A stretch of 64,000 nt of DNA, from contig OZ024741.1 in assembly GCA_964016885.1 (NCBI GenBank), positions 238,266,001-238,330,000 on the forward strand, read 5' to 3'. The stretch comes from Eledone cirrhosa (taxonomy: Eukaryota). Below, one piece after another: positions 1 to 64,000 of this stretch (position 1 is the first letter of the stretch; each line of letters opens with the position of its first letter). The notes under the pieces were generated by a model that made no database searches, was not told the DNA's origin, and was given only the letters and a program-made list of their open reading frames with translations. Both the position numbers and the translations under genes were made by a program.

Positions 1-112
1 TATAGGTGTGAGGACTGTCTTCTTCATTGACATGATATGTAATGTCTACAGACACTATAACCGACTGTTGTAAATATAATAAACACACCAGGTAAATGAT
101 ATTTCCACTCAT
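1..112 (-). CDS. Protocadherin A, 5' end of large coding exon (runs off window)
   Basis: Translates MSGNIIYLVCLLYLQQSVIVSVDITYHVNEEDSPHTY, near-identical to the N-termini of B-D; splice acceptor ttatttctag (AG at 151-152) 38 nt upstream of the ATG. Confidence 0.93.
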   Translation of the reverse strand, partial: MSGNIIYLVCLLYLQQSVIVSVDITYHVNEEDSPHTY

Positions 113-1842
113 ATCTGTATTTCTTCATTACTCCTTAATATTGGACATTGCTAGAAATAAAATATGTAAAAATTACAAACACAAAAAAAATCAAATTGAA
201 TATATATTTGTAAGTGAAACTTGTTACAAACAACACAACTTTACTAAAAGATAAATTCTTGTAATATATAATAATGTCTAACATATTTAAATGTTCAATT
301 TATTCAAATTTTTCTAATTATTGTAAGCAATAAGCTTATATACCAGAATTTAGGTTAGAAGTAGAGGTTTACTCTCTGAGGTACATCTCTGGTGTAAATA
401 CATTTTCCTTAACGCTACATACTCTTCGTTACGATTTAGACTGACTTGGATTGGTTTTAAAATTTGCATATTCTAAGGAATTCATTGGTAGATATTTTGT
501 TTGATTTTCTTTGGAAAGTCAACCCAATATTTATTTTCTGGTAAAATGACAAAAAACAAGCATCTTTCCAAGAAACATGTTGGTGATTAACTTTGAACTC
601 CTGACCTAATCAGTACATCAGACGGATGGTTGAAACATGCAAGAAAGAGTTAAGAGAATTTTAAATATAAAGGGCAGTGTTCAAATATACATTGAGTTGT
701 TCTACCAATATCAGAAAAATAATATATGTGTTCAAGCTGCTTTCTGATATGATATATCAATATGGTGACACTGACTATTTATATATGCCAACCACCACCA
801 TGTTATACATATAGTATATAATTTCTTTATAGAGGGAAATGATTATCTCTAAACTGTCAGAAGTACTACTACTACTAGCACCACTACCACCACTACTACT
901 ACTAACAACTATAATAATGTAAATATCTTTCTTACAGATTAGACAACAACATAATTTTCTCTATAATCAACATTTATATTACAATATAATTTTCCATCCA
1001 AAGAGGAAAGGCATAAAGGCCACTGATGCACAATATTTAAAAAGAGAATGAATAAAAGAGTATTTAGGTCACAGAAATAATAGAGTGTTAAAGATTTAGT
1101 AATCAACTAAACTCTCACGAAATAATGTATTACTAGACAGAAGCTTCCAAAAGAATAAGACTCTTATATTATACAAGGAAACAAAAGTAAACATTTTTCA
1201 TGACTATTACAATAAAACCAAATATTGTAGAATTCCATGATTTCCACCATCTTGACTGTATAACACGACAAAGTTTCTAATATAATCAAATAGAAATTCA
1301 GATATTTTTGAAAATTTTGATACAATACAATTTGTTTGAATGTTGAATGTTAATAACTCATCAGAGAGTAATTGTAACAGAAATACTTCATTAGATACCT
1401 TTATTTATACTATTGGATATTGATATATATTTATTGAGACATACTACCAACAGTATAAACTAAAGTAGAATCATATGAAGATAAAATCTGATTAGACATT
1501 CTATATATAATAAAGTAGACCTTTATAATCAGACTGAGCCTTGTGAACTCCAACTGCTCTGTAAAATATTATTTTAAAATATTACTCCAGCTATTGTTGT
1601 TGTTTATAATGATAATAATGAAATTATTGTGTACAGTGCTCAGGTGCACTACACTGTAATGGTGGAAATGATTGCTAGATCACTCTAACCTCCACTATCC
1701 CAGTCCCTTATATAGAAATACACAACATGGTAGACATTTTAGATATTATACTTACTCTGTGATACTCTAAAAACACACACAATATGAATATAAATGTTAT
1801 AATGAATACAAAGAGATAAGAGAGAGAGAGAGAGAGATAGTG

Positions 1843-1876
<34 letters not shown>

Positions 1877-1881
1877 CATAC

Positions 1882-2220
1882 CTGCATTGTTTAATCCTGC
1901 ACTGTAGTTGTGTGTGATGGATGATGTGTATCCTGCTGTAGTATTCCAGTGTAACTGCTGCTACTGGCATGGTGGTGTTATGGTGTTACTGCTATTGTAG
2001 TAGCTTTCCAGTGTTACTACTACTATAGAAGTGTTCCAGTGTAATAACTGCTGCTGTTGTTGTGTTCTAGAGTAACTGCTGATGTGGTGGAAAATAGTGG
2101 CTGTGTGCAGTGGGAGGAGAGATATAAGCCAGATGGTGGTGGGGTGATAGTTACAACACTATGTTTTCCACACACACAATTGTGTGTATCAAGAACAAAG
2201 AAAAAAGCTATCAGCCTCAC
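1882..2220 (-). other. Upstream (5' leader) exon of PCDH A; 5' boundary approximate
   Basis: Donor aacaATGcag|gtatgt at 1880-1881; paralogous blocks at 12038, 22331 and 30373, each upstream of a PCDH exon. Confidence 0.7.
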
Positions 2221-2292
2221 TTTGAATATTGAAAGAAATATATAAAATCCCTCTTATCCAATAGGAAATTACTGCAATGTTGTCTGTGTCAC
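2184..2292 (-). promoter_or_regulatory. Conserved promoter-like block of PCDH A (CCAAT 2258-2262, TATA-like 2238-2247)
   Basis: gaacaaagaaaaaagctatcagcctcactttgaatattgaaa occurs identically four times, once upstream of each of A-D. Confidence 0.6.
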
Positions 2293-3133
2293 TCAAAACC
2301 ATGAAATAATAGAATTCATGTGAAAGTGAAGCAGCTTGATAATTTACATATTATAACAACACTACATTCCATATCCCGTGTCACTAAAATGTATATCTAA
2401 TATTTAAGGATAAATCTATTTAAAGTATAAATGAGATTGTAAGACATTTTAAATGTTGAAAATATTCTGTGTTTGGTGGAGATTATTAATAATTCTTGAA
2501 ATGTTGAGGCCTATGGGTAATGAGGAGAAATTAGTATAATAATGCCAAGAACGTTGCAATAACAAGTCCAAAGACTCAAAACCTTTGTTTATAACAGAAC
2601 TAATGATATAAATTTTAAAACAATTTTTATTAAAGATTTTAGTTATAAATTTGAAATCAATTAATTTAAGTCTTTGTAACAAACATATAGCTCTTAGGTC
2701 TGTTAGTAGCAGAATAAAGGAATGATGGTTTAAGTCAGAATTTATGACAAACATATATGTGAGGTATATTTTTTCATCTGCCAACACTTTATATAACCTC
2801 AAAGAATATGTTATAATGTTGTATTCCAACATTAGGAACATTTCTTGAATGATAGAATAGGAAAAGTTTAGTGCATAAATAAATTCAAATTACCCTAAAA
2901 TTGAGACTGAACGAATGAAATCAAACCTAGAAAGAATACAAATACTTCAATAAAAATTTATTATACAATGTAGGGCGTTTGCAATATGTAATGTATCAAA
3001 AAGGTAAATTAGGGGTCATAATATATGCCATTTTAATAAGCTAATGACTGACAGAAAATTAGAGTTGATATTTCTATATCAGTATAGATTATTCTATAAC
3101 ATTTGGTGTGTGAGAGAATCATTTAACAATAGT

Positions 3134-3249
3134 TGTTTCTACTTTTGGCACAGGCCAGCAATTACCCAGTACATTACTGGTACTTTATTTTATCGACCCC
3201 GTAAGGATGAAAGGCAAAGTTAACCTCGACGGGATTTGAACTCAGACCG
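3134..3249 (-). mobile_element. 5'-truncated tRNA-derived SINE in the PCDH B 3' UTR, 10-bp TSD
   Basis: B-box gagttcaaatcc; TSD taacaatagt at 3124-3133 and 3250-3259; empty site in paralogs (~13640, ~23697, ~31420). Confidence 0.9.
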
Positions 3250-3272
3250 TAACAATAGTGATGGGACATCTA

Positions 3273-3352
3273 CTATGTTGGCTGTAGATAGGTATCTTGT
3301 ACTTGTTGTCCCTTTTGTATTGTGGCTGGAACTGGATTGTCATTGGTATATT
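3273..3352 (-). CDS. PCDH B terminal coding exon
   Basis: Acceptor ttttctag, phase 1, (E)YTNDNPVPATIQKGQQVQDTYLQPT*; five homologous 80-nt copies in the window. Confidence 0.85.
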
Positions 3353-3511
3353 CTAGAAAATATAAAATATAGAAATAGAAATTATATTTGAATATAACAA
3401 CTCTGTAAAGATATAAACATTGATGTTATGTTACACTAACCATAACAATATATATTGTCTTACAGTAATAAAGGGAATTACATTTCTATGTTATATTTAG
3501 ATAAAGGTTAC

Positions 3512-3659
3512 CTGGTTGTGAAGGTATTTCTTCATATGGTTTAGTCTTGCCAATACTCTTGTAACCTTCTCTGCTTTTTTGTGATGTTAAGGTGTCACTG
3601 TTGTAGTTAGACATGCTGAGACTCGAGCGACCTTCATGACTATGGATTGAATCACATCT
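3512..3659 (-). CDS. PCDH B cytoplasmic exon 2
   Basis: ccacag|AGA...CCAG|gtaacc; 148 nt, phase 0 to 1; RCDSIHSHEGRSSLSMSNYNSDTLTSQKSREGYKSIGKTKPYEEIPSQP. Confidence 0.88.
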
Positions 3660-4039
3660 CTGTGGATTATCAGAGTGAAACAAGATTTTAGCTAGAATAA
3701 ATGTTTACATATATATTTTAGATAATCTCTTGATTTGAGAATATAACTGAAATACAACAGCAATTAAATAATTTTTCATTTGGATTCACTTATCTGTATA
3801 TGTATTAAACTGAATTAACTTAAATATTTTACTCAGAGATTTTATTGTCACTAAAATGACAAAGGAAAACGATATGAAGAGTAATGAAATCAAAATAAAA
3901 GAAGTCATTTTTTTACAACAATTCACTAAACATTTACTACAAAACATAATTATTGTTTTTCATTCAAATATTCAATGTCTTAAATATTCATTTACTTTCA
4001 ATCACTGTAAAATAAAGAGACGTAAGCTTATTAATTATT

Positions 4040-4378
4040 ATGAAGATGACATGTGGAGAAGGAAATAGATGAGGTGAGTATGCTCCATTGGATGTATATT
4101 ATTAGTGTGCATAATTGTTGAAGCACAAACATAAAGAGAGCAAAACTGGATATCATAACTGAGATGTAATGGGTAAGATGAAACAATGTATTGGTATTGA
4201 AAGGTAATGTGAATAGATGATGATCATTAGGTGAAAAATGCCAGAAGTTCCAAGTGGAAGGAAGATGTGGTAGATGGGCAAAGGTCATGAAAGTTGTTCT
4301 TAGGATACTGAGCCTCACAAATGAGATGACACAGCTAACCCATGCAAACTAGGAAAAACCAATGTAAATGATGATGAG
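4040..4378 (+). mobile_element. Old, degenerate RTE LINE 3' fragment
   Basis: Weak similarity to the 3' end of the 54127-56070 RTE; ends in aacccatgc...(gat)n. Confidence 0.45.
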
Positions 4379-4448
4379 GTTTCTGTTTATAAAAGCAGGC
4401 AAATTAAAGTGAAATGTATATATATATTTATTAAAGTATATTATTTAC

Positions 4449-6851
4449 CTGAGGAACTGGTGGAAGTCTCCTTTGTGTTGTTGAGAATTTCCACTCATCT
4501 GGTAGCTGTTCCATCTCTGGATAAAACTGACTTTTAGATTTTATTGTCTGGAGATTTCTGTTAAATATCTCTTCTGCATTTCTGGTTATTGCAACAGGAT
4601 TGTTGGTGTGATACAGTAATTGTCTCATCTCAGTTGGAGAGAGAAAGTTTGGATTATCTGCTGTTGTAGGTGAGTTATTGGTGTGATTAATACATCTGAA
4701 AACACACAGTGTTATTGACACTACAATAGCCACAGATATTATTACAGCTGCTGCTACAATGATAATTACCCAAGTCATATTGAGGTTGTTACCAGTCTGT
4801 AAGTGGACAGCATTCAACATTGGAGATGTATCATTACTAACAAACAGTGTTAGTATGATAACAGTTGTTGCTGATTGAACTGAAGTACCACCATCTTTCA
4901 CTATAAACTGTAGGTCATATGTTCCTGCATCATTTTGGTAAACTGCCCGAGAGAAAGATAAGACACCAGTGTGGGAGTTGACTGTAAACAGGTTTTTATC
5001 ATTAGATCTCTGTATTCCATATGTGAGGAAAGCATTGTTTCCAGTGTCTTTGTCAGAGGCTTTCAGAATTGTGATGTCTTTCTTACTGTGTGGATGGTAG
5101 TGGACATCTAGATTGTAAGGGTCATTAATAGGAAAGGTAAAATAGGGAGCATTATCATTTTTATCTAGAATCTCAATAACAATATTGGCAGTGTCATTCA
5201 GAGAAGGTGTTCCATTATCTTTGACTAAAACCTGGAATTTATAGATGTCTTTCACTTCCCGATCTATTGATTGTGATGTAGAAATGAATCCATATTTTGT
5301 AAGTTGGAAAGGAATGTTATCATTGTTGTTATCATTGATGATAGAATATGTAAGTTGACCTCCATCTTCAAGATCAGGGTCTGTAGCATTGATGAAGCCA
5401 ATAGGGAAGTCAACTTTCTGGTTTTCATAGGTGAGGAATTGGAATGTATCTTTGGTAAAATGTGGCTGTACATCATTGACATCAGTTACTTTGACAGAGA
5501 AATATTTCTTAGTTTCTAATTGAGGTGATCCCATGTCGTGACACACAATAGATACTTTATAGTGGTCCTTTATTTCTCTATCAAGATGTCCCTTAACAAT
5601 CATTTTATATTCTTTAGAATCTATTTTGGCAAGTTTAAAAGTATCATGTTTTAAATCACAGCTAACCTCACCATTAGGTCCAACATCAGTGTCAGTGACC
5701 ATAACATAAGCTATAAAACTATCTAGTTCACTGTCTTCTGAAATTGCTGTGGAACTTTCTGTTAAAGGTGACACAAAATTTATGTCTATTATAGGCTTAT
5801 TATTTTTATTGTTAAATACATTGATATATACAACTGCCATAGAAGTTAAAGGAGGTTTTCCTTTATCTTTAGCTTCAATATACAATTTAAAGGATTCTTT
5901 GTTATCAAAGTTAAAATTATTTTTAAAATAAACCATACCGTTTTCTCTGTTAATTCTAAAACTTTGTGATGTTGATACTGATGTTTTAGGGTGAATGTGG
6001 TAAAATATTTTCCCATTGTCTCCAGAATCTAAGTCTTTTGCTGACACTGTAACTATAGGATCATTTCTATTATGTTTTGAAAATAGAGTGATATTGTAAA
6101 TATTCTGTGTAAACACTGGCTTGTTGTCATTGAAATCTGTTACTGAAATTTTAATTTTTAAAATACCTTCTCTTGGTGGTGTACCTCCATCTTTGGCAAC
6201 AAGATTTAACATATAATCCTCTTTTTTCTCTCTATCTAAACTTCCTTCTAATATTATTTCAGGTGTTGATATGCCACCAAACTCTTCTAATACTCTAAAT
6301 GAAAATGGTTCATCAGCATCCTTTTGTAAATGGTATGTTATTTGAGAATTGAGGTGACTAACATCTTTGTCAATGGCATTTGGCATTCTTGTTGATGTTC
6401 CATCTTTGTCATTTTCATAAAATTGAATTTGGACCAAATTTTCAGGAAACTTTGGTGAATGGTCATTAATATCTTCTATAACTATTTTTATCTTCAATAT
6501 CTTTAAAAATAGTTTTGCTTTCCTCACTGCTACTTTAACAATTCTGGAACATTCCTTGTTATATGTACACAATGACTCAGCATCCAGTGTCTGTGTAGTG
6601 TATAGTTTTCCTGTGTTGGTGACATTGAATAAGTGAGAACCACTTGACACTGTCCTTTGTAGTTGTGTAAATGTAATGAGAGTGTGTTGTTGATGTGTGA
6701 GAGAGTGTGTTAAGTTAGAATCAACAGCAATGTCTCCTATATAGGTGTGAGGACTGTCTTCTTCATTGACATTGTATGTAATGTCAGCAGACACTATAAC
6801 AGACTGTTGTAAATATAGTAAATACACCAGGTAAATGATATTTCCACTCAT
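4449..6851 (-). CDS. Protocadherin B large exon (signal peptide, EC1-6, TM, proximal tail); spliced protein ~876 aa
   Basis: DxNDxxP, LDRE and AxDxGxP cadherin motifs; EC1 C-x5-C; hydrophobic TM; phase-0 donor cctcag|gtaaat after PQ. Confidence 0.97.
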
Positions 6852-7982
6852 GTTTGTAGTTCTTTATTACTCCTTGATATTGAATATTTCTACAAATAAA
6901 AAAATTTCATGTTATTGACAAAGAAAATAAAAATAAGCTAACTGATGTCAACATTCACTAAAACCAATCTAATTTCGTCAAGAAATTCTCATTTGTAGAG
7001 TGGATGTTGTATTTAAATTGTATTTTTAAAATGTTATTTTGCTGGAAATACATGACTAATAACAATTATAATGTATAACACTAGACCTATTAGACATAGG
7101 TATATGTTTTGTTCTATCTAGTAGGTAGAATGGAGAAATACTTCTGATTATATACCTTAAAGGCATGAAATGCTTAATAGTTTGACTGAATTGGTGCTGT
7201 ACAACTGAAACAACCTTACCTGAGTGTCTAATTTCTCAAAATTTAACTAGATATATGATGTTTTATGAAGCCAAACATGTAACTGTTTGAAGTTGTTGGG
7301 AGTAGATTAAAGTTCCTCATCATCATCGTTTAACGTCCATCTTCCCCGCTAGCATAGGTTCCCTTAACAAGTATCCTGAGGTTATTTTAACAATGTATAC
7401 ATCCACTGCCCTAATTTTAACATGTTAGACATTCTACGTGTGATTAAAGGGATATTTCTATGTTTATTAATCCTTTTTATATGAATGAACCACAAAGTAA
7501 TATCTGTGTTTAAGTAGACAGAAGTAATTGAAGTAATGTATATTTTGTCAAGTTGTATAAAAGTAAAGTCAGGTTTCTAGACATGATTTGAACTCATGAC
7601 TTCATCAACAGCAATGAAGGGGAACATATGTGAATATGGGAGAAGAGAATTCTAAATATAGAGGTTGATACATGTTATCCAATTCCACCAATATCACACA
7701 ATTAATATATTAGATGAGGTAATTCACACCACTCTGCTATTATTAACAACAAGCGTTATAAGGCCCCACCCTTCAGATTAGCCATGTAAGCACCATGACA
7801 TGCGGTATTTTCAGAGGAAATGTTTTACAACCAGATGTCCTTCCTAGCACAAACTCTTTTATTACCACTCACAGCACACTAAGTTATGGTGTACCTATCT
7901 TAAATCAGATACAAATATTATTTAAAATAACAATAAAAAAACAAACAAACAAAAACAAACTAGTTAATAATTAGTTAGCATA

Positions 7983-9003
7983 TAATAATAATAATAATAA
8001 TAATGAAATTATTGTGTACAGTGCTCAAGTGCACTACAACTCATCAAAGGTGCATGTATAGTACATAGAATAATATACAAATGTCAGGGAAGTGAATAGT
8101 GTATGAGTCATGATATACATGTGTGCGTGTGTGTAGAGGGGGGAATATTTGGTGTAGTGTTGGCGAATCTCAGGAAGCATGGAGGTTTTAACGGATGCAG
8201 TGTCTTGGCAGCTAATAACTGATGCAGGTAGTTTGTTCCATGCTTCAGCAACTCTGAGCGTGAAAAAATGTTTCCGAAAGTCATGGGAGCTGTGCTGTTT
8301 TCTGACTTTGTTGGCATGCCCACGTGTGTTAGACACATGGAAATCAAAAAAAGTACTCAGGGTTGTTGTTGGCAAGATGGTTAATAATTTTGTGGGTGTT
8401 TACCAAGTCAGTTGCCAGACGTTGGAGCTTCAATGTATCCATGCCCAGGGAAGCAAGGCGTTCAGACTATGGTAGATGCCTGATGGAGGGTTCTCGCTTG
8501 GTTGCACATCTCTGAACAGTTTCCAGGCGGTCAATGTTCTGAGCAAGATAGGGGTTCTAGACTGGTGATGCAAATTCTAAGTGTGGCCGCACCATAGCTA
8601 TATACAGCTTTAAATAAAACAGAGAGCGTCTGACAAAGGTCTTGCTGAGTGATGCCAAGACACCCTCAGGCTTCTTGACAATTTTAGAGACGTGCTTCGT
8701 CCAACGCAACTCGCTGCTGACAGTAATGCCCAGTCACATTCACAAGAAGTCTTCTTGATATTAGTGTTGTGGAGGGAATATGTGGACGCCGGGTTTTTAC
8801 TCCCAAAATGCATGGTGGTACACTTGTCCACAGCCAGCTTGAGTTGCCAGTCCGTGATCCATTGTTGCATTGTGTCCAGGTCAGATTGCAGGCAAGATCT
8901 ATAGTGTTCAGGATCTGTCCTTTTTATCTCAAGGTACAGCTTGATGTCATCTGCATATTTCAGTACTGTGGCATTCTTTAAGTTGGCATCTATGTCATTA
9001 ATA
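7983..9003 (-). mobile_element. 5'-truncated CR1-clade LINE
   Basis: RT motif INDID...KYADDIKLY; C-terminal TRGH...FFTLRVAEAWNKLP; simple-repeat tail; frameshifted. Confidence 0.9.
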
Positions 9004-10323
9004 TGATGAAAACAATTACAATATTTAATGTTGAAGGTTGAAGATATAATGATTTTCCATCCAACTATTTCATGAAAAATAAAATCTCTTTTCAAAATAT
9101 CTAAATAGTATTGAAGATTATTGGTGTAAGGGTAGCTATAGATTTAAAACTGAGTATTGTGATAAAGAAACTTTAAATTTCACTAAATTCAAAATACTGA
9201 GACCAGTATATGCCAGTATGTAAGACAACTGGCCTTAGAAGATATAACAGTATTTATCAAGACAGGGGTTAGCCTACTTTCAACCATCAACCTTGAAAAC
9301 AACTTATAGTACATTACAGGATTTCAGATTTGTATTTTATACCTTTAGTGTAAAATGGCCCTCCATTATGGGAGCAGAAATGATGGTAATTGAAAGTCAA
9401 ATGGTTGTCTTGTATGCTGGCATATACAAGATATATTCTAGTTCAACACTTATTAGTAGGGAAAACGGATGCTAAATGACGACAATGATGATAATGATGA
9501 TATGGTATATATTAATGCATGCCTTGTACTGTTCTTGAATGGAAACTTAATCAGTTGCCAGGTTTAACATGTACATATGGTCTTTAGGTATCTATAGCAG
9601 TGCCTACTCTATGGTATTAGGAAAAGGTCACCAGTTTGAGAAGTCCATGACATGTGGTTTCTTCCTTTCCCCCCACCAGTCTCAGTCACACTGCAAAGAA
9701 GGTCATAGCATTACACATCCAAAGATATGAAAACATTCCACTGAATAACTTTGGTGAAGCATGAAAGAATCATTGAAATGTTGAACCTTTTTTAGATTTT
9801 GAAGTAAAAGAAAGATATTTGAATATCTGTTGCGTAAACAAAGGCAAAGATTTATGTTTTCTATATTTATAATAAAGTCTATTTTTCCATGCTTAAATGG
9901 GTTACATCAGTTGTGAGGTTATGTGACCCATGCCTTGCTCACACGGATGTTTGTTGGCTTGGTTTCTACAGCTGGATGCCCTTCCTAATGCCAACCATGT
10001 AATATATATATATATATATAACAGAGTGTTGTAGTTTGCTTGAAGCATTGTTGAATAGGAAATATAAAAATCTGCCTTCCTAACAAATCATCTCTGATCA
10101 ATCCTTTAAGACACTTACAGGGGTACTCCCATGATAATGGGTTTTTAAACCCGAAAATATCTGGGATCATTAAATTTGCTACGGTAAGATTCTATTGTTA
10201 TCTTGGCAATTTTAATTTTCTAATGCATTGTATGGTTTTCAAAACTATTTATATTTATATATATACATCACCATCATCATCATCATTTTACGCTCGTTTT
10301 TCCTCTTCTTCCCCTATCCGAAC

Positions 10324-10359
10324 TTTCCTGATGAAGGACTTATGTCCGAAACGTTGAAA
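10324..10359 (+). ncRNA. Minimal type I hammerhead ribozyme motif (Penelope-like remnant)
   Basis: tttc-CTGATGA-a-ggac-ttat-gtcc-GAAA-cg-TT-gaaa: short stem I, 4-bp stem II, palindromic ACGT stem III. Confidence 0.6.
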
Positions 10360-10430
10360 TCTCCTCCACTTCCAAGTGTGAACCTAATATAACTGTGTAC
10401 AATCCTCCTGTGTTTTGTTCGTTCATTTCC

Positions 10431-10489
<59 letters not shown>

Positions 10490-10566
10490 TCAGGAATATA
10501 CCAGTTTTATACTAGACCCATTATTCAGAAGAGCACTCAATGCATGGGAAGTAGAGTGTAAAGATA

Positions 10567-10678
10567 GTAGAGAATCAGTGCCCAACAGCTGAGCTCTTGT
10601 AGTTTTGACAGAAAATTCCAGACCCTGGAATTCGGTGTTGAAATGGCAAGAGCTCAGCTGTTCGGCCCTGACTCTCTA

Positions 10679-10679
<1 letters not shown>
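10567..10679. mobile_element. Hairpin/MITE-like element between (TA)n tracts
   Basis: Arms include aacagctgagctcttg / caagagctcagctgtt and gtagaga / tctctac. Confidence 0.65.
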
Positions 10680-10712
<33 letters not shown>

Positions 10713-11514
10713 GAAATGAAATGATGAAATGATATAATCATCATCATAGTTTGATCATCAAAATAAACAAAATATTTAATCCTAGATATAAAACAATATT
10801 TCAATTGCATAAAAATGGTTTTATTGATGATATTCAATGTATTTCTATTGAATATCTTGCTACTTTATGGTCAGTCAGACATATATACAGTAATCTAATA
10901 AGAACAAATTACTGCTAAGCTGGCCAAGAAACAATAACTAACACAGATTTATTTTTATCACAAGTTAAACCCATAATAAGTGAACAACAGTATAAATTTT
11001 CTCTAGAACCGCTTTTTAAATTTCAATTTGATTATTGTTAAATGTGGAATGATATTTAATGACATTGAAGTTATTTATAAGTCATTTCAATGTACAAAAC
11101 CACATACACACACATGTATAGTAGATAATTATTATCACAGTAAGGAAAGAATATAAATAATAAACAAAAACATATTTAACTAATGAGGAATGCAGCACAC
11201 AGCTGTTCTTAAAAAAGAACAAATTAAAAAATGTATTCCTAGATAGATTACGTCCCAAGAAACAAAAACAAAACAGAAAGTAAAACATCATGGCCAGAGC
11301 TATACCTATGCTTAACGGTCTGCTAAATTATGGGTGATCTGAGGCCAAATAACAATAACAAAAGGCAAATTAACATCAAACTGTAAGTTATCAGAAAGCA
11401 ATATGTGTATCTTGAAACTAAATAATTATACAATGTTTAAGTGACACAATATCATTATAAGGTTTTTGAATTATACGATATATATTATATATTATATATT
11501 ATATACATTTACAC

Positions 11515-11518
11515 ATAC

Positions 11519-11597
<79 letters not shown>
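11515..11597. repeat. (TA)n microsatellite
   Basis: Direct reading; other (TA)n tracts at ~10433, 11909, 36607 and 63720. Confidence 0.95.
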
Positions 11598-11599
<2 letters not shown>

Positions 11600-11906
11600 C
11601 ATATTTATAATTGGATCAATGTGCTTATTGGGTGATTCTTGAAATAATTGTAATATTATAAATATTTCTGCAGCTGTTGTAATGGAGGCAGTCAAGTTAG
11701 ATCTCTCTAAACTCCATTGACCCAGACACTACAGAAACACACACACATATATGTGTGTGTGTGAATTGTGTATCGAAGTAGTTTTGATAAAATTGCGACA
11801 ATATTGTTAAAAAATGTTTAAATGATCTAAAATTCCAGAGAACGTGCATGAGGAAATACACTAGGATTTATTTCTTCATATGCAATGCCTAGGTTTTTAA
11901 GTCATT

Positions 11907-11953
<47 letters not shown>

Positions 11954-12037
11954 CATGAAAGACAGTTTAGAAATTATCTTACTCTATGTTTCACTGTAAA
12001 CAAGTATAATATAAATGAAAAGATGAGAGAGACTTAC

Positions 12038-12540
12038 CTTCATTGTTTAATCCTTCACTCTTGTAGTGTGTGATGGGTGATGTGTATCCTGCTATAGTGT
12101 TCCACTGTAACTGCTGCTACTGTAGTGATGTTCCAGTGTAACTTCTGCTACTGTAGTGGTCTTATAGTATACCTAATGGGGTAGTGATGTACTAGAATAA
12201 CTGCTGTTGTAGTGGTTCTCGAATGTTGGTGGTGAATTACAGTCCAACTGCTGCTGTAGTAGTGTTCCAGCATAATCTCAACTGCCGTAGTGCTCCACTC
12301 TAGGTTTAGCAGCTGCTGTAGTGGTGCTGTAGTGTAACTGCTACTTTAATAGTGTTCTTTCCTAGCTGCTGCTGTTGTAGGGATCCTGTATAACTGATGT
12401 TGTAGTAGTCTGACAGGAGTTTTATGTAGTGAGAGATGAGATGTTTAGCTAGATGGTGTTGGGGTGGTAGTTAGAACACTATGTCCTTCACACACACAAT
12501 AGTGTGTATCAGGAACAAAGAAAAAAGCTATCAGCCTCAC
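12038..12540 (-). other. Upstream (5' leader) exon of PCDH B; 5' boundary approximate
   Basis: Donor aacaATGaag|gtaagt; degenerate ~30-nt repeats; matching acceptor ttatttgtag (AG at 6890-6891). Confidence 0.72.
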
Positions 12541-12610
12541 TTTGAATATTGAAAGAAATATATAAAATCTCCCTCATCCAATAGGAAATTACGGCAATGT
12601 CTGTGTCACT
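12504..12610 (-). promoter_or_regulatory. Conserved promoter-like block of PCDH B (CCAAT 12578-12582)
   Basis: Near-identical to 2184-2292. Confidence 0.6.
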
Positions 12611-13136
12611 TAAACACAGGAAACAAACAAATTCATTTTCAACAGAAAAATGTTATAGTTCATATGTGATTATATCAACATATTGGCTATTTAGTATCAA
12701 TAAAGTGATTTAAATATGCTTAAATATTGCAAGCAGGGAAAAGCGGACGTAAAATGATGATGATGATAATGAAAAATGACTTAATGATATTTTAAACATT
12801 AGGAATATTGTGTTAAATTATGCAATGTTTTGTTTATAGTTTTGCTATCTAATCTTATATTATCAGGATTAATTGTAGTTAAAATATAACATAAGAGTGA
12901 TTCAACATCATCATCATCATCACTAGTAATATGGCACATGTAACTCTCAATAACCTCTCATTGGTGAATCAGAAATGTAAATAATGATTATTAGAAACAT
13001 TCTTAATAAAAGTATTTCCATTAATGTTATTTTTATTCTATACTGCTATATTATAATTTTAACAATTCTAAAGTTTTTAAAATGAAAATACAGAAGAAGA
13101 ATTGAAATTACATACATATATATGTTTACATACATA

Positions 13137-13180
<44 letters not shown>

Positions 13181-13661
13181 GATATATATATACATATATA
13201 CAATTAAGGGAATAGAAGATAAAAATTCTTACAATGACTGACCCAGTTTCACTACAGAATTTACTGTACCTAATGTTTCATATTATTTTATGGACAAATG
13301 GACACTTCTAAACAAGTTAGGAAACCAAAATTGTTTGGTGGAAAACATTATTAGTAATTTTATAATATAGTGGCAAAATTTTCCAAGGGAAACTAAAGAA
13401 AAAGAATGAAATATACCTCAAGAAAATGAAATTATGAATTAATTAATAAAAAAAAAAAAAAAAATTAAGAGAGAGTATTTTGAATAATTATGATACAAAA
13501 TAGGGTATTAGTAATATTTTAACAGACATGTAAATTAGGGGGTCATAATACATGCTATTATAAATAAGCCTTTTATGTGTGATAGGTTTATATCAATATA
13601 AAATATTCTACATTTGGTGTGTGAGAGAGAGAATCATTTAACAATAGTGATGGGACATCTA

Positions 13662-13741
13662 CTATGTTGGCTGTAGATAGGTATCTTGTACTTGTTGTCC
13701 CTTTTGTATTGTGGCTGGAACTGGATTGTCATTGGTATATT
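13662..13741 (-). CDS. PCDH C terminal coding exon
   Basis: Same peptide as B terminal exon; acceptor tttttctag; TAG at 13662-13664. Confidence 0.85.
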
Positions 13742-13900
13742 CTAGAAAAAATATAATATAGAAATGGAAATTATATTTCAATATAACAACTCTGTAAAGA
13801 TATAAACATTGATGTTATATTACACTAACTATAACATTACATATTGTTTTACAGTAATGAAGAAAATTACATTTATATATTATGTTTAGATAAAAGTTAC

Positions 13901-14048
13901 CTGGTTGTGAAGATATTTCTTCATATGGTTTAGTCTTGCCAATACTCTTGTAACCTTCTCTGCTTTTTTGTGATGTTAAGGTGTCACTGTTGTAGTTAGA
14001 CATGCTGAGACTGGTGCGACCTTCATGACTATGGATTGAATCACATCT
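13901..14048 (-). CDS. PCDH C cytoplasmic exon 2
   Basis: 148 nt, ccatag|AGA...CCAG|gtaact; ends KPYEEISSQP. Confidence 0.88.
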
Positions 14049-16039
14049 CTATGGATTAGAAAAGTAAAATGAATCACTATGGTGATAATTGGAAGAAACA
14101 TTCAAATCTATTTTCCAGATTTTTGCTGGCAAGATACATGAAATAAATCATTTTATAAACTGCAAATACTAAAATGAATAAAATCAAACATACCTCAGTG
14201 CATATATAATCTTAATGTACTTAAATGATGAAGCACAAATGAAATAAGAAAAAACTGTGAATTGGATGTAGTGTGTAAGAATATGGGCATGTGGTATATA
14301 TAGTGAATGAGAGCTGTACAAAGAAGTGCAAAGCACTCGAGTTACATGGAGCTTAAACCTAGATGACACAATCATGAAGTTTGACAACATGAACATTGAA
14401 ATAGTGGTAGTGCTGGAGGCTCTGAGATATATGTACTTTTTCGACTCTCACCAAACTTGTCTCTCTTAAGTCTTCCTCTCTTCTATCTCCTTTATATTCA
14501 CTGTATCATACTAGAGATAGGACTGGATCTGTTTGATCCTCTCCTCCTCTTGACACTCACCCACCCACTCTCATATTCATGGCACCATGCCACCCACATA
14601 ATGAGAGCTCTCTTTAGTCTAGTGTGTATTAAATCTCTGCTTGCCTTTTCAGTCTACTTAATTTCCCCATTACAGTGGTTATATATAAAAGATGCATCAT
14701 ATCTCTTTATAATCCATACATCCTACTCTCACTTATTCTATGCTGCCAGACATCATACTCTACCACTACCCACATGTTAATGACACAACCGTCTCTCCCA
14801 CCACTCATCACTTCATTTTACCAGCAAACATGTAGCTACCATTACTATCTCTATTTCTACCTTTTCCGTTATTTCACACTCTATACTATCTCTCCCATAA
14901 GTCACTCACTCCCTTCTTTAATTACTGTTGCTCCTCTACTACTCTCACCAACACAGTCGCTCTCTTGTCCCCTTCTTTCTGTCAACCACTCACGCCAATT
15001 CATTGTTTCTTCCATCATTATCTTGTACCCTCAGCTACTCATTTGGTACTTTTGTCATTGCTTTCTTTAGGTCAGGTACATTGAATGAGCAGAGAAAATG
15101 TTAGGGAGAGTCCCTTTAGTCTTGGGATATCCAAGATAAACTTACTATGATAATCTGCATCAAGTAAACTAAGTAAAATAGCATTGATTGAACAGACAGT
15201 ACAGGGTTGAGAGGACCCCTTCATCCTAAGGACATACCATCCCCTCTACTGTTGGTACCACGATAAAATGCACCTAGTACACTCTGTAAAAAATTGGGCA
15301 TTAAGAAGATCATCCAGCTGTAAAAACCAAACTAAAAATGGAAAATATGAGTGTAACATGTTTTCTCTACCTGTCTAATCATAAACCATAACCAATCTAA
15401 CCCATGCCAGCATGGAAAATGAACTGCTGCTGCTTATGATGATGATAAATCTGACTTGTCATAAGACATATTATATCATATCATATCTTAATAGTAATAC
15501 ATAACTGCAGTTCTGTGATGGCTTATTTAAATTTTTCTGTAATTTCATATTGTTCTGTTGAACAGTACTTTCTAATTGTCTAATCTATGATAAATATTTT
15601 TCCTATTATGCCCAAAATATATATTTCATATGGGATCGTAGTACAGATGAAAACTTGCAGTTAAAATAAAGGTTTGGATTCAAGCTTAGCCTATTGAAAT
15701 GTATGTAAAAAAAGGGCACATTTGATGATGAGCAGAGTTTGGGGGAATGAAAGCACATTTTAATTTGTCAGTTGACAGTATATATAAGATGGATGTACAA
15801 GCTTTATGATACAATAGTTTTCATAATTCAATAAATGTTTATAATGTTTAAATGAATTGCTATTAGATGAATAGAAATTCATTTTAATAATTGAAAGGTT
15901 TTACATTTTGCAAAAAGGTTTAACATTTCACAAAGAACAAGAAAAATACATAAAAATACAAAGGATTTAATTAATTTTAAGTTGAGATAGTTATTTGAGA
16001 ACAAGATTTATACAATGGAATATTTGAAATAATATTTAC

Positions 16040-18442
16040 CTGTGGAACTGGTGGAAGTCTCCTTTGTGTTGTTGAGAATTTCCACTCGTCTGGTAACTGT
16101 TCCATCTCTGGATAAAACTGACTTTTAGATTTTATTGTCTGAAGATTTCTAGCAAATATATCTTCTGCATTTCTAGTTATTGCAACAGGATTGTTAGTCT
16201 GATACAGTAATTGTCTCATCTCAGTCTGAGACAGAAAGTTTGGATTATCTGCTGTTGTAGGTGAGTTATTGGTGTGATTAATACATCTGAAAACACACAG
16301 TGTTATTGACACTACAATAGCCACAGATATTATTACAGCTGCTGCTACAATGATAATTACCCAAGTCATATTGAGGTTGTTACCAGTCTGTAAGTGGACA
16401 GCATTCAACATTGGAGATGTATCATTACTAACAAACAATGTTAGTATGATAACAGTTGTTGCTGATTGAACTGGAGTGCCACCATCTTTTACTATAAACT
16501 GTAGGTCATATGTTCCTGCATCATTTTGGTAAACTATCCGAGAGAAAGATAAGACACCAGTATGGGAGTTGACTGTAAACAAGTTTTTATCATTAGATCT
16601 CAGTATTCCATATGTGAGGAAAGCATTGTTTCCAGTGTCTTTGTCAGAGGCTTTCAGAATTGTGATGTCTTTCTTACTGTGTGGATGGTAGTGGACATCT
16701 AGATTGTAAGGGTCATTAATAGGAAAGGTAAAATAGGGAGCATTATCATTTTTATCTAGAATCTCAATAACAATATTGGCAGTGTCATTCAGAGAAGGTG
16801 TTCCATTATCTTTGACTAAAACCTGGAATTTATAGATGTCTTTCACTTCCCGATCTATTGATTGTGATGTAGAAATAAATCCATATTTTGTAAGTTGGAA
16901 AGGAATGTTATCATTGTTGTTATCATTGATGATAGAATATGTAAGTTGACCTCCATCTCCAAGATCAGGGTCTGTAGCATTGATGAAGCCAATAGGGAAG
17001 TCAACTTTCTGGTTTTCATAGGTGAGGAATTGGAATGTATCTTTGGTAAAATGTGGCTGTACATCATTGACATCAGTTACTTTGACAGAGAAATATTTCT
17101 TAGTCTTTAACTGAGGTGATCCCATGTCATGACATAGAATTGATACTTTATAGTGGTCCTTTATTTCTCTATCAAGATGTCCTTTAATAATCATCTTATA
17201 TTCCTTAGACTCTATTTTGGTAAGTTTAAATTTATCATGTTTTAAATCACAGCTAACCTCACCATTAGGTCCAACATCAGTGTCAGAGACTATAACATAA
17301 GCTATAAAACTACCAATTTTACTTGCTTCTGAAACTGCTGTGGAACTTTCTGTTAAAGGTGATACAAAATCTATATTTATCACTGGAGCATTATTCTGGT
17401 CATTAATTATGTGAATTCGAACTGTGGTTACAGAACGTAAGGAGGGACTTCCTTCATCCCGTGCTTCAATAAATAATTTGTAAGTTTGTTTCTCTCCAAA
17501 ACTAAAATTATCTTTTAAATATATTTCCCCCTTCGTTTGTTTCAATAAAAAATGTTTCTGGATATTTTGTGATGTTTTATGGTTGAAATGATAAGAAATC
17601 TTTCCATTGTTTCCAGAATCTAGATCTGTAGCTTTTAAAGTAAGAATTGGTAAATGTCTTTGTTGTGAATTATTTATAGATATGTTGTAGACTTTCTGTG
17701 AAAATACAGGTGTGTTATCATTAACATCTGCCACAGTTATATGTACCTTGAGGTCAGCTGTTTGGGGAGGGTTGCCTCTATCTTTAGCTTCAAGTGTCAA
17801 CATATATGAGTCTTTTTGTTCCCTGTCTAATTTTTCTTCTAAAGTTAATTCAGGTATGAAAACACCATCATGTCGTTTTGTCATATACAAAGAAAATGGG
17901 TCTCTTTCCTGTGTCATTATCTTATAAGTAATTTGTGAATTTATGATAGTAATATCTCTGTCTATGGCATACGGTATTATCTTTTTGGCTCCTTTAAAAC
18001 TGTCCTCAGCAAATCGAACAGTGATTTTATCAACAGAAAACTCCGGTGAATGATCATTGATGTCTTCTATTATTATTTTCACTTTTAAAATTTTCATAAA
18101 TGTTTCAGATTCCCTGACAGCTACTTTAACAATTCTGGAACATTCCTTGTTATATGTACACAGAGACTCAGCATCCAGTATCTGTGTTGTGTATAGTTTT
18201 CCTGTGTTGGTGACATTGAATAAGTTAGAACCACTTGACACTGTCCTTTGTAGTTGTGTAAATGTAATGAGAGTGTGTTGTTGATGTGTAAGAGAATGTG
18301 TTAAGTTAGAATCAACAGCGATGTCTCCTATATATGTGTAAGGACTGTCTTCTTCATTGACATGGTATGTAATGTCTACAGACACTATAACTGACTGTTG
18401 TAAATATAGTAAACACACCAGGTAAATAATATTTCCACTCAT
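16040..18442 (-). CDS. Protocadherin C large exon
   Basis: Six cadherin repeats plus TM; 2403 nt; donor ccacag|gtaaat; acceptor AG at 18481-18482. Confidence 0.97.
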
Positions 18443-19402
18443 GTCTGTAGGTCCTCATTACATCTTATGATTGGATATCTCTAAAAAGAGAATAACATTT
18501 ATGTTAAGACTAAAGACACCTTAGAGAATAATTAATTGCAATGTATAGTGTTGAAAATTATGAATATAGCTTATCAATAATGTTATTGTTAATAGCTAAA
18601 TAATAATAAATATAACCTAAAATCTGACAGAATAATTTTCAATCACAAGGTCTTGGGTTCTAACCCTACATTTGTCCAAGTAAATAGTTATTTTTTTAAA
18701 GTTACTCATATATTTAATCCTGTACTTAAGAAATAAATTATTCAAAAACCCTTCCATGTGCCAATAATCAACATAAACAATAGGGTTTCTCTTATGAAAA
18801 CCATTAATTTATCAAAATGTAATTTCCCAGTTTATGCGATTGTTCAATCATCCAATAATCCTGGATGCCCAAAAATAAATACATCCCATGCTATTGCTGT
18901 CATTATTGATGGTATGGCTCCACTAGTGTAAGGATGAACTGATGCACCAAGAAATATATAAAAATCAACTGATGCACAAAGAAATGTTAGTTTAAATTTG
19001 AACACAAAACCACATTAATTCGTTAAAGATAACATATTTGATAGGATGAAGATATGTATCATATCTAGAACTTTATAAAAAGTATGTGAACATGTATCCT
19101 AGTTTCACTCAATCTTAGACATGCTTGGCTTTTACATCTTGGTCCACTTTGTTAAGGTAGAAGTGACTCCCGAAGATTTAAAATGAAATATTCAATTCTA
19201 TTGTCATCTTTTAACTCTACTATCAACTGAAAAATCAAATTATATATTAAGGTTATTTTAAATACAAAAAAAATTTACATTTAGGTTTATTATTCTTTTG
19301 TGAAAATTTCTAACATCTTTTAGAGGTTACATTCAGTTTCAAAGAATTTGTTAAATCCAACAATCCTGCTTCAAACACATACACTAATAACAAATAATTC
19401 AG

Positions 19403-19829
19403 ATCATGACTTTCGCAGACATTTTTTCACGCTCAGAGTTGCTGAAGCATGGAACAAACTGCCTGCGTCAATTGTTAGCTGCCGAGACACTGCATCCTTT
19501 AAGACACTCATGCTTCCCAAAATACGCCAAAACTACACCTGATGTACCCCTTCCATACACATGCACACATGTGTGTATCATGACTCGTGCACTGTTCATT
19601 TTACTGATGTTTGTGCATTGCCCTATGTACTGTACATGCACTTTTTTGATGAGTTGTGGTGCACCTGGGCACTGTGCACAATATTTCGTTATTGTTATTA
19701 TATCATGACTCATACACTGTTTATTTTCCTGACATTTGTACATTATTCTATGTACTATACATGCACCTTTGATGAGTTGTAGTGCACCTGAGCACTGTAC
19801 ACAATAATTTCATTATTATTATTATTATA
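19403..19829 (+). mobile_element. CR1-clade LINE 3' end with duplicated 3' UTR segment
   Basis: HDFRRHFFTLRVAEAWNKLP; two tandem copies of the tatcatgactc...gagcactg segment; (tta)n tail. Confidence 0.85.
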
Positions 19830-20560
19830 ATGCTTGTTGAGTTACTATAAATAAAAAAATAAAAAAAAACCTTTACTACAATGTACATGAGAGCACAATT
19901 TGAAATTATTTGATTATAATATGGAATCTTTTGATAGTGAAGCTGAGTATTTTTCTGTGACTTTAATGGCAGTACAGTATTAGATTAATATTAGTTGGTT
20001 TATTAAATGGGAAATCTGTAAAAATTGGGGTTAGATGATAAACTAAAGCTTTACTCAAATTACAGATTGTGTCAAGGCTGTAAAATAACAATCACCTACA
20101 TTGTTTCTGGCTGTCAAATCATTAGGTAAATGGGAATGCACAAACAAGTATGACAAAGTTAAAGACTGCATACACTTGTAGCTATGCTAGCAATATGGAA
20201 TATGTTCAAGAAATTGTACAAATAAACACCACCACATAATGTTTCAGATAATGACAAAGTTATCATACTCTAGGATATGCTGATCCACACAGGCGGAGAC
20301 TATGTCAAACAGATATTATTGTCAAAAACTACCAGGAATTAAAATGTATCCATGTGAAAGAACAACAATACAACGGCAAAAGAGATGGTAAAACTATGCA
20401 AATATGAATTAGATACAGAGTTATCCAGACTGTTGATGTCAAACACAGAATCATTTCCCATAAAAATAGGTGCATTAAAAATGTGACAAACAAGATCTAA
20501 ACAAATATAAAATTTCATGAATTATTGAAGCACTGGGATTGTTTGAAATGTTATAAATGT

Positions 20561-20767
20561 GTGAGTCCCTAACACAGAAAATAACTGTGATAACAGTTGA
20601 TCACTATAAATAGTTGAGAAAACTGGGTAAATTACTATGAGATGGAAAAAGTGGACAGAGGCACCTGTTTCTTTTTTTCACTCCTAAGAGTAATTTACAA
20701 CTATTATTCAACTATTATTTATAGTGATCAACTGTTATTACAATTATTTTCTGCATTTGGGACTCAC
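20561..20767. mobile_element. MITE-like element with ~75-bp imperfect TIRs
   Basis: gtgagtccc...taacagttgatcactataaata versus tatttatagtgatcaactgtta...gggactcac. Confidence 0.7.
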
Positions 20768-21883
20768 ATTTTCAAATATATAACCCACAACTTATAGATA
20801 TATACCACATTCAGAAAATAATAGTATGAGACACTAGATATATTACGTAAAGTACTCTTCATACAATAAAAGGCAGAAAAAAACCAACAAAACAGCAATA
20901 TTAACAGCAATCTGGCGAGAATATATTACCAATAAGATGCATAATTAAATAAATAAATGAACATACCCATCCCTCTCACATATTAAATTAAGACTAATTG
21001 GACAATAAATAATATTACATTCTAGAAAATTAACATTTAAATCTATATTTATTATTTTTAGGAAGAACTGCACAGTGGTCTGCATTGTATAGAAAGGTGA
21101 CAAAATGTGAAAAGTAGAGAGAGAGGGGGAGTGAGGGAACGAGTAGGGGTAAAGAGAGAGAGAGGATAGGGTGATGAGAGAGGGAGAGAGAGAGCAGGGA
21201 GTGATGAGAGAGAGAGAAAGAAAGAAGTAGATATTCACACTACACATAAAATGAACTATGGAGGAAAACATTTTAGTATTTGGAATAAAATATATTAAAA
21301 AATATTAAATGTCCCAAACAATAACATCATAATTTGCTTTTTCCTATTGAATTTCTTTTTGTATTTTCATTGAAAATTTATCTTTTAATAATCTTTCTTT
21401 TACAAATTACTGTGGAAAAATTAGACATTTCATGATGCTGTTTGCATTGTTTTGTTTATTTCTGATGCTGATACCATCAGCCAGTTGCAAATCTAGGCAG
21501 ATGAGGCAATATGAAATTAAGTATTTTGATCGAGAACATAACGCTCTACCTGGTGCATAAATCAAAACCACAACCGTGTGATTATAAGTCAAAACCACAC
21601 CCTAACCATGCCATATATATAGGATCAATGTTTCCTGTAATCTTATAATCACTCAATTTCAAATTCTCTGTTCCAAGATACATATTGAATTCAAAATGAA
21701 CTCTAAAGATTAGTCTGTAATTAAGGTATGATGTGACTCTAGAAATAATTTACATTGTATAATTTCTAATTGTTATTGGTAGAAGTGATGCAAGATCTGT
21801 CTCACTATGTCAGTCCCCCATTGTTGTGTGTCTATGTGTGGATGAGTGTTTCTATATATATATATATATACATATACATGCAC

Positions 21884-21926
<43 letters not shown>

Positions 21927-22330
21927 CTGTACATACATTAAGAAGTGATTTTTATCATGACTAGTTTTGATGATTTCATCGCTGAATGAAACAGAACTAT
22001 CCTGTAAAAGTATAATGTTGTAAAAGTAATCTCTTAATGCATATATGTCATTTCTCAATATATGTATATATAAATATATATATACTGCCAGAAACAGTTC
22101 TGTACAAGCAAGAGACGATCTCCTGACCAATCTTGCCACAAGTGGGACAAACCCGCCCTACCCATGCTAGCATGGAAGACGGACGTTAAACGATGATGAT
22201 GATGATATATATATACATATACATACACACAACATGGCAGTCATTTTATATATCATCCCTACCCTCCATTTCACTAGAATTACATATGTTATAATGAATA
22301 TTAAAAGATGGGAAAGAGAAAGATACTTAC

Positions 22331-22772
22331 TTTCATTGTTTAATCCTTCAATGTAGCTGTGTGTGATGGATACTGTGTATCCTGCTGTAGTGTTCCACTG
22401 TAACTGCTGCTACTGTAGTGATGTTCCAGTAACTGCTGTAACTGCAATGGTGTTATTGTTGTATTCCAGTATAATTTCTCTCATAACTGGGTTCTAATGT
22501 TACTGCTCTTATAGTAATGCTTCACTGTAACTGATAAGGTAGTGATATTATAGTGTTAATGTAGTTATTGTTGTTCCAGTATAACTGATGATGTAGAAGT
22601 CATGTTTGAGTGTAAATGCTATTGTAGTGTTGTTGCAGTGTAACTGCTGATATAGCAGTAGTTTAACAGTAGCTGCATGTAGATGGTGATGTGTGATAGC
22701 TGCTGTTATATGTCTTCCACACACACACAAAATAGTGTGTATTATGAACAAAGAAAAAAGCTATCAGCCTCA
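22331..22772 (-). other. Upstream (5' leader) exon of PCDH C; 5' boundary approximate
   Basis: Donor aacaATGaaa|gtaagt; paralogous to the other leader exons. Confidence 0.7.
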
Positions 22773-22845
22773 CTTTGAATATTGAAAGAAATATATAAAA
22801 TCTCTCTCAACCAATAGGAAATTACTAGAATGCTGTCTGTGTCAT
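22737..22845 (-). promoter_or_regulatory. Conserved promoter-like block of PCDH C (CCAAT 22811-22815)
   Basis: Same block as upstream of A and B. Confidence 0.6.
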
Positions 22846-23716
22846 GCAAACATGAGATAATAGTATTCATGTGTAAAAGAAGCTGCTTGATAATTTTCAT
22901 ATGCAAATATAGCAAGATATTTCATGTTTGGTGTTTAGAATGTCACTAAACAGAAGACTTAAAATCAAAAGTATTTTATGACATTTAAAATGTGAAGAAC
23001 ATTTTTCATTTGTTTGAGTTTGTTGACACCTTTTTATTTAAAATTCTTTGTTCATAACCACACAGAATTGTAGTTAATATGTTGGGTGGTTAAAAGTTAG
23101 ACAATATTGCCAGGAATGTGACACATGCCAATCGAATGACATGTCACTACTACAGGCACTTATGAAAAATATATTTAATGATTTTATTGAACTGAAACAA
23201 TCTTTTTGACTGTGTTTCATTACATTATATATGTTCTTATTCAACTTATGTTGCAGTTTTATGGATTTATAGTGAACTGACAATCATGGGTTATAGAGAT
23301 TTTAAGAAAAGGGACAAGAGAAGTAATCGTATGTCAGAAAGTTTTGGTATTTCATGTATATATACATATATGAATTAACATTTTATGCTAGCTTATCAAC
23401 AATAGATGTATAACTTAAGAAGATATATAAAACTTTTAGCTTAAAACAAAATCAATTTAATTGAAGGACTTAGATATATTTCTTAATTTCATTTTTCCTA
23501 TATAGCCTTGTAATATTTAAACTTCTACTTGATTTCAAGGTAAACAAACAAATGAAAGAGAAAATAAAAATAAAAATACTATATTTCATATTGAAAACAC
23601 CCGCTATGTGTGATGTTTGAAAGACATATAAAGTTAATATTTTTTTATCAACAGAAAGTATTCTATAACATTTGGTGTGTATGTGAGACAACCATTTAAC
23701 AATAGTGATGGAACAT

Positions 23717-23796
23717 CTATGTTGGCTGTAGATAGGTATCTTGTACTTGTTGTCCCTTTTGTATTGTGGCTGGAACTGGATTGTCATTGGTATATT
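23717..23796 (-). CDS. PCDH D terminal coding exon
   Basis: Acceptor ttttccag; ...QDTYLQPT*. Confidence 0.85.
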
Positions 23797-23953
23797 CTGG
23801 AAAATAGAAAATATAGAAATAGAAATTATATTTCAATATAACAACTCTGTAAAGATATAAACATTGATGTTATATTACACTAACCATAACATTACGTATT
23901 TTCTTATAGTAATATAGGGAATTATATTTCTGTTATGTTTAGATAAAAGTTAC

Positions 23954-24101
23954 CTGGTTGTGCAGATATCTCTTCATATGGTTTAGTCTTGCCAATACTC
24001 TTGTAACCTTCTCTGCTTTTTTGTGATGTTAAGGTGTCACTGTTGTAGTTAGACATGCTGAGACTGGTGCGACCTTCATGACTATGGATTGAATCACATC
24101 T
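23954..24101 (-). CDS. PCDH D cytoplasmic exon 2
   Basis: 148 nt, AG/GT borders; ends KPYEEISAQP. Confidence 0.88.
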
Positions 24102-24699
24102 CTGTGGATTAGAAAAGAAAGCAGAGGAAACATTATGTTAACTTGAATGAAAATTTACATCTATCTTCCATATGCTTCCTAGTAAGATACAAGTAGTGAA
24201 TCATTTTATAAACTTTAATGAAACTGACATGCTGTCATAAGAAACAAAAAAAACAAAAAATGGTCTATCATAATGACAATACAGAATTACAGTTCTGTTA
24301 GGGGTTATTGAGATAATAATCTAAATAGTTTTATAGTACAATGGAATTAAATCTGTGACTTCATATTTCCTGTTTAAAATGATTGAATTCATGACCATCA
24401 ACTGATTTCCATTCATATTATCCTTAGGTAGAATTGAATTCAAAATATTATCTCAAATTACATCATAACATGGTAGTTAAACATGATAAAAACTTACAGT
24501 AGAAATAGTGATACAGAATTCAAGTCCAGACTAGAGATCTGTATATATGTAAGAACAAATCCTCCAAAAATAAGCAGGGTTTTGATGAATAAAGCATAGT
24601 TTATTTGTCAACTCACATTAGATGGATTTAAACATTTTATCAAACTAGTTGTAAACTATTGGTATATAAAAGATGTGGTAGGATCAAAGGCAGGAATTA

Positions 24700-25696
24700 A
24701 AAGGATGTGGATTTTTATACATGGCCAATAGACAAGTGCAGTAAGTAGCAAATAGTCGACAGTTTCCATTACCAGGGTGATCAAATCAGCAGTAGACGAG
24801 GGTGTTCCGAAAATACAGTAGCCAGAGTGAGAAAAGGATGGAGAAAGTTCAGGGAGCTACTACCACTGCTAACTAAGGTTTTCCCCCTCAAAATGAAGGG
24901 TATATATTGTTTGATGGATGTATATGAACAACAATGTTTCATGGTAATGAGACATGGGTGTTGTGTGCAGAGGACCTGCGAAGAATGAAAATAAATGAAG
25001 CCTGCATGCCCTGATGGATGTGCAATAGTAATATACATGAATGGCAAAGCGTAAATGAATTGAGAGAGAAATTGGACATAAGAAGGATCAGATGAGTTGG
25101 TATGGACATGTGATATGTATGATAGTATGACAGCTGTATAAAAAGGTGCAGGGCGATCAAAGTTGACAGAAGCTAAGGAGTGATAAAAGCTGACATTGCA
25201 CAACTGCACCTCTCAAAGACAAATCGAGGTCTTTGGCATTATGCAGTGATATAGAAGACCTGCCTTACCATGTGCAGGAAATGAAGCATACATCTAGTAT
25301 GCACCACTGAACCACTATCCTCTCTCTCCCTTCAATACATCTCCCACACCCTAACACCTCACCCTTCTATGCCTTTACCCCCCTGCCCTAGTCCACAGTC
25401 CACACTGTAAAGTGGTCATGTTGCAATCTCGACAAAAAGCACCGAGCCAACACTATAAAGTGATTGTGTAGCTGTCACGACAAATAGCAACCAGCCCACA
25501 CTGTAAAGTGATTGAGTAGGTGTCACGACAAAAAGCACCCAGCACACACTATAAATATAGTTGGTGTTAGGAAGGGCATTCGGCCATAGAAACCAAGCCA
25601 GAAATAAGTCTCTATGACTCAATTTGCCTCAAATCGGACAACCTGGCTAACCCATGCTGGTGTGGAAAATAGATGTTAAATGATGGTGATGATGAT
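24700..25696 (+). mobile_element. Degenerate RTE LINE 3' portion
   Basis: Homologous to 44100-45620 and 54127-56070; (gat)n tail. Confidence 0.8.
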
Positions 25697-25734
25697 CACC
25701 TTACTTGAATAAATACAATTTTATTAAAATTTAC

Positions 25735-28137
25735 CTGTGGAACTGGAGGAAGTCTCCTTTGTGTTGTTGAGAATTTCCACTCATCTGGTAACTGTTCCAT
25801 CTCTGGATAAAACTGACTTTTAGATTTTATTGTCTGGAGATTTCTAGCAAATATATCTTCTGCATTTCTGGTTATTGCAACAGGATTGTTAGTCTGATAC
25901 AGTAATTGTCTCATCTCAGTTTGAGACAGAAAGTTTGGATTATCTGCTGTTGTAGGTGAGTTATTGGTGTGATTAATACATCTGAAAACACACAGTGTTA
26001 TTGACACTACAATAGCCACAGATATTATTACAGCTGCTGCTACAATGATAATTACCCAAGTCATATTGAGGTCATTACCAGACTGTAAGTGGACAGCATT
26101 CAACATTGGAGATGTATCATTACTAACAAACAGTGTTAGTATGATAACAGTTGTTGCTGATTGAACTGGAGTACCACCATCTTTCACTATGAACTGTAGG
26201 TCGTATGTTCCTGCATCATTTTGGTAAACTGTCCGAGAGAAAGATAAGACACCAGTATGGGAGTTGACTGTAAACAGGTTTTTATCATTAGATCTCAGTA
26301 TTCCATATGTGAGGAAAGCATTGTTTCCAGTGTCTTTGTCAGAGGCTTTCAGAATTGTGATGTCTTTCTTACTGTGTGGATGGTAGTGGACATCTAGATT
26401 GTAAGGGTCATTAATAGGAAAGGTAAAATAGGGAGCATTATCATTTTTATCTAGAATCTCAATAACAATATTGGCAGTGTCATTCAGAGAAGGTGTTCCA
26501 TTATCTTTGACTAAAACCTGGAATTTATAGATGTCTTTTACTTCCCGATCTATTGATTGTGATGTAGAAATAAATCCATATTTTGTAAGTTGGAAAGGAA
26601 TGTTATCATTGTTGTTATCATTGATGATAGAATATGTAAGTTGACCTCCATCTCCAAGATCAGGGTCTGTAGCATTGATGAAGCCAATAGGGAAATCAAC
26701 TTTCTGGTTTTCATAGGTGAGGAATTGGAATGTATCTTTGGTAAAATGTGGCTGTACATCATTGACATCAGTTACTTTGACAGAGAAATATTTCTTAGTT
26801 TCTAGTTGAGGTGATCCCATGTCGTGACATACAATAGATACTTTATAGTGGTCCTTTATTTCTCTATCAAGATGTCCCTTAACAATCATTTTATATTCTT
26901 TAGAATCTATTTTGGCAAGTTTAAAAGTATCATGTTTTAAATCACAGCTAACCTCACCATTAGGTCCAACATCAGTGTCAGTGACCATAACATAAGCTAT
27001 AAAACTACCAATTTTACTTGTTTCTGAAACTGCTGTGGAACTTTCTGTTAAAGGTGACACAAAATTAATATCTATTATGGGCTTATTATTTTTATTGTTA
27101 AATACATTGATATATACAACTGCCATAGAAGTTAAAGGAGGTTTTCCTTTGTCTTTAACTTCAATATAAAGTTCAAAGGCTTCTTTTTTATCAAAGTTAA
27201 AATCATTTTTAAAATAAACCTTACCATTTTCTCTGTTAATTCTAAAACTTTGTGATGTTGATACTGATGTTTTAGGGTGAATGTGGTAAAATATTTTCCC
27301 ATTGTCTCCAGAATCTAAGTCTTTTGCTGACACTGTAACTATAGGATCATTTCTATTATGTTTTGAAAATAGAGTGATATTGTAAATATTCTGTGTAAAC
27401 ACTGGCTTGTTGTCATTGAAATCTGTTACTGAAATTTTGATTTTTAAAACACCTTCTCTTGGTGGTGTACCTCCATCTTTGGCAACAAGACTTAACATAT
27501 AATCCTCTTTTTTCTCTCTATCTAAACTTCCTTCTAATATTATTTCAGGTGTTGATATGCCACCAAACTCTTCTAATACTCTAAATGAAAATGGTTCATC
27601 AGCATCCTTTTGTAAATGGTATGTTATTTGAGAATTGAGGTGACTAACATCTTTGTCAATGGCATTTGGCATTCTTGTTGATGTTCCATCTTTGTCATTT
27701 TCATGAAATTGAATTTGGACCAAATTTTCAGGAAACTTTGGTGAATGGTCATTAATATCAGTTATTAATATTTTGATCTTCATTATCTTCATAAATATTT
27801 CCTCTTTCCTCACTGCTACTTTAACAATTCTGGAACATTCCTTGTTATATGTACACAGTGATTCAGCATCCAGTGTCTGTGTAGTGTATAGTTTTCCTGT
27901 GTTGCTGACATTGAATAAGTGAGAACCACTTGACACTGTCCTTTGTAGTTGTGTAAATGTAATGAGAGTGTGTTGTTGATGTGTAAGAGAGTTTGTTAAG
28001 TTAGAATCAACAGCAATGTCTCCTATATAGGTGTGAGGACTGTCTTCTTCATTGACATGGTAAGTAATGTCAGCAGACACTATAACAGACTGTTGTAGAT
28101 ATAGTAAATACACAAGGTAAATGATATTTCCACTCAT
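25735..28137 (-). CDS. Protocadherin D large exon
   Basis: Six cadherin repeats plus TM; 2403 nt; donor ccacag|gtaaat; acceptor AG at 28176-28177. Confidence 0.97.
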
Positions 28138-29047
28138 GTTTGTATTTTTTCATTACTCTTTAATATTGAATATCTCTACAAAAATAAAAAAGAAATGTGA
28201 ATATTACTGACACATGTGAACAAACAAAATAAAACTATGTAACTGATGGATGATTTCACTATTATGAAACTAGCTTGGTGAAGATATTCATTTTTAACTG
28301 AACCACCCTTTTCTGGGTGTTTAATTCCCTCTAATATAACTAGATGTGGAAAGGTGTTATGAAGGCAGAAATTTCAAGATTGATGCCAGTTGTTACGAGT
28401 AAATTAGAGTTATTACCCTTACAGAAATTCATGGGAGCTGGTGAAGCCCATCCCTCTACAGGTCTGAACACAGCTGATTTCTTCCAGAGAAAATAAGAGT
28501 GAGAAAGAAGTAACAAAAAAGAATTGATCTCAGTACTACACAGGTACTTTTTTATCAACCTCGAAAGGATGAAAGTTAATATCTACCAAAGCATTCTTCC
28601 CAACGTTCTAATGATTCTATCAATTTGCTGCTCCTATGAGAACCATACTTTACAAAAATGCTTACTTTCATTGTTCCAATTTAACATAAGTTGGAGATTT
28701 GTACACGTCATTCAAGATATTTTATTTGTATACATACATTCTATTTGAATTAAAGCCTTTATGTCACATAACTGTCTGGAATCATCGGAGTATACACAAT
28801 GTTTAAACAAGTAATTACATTCCTAATCTTTAGAACATTCATTAAGATACATTATTATTAACAGTGTCAGTGACATCATATTGAAAAACAAGAGTAATAA
28901 AATGATATTACAGTGAAAAGATAGCAAAATATTGGAAGCTGTTATAAACTATATACATATATATATAGTTTAGGGATTGTAATGTCAAGTTACTGTAGGT
29001 TCACCAAAGTCTCCAGTATGTATTTTGGGGTTGTACTAAGCAGAGTG

Positions 29048-29250
29048 TAATAATAATAATAATAACTGTTTCTACTTTTGGCACAAGGTCAGCAATTATC
29101 CCAGTGCATTACCGGTACTTTATTTTATCGACCCCGTAAGGATGAAAGGCAAAGTTAACCGTAGCGGGATTTGAACTCAGATCATAAAGGGAGGTAACTC
29201 TATGCTTCAAAGCATGGCGTCCGACCCTCTACCGGTACTGCCAATCCACC
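29048..29250 (-). mobile_element. Full-length tRNA-derived SINE
   Basis: Head ggtggattggcagtaccggtag, B-box gagttcaaatcc, core gcctttcatccttacggggtcgataaaataaagtacc, simple-repeat tail. Confidence 0.9.
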
Positions 29251-29324
29251 TAGTAATAATCAAAATTTCATTACATTTATTCAGGTGTCTAAATAAATAT
29301 AATGAAAATTTGACACCTCCACCA

Positions 29325-29490
29325 TATCGGTAGAGGGTCAGACGCCATGCTTTGCAGCATGGAGTTAACTCCTTTATGGCTTGAGTTCAAATCCTGCCAA
29401 GGTTAACTTTGCCTTTCATCCTTATGAGGTGGATAAAATAAAGTACTGGGATAATTGCTGGCCTTGTGCCTAAAGTAGAAACAATTATTA
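29325..29490 (+). mobile_element. SINE of the same family, inverted relative to 29048-29250
   Basis: Same B-box, core and tail on the + strand. Confidence 0.88.
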
Positions 29491-30372
29491 ATATTATGAT
29501 TATTATATATATATATATATATATGATAAACTTAGGAAAATTAAAAGAGAGGACAAGACAACGAATGAAAACTAGGCAAAACAAAAATACAAATGAAAGA
29601 CACAGAACTCCAGGGTCATCGGCCATTGTGATGGACTTCAGCAGTTTCGACTCCTACCAACTGTACTGTTGATCCACCAAGAGTCACAGTGTCTGACACA
29701 AGCAAAACACTGTCCAGTGTAGTAAGAGACGAGAGACAAAACATCAATTTATAGCAATTAAGCTCTAACAAGTACACATAGGATTATATGTGACATCAGG
29801 GAAAAATGGGGTGCTTCTTATAGCACGAAAGTCTCAGAAATGAAACAAAAAGCAAGAAGAAAGTAAGATATCGAGTTTAAATTAAGGGGGAGAAGAGATA
29901 ACACGTTCATCACAGATTATTAATGAAAACAGGCAAAACGAAAAAAAAAAATTTTTTACGGGAACCTTAAAAAATTGTTTTTTTAGAAAAATAAAAATAC
30001 AAATGACAAAAGATACATGTGTGGTTTTTGCTGTTATGAAAATTTCATCCATCAAAAAATTTTTTTACTACTATTAATATTACTGAAAATGTTGATAATG
30101 GTGGATCTCTCTATCCTCAACTACCTTACTCCATGCATATATACATACAGCTATATAATCCTTATCATCATCATCATTTAATATATGTCTAACCCATACA
30201 AGCATGAGAAATAGACGTAAAACAGTGATGATGGTGAAGATTATATATATATATATACACACAACATGGCAGGCATTTTAGATATTATTCTAAACCTGAC
30301 TTTCACTATAAACATAGATAAAACAAATTTTATAATGAATATACTAAGAGTAACAAAGGAAGAGACACTTAC

Positions 30373-30795
30373 CAGCATTGTTCACTTCTCCACCGTAGTA
30401 GTATGTGATGGATGATGTGTATCCTGCTGTAGTGTTCCACTGTAACTGCTGCTATTGTAGTGGTGTTCCTGTGATACTGCTGCTACTGTAGTAGTGTTAT
30501 GGTGTTGGTGTTGGTGAAATGTTATTCTGGTTTAGTTGCTGCTTCAGAAATGTTCTAGTGTAAACTCCACAGTAGCTGTGTTACAGTCTAGCTGCTGGTG
30601 TATCATTGTTCCAGGGTTAGTACTGCAGCTGTAGTAGTGTGGCACTGCATTTGCCGATGTAGGAGTCTGACAGGGGGTGTATGTAATGGAAAGTGAGATG
30701 CTAGCCAGATGGTGGTGGGGTGATAGTTATAACACTGTCTTCCTCACACACAATAGTGTGTATCAGGAACAAAGAAAAAAGCTATCAGCCTCACT
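30373..30795 (-). other. Upstream (5' leader) exon of PCDH D; 5' boundary approximate
   Basis: Donor aacaATGctg|gtaagt. Confidence 0.7.
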
Positions 30796-30828
30796 TTGAA
30801 TATTGAAAAAAATGTTGCTTGTGTCATG
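30758..30828 (-). promoter_or_regulatory. Promoter-like block of PCDH D lacking the TATA/CCAAT segment
   Basis: Conserved core present, but tattgaaa is joined almost directly to aatgttgcttgtgtca. Confidence 0.55.
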
Positions 30829-31442
30829 CAAATACAGGAAATAATAGAATTCATTCTAAACAGAAAAATACAATATGTTTCTGGTTTATCACTTCATGTT
30901 GTAAACAGTGTATATATACATATGTGTGTATATATGCATGACATAAATCCCCTCTGCACACTTGCTAAATATTGGCTTTCTTTTTCTTTTAATGTAATTT
31001 CATGAGATAATAATCGTTTAATGAGTGTATCTAATATTTCTTGTTATTTTATGAACAACTGGATCATTCTATAGAAATTATGGAGAGATGTACTAAAATT
31101 ATGTTGTGATTAACATTATCAATTATTATCTGATATTGTGGGAAATTTCTGAGTCAAAGTAAAAATAAAAAAAAAAATAACAGGAAATAAATATAAAAAC
31201 CAGACAATTAAATTGAGTGTTAATAAAAAAACAAAAAATAATGAAGCGAGGGTATTTTGAATAATGATGATACAGATATTTTATCTGAGATGTAATTTAG
31301 GGGTCATAATACATATCATAAATATGCCTTTTATGTGGGATATTTGAAAGAAATACAGAGCTGAGATTTAGATATCAATATACAATATTCTATAACATTT
31401 GGTGTGTGAGAGAATCATTTAACAATAGTGATGGGACATCTA

Positions 31443-31522
31443 CTATGTTGGCTGTGGGTAGGTATCTTGTACTTGTTGTCCCTTTTGTATTGTGGCTGGA
31501 ACTGGATTGTCATTGGTATATT
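31443..31522 (-). CDS. Orphan terminal exon (locus E)
   Basis: Open 80-nt frame ...QDTYPQPT*; intact acceptor. Confidence 0.6.
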
Positions 31523-31681
31523 CTAGAAAATATATAATATAGACACAGAAATTATATTTCAATATAACAACCCTGTCAAGATATAAACATTGATGTTATA
31601 TTACACTAAACATAACATTACATATTGCCTTACAGTAATAAAGAGAATTATATTTCTATGTTATGTTTAGATGAAAGTTAC

Positions 31682-31829
31682 CTGGTTGTGAAGGTATCTC
31701 TTCATATGGTTTAGTCTTGCCAATACTCTTGTAACCTTCTCTGCTTTTTTGTGATGTTAAGGTGTCACTGTTGTAGTTAGACAAGCTGAGACTGGTGCGA
31801 CCTTCATGACTATGGATTGAATCACATCT
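31682..31829 (-). CDS. Orphan cytoplasmic exon 2 (locus E)
   Basis: 148 nt, intact splice sites, ...KPYEEIPSQP. Confidence 0.65.
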
Positions 31830-33017
31830 CTGGATTATAAACAAGGAAAGAAATGTGATGCTAAATCATAATAGCAGTACAAGATTATAGTTCTATATAT
31901 TTCCTGTAATTTCATATTCTTAGGTTATACATTATATTCCCAATTTCGAATTCATGATATATTATATCTATTAATATGTGTGTGTGTCATCCTCATCACT
32001 TAATGTTTTCATGCTTGCATGGATTAGGTGGGTTGTCACGTTATGAAACAAGTCTGGTCAGGTGACGTCTTGCTCATATGGATCTGTATTTTGGCTTGGT
32101 TTCTATGGTGGGAAGCCCTTCCTAATGCCAACCACATTACAGGATGGACTGGATAATTTTTATCATGGCACCAAAACAACCATCTAATTGGGTGCTTTTC
32201 CATCGTGTCATCTACACGTCTACCTTACAAGGTGGATAGGGTATTCTTTGTTATGCCACCAGCACAACTACTGGGTGCTTTGTTTTTGTCATGTCACTAA
32301 TACAACCCCTTACAGGGTGGACTGAGAGCCTCTTGTGTCACCAGCATGACCATCTTACAGGATAAACAGCGAGCCTCTTGTTGTGGCACAAGATCACCAT
32401 AGAAGGTGCATATATATATATATATTATATGTAAATAAACAATCTAAATTCGGAGGTGTTGTGCAAGTTACACATTTCTGAAAATTAAGGTAACTTAAAG
32501 TAAAGCTAGCAGCTACAACAATGTTGCTTTTTTCTCATTGATATATATATGTGTGTGTGTGTGAAAATGACGATATTCTCATTTATAGAAGATTAGTTAA
32601 TAAGGATAAAACTTTGCAGGAAAATTATGAATTCTTAATATACATAGAAATAGAGCACAACTAATGATGACTAAAGATCAGGAGAATCAAAAGTGTTAAA
32701 CAGTTTTATCTGTTAGTTGACATTGTATATAAGTTGGATGAACAAACTTTTTGAAGTACAATAGTCTTTCATGAATGAATGAATAAATAGATCTTCAAAT
32801 AGATTTTAGGTAAACTCATGGTCTTGGACCATGAAAACCTGTCCAATCCATGCCAGCTTGCAAAGTGGGTGCAAAAACAATGATCATCATGATGAGATTT
32901 TGTAAAAGATTTCCCGAAAAACATAAAAAAAAATATTTCATATAAAGAAACTGATATTGATATTTAATAGTAATATTTATGCAGTTGTATCAATGGAGTA
33001 TTTGAAATAATACTTAC

Positions 33018-33205
33018 CTGAGGAACTATATTTTGAAAGTTGTTATCATTGATGAAGTCAATAGGGAAGTCAACTTTCTGGTTTTCATAGGTGAGGAATT
33101 GGAATGTATCTAAGGTAAAAAGTGGCTATACATCATTGTCATCAGTTATTTTGACAGAGAATTGTTTTTTAGTCATTAACTGAGATGATCGTGTAATGAC
33201 ACTAA
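33018..33205 (-). pseudogene. Collapsed remnant of a PCDH large exon (pseudogene E)
   Basis: EC4/EC5 junction sequence (DTFQFLTYENQKVDFPI) fused by deletions to the last ~10 nt of the exon and its donor cctcag|gtaagt. Confidence 0.88.
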
Positions 33206-33839
33206 ATTCAGACATTGTCATGGAACTGACCAGCCATAGGCATAGACCTTCACCCTCTCTCCTTCATCCTCCCTTTCTTCTGTGGTCTTTTCCTCTCTTT
33301 TATGGCATTTATAGTTCTTTCCTCTACAACCAGATCTGCCCTTCTTTATCCCTTTCCCCCTCTTTTCATTACTTAATTTTGTTTTTATCTTTCTTTTTTC
33401 ATATTTCCATCATTGTATAACTTCTTTTTGTAAAATATGTTTATGTATATTTGAAAAATATCAGTGAAAAAACGTTTCTTTGATATGTCACTTTAATATA
33501 GATTTTGCAACTGATGATATTTCCATCTACAGTTTAGGATAGACACAGTATCCCTACGAACCATAAAAAGTGACTAAGGTTGGTGTCAGGATGGGTTGTA
33601 AAACGCTGCCCCAAAAAGTTCTGACCCTTCAATGCTAGTACAGAAAAGTCAACATAAAATTGTTGATGAATAACTTGAGAGATAAATACCTAACACAGGC
33701 AGACATTAATATTTATAATGCTCTTTTTGAAACTGACTTAGGTCCTCCTGATACTTTAGGTACATCAGACAACATTCAGCCATTTGAAATAATTAGTTGC
33801 TGTTTTTTTTCTGAATCTCTGACATTCAGTAGGTCCTCC

Positions 33840-34690
33840 TGGAATATTCTGTGACAGGCCTCTTTGGATCTTCTTTTTTTTTTGTTTACTCTTTGCTAGG
33901 GTTCAGCAAGTTATCAACTTTGCCTACCTGGTGTTAGTGTTGTGGATAACCAACTCGAAGCAGTGTTTTGCCACAATACACCACAATGGTTGAGAAATGG
34001 GCTTTGGGAGATTTCTTTGTCCAATATATGATCACACCAAAGGTGTCAGACAACATTCTTTGCTGCATTTAGTTATGGCTTTTTACGTACTGAATTCAAA
34101 TCCTGTCATGGTCAACTTTGCCTTTCATCCTTCCGGGGTTGATAAAATAAAGTACCAGTCAAGTACTGGGGACAATATAACTGACTTAACTCTACCCAAA
34201 ATTACTGGCCTTATACCTAAATCAGAAACCATTATATGGTCACACCAAGTGACTTTGTGAATTTTGCTTTGGCACCATTGATGGAAAACATCAAGTTTCT
34301 TTCCAACTTTTGTTGTCATCCTCCATGTCTCACTTCTATATAATGCTGTTAGTATGATGGTGTTGTACAGGCATATCTTCATGGCAGTGCTGAGTGTTGT
34401 TGTTTTCCAGATGAGTCTTTTTTGTTGGAAGATTGCAGTTGCTCTTCCATTTCTATATTTTATGTCAGCTTTCATGTTTCCATCATTGTTAATTACACAA
34501 CCTAAGTATGTAAAATTTGTGACATTTTCCATTCTTTCTTCTTCTATGTTGATAAGGTGTAGGGAGTCGCTGTTGAATTGCATGTTTGATTTTCACATAA
34601 TCCTTAGTTCAATATTTTTTGTGATAGTTCTTAGAGTCCCGTTTTTTCTGACAACAGTGCAATATCATCTGCAAAGTTAAGATCTTTGGA
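33840..34690 (-). mobile_element. Degenerate RTE-like LINE of a second family, interrupted by a SINE
   Basis: DLNFADDIA at ~34657-34684; FTYLG and SETW motifs. Confidence 0.75.
34075..34232 (+). mobile_element. tRNA-derived SINE nested in the LINE
   Basis: gaattcaaatcc...gcctttcatccttccggggttgataaaataaagtaccag. Confidence 0.8.
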
Positions 34691-35097
34691 ACGGTATTTT
34701 GTTTAAGGTTTTCTGACCAATGTAAAGTGCTGAATTTCTGAAAAAAAGACCAGAAAATGATACATGAATTTCTATATCAAATTTTGGTAAATTACAAATA
34801 TTCTCTATTTCAAGTATTTTGTTAAAAACATATGCACACACTATTAGGTATCCATTTTTCTCTCAGTATATACATTTCTCTTTTTCAACTGCTTTTCTCA
34901 CTAGGAGGAGAATAATTGGTAATTGTAGGGGAAGGCACAAAAAAAATGCATTTAAATCTTTTTTTAAATGTTGCAATTTCCTGACTGAGAATTCGAACCG
35001 GTTTCAGTTTCTGTAATACGATTCAAATTTGCGAAGAGTTACTTCCCTTGCAATATGTCACAATGCAGCGTTCCTTAACGCTCAATCAATCATTGAA

Positions 35098-35158
35098 CGT
35101 GAAATTATTTATGGCCAGTAAAAGTTCGTGAAATTATTTATGGCCAGTAAAAGTTCGT
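35098..35158. repeat. Perfect 29-bp tandem duplication
   Basis: cgtgaaattatttatggccagtaaaagtt x2. Confidence 0.9.
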
Positions 35159-35298
35159 CTAATTGGTTTGTAGACAAGTGTCAAATTCTATATTCTTCCA
35201 GGAATATTTTTCGAAAATATTTACAATATATACATTTTGTTACTTACATGAGATTTTTACCTATTGGATATTTTTTACGCATGAAGATACTTGGTAAG

Positions 35299-35490
35299 TA
35301 ATAATTGTTTCTACTTTTGGCACAAGGCCAGCAAATTAACCAGTGCATTACTGGTACTTTATTTTATCGACCCCGTAAGGATGAAAGGCAAAGTTAACCT
35401 CGGCGGGATTTGAACTCAGATTGGAAAGGGCTGTAACTCTATGCATCAAAGCATGGCGTCCGACCTTCTACCGATACTGCCAATCCACCA
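35299..35490 (-). mobile_element. Full-length tRNA-derived SINE
   Basis: Same family as 29048-29250. Confidence 0.9.
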
Positions 35491-36604
35491 CCAATACTTT
35501 CTATAAACACTAACACGAAGTGATTCAAAATAAAGGCCGTATATGCCACATTTACTGTTTAAAGACTAACACCGATACTTGTGGTGTAATCAGTTTAAAT
35601 ACTAACAACCATACTAAATGTATAAACATATTTTATGTGTCTCTCTATTTTGGTAAATTACAATTTAAGAAAAAAAATATTGACTAAATAATGTTTTGTT
35701 AATTTTTAACATTGATAAAAAAGTTTTTATTTATAATTTTTATTTTAAAAAAAACCATTTTCATTATGTTCTAAAAAGAAATTAGTCACTAAATTTTACA
35801 TTTTATATTCAATTCTTCCAATTTTCAGTGTCGTCTGCTTCAATTTTTTCAGGTTTCTTTATTTTCTTCTTTTGTTTAAAACGTTCGGTATATTGGAGAA
35901 GCATATTTCTTAATCATTTCTTTTGTAACATCGTAGTCTATGTTCAATTGGACCATAATTTGGAAACACACGAGAAAAAGACAAATATTTACAATTGTTT
36001 TTTTTTTTTCACCAAAATGTAAGGTTCAATTTAAGAATTCACGTTGAAGCAATTTCACAGAAATACATTGTTTTATATATAATGTCAATTTAGTATCGTA
36101 GTATGCATATTCTTCTCAGTATAGCATTCTCCGTGTAACAAAATAAAGTTTCTGAAAATTCACATGAACAGTCGCCATTATTTAACAAGGGTGCTTAAAG
36201 AGGGTGTCAAGTTTGCAATGGGATGAAACCTTATCAATGTATAGAAAGCTATTAAAAGTACTGTAATGGTGTTATTGATATATTAAAATATGCCCTCATA
36301 TTTCTTCACTACATGCTTGTGAAATGTGTTCACTATAATCTCTAACATTGTAATCTATTAGTGTCCTGATTATCTCTGGATCGGTAGGATGGGTTTCACT
36401 GCAATATTTATACTTCATAACAAGACGAATAAATTCGCTCGTTTGCTGAATGATGTATTACATAATTATTCTCGAATATATATTTTTCTGATATAAAAAT
36501 GTCCTCTGTCACTTAATATCTTTTCCTTCGGTTCACAAGTACTTTTCATAGCTCCCCTCCTAAAAATTTTCTATATTCTAAACAGATTACATCTCTCTCT
36601 CTCT

Positions 36605-36676
<72 letters not shown>

Positions 36677-36721
36677 GAGAGTAAAACAAAGAAGCCTTCA
36701 ATACATCAAAAGTCTTTATTA

Positions 36722-36759
36722 GCCGACAATGTTTCGTCCTATTAAGGACTCATCAGGGC
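36722..36759 (-). ncRNA. Type I hammerhead ribozyme motif in a Penelope-like terminal remnant
   Basis: gcc-CTGATGA-gtcct-taat-aggac-GAAA-c-att-GTC-ggc; followed by AATAAA and a long (TA)n. Confidence 0.8.
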
Positions 36760-37093
36760 AATTAAAACAACAAGAAGTAATATCGGCAGATGATGGCTAG
36801 ACATTGTAGCTGTTGAGTATGAAGAATGAAAATATAGCAAGACTCCCTTTTATGTTTCTAATGAAAGTTTTTACAGAAAATTATGCTAGAAATTTTATTT
36901 AAAGATAAATTATAACATTTAAAAATAACCAGGTGTGTATCAGAACTAGGGGCAATTTCAGGTGGTTTGATATTAAAAGGGTTAACTATTTCTTTTTTTT
37001 TTTTGTAGATTGTAGATATTGGCATAATTTATTTCTATAAATGACACTAAAAATATTTTAGTGTAAAGATTAAGGCCAAACTTTTACTTGCCA

Positions 37094-37466
37094 AGGCCTT
37101 CCCTAAAAGTTTTTAAAATAATTATACATGATTATTTTTTTATGTTAATGATAAAGAATAAATTATATATATATTTTTTGACACCTTCCAGATATTTATA
37201 ACTCCCTATATTTCAACAATGACAAAAGGTTTCACAACTACAACAGCAATTACACTGGATTTTTAGCAGTGCTGGACTTAGCTGTAAGGTATAACTTAGG
37301 GCCCACACCTTTGTGGGGCCTAATATTTTAAAATATATATTTATTTTATCATTAGTTTTTATTCTTTAACACTAAATTATCAAAAAATATATATATAATT
37401 TATTCTTTATCATTAACAAAAAAAATAATCATGTATAATTATTTTAAAAACTTTTAGGGAAGGCCT
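37094..37466. repeat. ~87-bp near-perfect inverted repeat (37094-37181 / 37380-37466)
   Basis: aggccttccctaaaagtttttaaaataattatacatgatt... and its reverse complement. Confidence 0.9.
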
Positions 37467-38490
37467 CGATACTTATATCCGAGCAGCAGCTGAGGAGATA
37501 TGCAACATCAGGTTTGACGACATTGGATGGCAACAGGCCACTTTACCTCTCAGGTATGGCAGCCTGGTCCCCGATCTCCGTGGCTTTGCCAGCGTTTCTT
37601 TCATCGGTAACCTCATCAGCAGAACCCTCTGTGTTCAGAGAACGTGAGGCCGCCTGTGAGACATGGGACCGGCTGGGACTTAGTCCAGTAGACGTCCCTT
37701 CTCCTCCTCCCTCTGCTGATGTCAATTCCCCCAAAGCACTTGGGATGCCATCCAGTGCAGCCTGGCTTCAGACAGGTTCATGCACCCGCTTGACCAACAC
37801 ACCCTTGCCTGTTTACGTGCGGCCTCCAAACCCCACAGTGGTGCCTGGCTCCATGCCCTGCCCTCCTTTTCCACTGGCATGCAGCTAGATAACAATAGCC
37901 TGTGCATCAGCGTTTCCTTGAGGCTCGGCCCTGGATCTGCGAGCCACACCAATGTCGCTATGGATCCACCGTGGACTCTTTCGGCCTCCACCCGCTTTCC
38001 TGTCGCCACAGTGCCGGCTGCCTTCCACGCCATACTGCCCTCAACGAGGTCATAAAGCATGGCTTGGACGCTGCAGGCTTCCCTTCCCAGCTCGAACCGA
38101 GGGGACGGCAAAAGGCCAGATGGCATGACCATCTTCCCGTTCCGCGGTGGCAAACCCCTCATTTGGGATGCCACTTGCACCGGCACTTTCTGCAGCCGCA
38201 ACCTGGTGCAGTCTGCGACTAACCCAGGTTCTGCTACATGTCGGGCTGAGGAGGCCAAACTCTTCAAATACCGGTCGCTCTCCGACAGGTTTACGGTTGT
38301 ACCCTTGACAGCGGAGACTTCTGGTGTCCTCGGCCCTAGGGCTACTTCCCTACTCACCACCATAGGCGCTGAGCTGGCCAGCTGCGGGTGTGAGCCCCGT
38401 AAGTAGGAGTGGCTCTTCCAGTGCGTCTCCCTTGCCATCCTCCGGGGTAACGCCTTCTCTATTCTGTCCGCCGGGGCTGTAGGGAGACAA
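37467..38490 (+). mobile_element. CRE-like non-LTR retrotransposon 3' fragment (zinc knuckle + restriction-like endonuclease), frameshifted
   Basis: SGAWLHALP, C-x-(C)...H...C, RH, DGKRPDG...WDATC, AEEAKLFKY, AETSG and SLAILRGNA motifs; GC-rich. Confidence 0.85.
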
Positions 38491-38949
38491 GCCGATTATA
38501 TTACGAATTCTGTTGAGTAGTCTTAAATTCTTCAATATTAAAAATATATAGTGATTTGAAGTTATGTAATATTAGATAGAGAAGTATTTCAATGAAAAAC
38601 AAATTATTTGAAATAAGTATATTTGAAAAGCTGGTCTTAATTATGCTTGTTTGTCCTTGCCAGCCATTATTGTTTCTAGAAGAGAGAAAATTGTAATCTA
38701 TAGAAATACTATTTTGAAAGTTTAACCCCCCCCCCCTCCTTTAACCAGCCATCGCTGTCTCTGCATGTAACAGATCGTTTGACCATTGTCTAATCAAGGC
38801 AATAAAACATACATCTGTACAATACAAGCCACCTTTGAAGCAAATGAGTTTCACTTCTGCAACTATCTAAAACAGCTAAGTGTGACTGGAACCTTCCTCC
38901 TTGGAGATTTTCAAAAAATTTCAAGTAGTTTACCTGTAGTTGTTCCGCA

Positions 38950-39700
38950 GCTATAAGAGCAAAGGACATGACTACAAATGAAGTCATCCACTACCACAAT
39001 GCCTGTCGTACCCCCCCCCCCCCCCAAAAAAAAAAACTGGTCTACTTTTCCAACCTACCAAATTCTGGCAGAGCTATTTGGTCTCTTGCCAAGATCTCTA
39101 CCAACTAGGCAGAAATCTCCTACAATGACTCCTCAACAACTAGCTCACCCATAGAACAGTTTCCACATTTAACAAAACCATCCCCAGTGCAGGCAGATTC
39201 TTGATTATTTGAAAATCTTAGGCAGTAATCTTTCATTACAAATAGGGTAACAAACGAGTTAAAAGGTAGTAAAGAAAGCATTATCACCAGTAGATCTTTC
39301 TTTTCAATGACCACAATTACAGCTTCTGCAAAACCATATCCTCCTATATCACTAACCAATGCTGTTTCTCGCTTGAGATTGAAATTAAAACATTTCACTA
39401 TTTCTGTCTCAGTGCTTGGATTGGAAACTTCCTCTCAGACTGTATCATTTTTAGTATATCCACGTTACTCTCTGTGGCCCACATATTAACTTTGGGGTAC
39501 GTCATTGATTGAATACATAACTAAACTAGCACAAAATACACACGGAATCAATAAACATGGATCTTGGTATCTTTCGATAGGATTAACTTCACACTTCCTA
39601 GTCGGTAAACCAACCTGAGGGAGCTATTCTGTTGACAACGAGGGGAAGCTTCTTCATGCTCTTCTCATTCTATTTTATTACCTGCTTTTTTTTTTTATTG
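38950..39700 (+). mobile_element. Highly decayed LINE fragment (tentative)
   Basis: YPPISLT (compare YRPISL) and IWSLAK traces only. Confidence 0.3.
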
Positions 39701-41126
39701 TTTATTAATTCCACCCTTTTTCTTTTCTTAAATTACTGTAACTGATGTCGCTAAACTGGAAAGATCTCTTTTAAGGAGACCACATAGATATGACAATAGT
39801 TTGGGAATCATTGATTTCACGGTTAAAAAAAAATTCAAATATCTCACCAAATTCACGATGCATGCTTGAATAAGAGAATTTACATACATACACATATAAT
39901 TCGGGTTCCACACACACGTTAGTTAAGATTGATTCCCTCATCGGCTGGTGTGTGTAGGTATCAAAATAACTTTGGTAAATTCTCGCATCCACATGCACAA
40001 TAAATCAGGTAGGTCTAACAAGATGTTTTGATTTTCTTATTTCAAACCGTTAGATCAACAGTACACACACATACAAATTGACCAACTATTGACGAGTGTG
40101 CCAGGAATAAATATATGTTTGCAGTGTTTATGTTTAGTTTGGAATGAGTTGTACAAAAGGAACATTGTCTTCAAAAATAGTTGATTGTATTTTAAATTTT
40201 AAAATAGGCACAATGCCTAAAATCGTAGAGGCGGCGACCTCTAATCGATTAAGATTAACTCCAGTTTCTGACTGGTGGTTATATTAACTTATACCAAACA
40301 TGCTTTAAATTTAGTTTAAAGTTGCTCACCTTATATAACAAGTAAACAGCCATAGTTCGGTGAAACTCGTGGTGGTCTGATTCGGCAAAATTTCTATTGT
40401 AAGTTCGAATGTCGCGGGGACAAAGGGATGTTTATGGACTAGTCCTTTGTATGGAAGAGAAATTATTTTATTTTTTTTCTCAGCAGGATCAGTTTCTACG
40501 CACTAGTAGCCGCTTCTCTTCGCGGTTTGCGAACTTAAACAAAAACACGAACTTCGTTATTGTTCAGGTGAGCGAAATGTTACGTCCCTTGCAACAATTT
40601 GCCGCCAGTAAAGCGGTGTACACACATGTTCGCATACAGTCACACGTACATACAAACACATAAACATACACAAAATCAATCACATAATTGACACACACAT
40701 TACAAACAGTCAATTTTAGAATGATAAAATATCGTCAATAAAAATTCGTTTAATTTGTTGCCTCACGTTTGAAATGTTTATACATTAACTTAAGAATAAT
40801 TATTTTAAAATGTTCACAATATGAATATTTTGTCTCTTATCATCTTCATTGTTATTTACTTTGGATCTTTACGTGTGATGATACTTGATAATGGCTTTAA
40901 AGAATACTACTTATTATTGGTCAATTGGATCGATAAAATAAAATAGTCTGATGTTGACGATCGATTTATCCGTTCCAAGTAGTTTGGGAGTGAAAAATAT
41001 AAAAGTGAAAACTATACAATGTTATATGTAAAAAGTCTTATTTATAATTTCGACAAAAAAAAAAGTGAAAAAGAATCAAGTACGACAAACTTTTTTTCTT
41101 TCTGTTTTTCTTGTTCTTTTTTTTAA

Positions 41127-41935
41127 ATAATGAAAATTATGTACAGTGCTCAGGTGCACTACAACTCATCAAAAGTGCATGTATAGTACATAGAATAATG
41201 TACAAAAGTCAGGAGAGTGGACAGTGTACGAGTCATGATACACACACATACACCATACACGTGTGTGTGGAGGGGGAATATCATGTCTAGTGTCAGCGAA
41301 TTTCGGTAAGCTTGGAAGTTTTGAAGGATGCAGTGTCCCAACAGCTAACAACTGATGCAGGTAGTTTGTTCCATGCTTCAGCAATTCTGGACCTGAAAAA
41401 TGTTTCCGAAAGTCATGGGAGCTGTACTGTTTCCTGATTTTGTAAGCATGTCCACAGACATGGAATTCAAAAAGGAGCCCAGGGTTGTTTTTGAAAAGAT
41501 GGTTAATAATTTTGTGGGTGTCTACCAAGTCAGAGCTTTAATGTATCCATGCCCAGGGAGGCAAGGCATTCAGAGTATGGTAAATGCTTGATGGAGGGTA
41601 TTTATTTGGTTATTTCTGAAATTTCCAGGAGATCAATATTCTGTGCAAGATAGGGGTTCCAGACTGGTGATGCATATTCTAAGTGTGGAAGTACCATAGC
41701 TATATACAGCTTTAAATAGATAGCTGGAAAACAGCTGACAAAAGTCTTACTGAATGATGCTAAGACACCCTCAGCCTTCTTGACAATTTTAGAAAGTTAA
41801 TGTTGACAATAATGCCCAGGTCATGTTCACAAGAAGACTTCTTGATTGTTGTGGGGGGAGTATGTGAAAGCTGGATTGTTCCTCCCAAAATGCATGGTGG
41901 TACACTTGTCAACAGCCAGTCCATAATCCATTGCT
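41127..41935 (-). mobile_element. Degenerate CR1-clade LINE 3' part
   Basis: Homologous to 7983-9003 with multiple small deletions. Confidence 0.85.
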
Positions 41936-43774
41936 GCTCTTTTTCTCTCCTTTTTCTTTTTCTTCTTGTTCTTCTACATCATCTTGTTCTTGTTCTTATA
42001 GGATCCTGCCAGAAACAACCATCTCCAACTAATCTGGGTGGAACCGTAAGCAAGACTAATTAAGCTTGCTGGTGGTTTACCTCTGGGATTCCTATCTTTG
42101 GCCATAAATTTGTACAGCAAATCTGTTTTAAAATATTTAGCATTGGAGCTGTGCTCTCTTGATGAGAGAAAGCAGTGGCTCTACCTGGAGCAATTCACTG
42201 ATCTCTGATCTACAAAACTTTTCGAGTAATGTTACACCAAAGAAACTTTGGAGGAACCCCATTTTGGTTGCTTGTATTCATGATTGTATTTTTTGGTCAT
42301 TGCCCAAGATTGATGACCATAAGAAAGAGTAAGCACAAACCCTGAATTGAAGATATCAAGTTTGTTTTTTATGTCTTCCTCCCTCCTGATGACTAAGTGC
42401 TGAATCTAACACATTATTGCACCAGCTCCAGCAAGTCTTGTATTTAATTTAGCCACCTGGATAAGGTTTATAATGGCATACCTTGGATAAGAATTGATGT
42501 GTTGCATCTTGCTCATGCGTGATATACTAGGCAAAATTATTTCCTGAATTAAAAAAAGTGTGGAATAACTACTTCAAATGTTGAAAGACCCTATCAGCAT
42601 ATTAACTATAGATTAACTCCATGGTGATATACATTGTGACATTACTGTTACATGCAATCATCTGGAGCTTGATGTATGTTTATTCACATGATGTCTACGA
42701 CTTGGTGCATAGATGTCCTAAATGTATGAAGATAAAGAATTTTAAAGATAACTGGTCAAATTTGCAGATCAAGGAGTTATATCACTGAACTCTTAGACAT
42801 ATATATCATGCCCATTGTCCTAGCAGATTCTTTTTCAGGGTGGCCAGAAATTATCCGTGTTCCTGATAGGAACTCAATTAGAAATCTGGTGTTATGATTA
42901 ATTATTTCTTGGAATAGTATACACATGATCTTAGTGTCAGACAATGCCCTCGAATTTTGTGAGTTTCTACTTGCCATCAGAAAGTTGGCAGCATTCCTTA
43001 CAAAACATTTCACCCGCAATGAAACAGAGTTTCAAATTGAAAGATTCAAACAATTAAAATAAAATGAAAAGCATTCTTTCTCTCTGGAAAAAAAATTAAG
43101 TCGTTTTTATTCAGACTATTGATCAGTTATCGTACAATTTCTCATGCTAACATGTTATTAGAAAGTTCTCTGTTGATGAGGTGTCATATCCATGCTGCTT
43201 GACCATATTCTATTGTATAGATTAGATAATATTTCAATGCTAGAAATGACAAATTTTGAAATGACTGGTGAAAAAAGTGTTGTCATTACAAGTGTTGTGA
43301 ATTGACACTTTGGTTCAAATCAGACCTAAACTTGAAACAAGTGTGATTGATGGCGATAGTGACATGGAACGACCTGTTCACACCCCTATGTATATATGTG
43401 TGTGTGTGTACATCCAAAACTACATTATCCACTCCCCAAACAATAAAATTGCAGGATATTTTGCTACTGTTTCCGGATAGCAGTTTTTTAGTTCCAAGTC
43501 AACTCTGAGTGAAACCTATAATCAAAGCATTCCAGCTATACTCATTCTCTCTAATTGCCCCACCACAGTAGTCTATTTAGGACCACATTATCAAAAGTAT
43601 CCTCTTTTTAAAGGTGTGATTTGAAGGAAATTTGGCACATAGAAGTCCTTTCATTAGCACGATGTCCGTGTTGTAGATTTTATTTCTAATATAGGCATGA
43701 TACCTGAGATTTTTCAGATGAAAAAGTTTGTAAAGAGATATAGAGTTATTCCCCTTATAAGTTGTAAATATATA

Positions 43775-43867
43775 TAATAAAAAGGACGGTGTTAGATCTT
43801 CCTTACATTTATTGAGGTCACACCTCAATAAATGTAATGAAGATCTAACACCTTATCCTTTTTATTA
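43775..43867. repeat. Near-perfect palindrome (~45-bp stem, 3-nt loop)
   Basis: ggtgttagatcttccttacatttattgaggt-cac-acctcaataaatgtaatgaagatctaacacc. Confidence 0.9.
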
Positions 43868-44099
43868 TTAGTATTACACTCTGCTTAGAACACCAATATA
43901 CCTCCTGGAAATTACGCAGTGAGTGCTCACTTTGGTGAACCTACAGTAACTGGACATTACAATCCCTAAACTATATGTATATATATATATATATATAAGA
44001 AATATTATATGCATATACATATATATATAAGAGAGAGAGAGACTCAAATAAGGAATAATACTAGTGTCCGAAAGTTAACTCTTTTCCTACTATTTCAAG

Positions 44100-45620
44100 T
44101 GTTAGAATTATAGCACAGATGATTAGGGACAGTTAATCTGGATGAAATGCAATTTGGATTTGTGCCAGGTAAAAGTACTACAGGTGCTCTCTACCATGTG
44201 AGGCAACTGCAAGAGAAGTACCAAGCTAAAAGTAAATCCCTCTACTTGGCTTTTGTTGACCTGGAGAAAGTTTTTGACACAATCCCACGTTCCATTATCT
44301 CATGGACTCTTAGAAAACTAGTAGATGAGTAGCTTGTAAAGGCAGTAAAAGCCATGTATAAAGAAACTGTTAGCAAGGTTAGAATAAACAATGACTATAG
44401 TGAAGAATTTAGCATGCAGGTGGGTGTCTATCAAGGATCTGTCCTTTGTCCTCTGCTGTTTATTATTGTCCTACAGGCTATAACAGAAGAGTTTAAAACT
44501 GGCTGCCCATGGGAACTCCTGTATGCAGATGAGCTAACTCTTATAGCTGAAATTATGGCAGAATTAGAGAAGAAATTCCAAACCTGGAAGCATGGCCTAG
44601 ATTTAAAAGGCCTTAAAGTTACCTTGTCAAAGACTGAAGTCCTAGTATATAGAAAGGAAAACAGGGCCCAGATTCCCTTGGGGAAATGGTCTTACTCAGT
44701 GTGCAGGAAAGGAGTAGGTAGAAATTCCATTCTATGTTTCAACTGCAAGCTATGGGTACATGAGATGTAGTGGGATAAGAAATGGGCTCTCAAAAAACAT
44801 AGGTTTTATATGTGGCCAATGTGCAGTAAGTAGCACAAGTTCACAGGATATTAGCTCCTTCAGATGCCCAGAGGCCTCTGTAGAAATAGTTGAGTTTCTG
44901 TTACTTGGGTGACCAAATCAGCAGTGAAGGAGGGTGTTCTGAAAATACAGTAGCCAGAATAAGAATGGGATGGAGAAATTTCAGGGAGCTACTACTGCTG
45001 CTAGCTATAAAAGATTTTCCCCTCAAAATGAAGGGCTGATTGTATGATGCATGTATACAACAGCAATGTTTCATAGTAGTAAGACCTGGGACACTGTTTT
45101 CAGAGGACCTGCGAAAATTGGAAAGATATGAAGTTTGCATGTTCCAGTGGATGTGTAATAGTAATATACATGAACAGCAAAGTGTAAATAGACTGAGAGA
45201 GAAACTGGGCATAAGGGGGAGCAGATACAGTGTGAAAGAGAGGAGATTGCATTGGTATTGCCATGTGAAGCATATGAACAAATGACAGCTGTATAAAAAA
45301 GTGCAGGGCGATCAAAGTTGATGGAAGCTATGGAGAAGGAAGATCTGGGATGAGGTGATAAAAGCTGACCTTGCATAATTGCACCTCTCAAAGGTAAATG
45401 ACACAGGATTGAGATCTTTGGCATCATGCAGTAATACAGAAGACCCACCTTCTTATGTGCATGAGTTGAAGCATACATTTAGTATACACTACTTCACCCT
45501 TTCCATACACCTCCCACATCCTAACACATCATCCTTCACCCACGCTTTTACCTCACCCAGTCCACACTGTAAATGAGGTTGGCTTTAGGAAAGGCATCTA
45601 GCCATAGAAACCAAGCCAGA
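44100..45620 (+). mobile_element. Degenerate 5'-truncated RTE LINE
   Basis: QFGFVPGKSTT, AFVDLEK, QGSVL, LLYADE; in-frame stops. Confidence 0.9.
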
Positions 45621-45714
45621 AACAGCTCTTTAATATCAGTATAAAAACTTTAAATTGTTGTTTCATTCCTCACTTACTAATTATTTCTTTCTCTATCAAA
45701 TAGGTAGTGTGTGT

Positions 45715-46120
45715 GCAATTTACAATGTTCATTCCACAATGGGTTCCATCCAATTGCATGGCAATGGTCTTTTGATGTAGCTAATTGGGGTGGGGGAAAA
45801 CTCAAGGCTGCCTTGGGCAGAACACACTCTAACTACACTACTGCTGGGGGTGACTTCAATGTAATGATTAGCAGGCAGTTCAATTTTGCTGCTGTTTTGA
45901 GCATATGCTTGAAATCCCTTCTTCAAATTAAATGGGATGGGAGTTAGAGGTTGATGACTCCAGGGATCTTCAAATTGATTGGTACAGCAATCCATCAGCT
46001 CATGGTGACATTTTGGAACTCACCAACTGTAGCTACAAGAAAGACATTTGCATTACCAAATTGGATTCATACCTGCAATTATCTCCACAAGCATCATATT
46101 GTAGGGAAATTGGAATATGA
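45715..46120 (+). mobile_element. Decayed Academ-like DNA transposon, C-terminal (XPG-like / Cys-rich) fragment
   Basis: GFH...GGGKLKA and IPSSN*MGWELEV...LQIDW...PSAHGDILELTNCSYKK across frames; possible N-terminal traces at 42700-43380 (YHAHC; IDG..HGTT). Confidence 0.4.
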
Positions 46121-49100
46121 TGTACCAAACTATGTAGCTGCTCAGGTTGTCAGAACAAATGAAACTGCCATATATAACAATGAAGAATCAGATTCTTATG
46201 ATGAAATTTGAAAACCATACAGTTTTAAAGAGTTTTATAGTATTTAAATTCAATGCCTATAATAAGCTCACAAAGAATACTATATACCTAAAAAGACACA
46301 ACTTATTCCTGTCAGTCATTCTGAAACTACAACTTAGACTTCGATGTGTAATGAAACATTACATTAGCCAAGTTGCATGAAACTATGGCCAATTTCATAT
46401 TGTATGCATTAGCATATCAATATTCATTAATTCTGGTGCAAATGATCATTACCAATGGGAGTGTTGTTAGCTTACTTTCTCTTAATTAGCCATAGAGCTT
46501 GATAGCAGTTCACTGACTGTCTGTTATGTCTATCATCTCTTACTCACTTTTAATTCTTTGCTCACATCATTAGTCTATTTGTCTCTTTCATACAATACAC
46601 ACACACATTCCGTAGTTTACAATTTTGCTTAATCAATTTGTCATGATTTTCTTATTGTTAAACTTGTGATTTCCTGAGATTTGAATGTAGTTTCAAATCC
46701 AATATTTAGACAAATTTATGTTAGACAAGCAGATGCATTCATTTTCTTGTTTCATTATTGTCAGCATTTTCATAAACAATCTAAATACTGGGTATGAAGC
46801 ATCTTGAATCTTTCATAATTACAATCTCACACTTCCTCACATTGTTTTGAACATCATTAACATGCTTTAGATATGTGGCGACCAACCAACGATGACCTCA
46901 AATATGATACACCAAAAATAAAATTCAATAACAAACAGCTAGAAGAAATAATGGAGAAAATATACCAAAGAAAAACAGAATAATGGCAACAGAAAACACA
47001 AATCGAACAGTAAAATTCAATATAGAGTAATTAGCACTATTAACTGGGATTTAGGAACTATGCGTATGCAGCATCCAGAATGTGGGAAAGAGTGAATACT
47101 GTGCTAAATGTGAGGGTTTCTTCATCTGTAGCCAAATGGAATAAAATTCCAAAACTATTTTTCTCAGTCTGTGACATTCAAGATGTTTGGGGGAGCTGGA
47201 CCGCTGACAACAAAATTCTTATTGTTGGCAAGTCGTCTTACTCATGTATGTCCGTGAGGATGCTTGGTAATTTGGTGCCTTAGCCTTGCTGCAATTGTGT
47301 TGGCTTGCCTAAAAAATTATGGGAGGTAAGTTCGCCCCCTTTGTTGTGATATGTGGAGTGTGCAGGTCTCCCCACATCCATTTTTGTTGAGATCAAGGAG
47401 GTATACATAGAATAAACTACTATCCCCCTGCATACCTCAACCCCTTATTTCCACCACTGATCACACCTTGTGTCAATACCACCAGAATCTGGAATAGATT
47501 CAACAGTAAAGTGCAATATGTCCATGCTGCCATACTACATTCCAAGTGATTCATCAGTGCATGTCAGTATGCAGTATGTTCCTCAGCAATATGGAGACAG
47601 TGGATCTCTGGACTGTGCTGCGTCATTTGGCACCTGCCTTATTTCCATAAAACTGATCTATCATGCTTGATTAAATTGTTGTTTAGCACCAAGGCAACCC
47701 TAATTGAACACACCTATAACCAAAACGAAACTTTGGGGTGACTTTTTCATGTTAATTTGCTCTTTAAGCTTTGCTGCTGGAGATAGAACTTTGTGGAGAA
47801 AAATATCGTGTTGATGCGCAGTCTGCAACTGGCGGAATTTAGCGTCAAAGTAGTATAACCAAAAGCATTCCAGCCGTGACCGTTTCATCTTATTTGTAAT
47901 TTAGGTCCTACATTATCTAATATCTTTTAAGACGGTGACGTGTGATTGGGCAACTACTTCTAGCAGGTCGAGCAACCACGTATATGCTCCTTGTACGTTG
48001 GTAATGCAAATGAACAGAGCTGGGGGAGAAGGTGGCTTATTAAATGCTATACATTTGGTTTGTACAAACAATAAAATATGCCCATTGAAGTCGATAGAGC
48101 GCCATTGTAAATATCAACGGTTTTTTTGTACTAACTTTATCTCGGCTCAGCTGAATTTTTCAATTAATATTAACAATGGTTGATTGAGTACGATATTAAT
48201 AGAACGAAAAGTTGACATCATTATTTTGTGCAATTTATAGGTACAAACAAGCACTTAACTTGTCTTTTTAACAATGAAACTCAATTTATAAAAAGCGCCC
48301 GCTTGGCTTATTCAACTAATTGGGGCGGAGACGCTCCTCTTCGTTATAGCTCACTTCAACTGGAGAAAGGGGCGAGGAAGGAGAGTATTGAAAAAACGAT
48401 TTGCATGTAGTTACAAAAGCAGAAAAGGTGGTGGTTAAATTTAGTTTCGCTGGTAAATTTTTAATATTACACCGGTCTCCGAGATAGTCTCTGTGAAGTT
48501 ATCGGTTGGGTAAATAACAGAAAACGAGTAATTCACGGCGGTTTTAAAGGCTGAATTCATTCAAAATACATCAATATTCAGAGGAAAACCATAAATTTCC
48601 CTTTAAAAATTCTAACCAAGCCTATTAACTAATTACCGCTAAAGCTAACATAGAAAAAATTGACTATTATAAAAATGTTATCAATTCGCTGTTGAAACTG
48701 GTCAGCAATATATTCTTAAGCAGCGACGTGTGAAGCTACATATCTGGGTGCTTAATCATCACGCGACATTGATTTGTTTTTGTTTTTGTTTTTGAGACAG
48801 CAGAATCCCAGGGAAGTAGAGCTGGTCTGAGAACAAATATTGATTTTTTTTTTCTTTTCTTTTTTTTTTTAAATATTAGGCCAAAAATTAGTAGGGTATA
48901 ATTTGGTGAATTGATCTGAAGTTAATATCTGGTACCTATTTCATCGACTTTACAAATAAAGAGAAAAGTTAAAATATAGAATAGTGGATAGAAAATTAAA
49001 CTTAAGAAGCCATTAAATGTCCGGGCTTTTCATACGGATGTAAATAAGTGCATATTCGAGAACATACATTTTCATTCTTTTATATACAATATTTCGTATA

Positions 49101-50398
49101 CAAAGCTACATTTTGATGTGGCTTTAAAAACATACGATTCAAGTTGACTTTTCTCTACTTTAGGAAGAATTTATGGCACCTCCATTTCTCTGCGGCATAA
49201 ATTCAATTCAAACCCATTGTGTGGATGTTGTTCCATTATATAGGCCTGATTTTAGAAACTCACTCTGCTATACCATTGTGCACTCAATTAGCATGAATAC
49301 ATCAGTGCTTTCCAACGCTTTGATGGCGACATGCACATATATATATATAAATAATGTGTGTGTAGGTAGAGTAATTGAAAGTGAAAAAAATTAACTCATA
49401 TTTAAACAAGGTGCGTTGAAGCTCAATGTGTTAATAAGGTCAAATCACGCATGAATCAAAACCCATGGGGTATGATACTGGTAGTTGAAGACGATGGAAA
49501 TCACAGAGCATAAATATTCAATTCAGAAAGAATAACCAAAGTCGTTAGTCAGTTAAAATCATTTATTTCTACAATGACTTTGGTTATTACTTATGTAGCG
49601 CTTTTCTTCCATCTATGAACATAAATAAATTATATATATATATAGTGGTAAAAAAACCGAGTTGAAAATCCGCTTGGTGAAACGCGCATCCTCGAATATG
49701 GTTTGCTAATTGCTTGATTACAGGGCGGTGTAAAGTGAAACTAAATTGTTGGTATCTTCTGACAAATCGTGTTTTTAAATAAAATTGTTCATTTATTTGC
49801 TTCATCAATTGAAATATTCGTCTGTTTATACATCGTTGGCATTTAAATGTATTTCTTTTCCGTTGGCTCCTCTTATACAAGTTTAAAAAAAAAAATTATA
49901 AAATACTGGCGTATTAATTATGCAATATTAAAATCATGAAAATAGTTTTAAAATATGTATACTCTTTTCAAACTTCACCGCATCAAATTTAGATAAGTGA
50001 TTATCTCTTCTTTGACCAGTCTATGTATTATCTTTTATTTCTAATAGTAATTTTGGTATACCATACTTTCTGTTAATGACGAATCGAATTGATATCTGAA
50101 CAAAACCATTATCATTTATTTATTGGTTTGTTAAGAAAAGTAATTCTGAACAATACATTAGAAGTGCTTACCTTATTTCATCAATCTATTAGTGTTGTTA
50201 ATGTTCTTTGTGACAGCAGCACACCTTAATATAGTAATTTCAGTGTAACTAATGATAGAGTAATCAAGCGTGGTTATTAAACTAACTGTGACACTTGCTG
50301 TTTTTCAGTTTCACGTAAAATTTTGTATCTGAATTCTTTCCTACTTATGTGAAGACACACACATACTGTATATATGTGAGAGATCTAGTACTTATGTT

Positions 50399-50590
50399 AT
50401 AATAATTGTTTCTACTTTTGGCACAAGGCCAGTAATTATCCAGTGTATTACTGGTACTTTTTTTTTTATCGACCACATAAGGATGAAAGGCAAAGTTAAC
50501 CTCGGCGGGATTTGAACTCAGAATGGCAAGGGCCGTAACTCTGTGGTGTCAAAGCATGGCGTCCGACCCTCTACCAATACTGCCAATCCA
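50399..50590 (-). mobile_element. tRNA-derived SINE
   Basis: Same family as 29048-29250. Confidence 0.88.
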
Positions 50591-50595
50591 AATGT

Positions 50596-52030
50596 TTAAT
50601 AATAATAATAATAATGAAATTGTGTACAGTGCTCAGGTGCACTACAACTTCTCAAAGGTGCATGTATAGTACATAGAATAATATACAAATGTCAGGGAAG
50701 AGAATAGTGTATGAGTCATGATATACATGTATGGAGGGGGAATATTAGGTGTAGTGTTGGCGAATCTCAGGAAGCATGGAGGTTTTAAAGGATGCAGTGT
50801 CTTGGCAGCTAATAACTGATGCAGGTAGTTTGTTCCATGCTTCAGAAACTCTGAGCGTGAAAAAATGTTTCAGAAAGTCATGGGAGCTTTGTGGGCATGC
50901 CCACGTGTGTTAATTAAAAAGGTACTCAGGGTTGTTGTTGGCAAGATGGTTAGTAATTTTGTGGGTGTTTGCCAAGTCAGTTGCCAGACGTCGGAGCTTC
51001 AATGTATCCATGCCCAGGGAAGCAAGGCGTTCAGAGTATGGTAGATGCCTGATGGAGGGTATTTGCTAGGTTGCACGTCTCTGAACAGTTTCCAGGCGGT
51101 CAATGTTCTGAGCAAGATAGAGGTTCCAGACTGATGATGCAAATTCTAAGTGTGGCCGCACCATAGCTATATACTGCTTTAAATAGATAGCTGGAGAGTG
51201 GCTGACAAAGGTCTTGTTGAGTGATGCTAAGACACCCTCGGCCTTCTTGACAATTTTAGAGACGTGCTTCGTCCAACGCAAATCGCTGCTGACCGTAATG
51301 CCCAGGTCACGTTCACAAGAAGACTTCTTGATATAAGTGTTGTGGAGGGAGTATGTGGACGCTTGGGTTTTACTCTCAAAATGCATGGTGGTACACTTGT
51401 CCACAGCTAGTTTGAGTTGCCAGTCTGTGATCCATTGTTGCATTGTGTCCAGGTTAGATTGCAGGCAAGATCTATAGTGTTCAGGATCTGTCCTTTTTAT
51501 CTCAAGGTACAGCTTGATGTCATCTGCATATTTCAGTACTGTGGCATTCTTGAAGTTGGCATCTATGTCATTAATATATGCCACAAACAAAAGGGAGCCA
51601 AGAACAGATCCCTGTGGTACACCAGATGACATCTCATATGATGAGGAATGCAGTCCTAGAATCGTGACTACCTCTCTTCAACTGAGAATGAAGGACTTCA
51701 ACCAGTTAAAAAGATCATCCTTCACAACCATTGCAGAGAGTTTTCCCATAAATCTTTTGTGTGGCACAGAATTGAAAGCTTTAGCAAAGTCAAGGTAAAC
51801 AACATTCACCCATGAGCCGCCATCAGTGATCCGGGTGATGTCTTCAAGAAACTCGATAAGTTGATCACAGCAGCTGGAGTTAGAGATAAATCAAAATTGC
51901 AAGGGCTGGATAAGACTGTGAGAGTGCCAGAGTGTTTCTCTGACACAGGATTTTCATCAGTTTGGCAATGCAACTAGGTGATGTGCGGTCACCCTTTTTG
52001 AACAGAGGAATGACACTGGCAGTTTTCCAC
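50596..52030 (-). mobile_element. 5'-truncated CR1-clade LINE
   Basis: VYLDFAKAFNSVPH, SGVPQGSVLG, YADD, RPHLEFAS; simple-repeat tail. Confidence 0.93.
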
Positions 52031-52784
52031 TGTTCTGGAGTAGCACTGTTATATTTCTATACATATTCTTACTACTCAATTCATTAATATAGAAAAGAGT
52101 TGATTGCCTATAATATTTTCTATAATATTTTGCCTATAATTATAATATTTGCCTATAATATTTACTCAACCAATGCAGGATTTTTTTTTATAGAATCTAA
52201 AATTCAAGTTATAGTATTATAAGATTTTACTCTGAAAAATTAAATACTGACCTTAAGTAAAGCAGAAAAATATTTAAATTTAAATGATATTTAATGGAAA
52301 AACAAATATCCATTGTATTTGACATAATAAAAGAAGAGACTGATTTGAAAGATTACTTAAGAGAAATTATTTATTGATAGTGAATGAGGCAAATGTAACA
52401 AAAGTATTGGAAATAATTATCTTAATGTGCTTCTTACGTTGCTTATATAGTATGAAATGTATTGAGGAATTGTTTTATAAAAAGAAAAACTTATTTTATG
52501 AAATAAAGTTCTATGCAGTATTTGGGTATTCAAGCTTCTACATCCTGTTGTTTTCTATGTGATGCATTTAGAAATCCTATCCTAGAACGTTCAGAGTACA
52601 ATATCTCAGAGATTTCACTTTTATTTTGAGTAACATACTGCTACAATTAGATACCAGTTGGAAAAGAAAAATGTCAGCACCAAGAGAGAAATGTGGCAGT
52701 GGGTACTAGATTTTTTTCTGTCTGGGATATGTGAAAAGTGCAATATTAAGGCATTAATAGCAATATTTTTTTCTACTAGCAAAG

Positions 52785-52975
52785 GTATATGATGTAATAG
52801 TTAAACTGTTGGCCTATGATAGTTAGGTTGTGGGTTTGATTCCAAGAATGAGTGATGCATTGTGTTCCTGAGTAAGGTAATTCATTTCATATTACTCAAG
52901 TTCACTTGGCTGGAAAAATAGGTCTTGCATTAGCTGGACATTAATCATGAGATGGACTAGTGTCTCATCCAGTTG
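52785..52975 (+). mobile_element. Degenerate tRNA-headed SINE of a second family
   Basis: gtgggtttgattcc B-box remnant followed by tgtgttcctgagtaagg. Confidence 0.45.
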
Positions 52976-53353
52976 CATAAAATTAAGATCCAGAAAGACT
53001 TTAACATTTAAAAGGGAGAAAAGGATTAATTTGGAGGATAAATTATTGAAGGGATCTATTATGCAGATTAGGAGGGCAGGACAATATTCTTAATTTCTAA
53101 AATATTGTTTGATATATATATGAAAATACAAATATATCTTTAAGTAAATATGAAAGCAACATTTAGAGCAAAAGATGAGATGAATGTTCTATTAGTTAAG
53201 TTGTGTTTTTCAAGGCAGAAAGTATCTATCAATATGTACCTAGCTGTTTCAATTTTACATTGTATAAAGAACTAACGCTTCATTATTGACTGTCCTCATT
53301 ATGGAATTTCATTTTTCCTTTACAAAAAATAGGAATAAAAGTTGTTTTGTTAA

Positions 53354-53433
53354 TTACAATGGCTCTAAGTATGTATCTTGGTTTCGTGGAAGGCTGGGTT
53401 TAGGTGGAACTTCTGGTTTAGTATCATCAAATT
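53354..53433 (-). CDS. PCDH F terminal coding exon
   Basis: tatttttcag|, phase 1, (E)FDDTKPEVPPKPSLPRNQDTYLEPL*; same 80-nt length and QDTYLxP motif as B-D. Confidence 0.85.
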
Positions 53434-53724
53434 CTGAAAAATATAAAATAAAAAAGTAAGTTCCATCTTAAATCCCTGAAATACAGCAAAATCAAGCATA
53501 ACATCAAAATCATTGACAGAATTAATGTTTGTGTTAGGTAATATTGTACTCAACAATATCCCTACATCTCTTTACAGATGTAAATCATCGACTTTACTAG
53601 TGAGGCTAAAAAAGGAGTTCCCTCTATAATTATAGTTTCTTCACTCACTCAATGTAGAAGGGATGTGGTTCATTTATCTAGTGCAAAGTATGCATGTCTT
53701 GGTGGGTGCCAACACAAACAATAC

Positions 53725-53796
53725 GAGATCCTTAGTCAAGAACAGTGTCAGGCGGGGAGTTTGACTGGGGGGGGGGGGTATGTCTGCCAAAAGGTG
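53725..53796 (+). pseudogene. Decayed 28S rRNA fragment (P-loop region)
   Basis: acagtgtcaggcggggagtttgactgggg...ggtatgtctgccaaaaggt resembles the conserved LSU ACAGTGYCAGGYGGGGAGTTTGACTGGGGCGGTACAYCTGTCAAA. Confidence 0.65.
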
Positions 53797-53962
53797 AAAT
53801 ACTTGGATATGAAATTAAAAATTGTTATATCCTGCATAAATTCACACTTTAAAGCTTTTTCCTGCCTCTGTGTCCACTATAAATTCACCAAATGCAGATC
53901 TATTGTAGTTTTATGATATGTATCATTTGCTACTTGTATTACATTTTAGCAAAATCAAAATT

Positions 53963-54020
53963 ATTACACTCGCTAGCAGAAAAACCAGCCTTCGGGTGGT
54001 TTTCTGCTAGCATGTGTAAT
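53963..54020. repeat. 58-nt hairpin with cTTCGg loop
   Basis: attacac..gctagcagaaaa...cc-ttcg-gg...ttttctgctagc..gtgtaat. Confidence 0.8.
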
Positions 54021-54126
54021 GTGCATATTGATATTATATGCAAATATATATGCATGTAGATATGATACATCAAATAAAATTGTAATTAACAATATACACA
54101 GAAATTGAACGAAGACTGCGTTACAC

Positions 54127-56070
54127 TCATCATCATCATCACCGTTTTACGTCCGTTCTTCCACGCAAGCATGGGTTAGACGGGTTGTCCTGTTGTGGGC
54201 AGTGTCTGGTCGGCTGACCATGCCTTGCTCATACAGGAACTGATCTGGCTTGATTTCTACAGCTGGATGCCCTTCCTAACACCAACCTCATTTACAGTGA
54301 GTGCTGGGTGCTTTTTCGTGGCGCCTACACGTCCACTTTACAGTGTGGGCTGGGTGCTTTTTTGCCGTGGCACCTCCACGACCACCTTGCGGTGGGGGGA
54401 GTGGGGGCATATTGTTTATATGCTTCAGCATGTACCCATGGGAGGTCGGGTACCCTGTATTACTGCGTGACGCCAGAAGTCACAGTCGTGTGTCATTGAC
54501 TTTGAGAGGTGTAGTTGGGTAAGGTCAGCTTTTATCACCTCATCCCAAGTCATCTTGGGTCTCCCCACTCCGCGGTTTCCATCAACTTCTAGTGCTCTGC
54601 ACCTTTTTATGCAGCTGTCATCCTTCATACGCATCACATGTCCATACCAGCGTAACCGCCTCTCCTGCACGCAGCATTTGATTCCTCTTATGCTCAGTCT
54701 CTCTCTCAATTCCTTTATGCTTTGTCGTTCACGTATATTACTGTTACACATCCATCGGAGCATGCAGGCTTCGTTTCTCTCTAATCTACGTAAGTCTTCC
54801 ACCTTCAGCGCCCAGGTCTCACTACCATGCAACATCGCTGTTCGGATACACGCATCATACAGTCTGCCTTTCATTCTGAGGGAGAAGCCTTTTGCAGCTA
54901 GCAGTGGTAGTAGTTCCCTAAACTTCTTCCATCCCGTTCTTACCCTAGTTATTGTACTTTCTGAGCACCCACCTCCGTTGCTAATTCGGTCACCTAGGTA
55001 GCAGAAGCTGTCTACTGTTTCTACAGGGCCCTCCCAGAGATTGGTGGTACTTGTTTCCTGTGGCTGTTTGCTTGCTGTTTCAGCACAGCTGCTGCATGTG
55101 AATCCTACATTCTTAATTAAGCTTCCTGAGATCCCGCTACATCTCTTGTGTACCCATTGTTTGCATTTGGGGCAGAGAATGGAGTTCCTACCTACACCTT
55201 TCCTACATACTGAGCAAGGCCATTTCCCTGAGGGGATCTGGGTTCTGTTTTCTCGTCTACTTATAAGGACCTTAGTCTTTGTCATGTTGACTTTGAGGCC
55301 CTTTCTCTCTAGTCCCTGCTTCCAGGTTTGGAATTTATTCTCTAGTTCTACCATAGATTCAGCTATGAGTGCGAGGTCATCAGCATACAGGAGTTCCCAT
55401 GGGCATCCGGTCTTAAACTCCTCCGTTATTGCCTGCAGGACTATGATGAACAGGAGAGGGCTAAGAACAGAGCCCTGGTGGACCCCAACCTGTACGCTAA
55501 ATTCCTCGCTATACTCATTGCTAATCCTAACTTTGCTGACTGCTCCCCTATACATGGCTTGTACCGCTTTCACAAGCCATTCATCTACTCCTAGTTTTCT
55601 AAGAGCCCACCAGATTACTGCACGTGGAACTCTGTCAAAGGCTTTCTCAAGGTCGACAAATGCCAAGTAGAGTGGCTTACTTTTAGCTAGGTACTTTTCC
55701 TGTAATTGCCTCACAAGGAAGAGGGCATCAGTGGTGCCTTTCCCTGGTACAAACCCAAATTGCATCTCATCTAGTTTCACCCGGTTCCTAATCAGCTGTG
55801 CTATAACTCTTTCTGTTACTTTCATGACCTGGTCCATCAACTTTATACCTCTATAGTTTCCTCTATCTAGTGCATCGCCTTTACCTTTGTAGCAGTTGAC
55901 AATGCTGCTACTGCACCAATCTTTTGGTATGGCCCCCTCTAGTATTACCTGGTTAACGATACGTGTGGTTATAGTGTGACCTACAGACCCAGATGCCTTC
56001 AGCATCTCGGCAGCTATACCCGATGGACCGGTTGCCTTCCCTATCTTCTTCATATCTCTGATTGCCTTAC
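54127..56070 (-). mobile_element. Young 5'-truncated RTE LINE; uninterrupted 542-aa RT ORF (54425-56053)
   Basis: KATGPSGI, NYRGI, FVDLEKAFD, QGSVLSP, YADD, YLG, RRLRWYGHV; (gat)n tail. Confidence 0.95.
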
Positions 56071-56867
56071 TTACTACTCTCTTATGTAATCAGTGACGTA
56101 ATCCATGATACATTAAAAAAAGATGATATTATATATAAACTGCATTAGGAGAAAATTAGTGACGGAAATATATGAATGTTTATTTAAGCGATCACTAACT
56201 GGAAGTGTTGACATTTGAAAATTTTAAAGAAGTGAATCTTTAAATAAACAATAAAATATATTTAATCAACAGGTACGAAATTTAGTAGATAAATTATGTA
56301 ATATTCATTCATTATTTATTCAAAGTAATCCAACTTATTTTACTAATGGGATAAAAAATTATAAACCGTACACAGTCCCTCACTCCTTACTTTATTATAG
56401 TTTATTAAGTCATTTCATTGTAGCTGCATTATCAGAGCTTCCCCTCTTTCAGTTTTGTTATTTATCAATCTCTTGTTAATCTAAATAGTTAATATTACTT
56501 AGTTATAATTAAAAATTAAATCTTTCACCAATCACGTAAATGAACAATTTACTTTTCCAAACTTTGCTGTTTAAATCACATCAACTTGTACCATCCAGAC
56601 AAAATTTATTATCACAAGTGTTTGAAAATTTGTTGCTAATTACTAGTTTTTACTTGATTTTCAAGACTTGCAAAATAACAATAGTAAAAATTTTAGTGCA
56701 TTTTTTAAAAGTGTCTCATATCTCAAATTTCATACTAATCACTTTGATTCTTTTTCCCTAGAACTACTGTGTTCTGAAAATACCTTATAGAAGTTCACAT
56801 TGACTACATATGTCTATGTGGGTTTGTAAAGCCTATAGATACCTCCCTTCTTGGGCTAAAGAATGAA

Positions 56868-57535
56868 ATGAAGACTTCCATAGATTAGAAAGAAATGAAG
56901 CTTGCATGCTCCAATGGATGTGTAATAGTAATATACACGAACGGCAAAGCATAAACGAATTGAGCATAAGAGGAATCACATGCTGTGTGCAGGAGAGGAG
57001 GTTGCGTTGGTATGGACGTGATGTGTATGAAGGATGACAGCTGCATAAAAAGGTGTAGAGCACTAGAAGTCGATGGAAGCTGCGGAGTGGGGAGACCAAA
57101 GAAGATCTGGGATGAGGTGATAAAAGCTGACCTTACCCAATTGCACCTTTCAAGGGTGATGACACACGACCGCGACCTCTGGTGTCACACACACAGTAAT
57201 ACAGAAGACCTGACTTCCCACGGGTACAAGTTGAAGCATATAGACAATATGCCCACCCCCCCCACACTGCAAAGTGGTCGTGGAAGTACCGCAGCAAAAA
57301 AACACCCAGCCCACAGTGTAAAGTGGACATTTAGGCGCCACGGAAAAAAAGCACCCAGCACTCACCGTAAATGAGGTTGGTGTTAGGAAGGGCATCCAGC
57401 TGTAGAAATCAAGCCAGAATCAGTTCCCGTATGGGCAAGACAAGGTCAGCCAACTGGACACTGCCCACGACAGAACAACCTGTCTAACCCATGCTAGCGT
57501 GGAAGAATGAACGTAAAACGGTGATGATGATGATG
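56868..57535 (+). mobile_element. RTE LINE 3' fragment, inverted relative to 54127-56070
   Basis: Highly similar to the reverse complement of 54127-54800; (gat)n tail. Confidence 0.92.
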
Positions 57536-57908
57536 ACATATGCTTCAGTACAAAGTGCCAATATTCTAAAATGTAAACACCCTCTTACACATTAATATCT
57601 ATCACAAATTGGGCATCAGGAAATTTAAAGAAATTGTTATAAAGCTTAGTAAATAAACAGATTAGAAATAAAACTGACATTTTTTATTACCGTAGTGCTA
57701 AACATAAAATTTATTCTTTTGAATTGTCAATATATTCTTATACTACTGCATTGAAGTATGAAACTATCATTATGGTAAAGTATTCTTTTTTTTTAACATT
57801 GCCATTATATTATCCTTAATTAGTTAAACTGATTACAAGTAAAAAAAAAAAAACCCTACTAAAATCCTACAGAACTCTTAAAAATGAATATTATATCTCA
57901 CATATTAC

Positions 57909-58071
57909 CCGATGTGATAGAAATGTCACTGAATTTTCTTGTATATCTTTCATCCCAGGCACTTTCAGAGCGCCATTGGCATGGCAGAGTATTACTCATA
58001 TAATTGATGCTTTTAGTAGATGTATTTTCTCCATGTTCATCTGAAGATTCCTTAGTTGGTTGATCAATAGA
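57909..58071 (-). CDS. PCDH F cytoplasmic exon 2 (diverged)
   Basis: tattttcag|TCT...TCGG|gtaata; 163 nt, phase 0 to 1; shares NYxSxTLxxQxxxE with exon 2 of B-D. Confidence 0.8.
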
Positions 58072-59382
58072 CTGAAAATATAGTAAACATTTATGCAATA
58101 TAACTTAGGGCATTTTAATTGGTGTTTATAAGATCTTATCCATTTGATACATTTTAAATTGTAGGGCTATAGGTTGTGTACATGTTTTACAATTACACAA
58201 ATTATTGTTTTACATCTCTTATTGTCCATCTCCTATTCCTCTTATAGTTAAACATGTTTCTCAAACTCATTCCTCTCTTCCAAGAATGTATGCTACATAT
58301 TCTATTCTTCTTATTCTAGAACTCTATTTCTCTAGTCTTTTCTATCTGCTCCTCCCCCCACACACACAAAGATTAAGCTGAAACTCAAAACCATCATTAA
58401 ATTTACTATCCTTTATAAAACAGAAGTGTCTGAAAGACTATGATCACTGCTTCTTTTTCCTGAACTAACAAATGAGAAATAATCTCACTTCTCCAGTCTA
58501 CAGGGCTTTTAGAAGTCATTGTTTTCTTCTTTGCCCTTCCTAACGCAGATGCGTAAACATTAAAATGAAAGTGTTTTCAGTTTGCCTTGTATTACTTTTA
58601 AAACTGATATAACTAAAAACCCAAAGAGAAACATGTCAGAAATAAATTAAATTAAATTTTTTTCTTTCCAGATCTTGTTTTCATATAAGTAGTGTTTGAA
58701 TAAAAGTTGTGATGGAATTATTCATATTTTTTTTCAAATAACAGTTGTACTAAAATTTACCATTTCTTGTTTTTAATATATCATTTACTTGTGAAATATA
58801 TTTTCTAAATATACTTTTCTGATTAATTGTTTTAATTATGTTTAAGCATTCATCTCAATATTTAGAAACAAACAGTGTGTCTTATTCTGCAAAAAGGGCA
58901 CCTGTAAGCTATCTAATAGTTTCCATATACAATATCTCTAAGGTAATAAGAACAGTAATAAAATATCAACTCTTTCATCTGTTCAATTATATTCTATCAG
59001 TGATCACTTGGCTTTCTCCAGAGATACATTTACTGGAGGCTTTTACATTGTACCAATGGTTTTTTTTGTTCTAGAGAACTTCAGTGTGAGCAAAGTTGTT
59101 GCCCTTGATGTCAGTTTAGTCTTCAACCTCATATCAAAGCCGTGCACATAAATTTCACCCATCACTGGACCTGACTTCTAGTCATCAATCACTCAATTGT
59201 TGTATATATTGACAGTATCTTTTGTTTTCAAAATCTACTCTTCCTGCTTAAGTGTATTTCAATGCTCTGTTGGTTTTCCCTTACTTTTTTCTCAACACTA
59301 ACAGCTTTAACTGATTGAATTTCTGATCAAAGACATTACATTTACATTTAAATTCTGAAAAAATGTAATAAATTTTGCCAAC

Positions 59383-61782
59383 CTGTGGAATTGGTGGAAG
59401 TTTTCTGCCTGTTGTTGCAAATGTCCACTCACTGGTAATTTTTTCCATTTCAGGGTAATAATGACTTTTTGATCTTACTGTTTGGCAATTTCTGTTATAT
59501 GTATTTTCTGTATTTCTTGTCATTGCAACAGGATTGTTGGTTTCATATTGCAGTTGCCTCTTTTGAGATTTTGACAAGATTTTGTGGTCATCTGAAGCTG
59601 AACATGTGCTTTTAATATGATTAATACATCTAAAAACACATAGTGTTAAGCACACAATAATAGCCACAGATACTATTACACCTGCTGCTACAATGATAAT
59701 TACCCAAGTTGTATTTAAGTTATTACCAGATAACAAATGGGCTGCAGCCTGCATTGGAAATGTTTCATTACTAACAAGCAATGTTAGTGTCACAGACGTT
59801 GTTGCTGACTGAACTGGAGTACCACTGTCTTTCACTATAAACTGTAGGTCATATGTTCCTGCATCATTTATATTAATTATACGAGAGAATGATAACACTC
59901 CAGTATAAGAATTGATTGTAAACATATTTTTATCATTAGATCTCAGTATTCCATATGTGAGGAAAGCATTGTTTCCAGTGTCTTTGTCAGAGGCTTTCAG
60001 AATTGTGATGTCTTTCTTACTGTGTAGATGGTAGTGGACATCTAGATTGTAAGGATCAGTATTAGGAAAGGTAAAATAGGGAGCATTATCATTTTTATCT
60101 AGAATCTCGATAACAATATTGGCAGTGTTATTCAGAGAGGGTGTTCCCTTATCTTTGACTAAAACCTGGAATTTATAGATGTCTTTCGCTTCCCGATCTA
60201 TTGATTTTGATGTAGAAATAAAACCATATTTTGTAAGTTGGAAAGGAATGTTATCATTGTTGTTATCATTGATGATAGAATATGTAATTTGACCTCCATC
60301 TCCAAGATCAGGGTCTGTAGCATTGATGAAGCCAATAGGGAAGTCAACTTTCTGGTTTTCATAAGTGAGGAATTGGAATGTATTTTTTGTAAATTGTGGT
60401 TGTACATCATTGACATCAAGTACCTCAATAGAAAATCGCTTTTCTGATTCAAGCTGTGGAAACCCCATATCTTGACAAATAAGTACAATGTCATATCGAT
60501 CTTGTGATTCCCTGTCAAGAGGATGTTTTGTTGTTATTTTATACTCATGTGAACCCATATTAGTTATTCCAAACATTTCATGTTCCAAATCACAATCAAT
60601 CTGTCCATTCTCTTCAATATCATTGTCAGTAATTATGACATAAGCAATAAAACTGCCCACTTTAATATCTTCTAAAAGAGCAGTTGAACTCTCTGTTAAA
60701 GGAAACACAAAGTCTATATCGATTTTTGGAGCAATATTGTGGCTGCTTTCTTTTGTAATTAAAATCACTGTTGTTGAACTTAAGGGAGGTTTTCCTCCAT
60801 CCTTAGCCTCAACAAATATTTTGTATGTTTTCTTATTATCTATTTTAAAGTATTCATTAACAAACAGTTCTCCAGATGCCTCTATTAATTCAAAATATTT
60901 TCTTATTTCAATGGATGTTTTGGGGCTGTAATTAAAGGTAATATTTCCATTTGCCTCAGAATCTAAATCTGTAGCTTTTAAAACTAAGATTGGTGTTGAT
61001 TTGGGGTGTTTATTCTTTATTGAAATATTATACATCTTTTGAGAAAATAAAGGTTTATTGTCATTAGAGTCAATAACAGATATTTGAAAAGGCAAAATAT
61101 TTTCATTTGGTGGTATACCATCATCTTTAGCAATCAGCTCTAGCATATACTGTTTCTTTCTTTCTCTGTCCAACTTACCTTGTAGAACTATTTCAGGTAT
61201 GAAAGTCCCATCATAGTCTTTGGAAAGGGACAACGAAAATGGATCATCTATATTTTCTTTCAGTTCATATGTTATCCTAGAATTATGAATACTAATATCT
61301 CTATCAATAGCATTTGGAATTGGTTTCTTAGTTCCTTCTCGATCATTTTCATCGAATTGTAAATTTACTTCATTATTTGGAAACTCAGGTGTGTGATCAT
61401 TGATGTCTTTTATAATTACTTTCACTTTTAATATCTTTACATAAGTTTTTCTTTTCCGAACTGCTATCCTAACAATTCTGGAACATTCCTTGTTATATGT
61501 ACACAGTGACTCAGCATCCAGTGTTTGTGTAGTGTATAGTTTTCCTGTGTTGGTGACATTGAATAAGTGAGAACCACTTGACACTGTCCTTTGTAGTTGT
61601 GTAAATGTAATGAGAGTGTGTTGTTGATGTGTAAGAGAGTGTGTTAAGTTGGAATCAACAGCAATGTCTCCTATATAGGTGTGAGGACTGTCTTCTTCAT
61701 TGATGTGGTATGTCATGTCCAAAGATACAATAGATGGCAGTAGTATGTCAAGTAAACATAAGGAGAGAATATTTCTGATCAT
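59383..61782 (-). CDS. Protocadherin F large exon; spliced protein ~880 aa
   Basis: Six cadherin repeats plus TM; donor ccacag|gttggc after PQ; acceptor cttttag (AG at 61828-61829). Confidence 0.96.
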
Positions 61783-63717
61783 TCTTAGTTTATCTCTAGA
61801 GTTCAGTATAACCTTTAAATTGGAGATCTAAAAGAAAGAAAAATGATAATTATTGGTTATCAATTAAATTAATATTAATCCATGTTTTTGTATCAAATAT
61901 TTTTTTTAGTTAGTTTCAAGTATTTGTAGTTATTTCTTTCTTGTTGCCTTCATTTTGAAATCATTTTTGTACACATCTTTCAACCTTATATTATTCTATA
62001 AAGACACTTGAATGCTAACAACATAGGGTATTGAGCACTCTTCAATAATACTAACAGCTTGACAACCTCTCTTGTACTGGTACCACAAAAGCATTCAGTA
62101 TACTCTAAAAAATGGTTGGTGTTAGGAAGGGCATCCAGCTATAGGAAACCTGCCAATTAGAGGGTCGCAAAGGCTCTTCAAGGATATGAAAATATCTCTA
62201 GTGCTGGTACAATGATAAAATATACCAGGTACACTCTGTAAAGTGGTTGGCATTAGGAAGAAAGTTCTGTTAAAATTGAATGTATCTGAGCAAGACCATA
62301 ACAATTTTATGTAAGATTATGATCTCATTTTTATCACCTAATCTATGCCATATATACATGCCATAATGCTTTTCAACAAAATATTTGTTGTTCCTAATCT
62401 CTCGTCTTTATCAGAAGTCATATTCTTAAGATGTAAATAGTGTTATTCAAATAAATTCTATTTTTAACCTATGTCAATCTGCTTTGCTTTTATTAGTCTT
62501 TGTCTATATTTTCCATATTTCACATATTATCATTTACATACTTGATATAGTTTGTATTTAAAATTGTAAATATATCTTTCAAAACTTTGAAGTTGCAAAA
62601 TGGAAGGATCATTAGTGTGTAGAACAAAGTTCCTTGTAGCATTTGTTCCAGATCTCTGCTGAGATCAACTTTGTCTTTCATTCTTTTGGGGCTGATAAAG
62701 TACTGTATCAGTTCATGTCTTATAGTATTTGTTGCTTGCTTGCATGGTAGACTTAATTTGTTGCCTGGTTTAACGCCATCACCTGGCCCTTGGGTGCCTT
62801 TAACAGAATCCATTCTGTTGCAAGCATTTAGGTCAGGTCTCCTTTTCTTTCACCAGTCTCAGGGCCCCTGGGAATGGTTATGGACCCTGCCCTTTCCACC
62901 TTGACTAAACAGTAAAATAAATAGACCGATTTAATGAAAGAAATAAGATATCTCAACTATTACTCTTATCATTGCAATACTGAAAACTTTTCTAACTATC
63001 AGCTTATTGCTTCCTTCTAAATGTAATATTTTCAATTAGTTTACTATATTAATAATATGCAATAACTTGCCTTGTTGTATATAGTTACATCACTTACCAC
63101 TTCATATTCTTATCTCATATCCAGCTGGGATTGAATTTACCTTTCATCCTTCAAGGTTCATTCAACTCAATCCATTCACAAAGTTTTTGTGTTTGTGAAA
63201 ACATGCAAATTTATTTAATTTTGTTGCTAATTATTATTTTTTTGAAGAAACTTTGTATTAAATTAATGTTAACTATTTTGTGGTTAATTATTGCTTGTTA
63301 TTTTTTTTATTTTTTTAAATTAATATTATGAGTAAAATGAAACATTTGATTTTTAAAATAAAACTTGTATAACTTAGTCTTATACTAGAAATTAATGAAC
63401 TTTGTTTAAAATATCACAAAAAATATCTTATAGAAATATAATTTCCTTATTTTCCAAGTACAAATAAATGTTTACTTATTATAAATAAAAGCTTATTTTA
63501 TTTTTAAAATACATTATACATCAATATTTATATAAATATTATTTGTATAAAATATATTCAAGCTTTACAAAAGGCATAGAACTATTTAGGTATGTCTGAG
63601 CAGTGTATATCTGGTGAGGCACAAACTAAATTTCTTACCAATCACTGATATTAAAGAAAGTTAAGGCTAAATACGTGCACACACACACTTTCTCTCTCTT
63701 TCCTGTTATAGTAGTTC

Positions 63718-63771
<54 letters not shown>

Positions 63772-63855
63772 TTTTTACTTCTTTTTATGAAATATATAAA
63801 AATTATATTTTATCTGAGAATTTCTAGTGAACGAATACAATGAGGAGAAACTTAC

Positions 63856-64000
63856 TTGTGCTTTTGTAGAAGTTTATGGTATGTGACAAGAGGACTACAT
63901 CATCTATGCACTGTTCGATGTAACTGCTGCAGCAATAATGTAAAAATGTTGATGGACTAGAAGAGGTGTGAGTCAGATAGGGAAGAGAGAGCAGTTAACA
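63856..64000 (-). other. Probable upstream exon of PCDH F (partial, runs off window)
   Basis: Donor cacaa|gtaagt; tgtaactgctgc repeat unit shared with the other leader exons; (TA)n just downstream as in paralogs. Confidence 0.5.

What the first reader, a model, noticed from the sequence alone, without database searches (positions are those of the whole stretch)
6848..12043. Conserved intron-spanning 15-codon uORF whose stop overlaps the PCDH start codon (AUGA) in four paralogs
Seen: each leader exon of A-D ends aacaATG-NNN|gt (ATG at 1885-1887, 12041-12043, 22334-22336, 30376-30378), and each large exon begins exactly 38 nt before the main ATG. Splicing gives stop-free 15-codon frames ending in a TGA that overlaps the main ATG: A MQQCPILRSNEEIQI*, B MKKYSISRSNKELQT*, C MKRYPIIRCNEDLQT*, D MLRYSILKSNEKIQT*. 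Length and openness survive many substitutions in AT-rich DNA, the uATG has A at -3, and the frame of the main ORF carries a TAA in all four. Divergent gene F lacks the arrangement. Known: AUGA stop-start overlaps mediate termination-reinitiation in caliciviruses, and overlapping uORFs usually repress translation. Inference: a translational control layer or micropeptide family built into this PCDH cluster.
Basis: partly seen in the sequence, partly recalled or inferred. Interest (0 to 1): 0.85.

Follow-up and report, generated by a model that had tools for sequence, protein, structure and literature searches.

The report
Shared upstream ORF in octopus protocadherins
Dozens of tandem nerve-cell adhesion (protocadherin) genes in an octopus-type genome carry a short upstream reading frame, joined across a predicted intron, whose stop codon sits on the gene's own start codon in one subfamily; it likely turns down how much protein each copy makes rather than encoding a useful peptide.

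Summary
Of 27 close paralogs, 25 keep the upstream ATG, an open 14-15-codon frame and the AUGA overlap; the exceptions are a pseudogene that lost the ATG and an intact gene with a 4-nt deletion. A-D alone are not beyond chance (P 0.03-0.22); the intact clade is (joint P <0.001-0.005 on trees, 0.07 for stops alone by a conservative count). Two distant arrays (51-55% protein identity) keep the same ACAATG-NNN|GT exon end, but their frames stop 9-41 nt early; a third array lost it; 12 of 22 other genes of the same subcluster lost it or reduced it to start-stop. So the start codon is the old feature and the overlap belongs to one subfamily. The peptide shows no constraint (13 synonymous variants, 12.0 expected); no TURBS. 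Splicing and translation were not shown: the read test was inconclusive. Best reading: a sequence-independent repressive uORF; start-on-stop reinitiation stays open. Cellular precedents exist (SLAMF1, SHBG). My searches found no report for cephalopod protocadherins, and this scan had not noted it on other DNA.

The parts
12038..12043 (-). Gene B: last 6 nt of the leader exon = uORF codons 1-2 (ATG in ACA context), followed by GT donor
12044..12168 (-). Gene B: part of the leader exon alike between paralogs (5' end of the exon unknown); holds a ~31-nt repeated unit
   Evidence: blastn between leaders; tandem repeat 12098-12158
6890..12037 (-). Gene B: predicted 5'-UTR intron (5148 nt); no block shared with paralog introns other than the donor-proximal end and dispersed repeats
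   Evidence: junction not seen in RNA
6848..6889 (-). Gene B: uORF codons 3-15 and TGA (6850-6848) overlapping the main ATG (6851-6849)
4434..6851 (-). Gene B: large protocadherin exon (signal peptide, cadherin repeats, TM, start of tail)
   Evidence: Pfam PF00028, PF08266; homologs named protocadherin in Octopus and Argonauta
1882..1887 (-). Gene A: leader exon end with upstream ATG
109..150 (-). Gene A: exon-2 part of the uORF, TGA over main ATG (112-110); second out-of-frame ATG at 128-126
22331..22336 (-). Gene C: leader exon end with upstream ATG
18439..18480 (-). Gene C: exon-2 part of the uORF, TGA over main ATG (18442-18440); second out-of-frame ATG at 18458-18456
30373..30378 (-). Gene D: leader exon end with upstream ATG
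28134..28175 (-). Gene D: exon-2 part of the uORF, TGA over main ATG (28137-28135); second out-of-frame ATG at 28153-28151
61780..61827 (-). Gene F: 45-nt exon-2 segment, open in the main frame, and main ATG (61782-61780); its leader lies beyond the window

Best explanation
These protocadherin genes carry a conserved upstream ATG 6 nt before a predicted 5'-UTR splice donor, and it likely acts as a sequence-independent brake: most scanning ribosomes would start there, read 14-15 codons and stop on the main AUG, so that only a leaky or restarting minority would make the protein. Shown by sequence: the ATG, its A at -3, the open frame and the overlap in 25 of 27 close paralogs, and the same ATG in two distant arrays with earlier stops. 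Inferred: the junction, translation of the uORF, and repression. The overlap is read as this subfamily's version of a stop that falls at or before the main start, the geometry that leaves least room for ordinary reinitiation; the peptide is read as a by-product.
For: Upstream ATG without a variant in 26 intact close paralogs and lost in the one pseudogene, while the second ATG 16 nt before the start is absent from 8 of 27. Forward simulation, 26 intact genes: P(all keep ATG) 0.002-0.063, P(no premature stop) 0.009-0.10, joint <0.001-0.005; for 21 genes other than A-D and A's twin, joint <0.001-0.018. Same exon end in arrays c1 (20 of 21) and c3 (15 of 16), where only 35 of 117 fourfold sites are identical across the three groups. 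A pattern built on this exon end hits 68 places genome-wide, 62 in the protocadherin region; reversed control 7. The upstream ATG has A at -3 in the commonest contexts; the main ATG mostly G. Of 74 genes that keep this ATG, 72 stop at or before the main start. Conserved start with neutral coding part is the usual signature of regulatory uORFs (PMC7889888, passages).
Against: No RNA junction and no translation data. A count of distinct variants gives only P = 0.07 for no stop; tree-based values are inflated by gene conversion and ignore indels. Array c2 lacks this ATG in 21 of 21 (it has another one 68 nt upstream), and 12 of 22 other genes of the subcluster lost it or reduced it to start-stop. 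One intact gene has a 4-nt deletion that runs the frame 86 nt into the CDS. Leader exons are conserved beyond the ATG, so the ATG may ride on another constraint. A purely repressive role explains the ATG better than it explains the absence of early stops in the close clade.
Confidence: 0.45

Rival explanations
1. Coupled termination-reinitiation: the uORF carries ribosomes past the out-of-frame ATG at -14 to -16 and hands them to the main AUG at the overlap, so it would enable rather than only repress protocadherin synthesis.
For: Overlap in 25 of 27; exon-2 segments of 38 or 35 nt in 26 of 27, whereas lengths scatter over all phases in c1 and c2, where the frame stops early or the ATG is absent. 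An out-of-frame ATG with a long frame sits just before the start in 19 of 27 and 19 of 22 genes. In the other 22 genes, 16 still have a uORF of more than one codon ending within -5..+7 of the first in-frame ATG, 10 as exact AUGA, partly from an ATG inside exon 2. A singleton at 60% identity has one leader-like exon end 82 kb upstream that would give a 19-codon frame ending 4 nt into the CDS.
Against: No UGGGA in 0 of 27 and 0 of 20 leaders; the host 18S helix-26 loop lacks UCCCA; no pairing or folding signal (mean z -0.74 and -0.21). c1 and c3 do without the overlap. The 3-nt deletions lie in a triplet-like run, and in this frame any NNA-TGA makes an in-frame ATG by geometry alone. A review states that even a 1-nt overlap likely precludes ordinary reinitiation (PMC5972666 section 16).
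Confidence: 0.2
2. Inheritance without selection on translation: one ancestral leader happened to have this layout, and recent duplication plus gene conversion preserved it; the ACAATG may be kept for splicing or RNA binding.
For: A-D alone P 0.025-0.22; distinct-variant P 0.07; many of the 27 are near-identical; losses in c2 and in 12 of 22 neighbours; the three-way retention of ATG has a chance of about 0.03 (0.30 cubed, my arithmetic), and was picked after the fact. Earlier scan notes describe copying of leaders between neighbours (unchecked).
Against: The 38-nt segment changes faster than third codon positions of the CDS (tree length 2.36 against 1.05) yet never gains a stop; the ATG is invariant in intact genes and lost in the pseudogene; position -6 to -4 lies outside the usual donor consensus (own knowledge); uAUGs near a CDS are normally purged (PMC7889888, passages).
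Confidence: 0.25
3. The uORFs encode a family of functional micropeptides.
For: Tree length by codon position in the uORF frame is 2.58, 1.52, 3.38, a coding-like order, on 12-13 columns each.
Against: 13 synonymous of 48 distinct variants against 12.0 expected (P 0.42); length and sequence differ between subgroups and arrays.
Confidence: 0.04
4. The inferred junction is wrong (other acceptor, extra exon, or a start site downstream), so the frame does not exist in the mRNA.
For: No junction among the 15 joints listed (823 more not shown) when four runs were laid on gene D.
Against: One leader per gene in 48 of 49 subcluster genes analysed (two for F); GT at the same aligned place in at least 90% of each group; exon ends differ 12-23% between A-D, adjacent intron 25-59%; no shared block inside the introns of B, C, D.
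Confidence: 0.06

Closest known systems
Cellular short uORFs whose stop overlaps the main start: human SLAMF1 long isoform (29 codons, UGAUG; PMC5972666 section 16 read) and human SHBG TU-1A/1B (11 codons; PMC2973947 passages)
   Same: Short uORF, stop codon sharing bases with the main start, in a spliced 5' leader.
   Different: Single genes; SLAMF1 has a UGGGA-like motif, these leaders do not. Here the layout recurs in a tandem family of dozens of genes and the start codon is shared between arrays at 51-55% protein identity. I saw no passage on the effect of mutating the SHBG uORF.
Regulatory uORFs with conserved start and neutral coding part (PMC7889888 passages); TP53BP1 V3 uORF close to the main AUG (PMC10193022 passages)
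   Same: Start codon conserved, peptide not; stop close to the main start.
   Different: Not reported in cephalopod protocadherins in my searches; the uORF is split by an intron after codon 2.
Calicivirus and influenza B termination-reinitiation (TURBS; PMC5972666 section 13 part 1 read; PMC10275272 passages)
   Same: AUGA stop-start overlap.
   Different: Upstream frame is 15 codons, not a long ORF; no motif 1, no stem, and the host helix-26 loop has another sequence.
Coleoid protocadherin sub-arrays (PMC9068888 and PMC6339937, passages)
   Same: Head-to-tail arrays of whole multi-exon genes, homogenised by conversion.
   Different: The passages read say nothing on 5' leaders or translation; 'UTR', 'intron' and 'translation' occur 0 times in PMC6339937's main text.

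Membership tests
Octopod clustered protocadherin | Large exon with cadherin repeats, EC1 Cadherin_2 domain, tandem same-strand array | tested here: met
   Pfam; homologs; array
Regulatory uORF (sequence-independent) | AUG upstream of the main start in the mature mRNA | tested here: inconclusive
   Splice signals and conservation fit; no junction seen
Regulatory uORF (sequence-independent) | Start codon conserved more than its surroundings | tested here: met
   0 variants in 26 intact genes; P 0.002-0.063; shared with c1 and c3; but lost in c2 and 8 of 22 neighbours
Regulatory uORF (sequence-independent) | Translated, and changes output of the main ORF | not testable with these tools
   Needs ribosome profiling or reporters
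Conserved-peptide uORF / micropeptide | Purifying selection on the amino-acid sequence | tested here: not met
   13 synonymous against 12.0 expected of 48 variants
TURBS termination-reinitiation | Stop and start overlap or lie within about 14 nt | tested here: met
   25 of 27
TURBS termination-reinitiation | Motif 1 complementary to the 18S helix-26 loop, 40-90 nt upstream of the stop | tested here: not met
   UGGGA 0 of 27 and 0 of 20; host loop lacks UCCCA; three loop-complementary 5-mers 0 of 27 and 0 of 20, duplex mean z -0.74 and +0.73
TURBS termination-reinitiation | Motif 2/2* stem presenting motif 1 | tested here: not met
   104-nt folds no more stable than shuffles, mean z -0.21 and -0.24
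Coding first exon (N-terminal extension) | Leader ATG in frame and open into the CDS | tested here: not met
   Out of frame with TAA in A-D; in frame but closed by a stop in c3; possible only for F; no protein of 56 hits or of the printed cluster members starts with a leader-encoded extension of this kind

The most novel reading that the evidence does not exclude
Octopod protocadherins have an old, family-wide translational control layer: a strong upstream AUG two codons before a 5'-UTR intron, held in the -1 frame across much of the family (24 of 40 divergent genes have that phase), and in one subfamily tuned so that ribosomes skip a decoy AUG and restart on the overlapping main AUG without any TURBS, setting the dose of each surface tag.
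Probability: 0.17. Interest if true: 0.82.

Novelty: new variant of a known kind. Interest (0 to 1): 0.52.

Why it matters
How cephalopods regulate 150-300 whole-gene protocadherin copies is open; the papers read deal with gene number, arrays and expression only. A uORF shared by three arrays would add dose control at translation, and the subcluster is a natural allelic series (overlap, early stop, start-stop, lost ATG, frameshift, in-frame) that lets the effect of stop-start spacing be tested on near-identical mRNAs. It also warns annotators: one public O. sinensis model starts at the out-of-frame ATG.

Tried and rejected
RNA junction: 12 runs listed, 1 on record as RNA at 5% share. Four runs laid on gene D (27000-30950) were swamped by a dispersed repeat in the intron; two runs only guessed to be RNA had contigs on the leader end and the large exon, stopping at different places near the donor; no verdict. 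Genes A-C were not examined in reads. My first reading that array c2 kept the same ATG was wrong: alignment shows it is another ATG 68 nt upstream. TURBS and host-adapted TURBS rejected. Micropeptide rejected. Alternative acceptors that would put the ATG in frame: the main frame is closed by stops in A-D. Extra shared exon in the intron: none for B, C, D. Leaders of divergent singletons: a profile of all leaders found a convincing hit for 1 of 15 long stretches and a few c1/c2-like ones, so their ATG state is unknown. ATG depletion in leaders was mixed (1.7 vs 3.0 expected in the close clade, 4.9 vs 3.6 in the distal genes). Among the 24 phase-2 singletons no frame is open more often than in shuffles (10, 10, 12 against 8.9, 9.0, 8.5), so the phase bias does not show living overlap uORFs there. 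No ancestral states were inferred, so numbers of independent losses are not counted. Literature searches without a relevant hit: protocadherin+octopus+untranslated, protocadherin+uORF (22), protocadherin+cephalopod+exon+promoter (31), octopus+ribosome profiling+upstream open reading (45), protocadherin+intron phase (72, 0 papers), uORF+paralogs+gene cluster (74); listings only. Most subscription papers are not in the library; the one supplement of PMC6339937 was listed, not read, and supplements of PMC9068888 and PMC9699675 (long-read isoforms) were not opened and may bear on the junctions.
Full report
Setting. The window holds five protocadherin genes on the minus strand; their closest named homologs are Octopus and Argonauta protocadherins. 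It lies at G000:C2:238266001-238330000 inside a subcluster of about 52 genes at 73-100% identity over 238.02-238.59 Mb, with further arrays nearby. I fetched the whole subcluster, 170-200 kb of each of three other arrays (c1 at 239.4, c2 at 240.0, c3 at 252.4 Mb) and stretches at divergent single genes.

Observation. Every coordinate and frame given for A-D is right.

Is the leader an exon? A profile of the four leader ends finds one copy upstream of almost every gene. Of 51 genes tabulated, 2 had no clear acceptor and were dropped; 48 of the other 49 have one leader, F two. GT follows at the same aligned place in at least 90% of each group, and divergence jumps from 12-23% in the exon end to 25-59% in adjacent intron among A-D. 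The introns of B, C and D share no inner block but repeats. Direct proof is missing: the read test on D was uninformative.

The close clade. In the 27 genes from 238.04 to 238.30 Mb, 25 have ATG, open frame and AUGA; 22 exon-2 segments are 38 nt, 4 are 35 nt, 1 is 34 nt. The gene without the ATG has a stop at codon 42 and is a pseudogene; the 34-nt gene has an intact 809-codon exon and a frame that runs into the CDS. The 38-nt segment is not slow: tree length 2.36 per site against 1.43 for the leader end and 1.05 for third positions of the first 49 codons. Forward simulation without indels, from existing sequences, with each of these three sets of branch lengths gives for 26 intact genes P(no new stop) 0.009, 0.043, 0.10; P(all keep ATG) 0.002, 0.015, 0.063; joint <0.001, 0.001, 0.005. 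For 21 genes other than A-D and A's twin the joint values are <0.001, 0.006, 0.018; for A-D alone 0.025, 0.13, 0.22. Gene conversion repeats variants across branches and makes these too small; counting each variant once gives 48 variants, 2.6 stops expected, none seen, P 0.07. The same count shows 13 synonymous variants against 12.0 expected: no peptide constraint, although codon-position rates have a coding-like order (2.58, 1.52, 3.38). An internal contrast: the upstream ATG has no variant in the 26 intact genes, the -16 ATG is missing from 8 of 27.

The rest of the subcluster tells against a strict rule. Of 22 genes, 4 have AUGA from the leader ATG, 1 a UAAUG overlap, 4 an earlier stop, 4 a start-stop, 8 no ATG, and F is counted in frame. 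Yet, taking the first in-frame ATG as start and counting ATGs inside exon 2, 16 of 22 still have a frame of more than one codon ending within -5..+7, 10 as AUGA. These are related genes, not independent gains, and two of the overlaps arise by geometry, since a new TGA after an A in this frame creates an in-frame ATG. Public models of Octopus orthologs of this group start with short extensions that resemble the out-of-frame reading here (P0024, P0025, P0026), which suggests the geometry shifts between species (inference from protein only).

Distant arrays. c1 (55% protein identity) has the ATG in 20 of 21 leaders and c3 (51%) in 15 of 16, in the same ACA context 6 nt (two genes 5 nt) before the donor; all these frames stop early, 14-41 nt before the start in c1 and 9 nt before it, in frame, in c3. 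c2 lacks it in 21 of 21 and has a different ATG with a 13-18-codon frame inside the leader. Fourfold sites are identical across the close clade, c1 and c3 at 35 of 117. A pattern for this exon end matches 68 places in the genome, 62 in the protocadherin region, against 7 for the reversed control; the pattern was built from these arrays, so it shows specificity, not discovery. Thus the start codon is old, the overlap local. Of 74 genes with the ATG, 72 end the frame at or before the main start.

An unexplained wider pattern. In divergent single genes the acceptor-to-ATG distance (26-97 nt) has the same phase as in A-D in 14 of 21 (first set; 3 of 24 parsed genes left out, one a c2 member, two without a visible acceptor) and 10 of 19 (second set, chosen by search rank, 1 of 20 not parsed): P 0.002 and 0.065, together 24 of 40, P 0.0005 if independent. 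Acceptors were called by score, and two calls differ between methods. No frame is unusually open in these 24, and their leaders were mostly not found, so this may be an old uORF geometry or a relic of a coding intron.

Mechanism. With A at -3, the upstream AUG should capture much of the scanning traffic (general rule, PMC7889888 passages; the octopod consensus was not measured). After 15 codons the ribosome stops on the main AUG with no room to reload initiator tRNA, which a review holds likely to preclude ordinary reinitiation (PMC5972666 section 16). I therefore commit to a brake on protein dose (0.45). Hand-over at the overlap (0.2) would better explain why early stops are absent where a decoy ATG sits just upstream of the start, but the viral helper elements are missing: no UGGGA in these leaders, no stable fold, and the host 18S helix-26 loop lacks UCCCA. 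Neutral inheritance (0.25) cannot be excluded.

Known and new. Short cellular uORFs whose stop overlaps the main start are known (SLAMF1; SHBG). Six searches found no report for cephalopod protocadherins (listings only), and earlier notes of this scan cover the non-coding first exon and gene conversion in neighbouring arrays but not the uORF. Verdict: real, wider than reported, a new variant of a known kind, with splicing, translation and effect untested. Interest 0.52.

Noticed in passing
L161-L240 and L091-L098 (divergent protocadherin genes on C2 and C7): Acceptor-to-ATG distance is 2 mod 3 in 24 of 40 divergent genes; in the 10 genes with 1 mod 3 the main frame is open back to the acceptor in 8 (2.6 expected from shuffles), which may mark upstream coding exons.
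   Followed up: partly
L159, L160 (18S rRNA, about 1773-1830 of the gene): The 18S gene is about 2.87 kb and its helix-26 loop region lacks the UCCCA that TURBS elements pair with in mammals.
   Followed up: partly
c1 leaders, L099-L118: TGGGA lies within 100 nt of the main ATG in 11 of 21 c1 genes, and a second conserved 15-codon uORF lies about 100 nt before the donor; neither goes with a stop-start overlap.
   Followed up: no
window 33048-33188: A 47-codon remnant of a deleted protocadherin gene (81% to B) lies 2.7 kb upstream of D's leader donor, in a 29-kb gap without a gene.
   Followed up: no
window 12098-12158, 22390-22454, 30429-30498: The leader exons are built partly from a repeated unit of 29-31 nt; a related block is recognisable in the distal genes, c1 and c2.
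   Followed up: no
L162 (238.986 Mb) and L095 (238.904 Mb): A well-preserved leader-exon end lies 82 kb upstream of a single protocadherin gene with no other such gene between; if joined, its frame runs 19 codons and ends 4 nt inside the CDS.
   Followed up: partly
window 54428-56089 (minus): 554-codon open frame with a reverse transcriptase domain and, after it, a PHD-finger match; LINE-type fragments also at 8613-9143, 34128-34592 and 51069-51677. A 257-codon frame at 37725-38495 has no Pfam match.
   Followed up: no
window 4434-6851, 15980-18442, 25699-28137: B is 96% identical to D but 80% to the gene between them, C, although all share the same N-terminus: patchy conversion.
   Followed up: no
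P0034: A public O. sinensis protocadherin model starts at the out-of-frame ATG just before the true start, showing that this stretch is kept in that species and that the model is probably mis-started.
   Followed up: no
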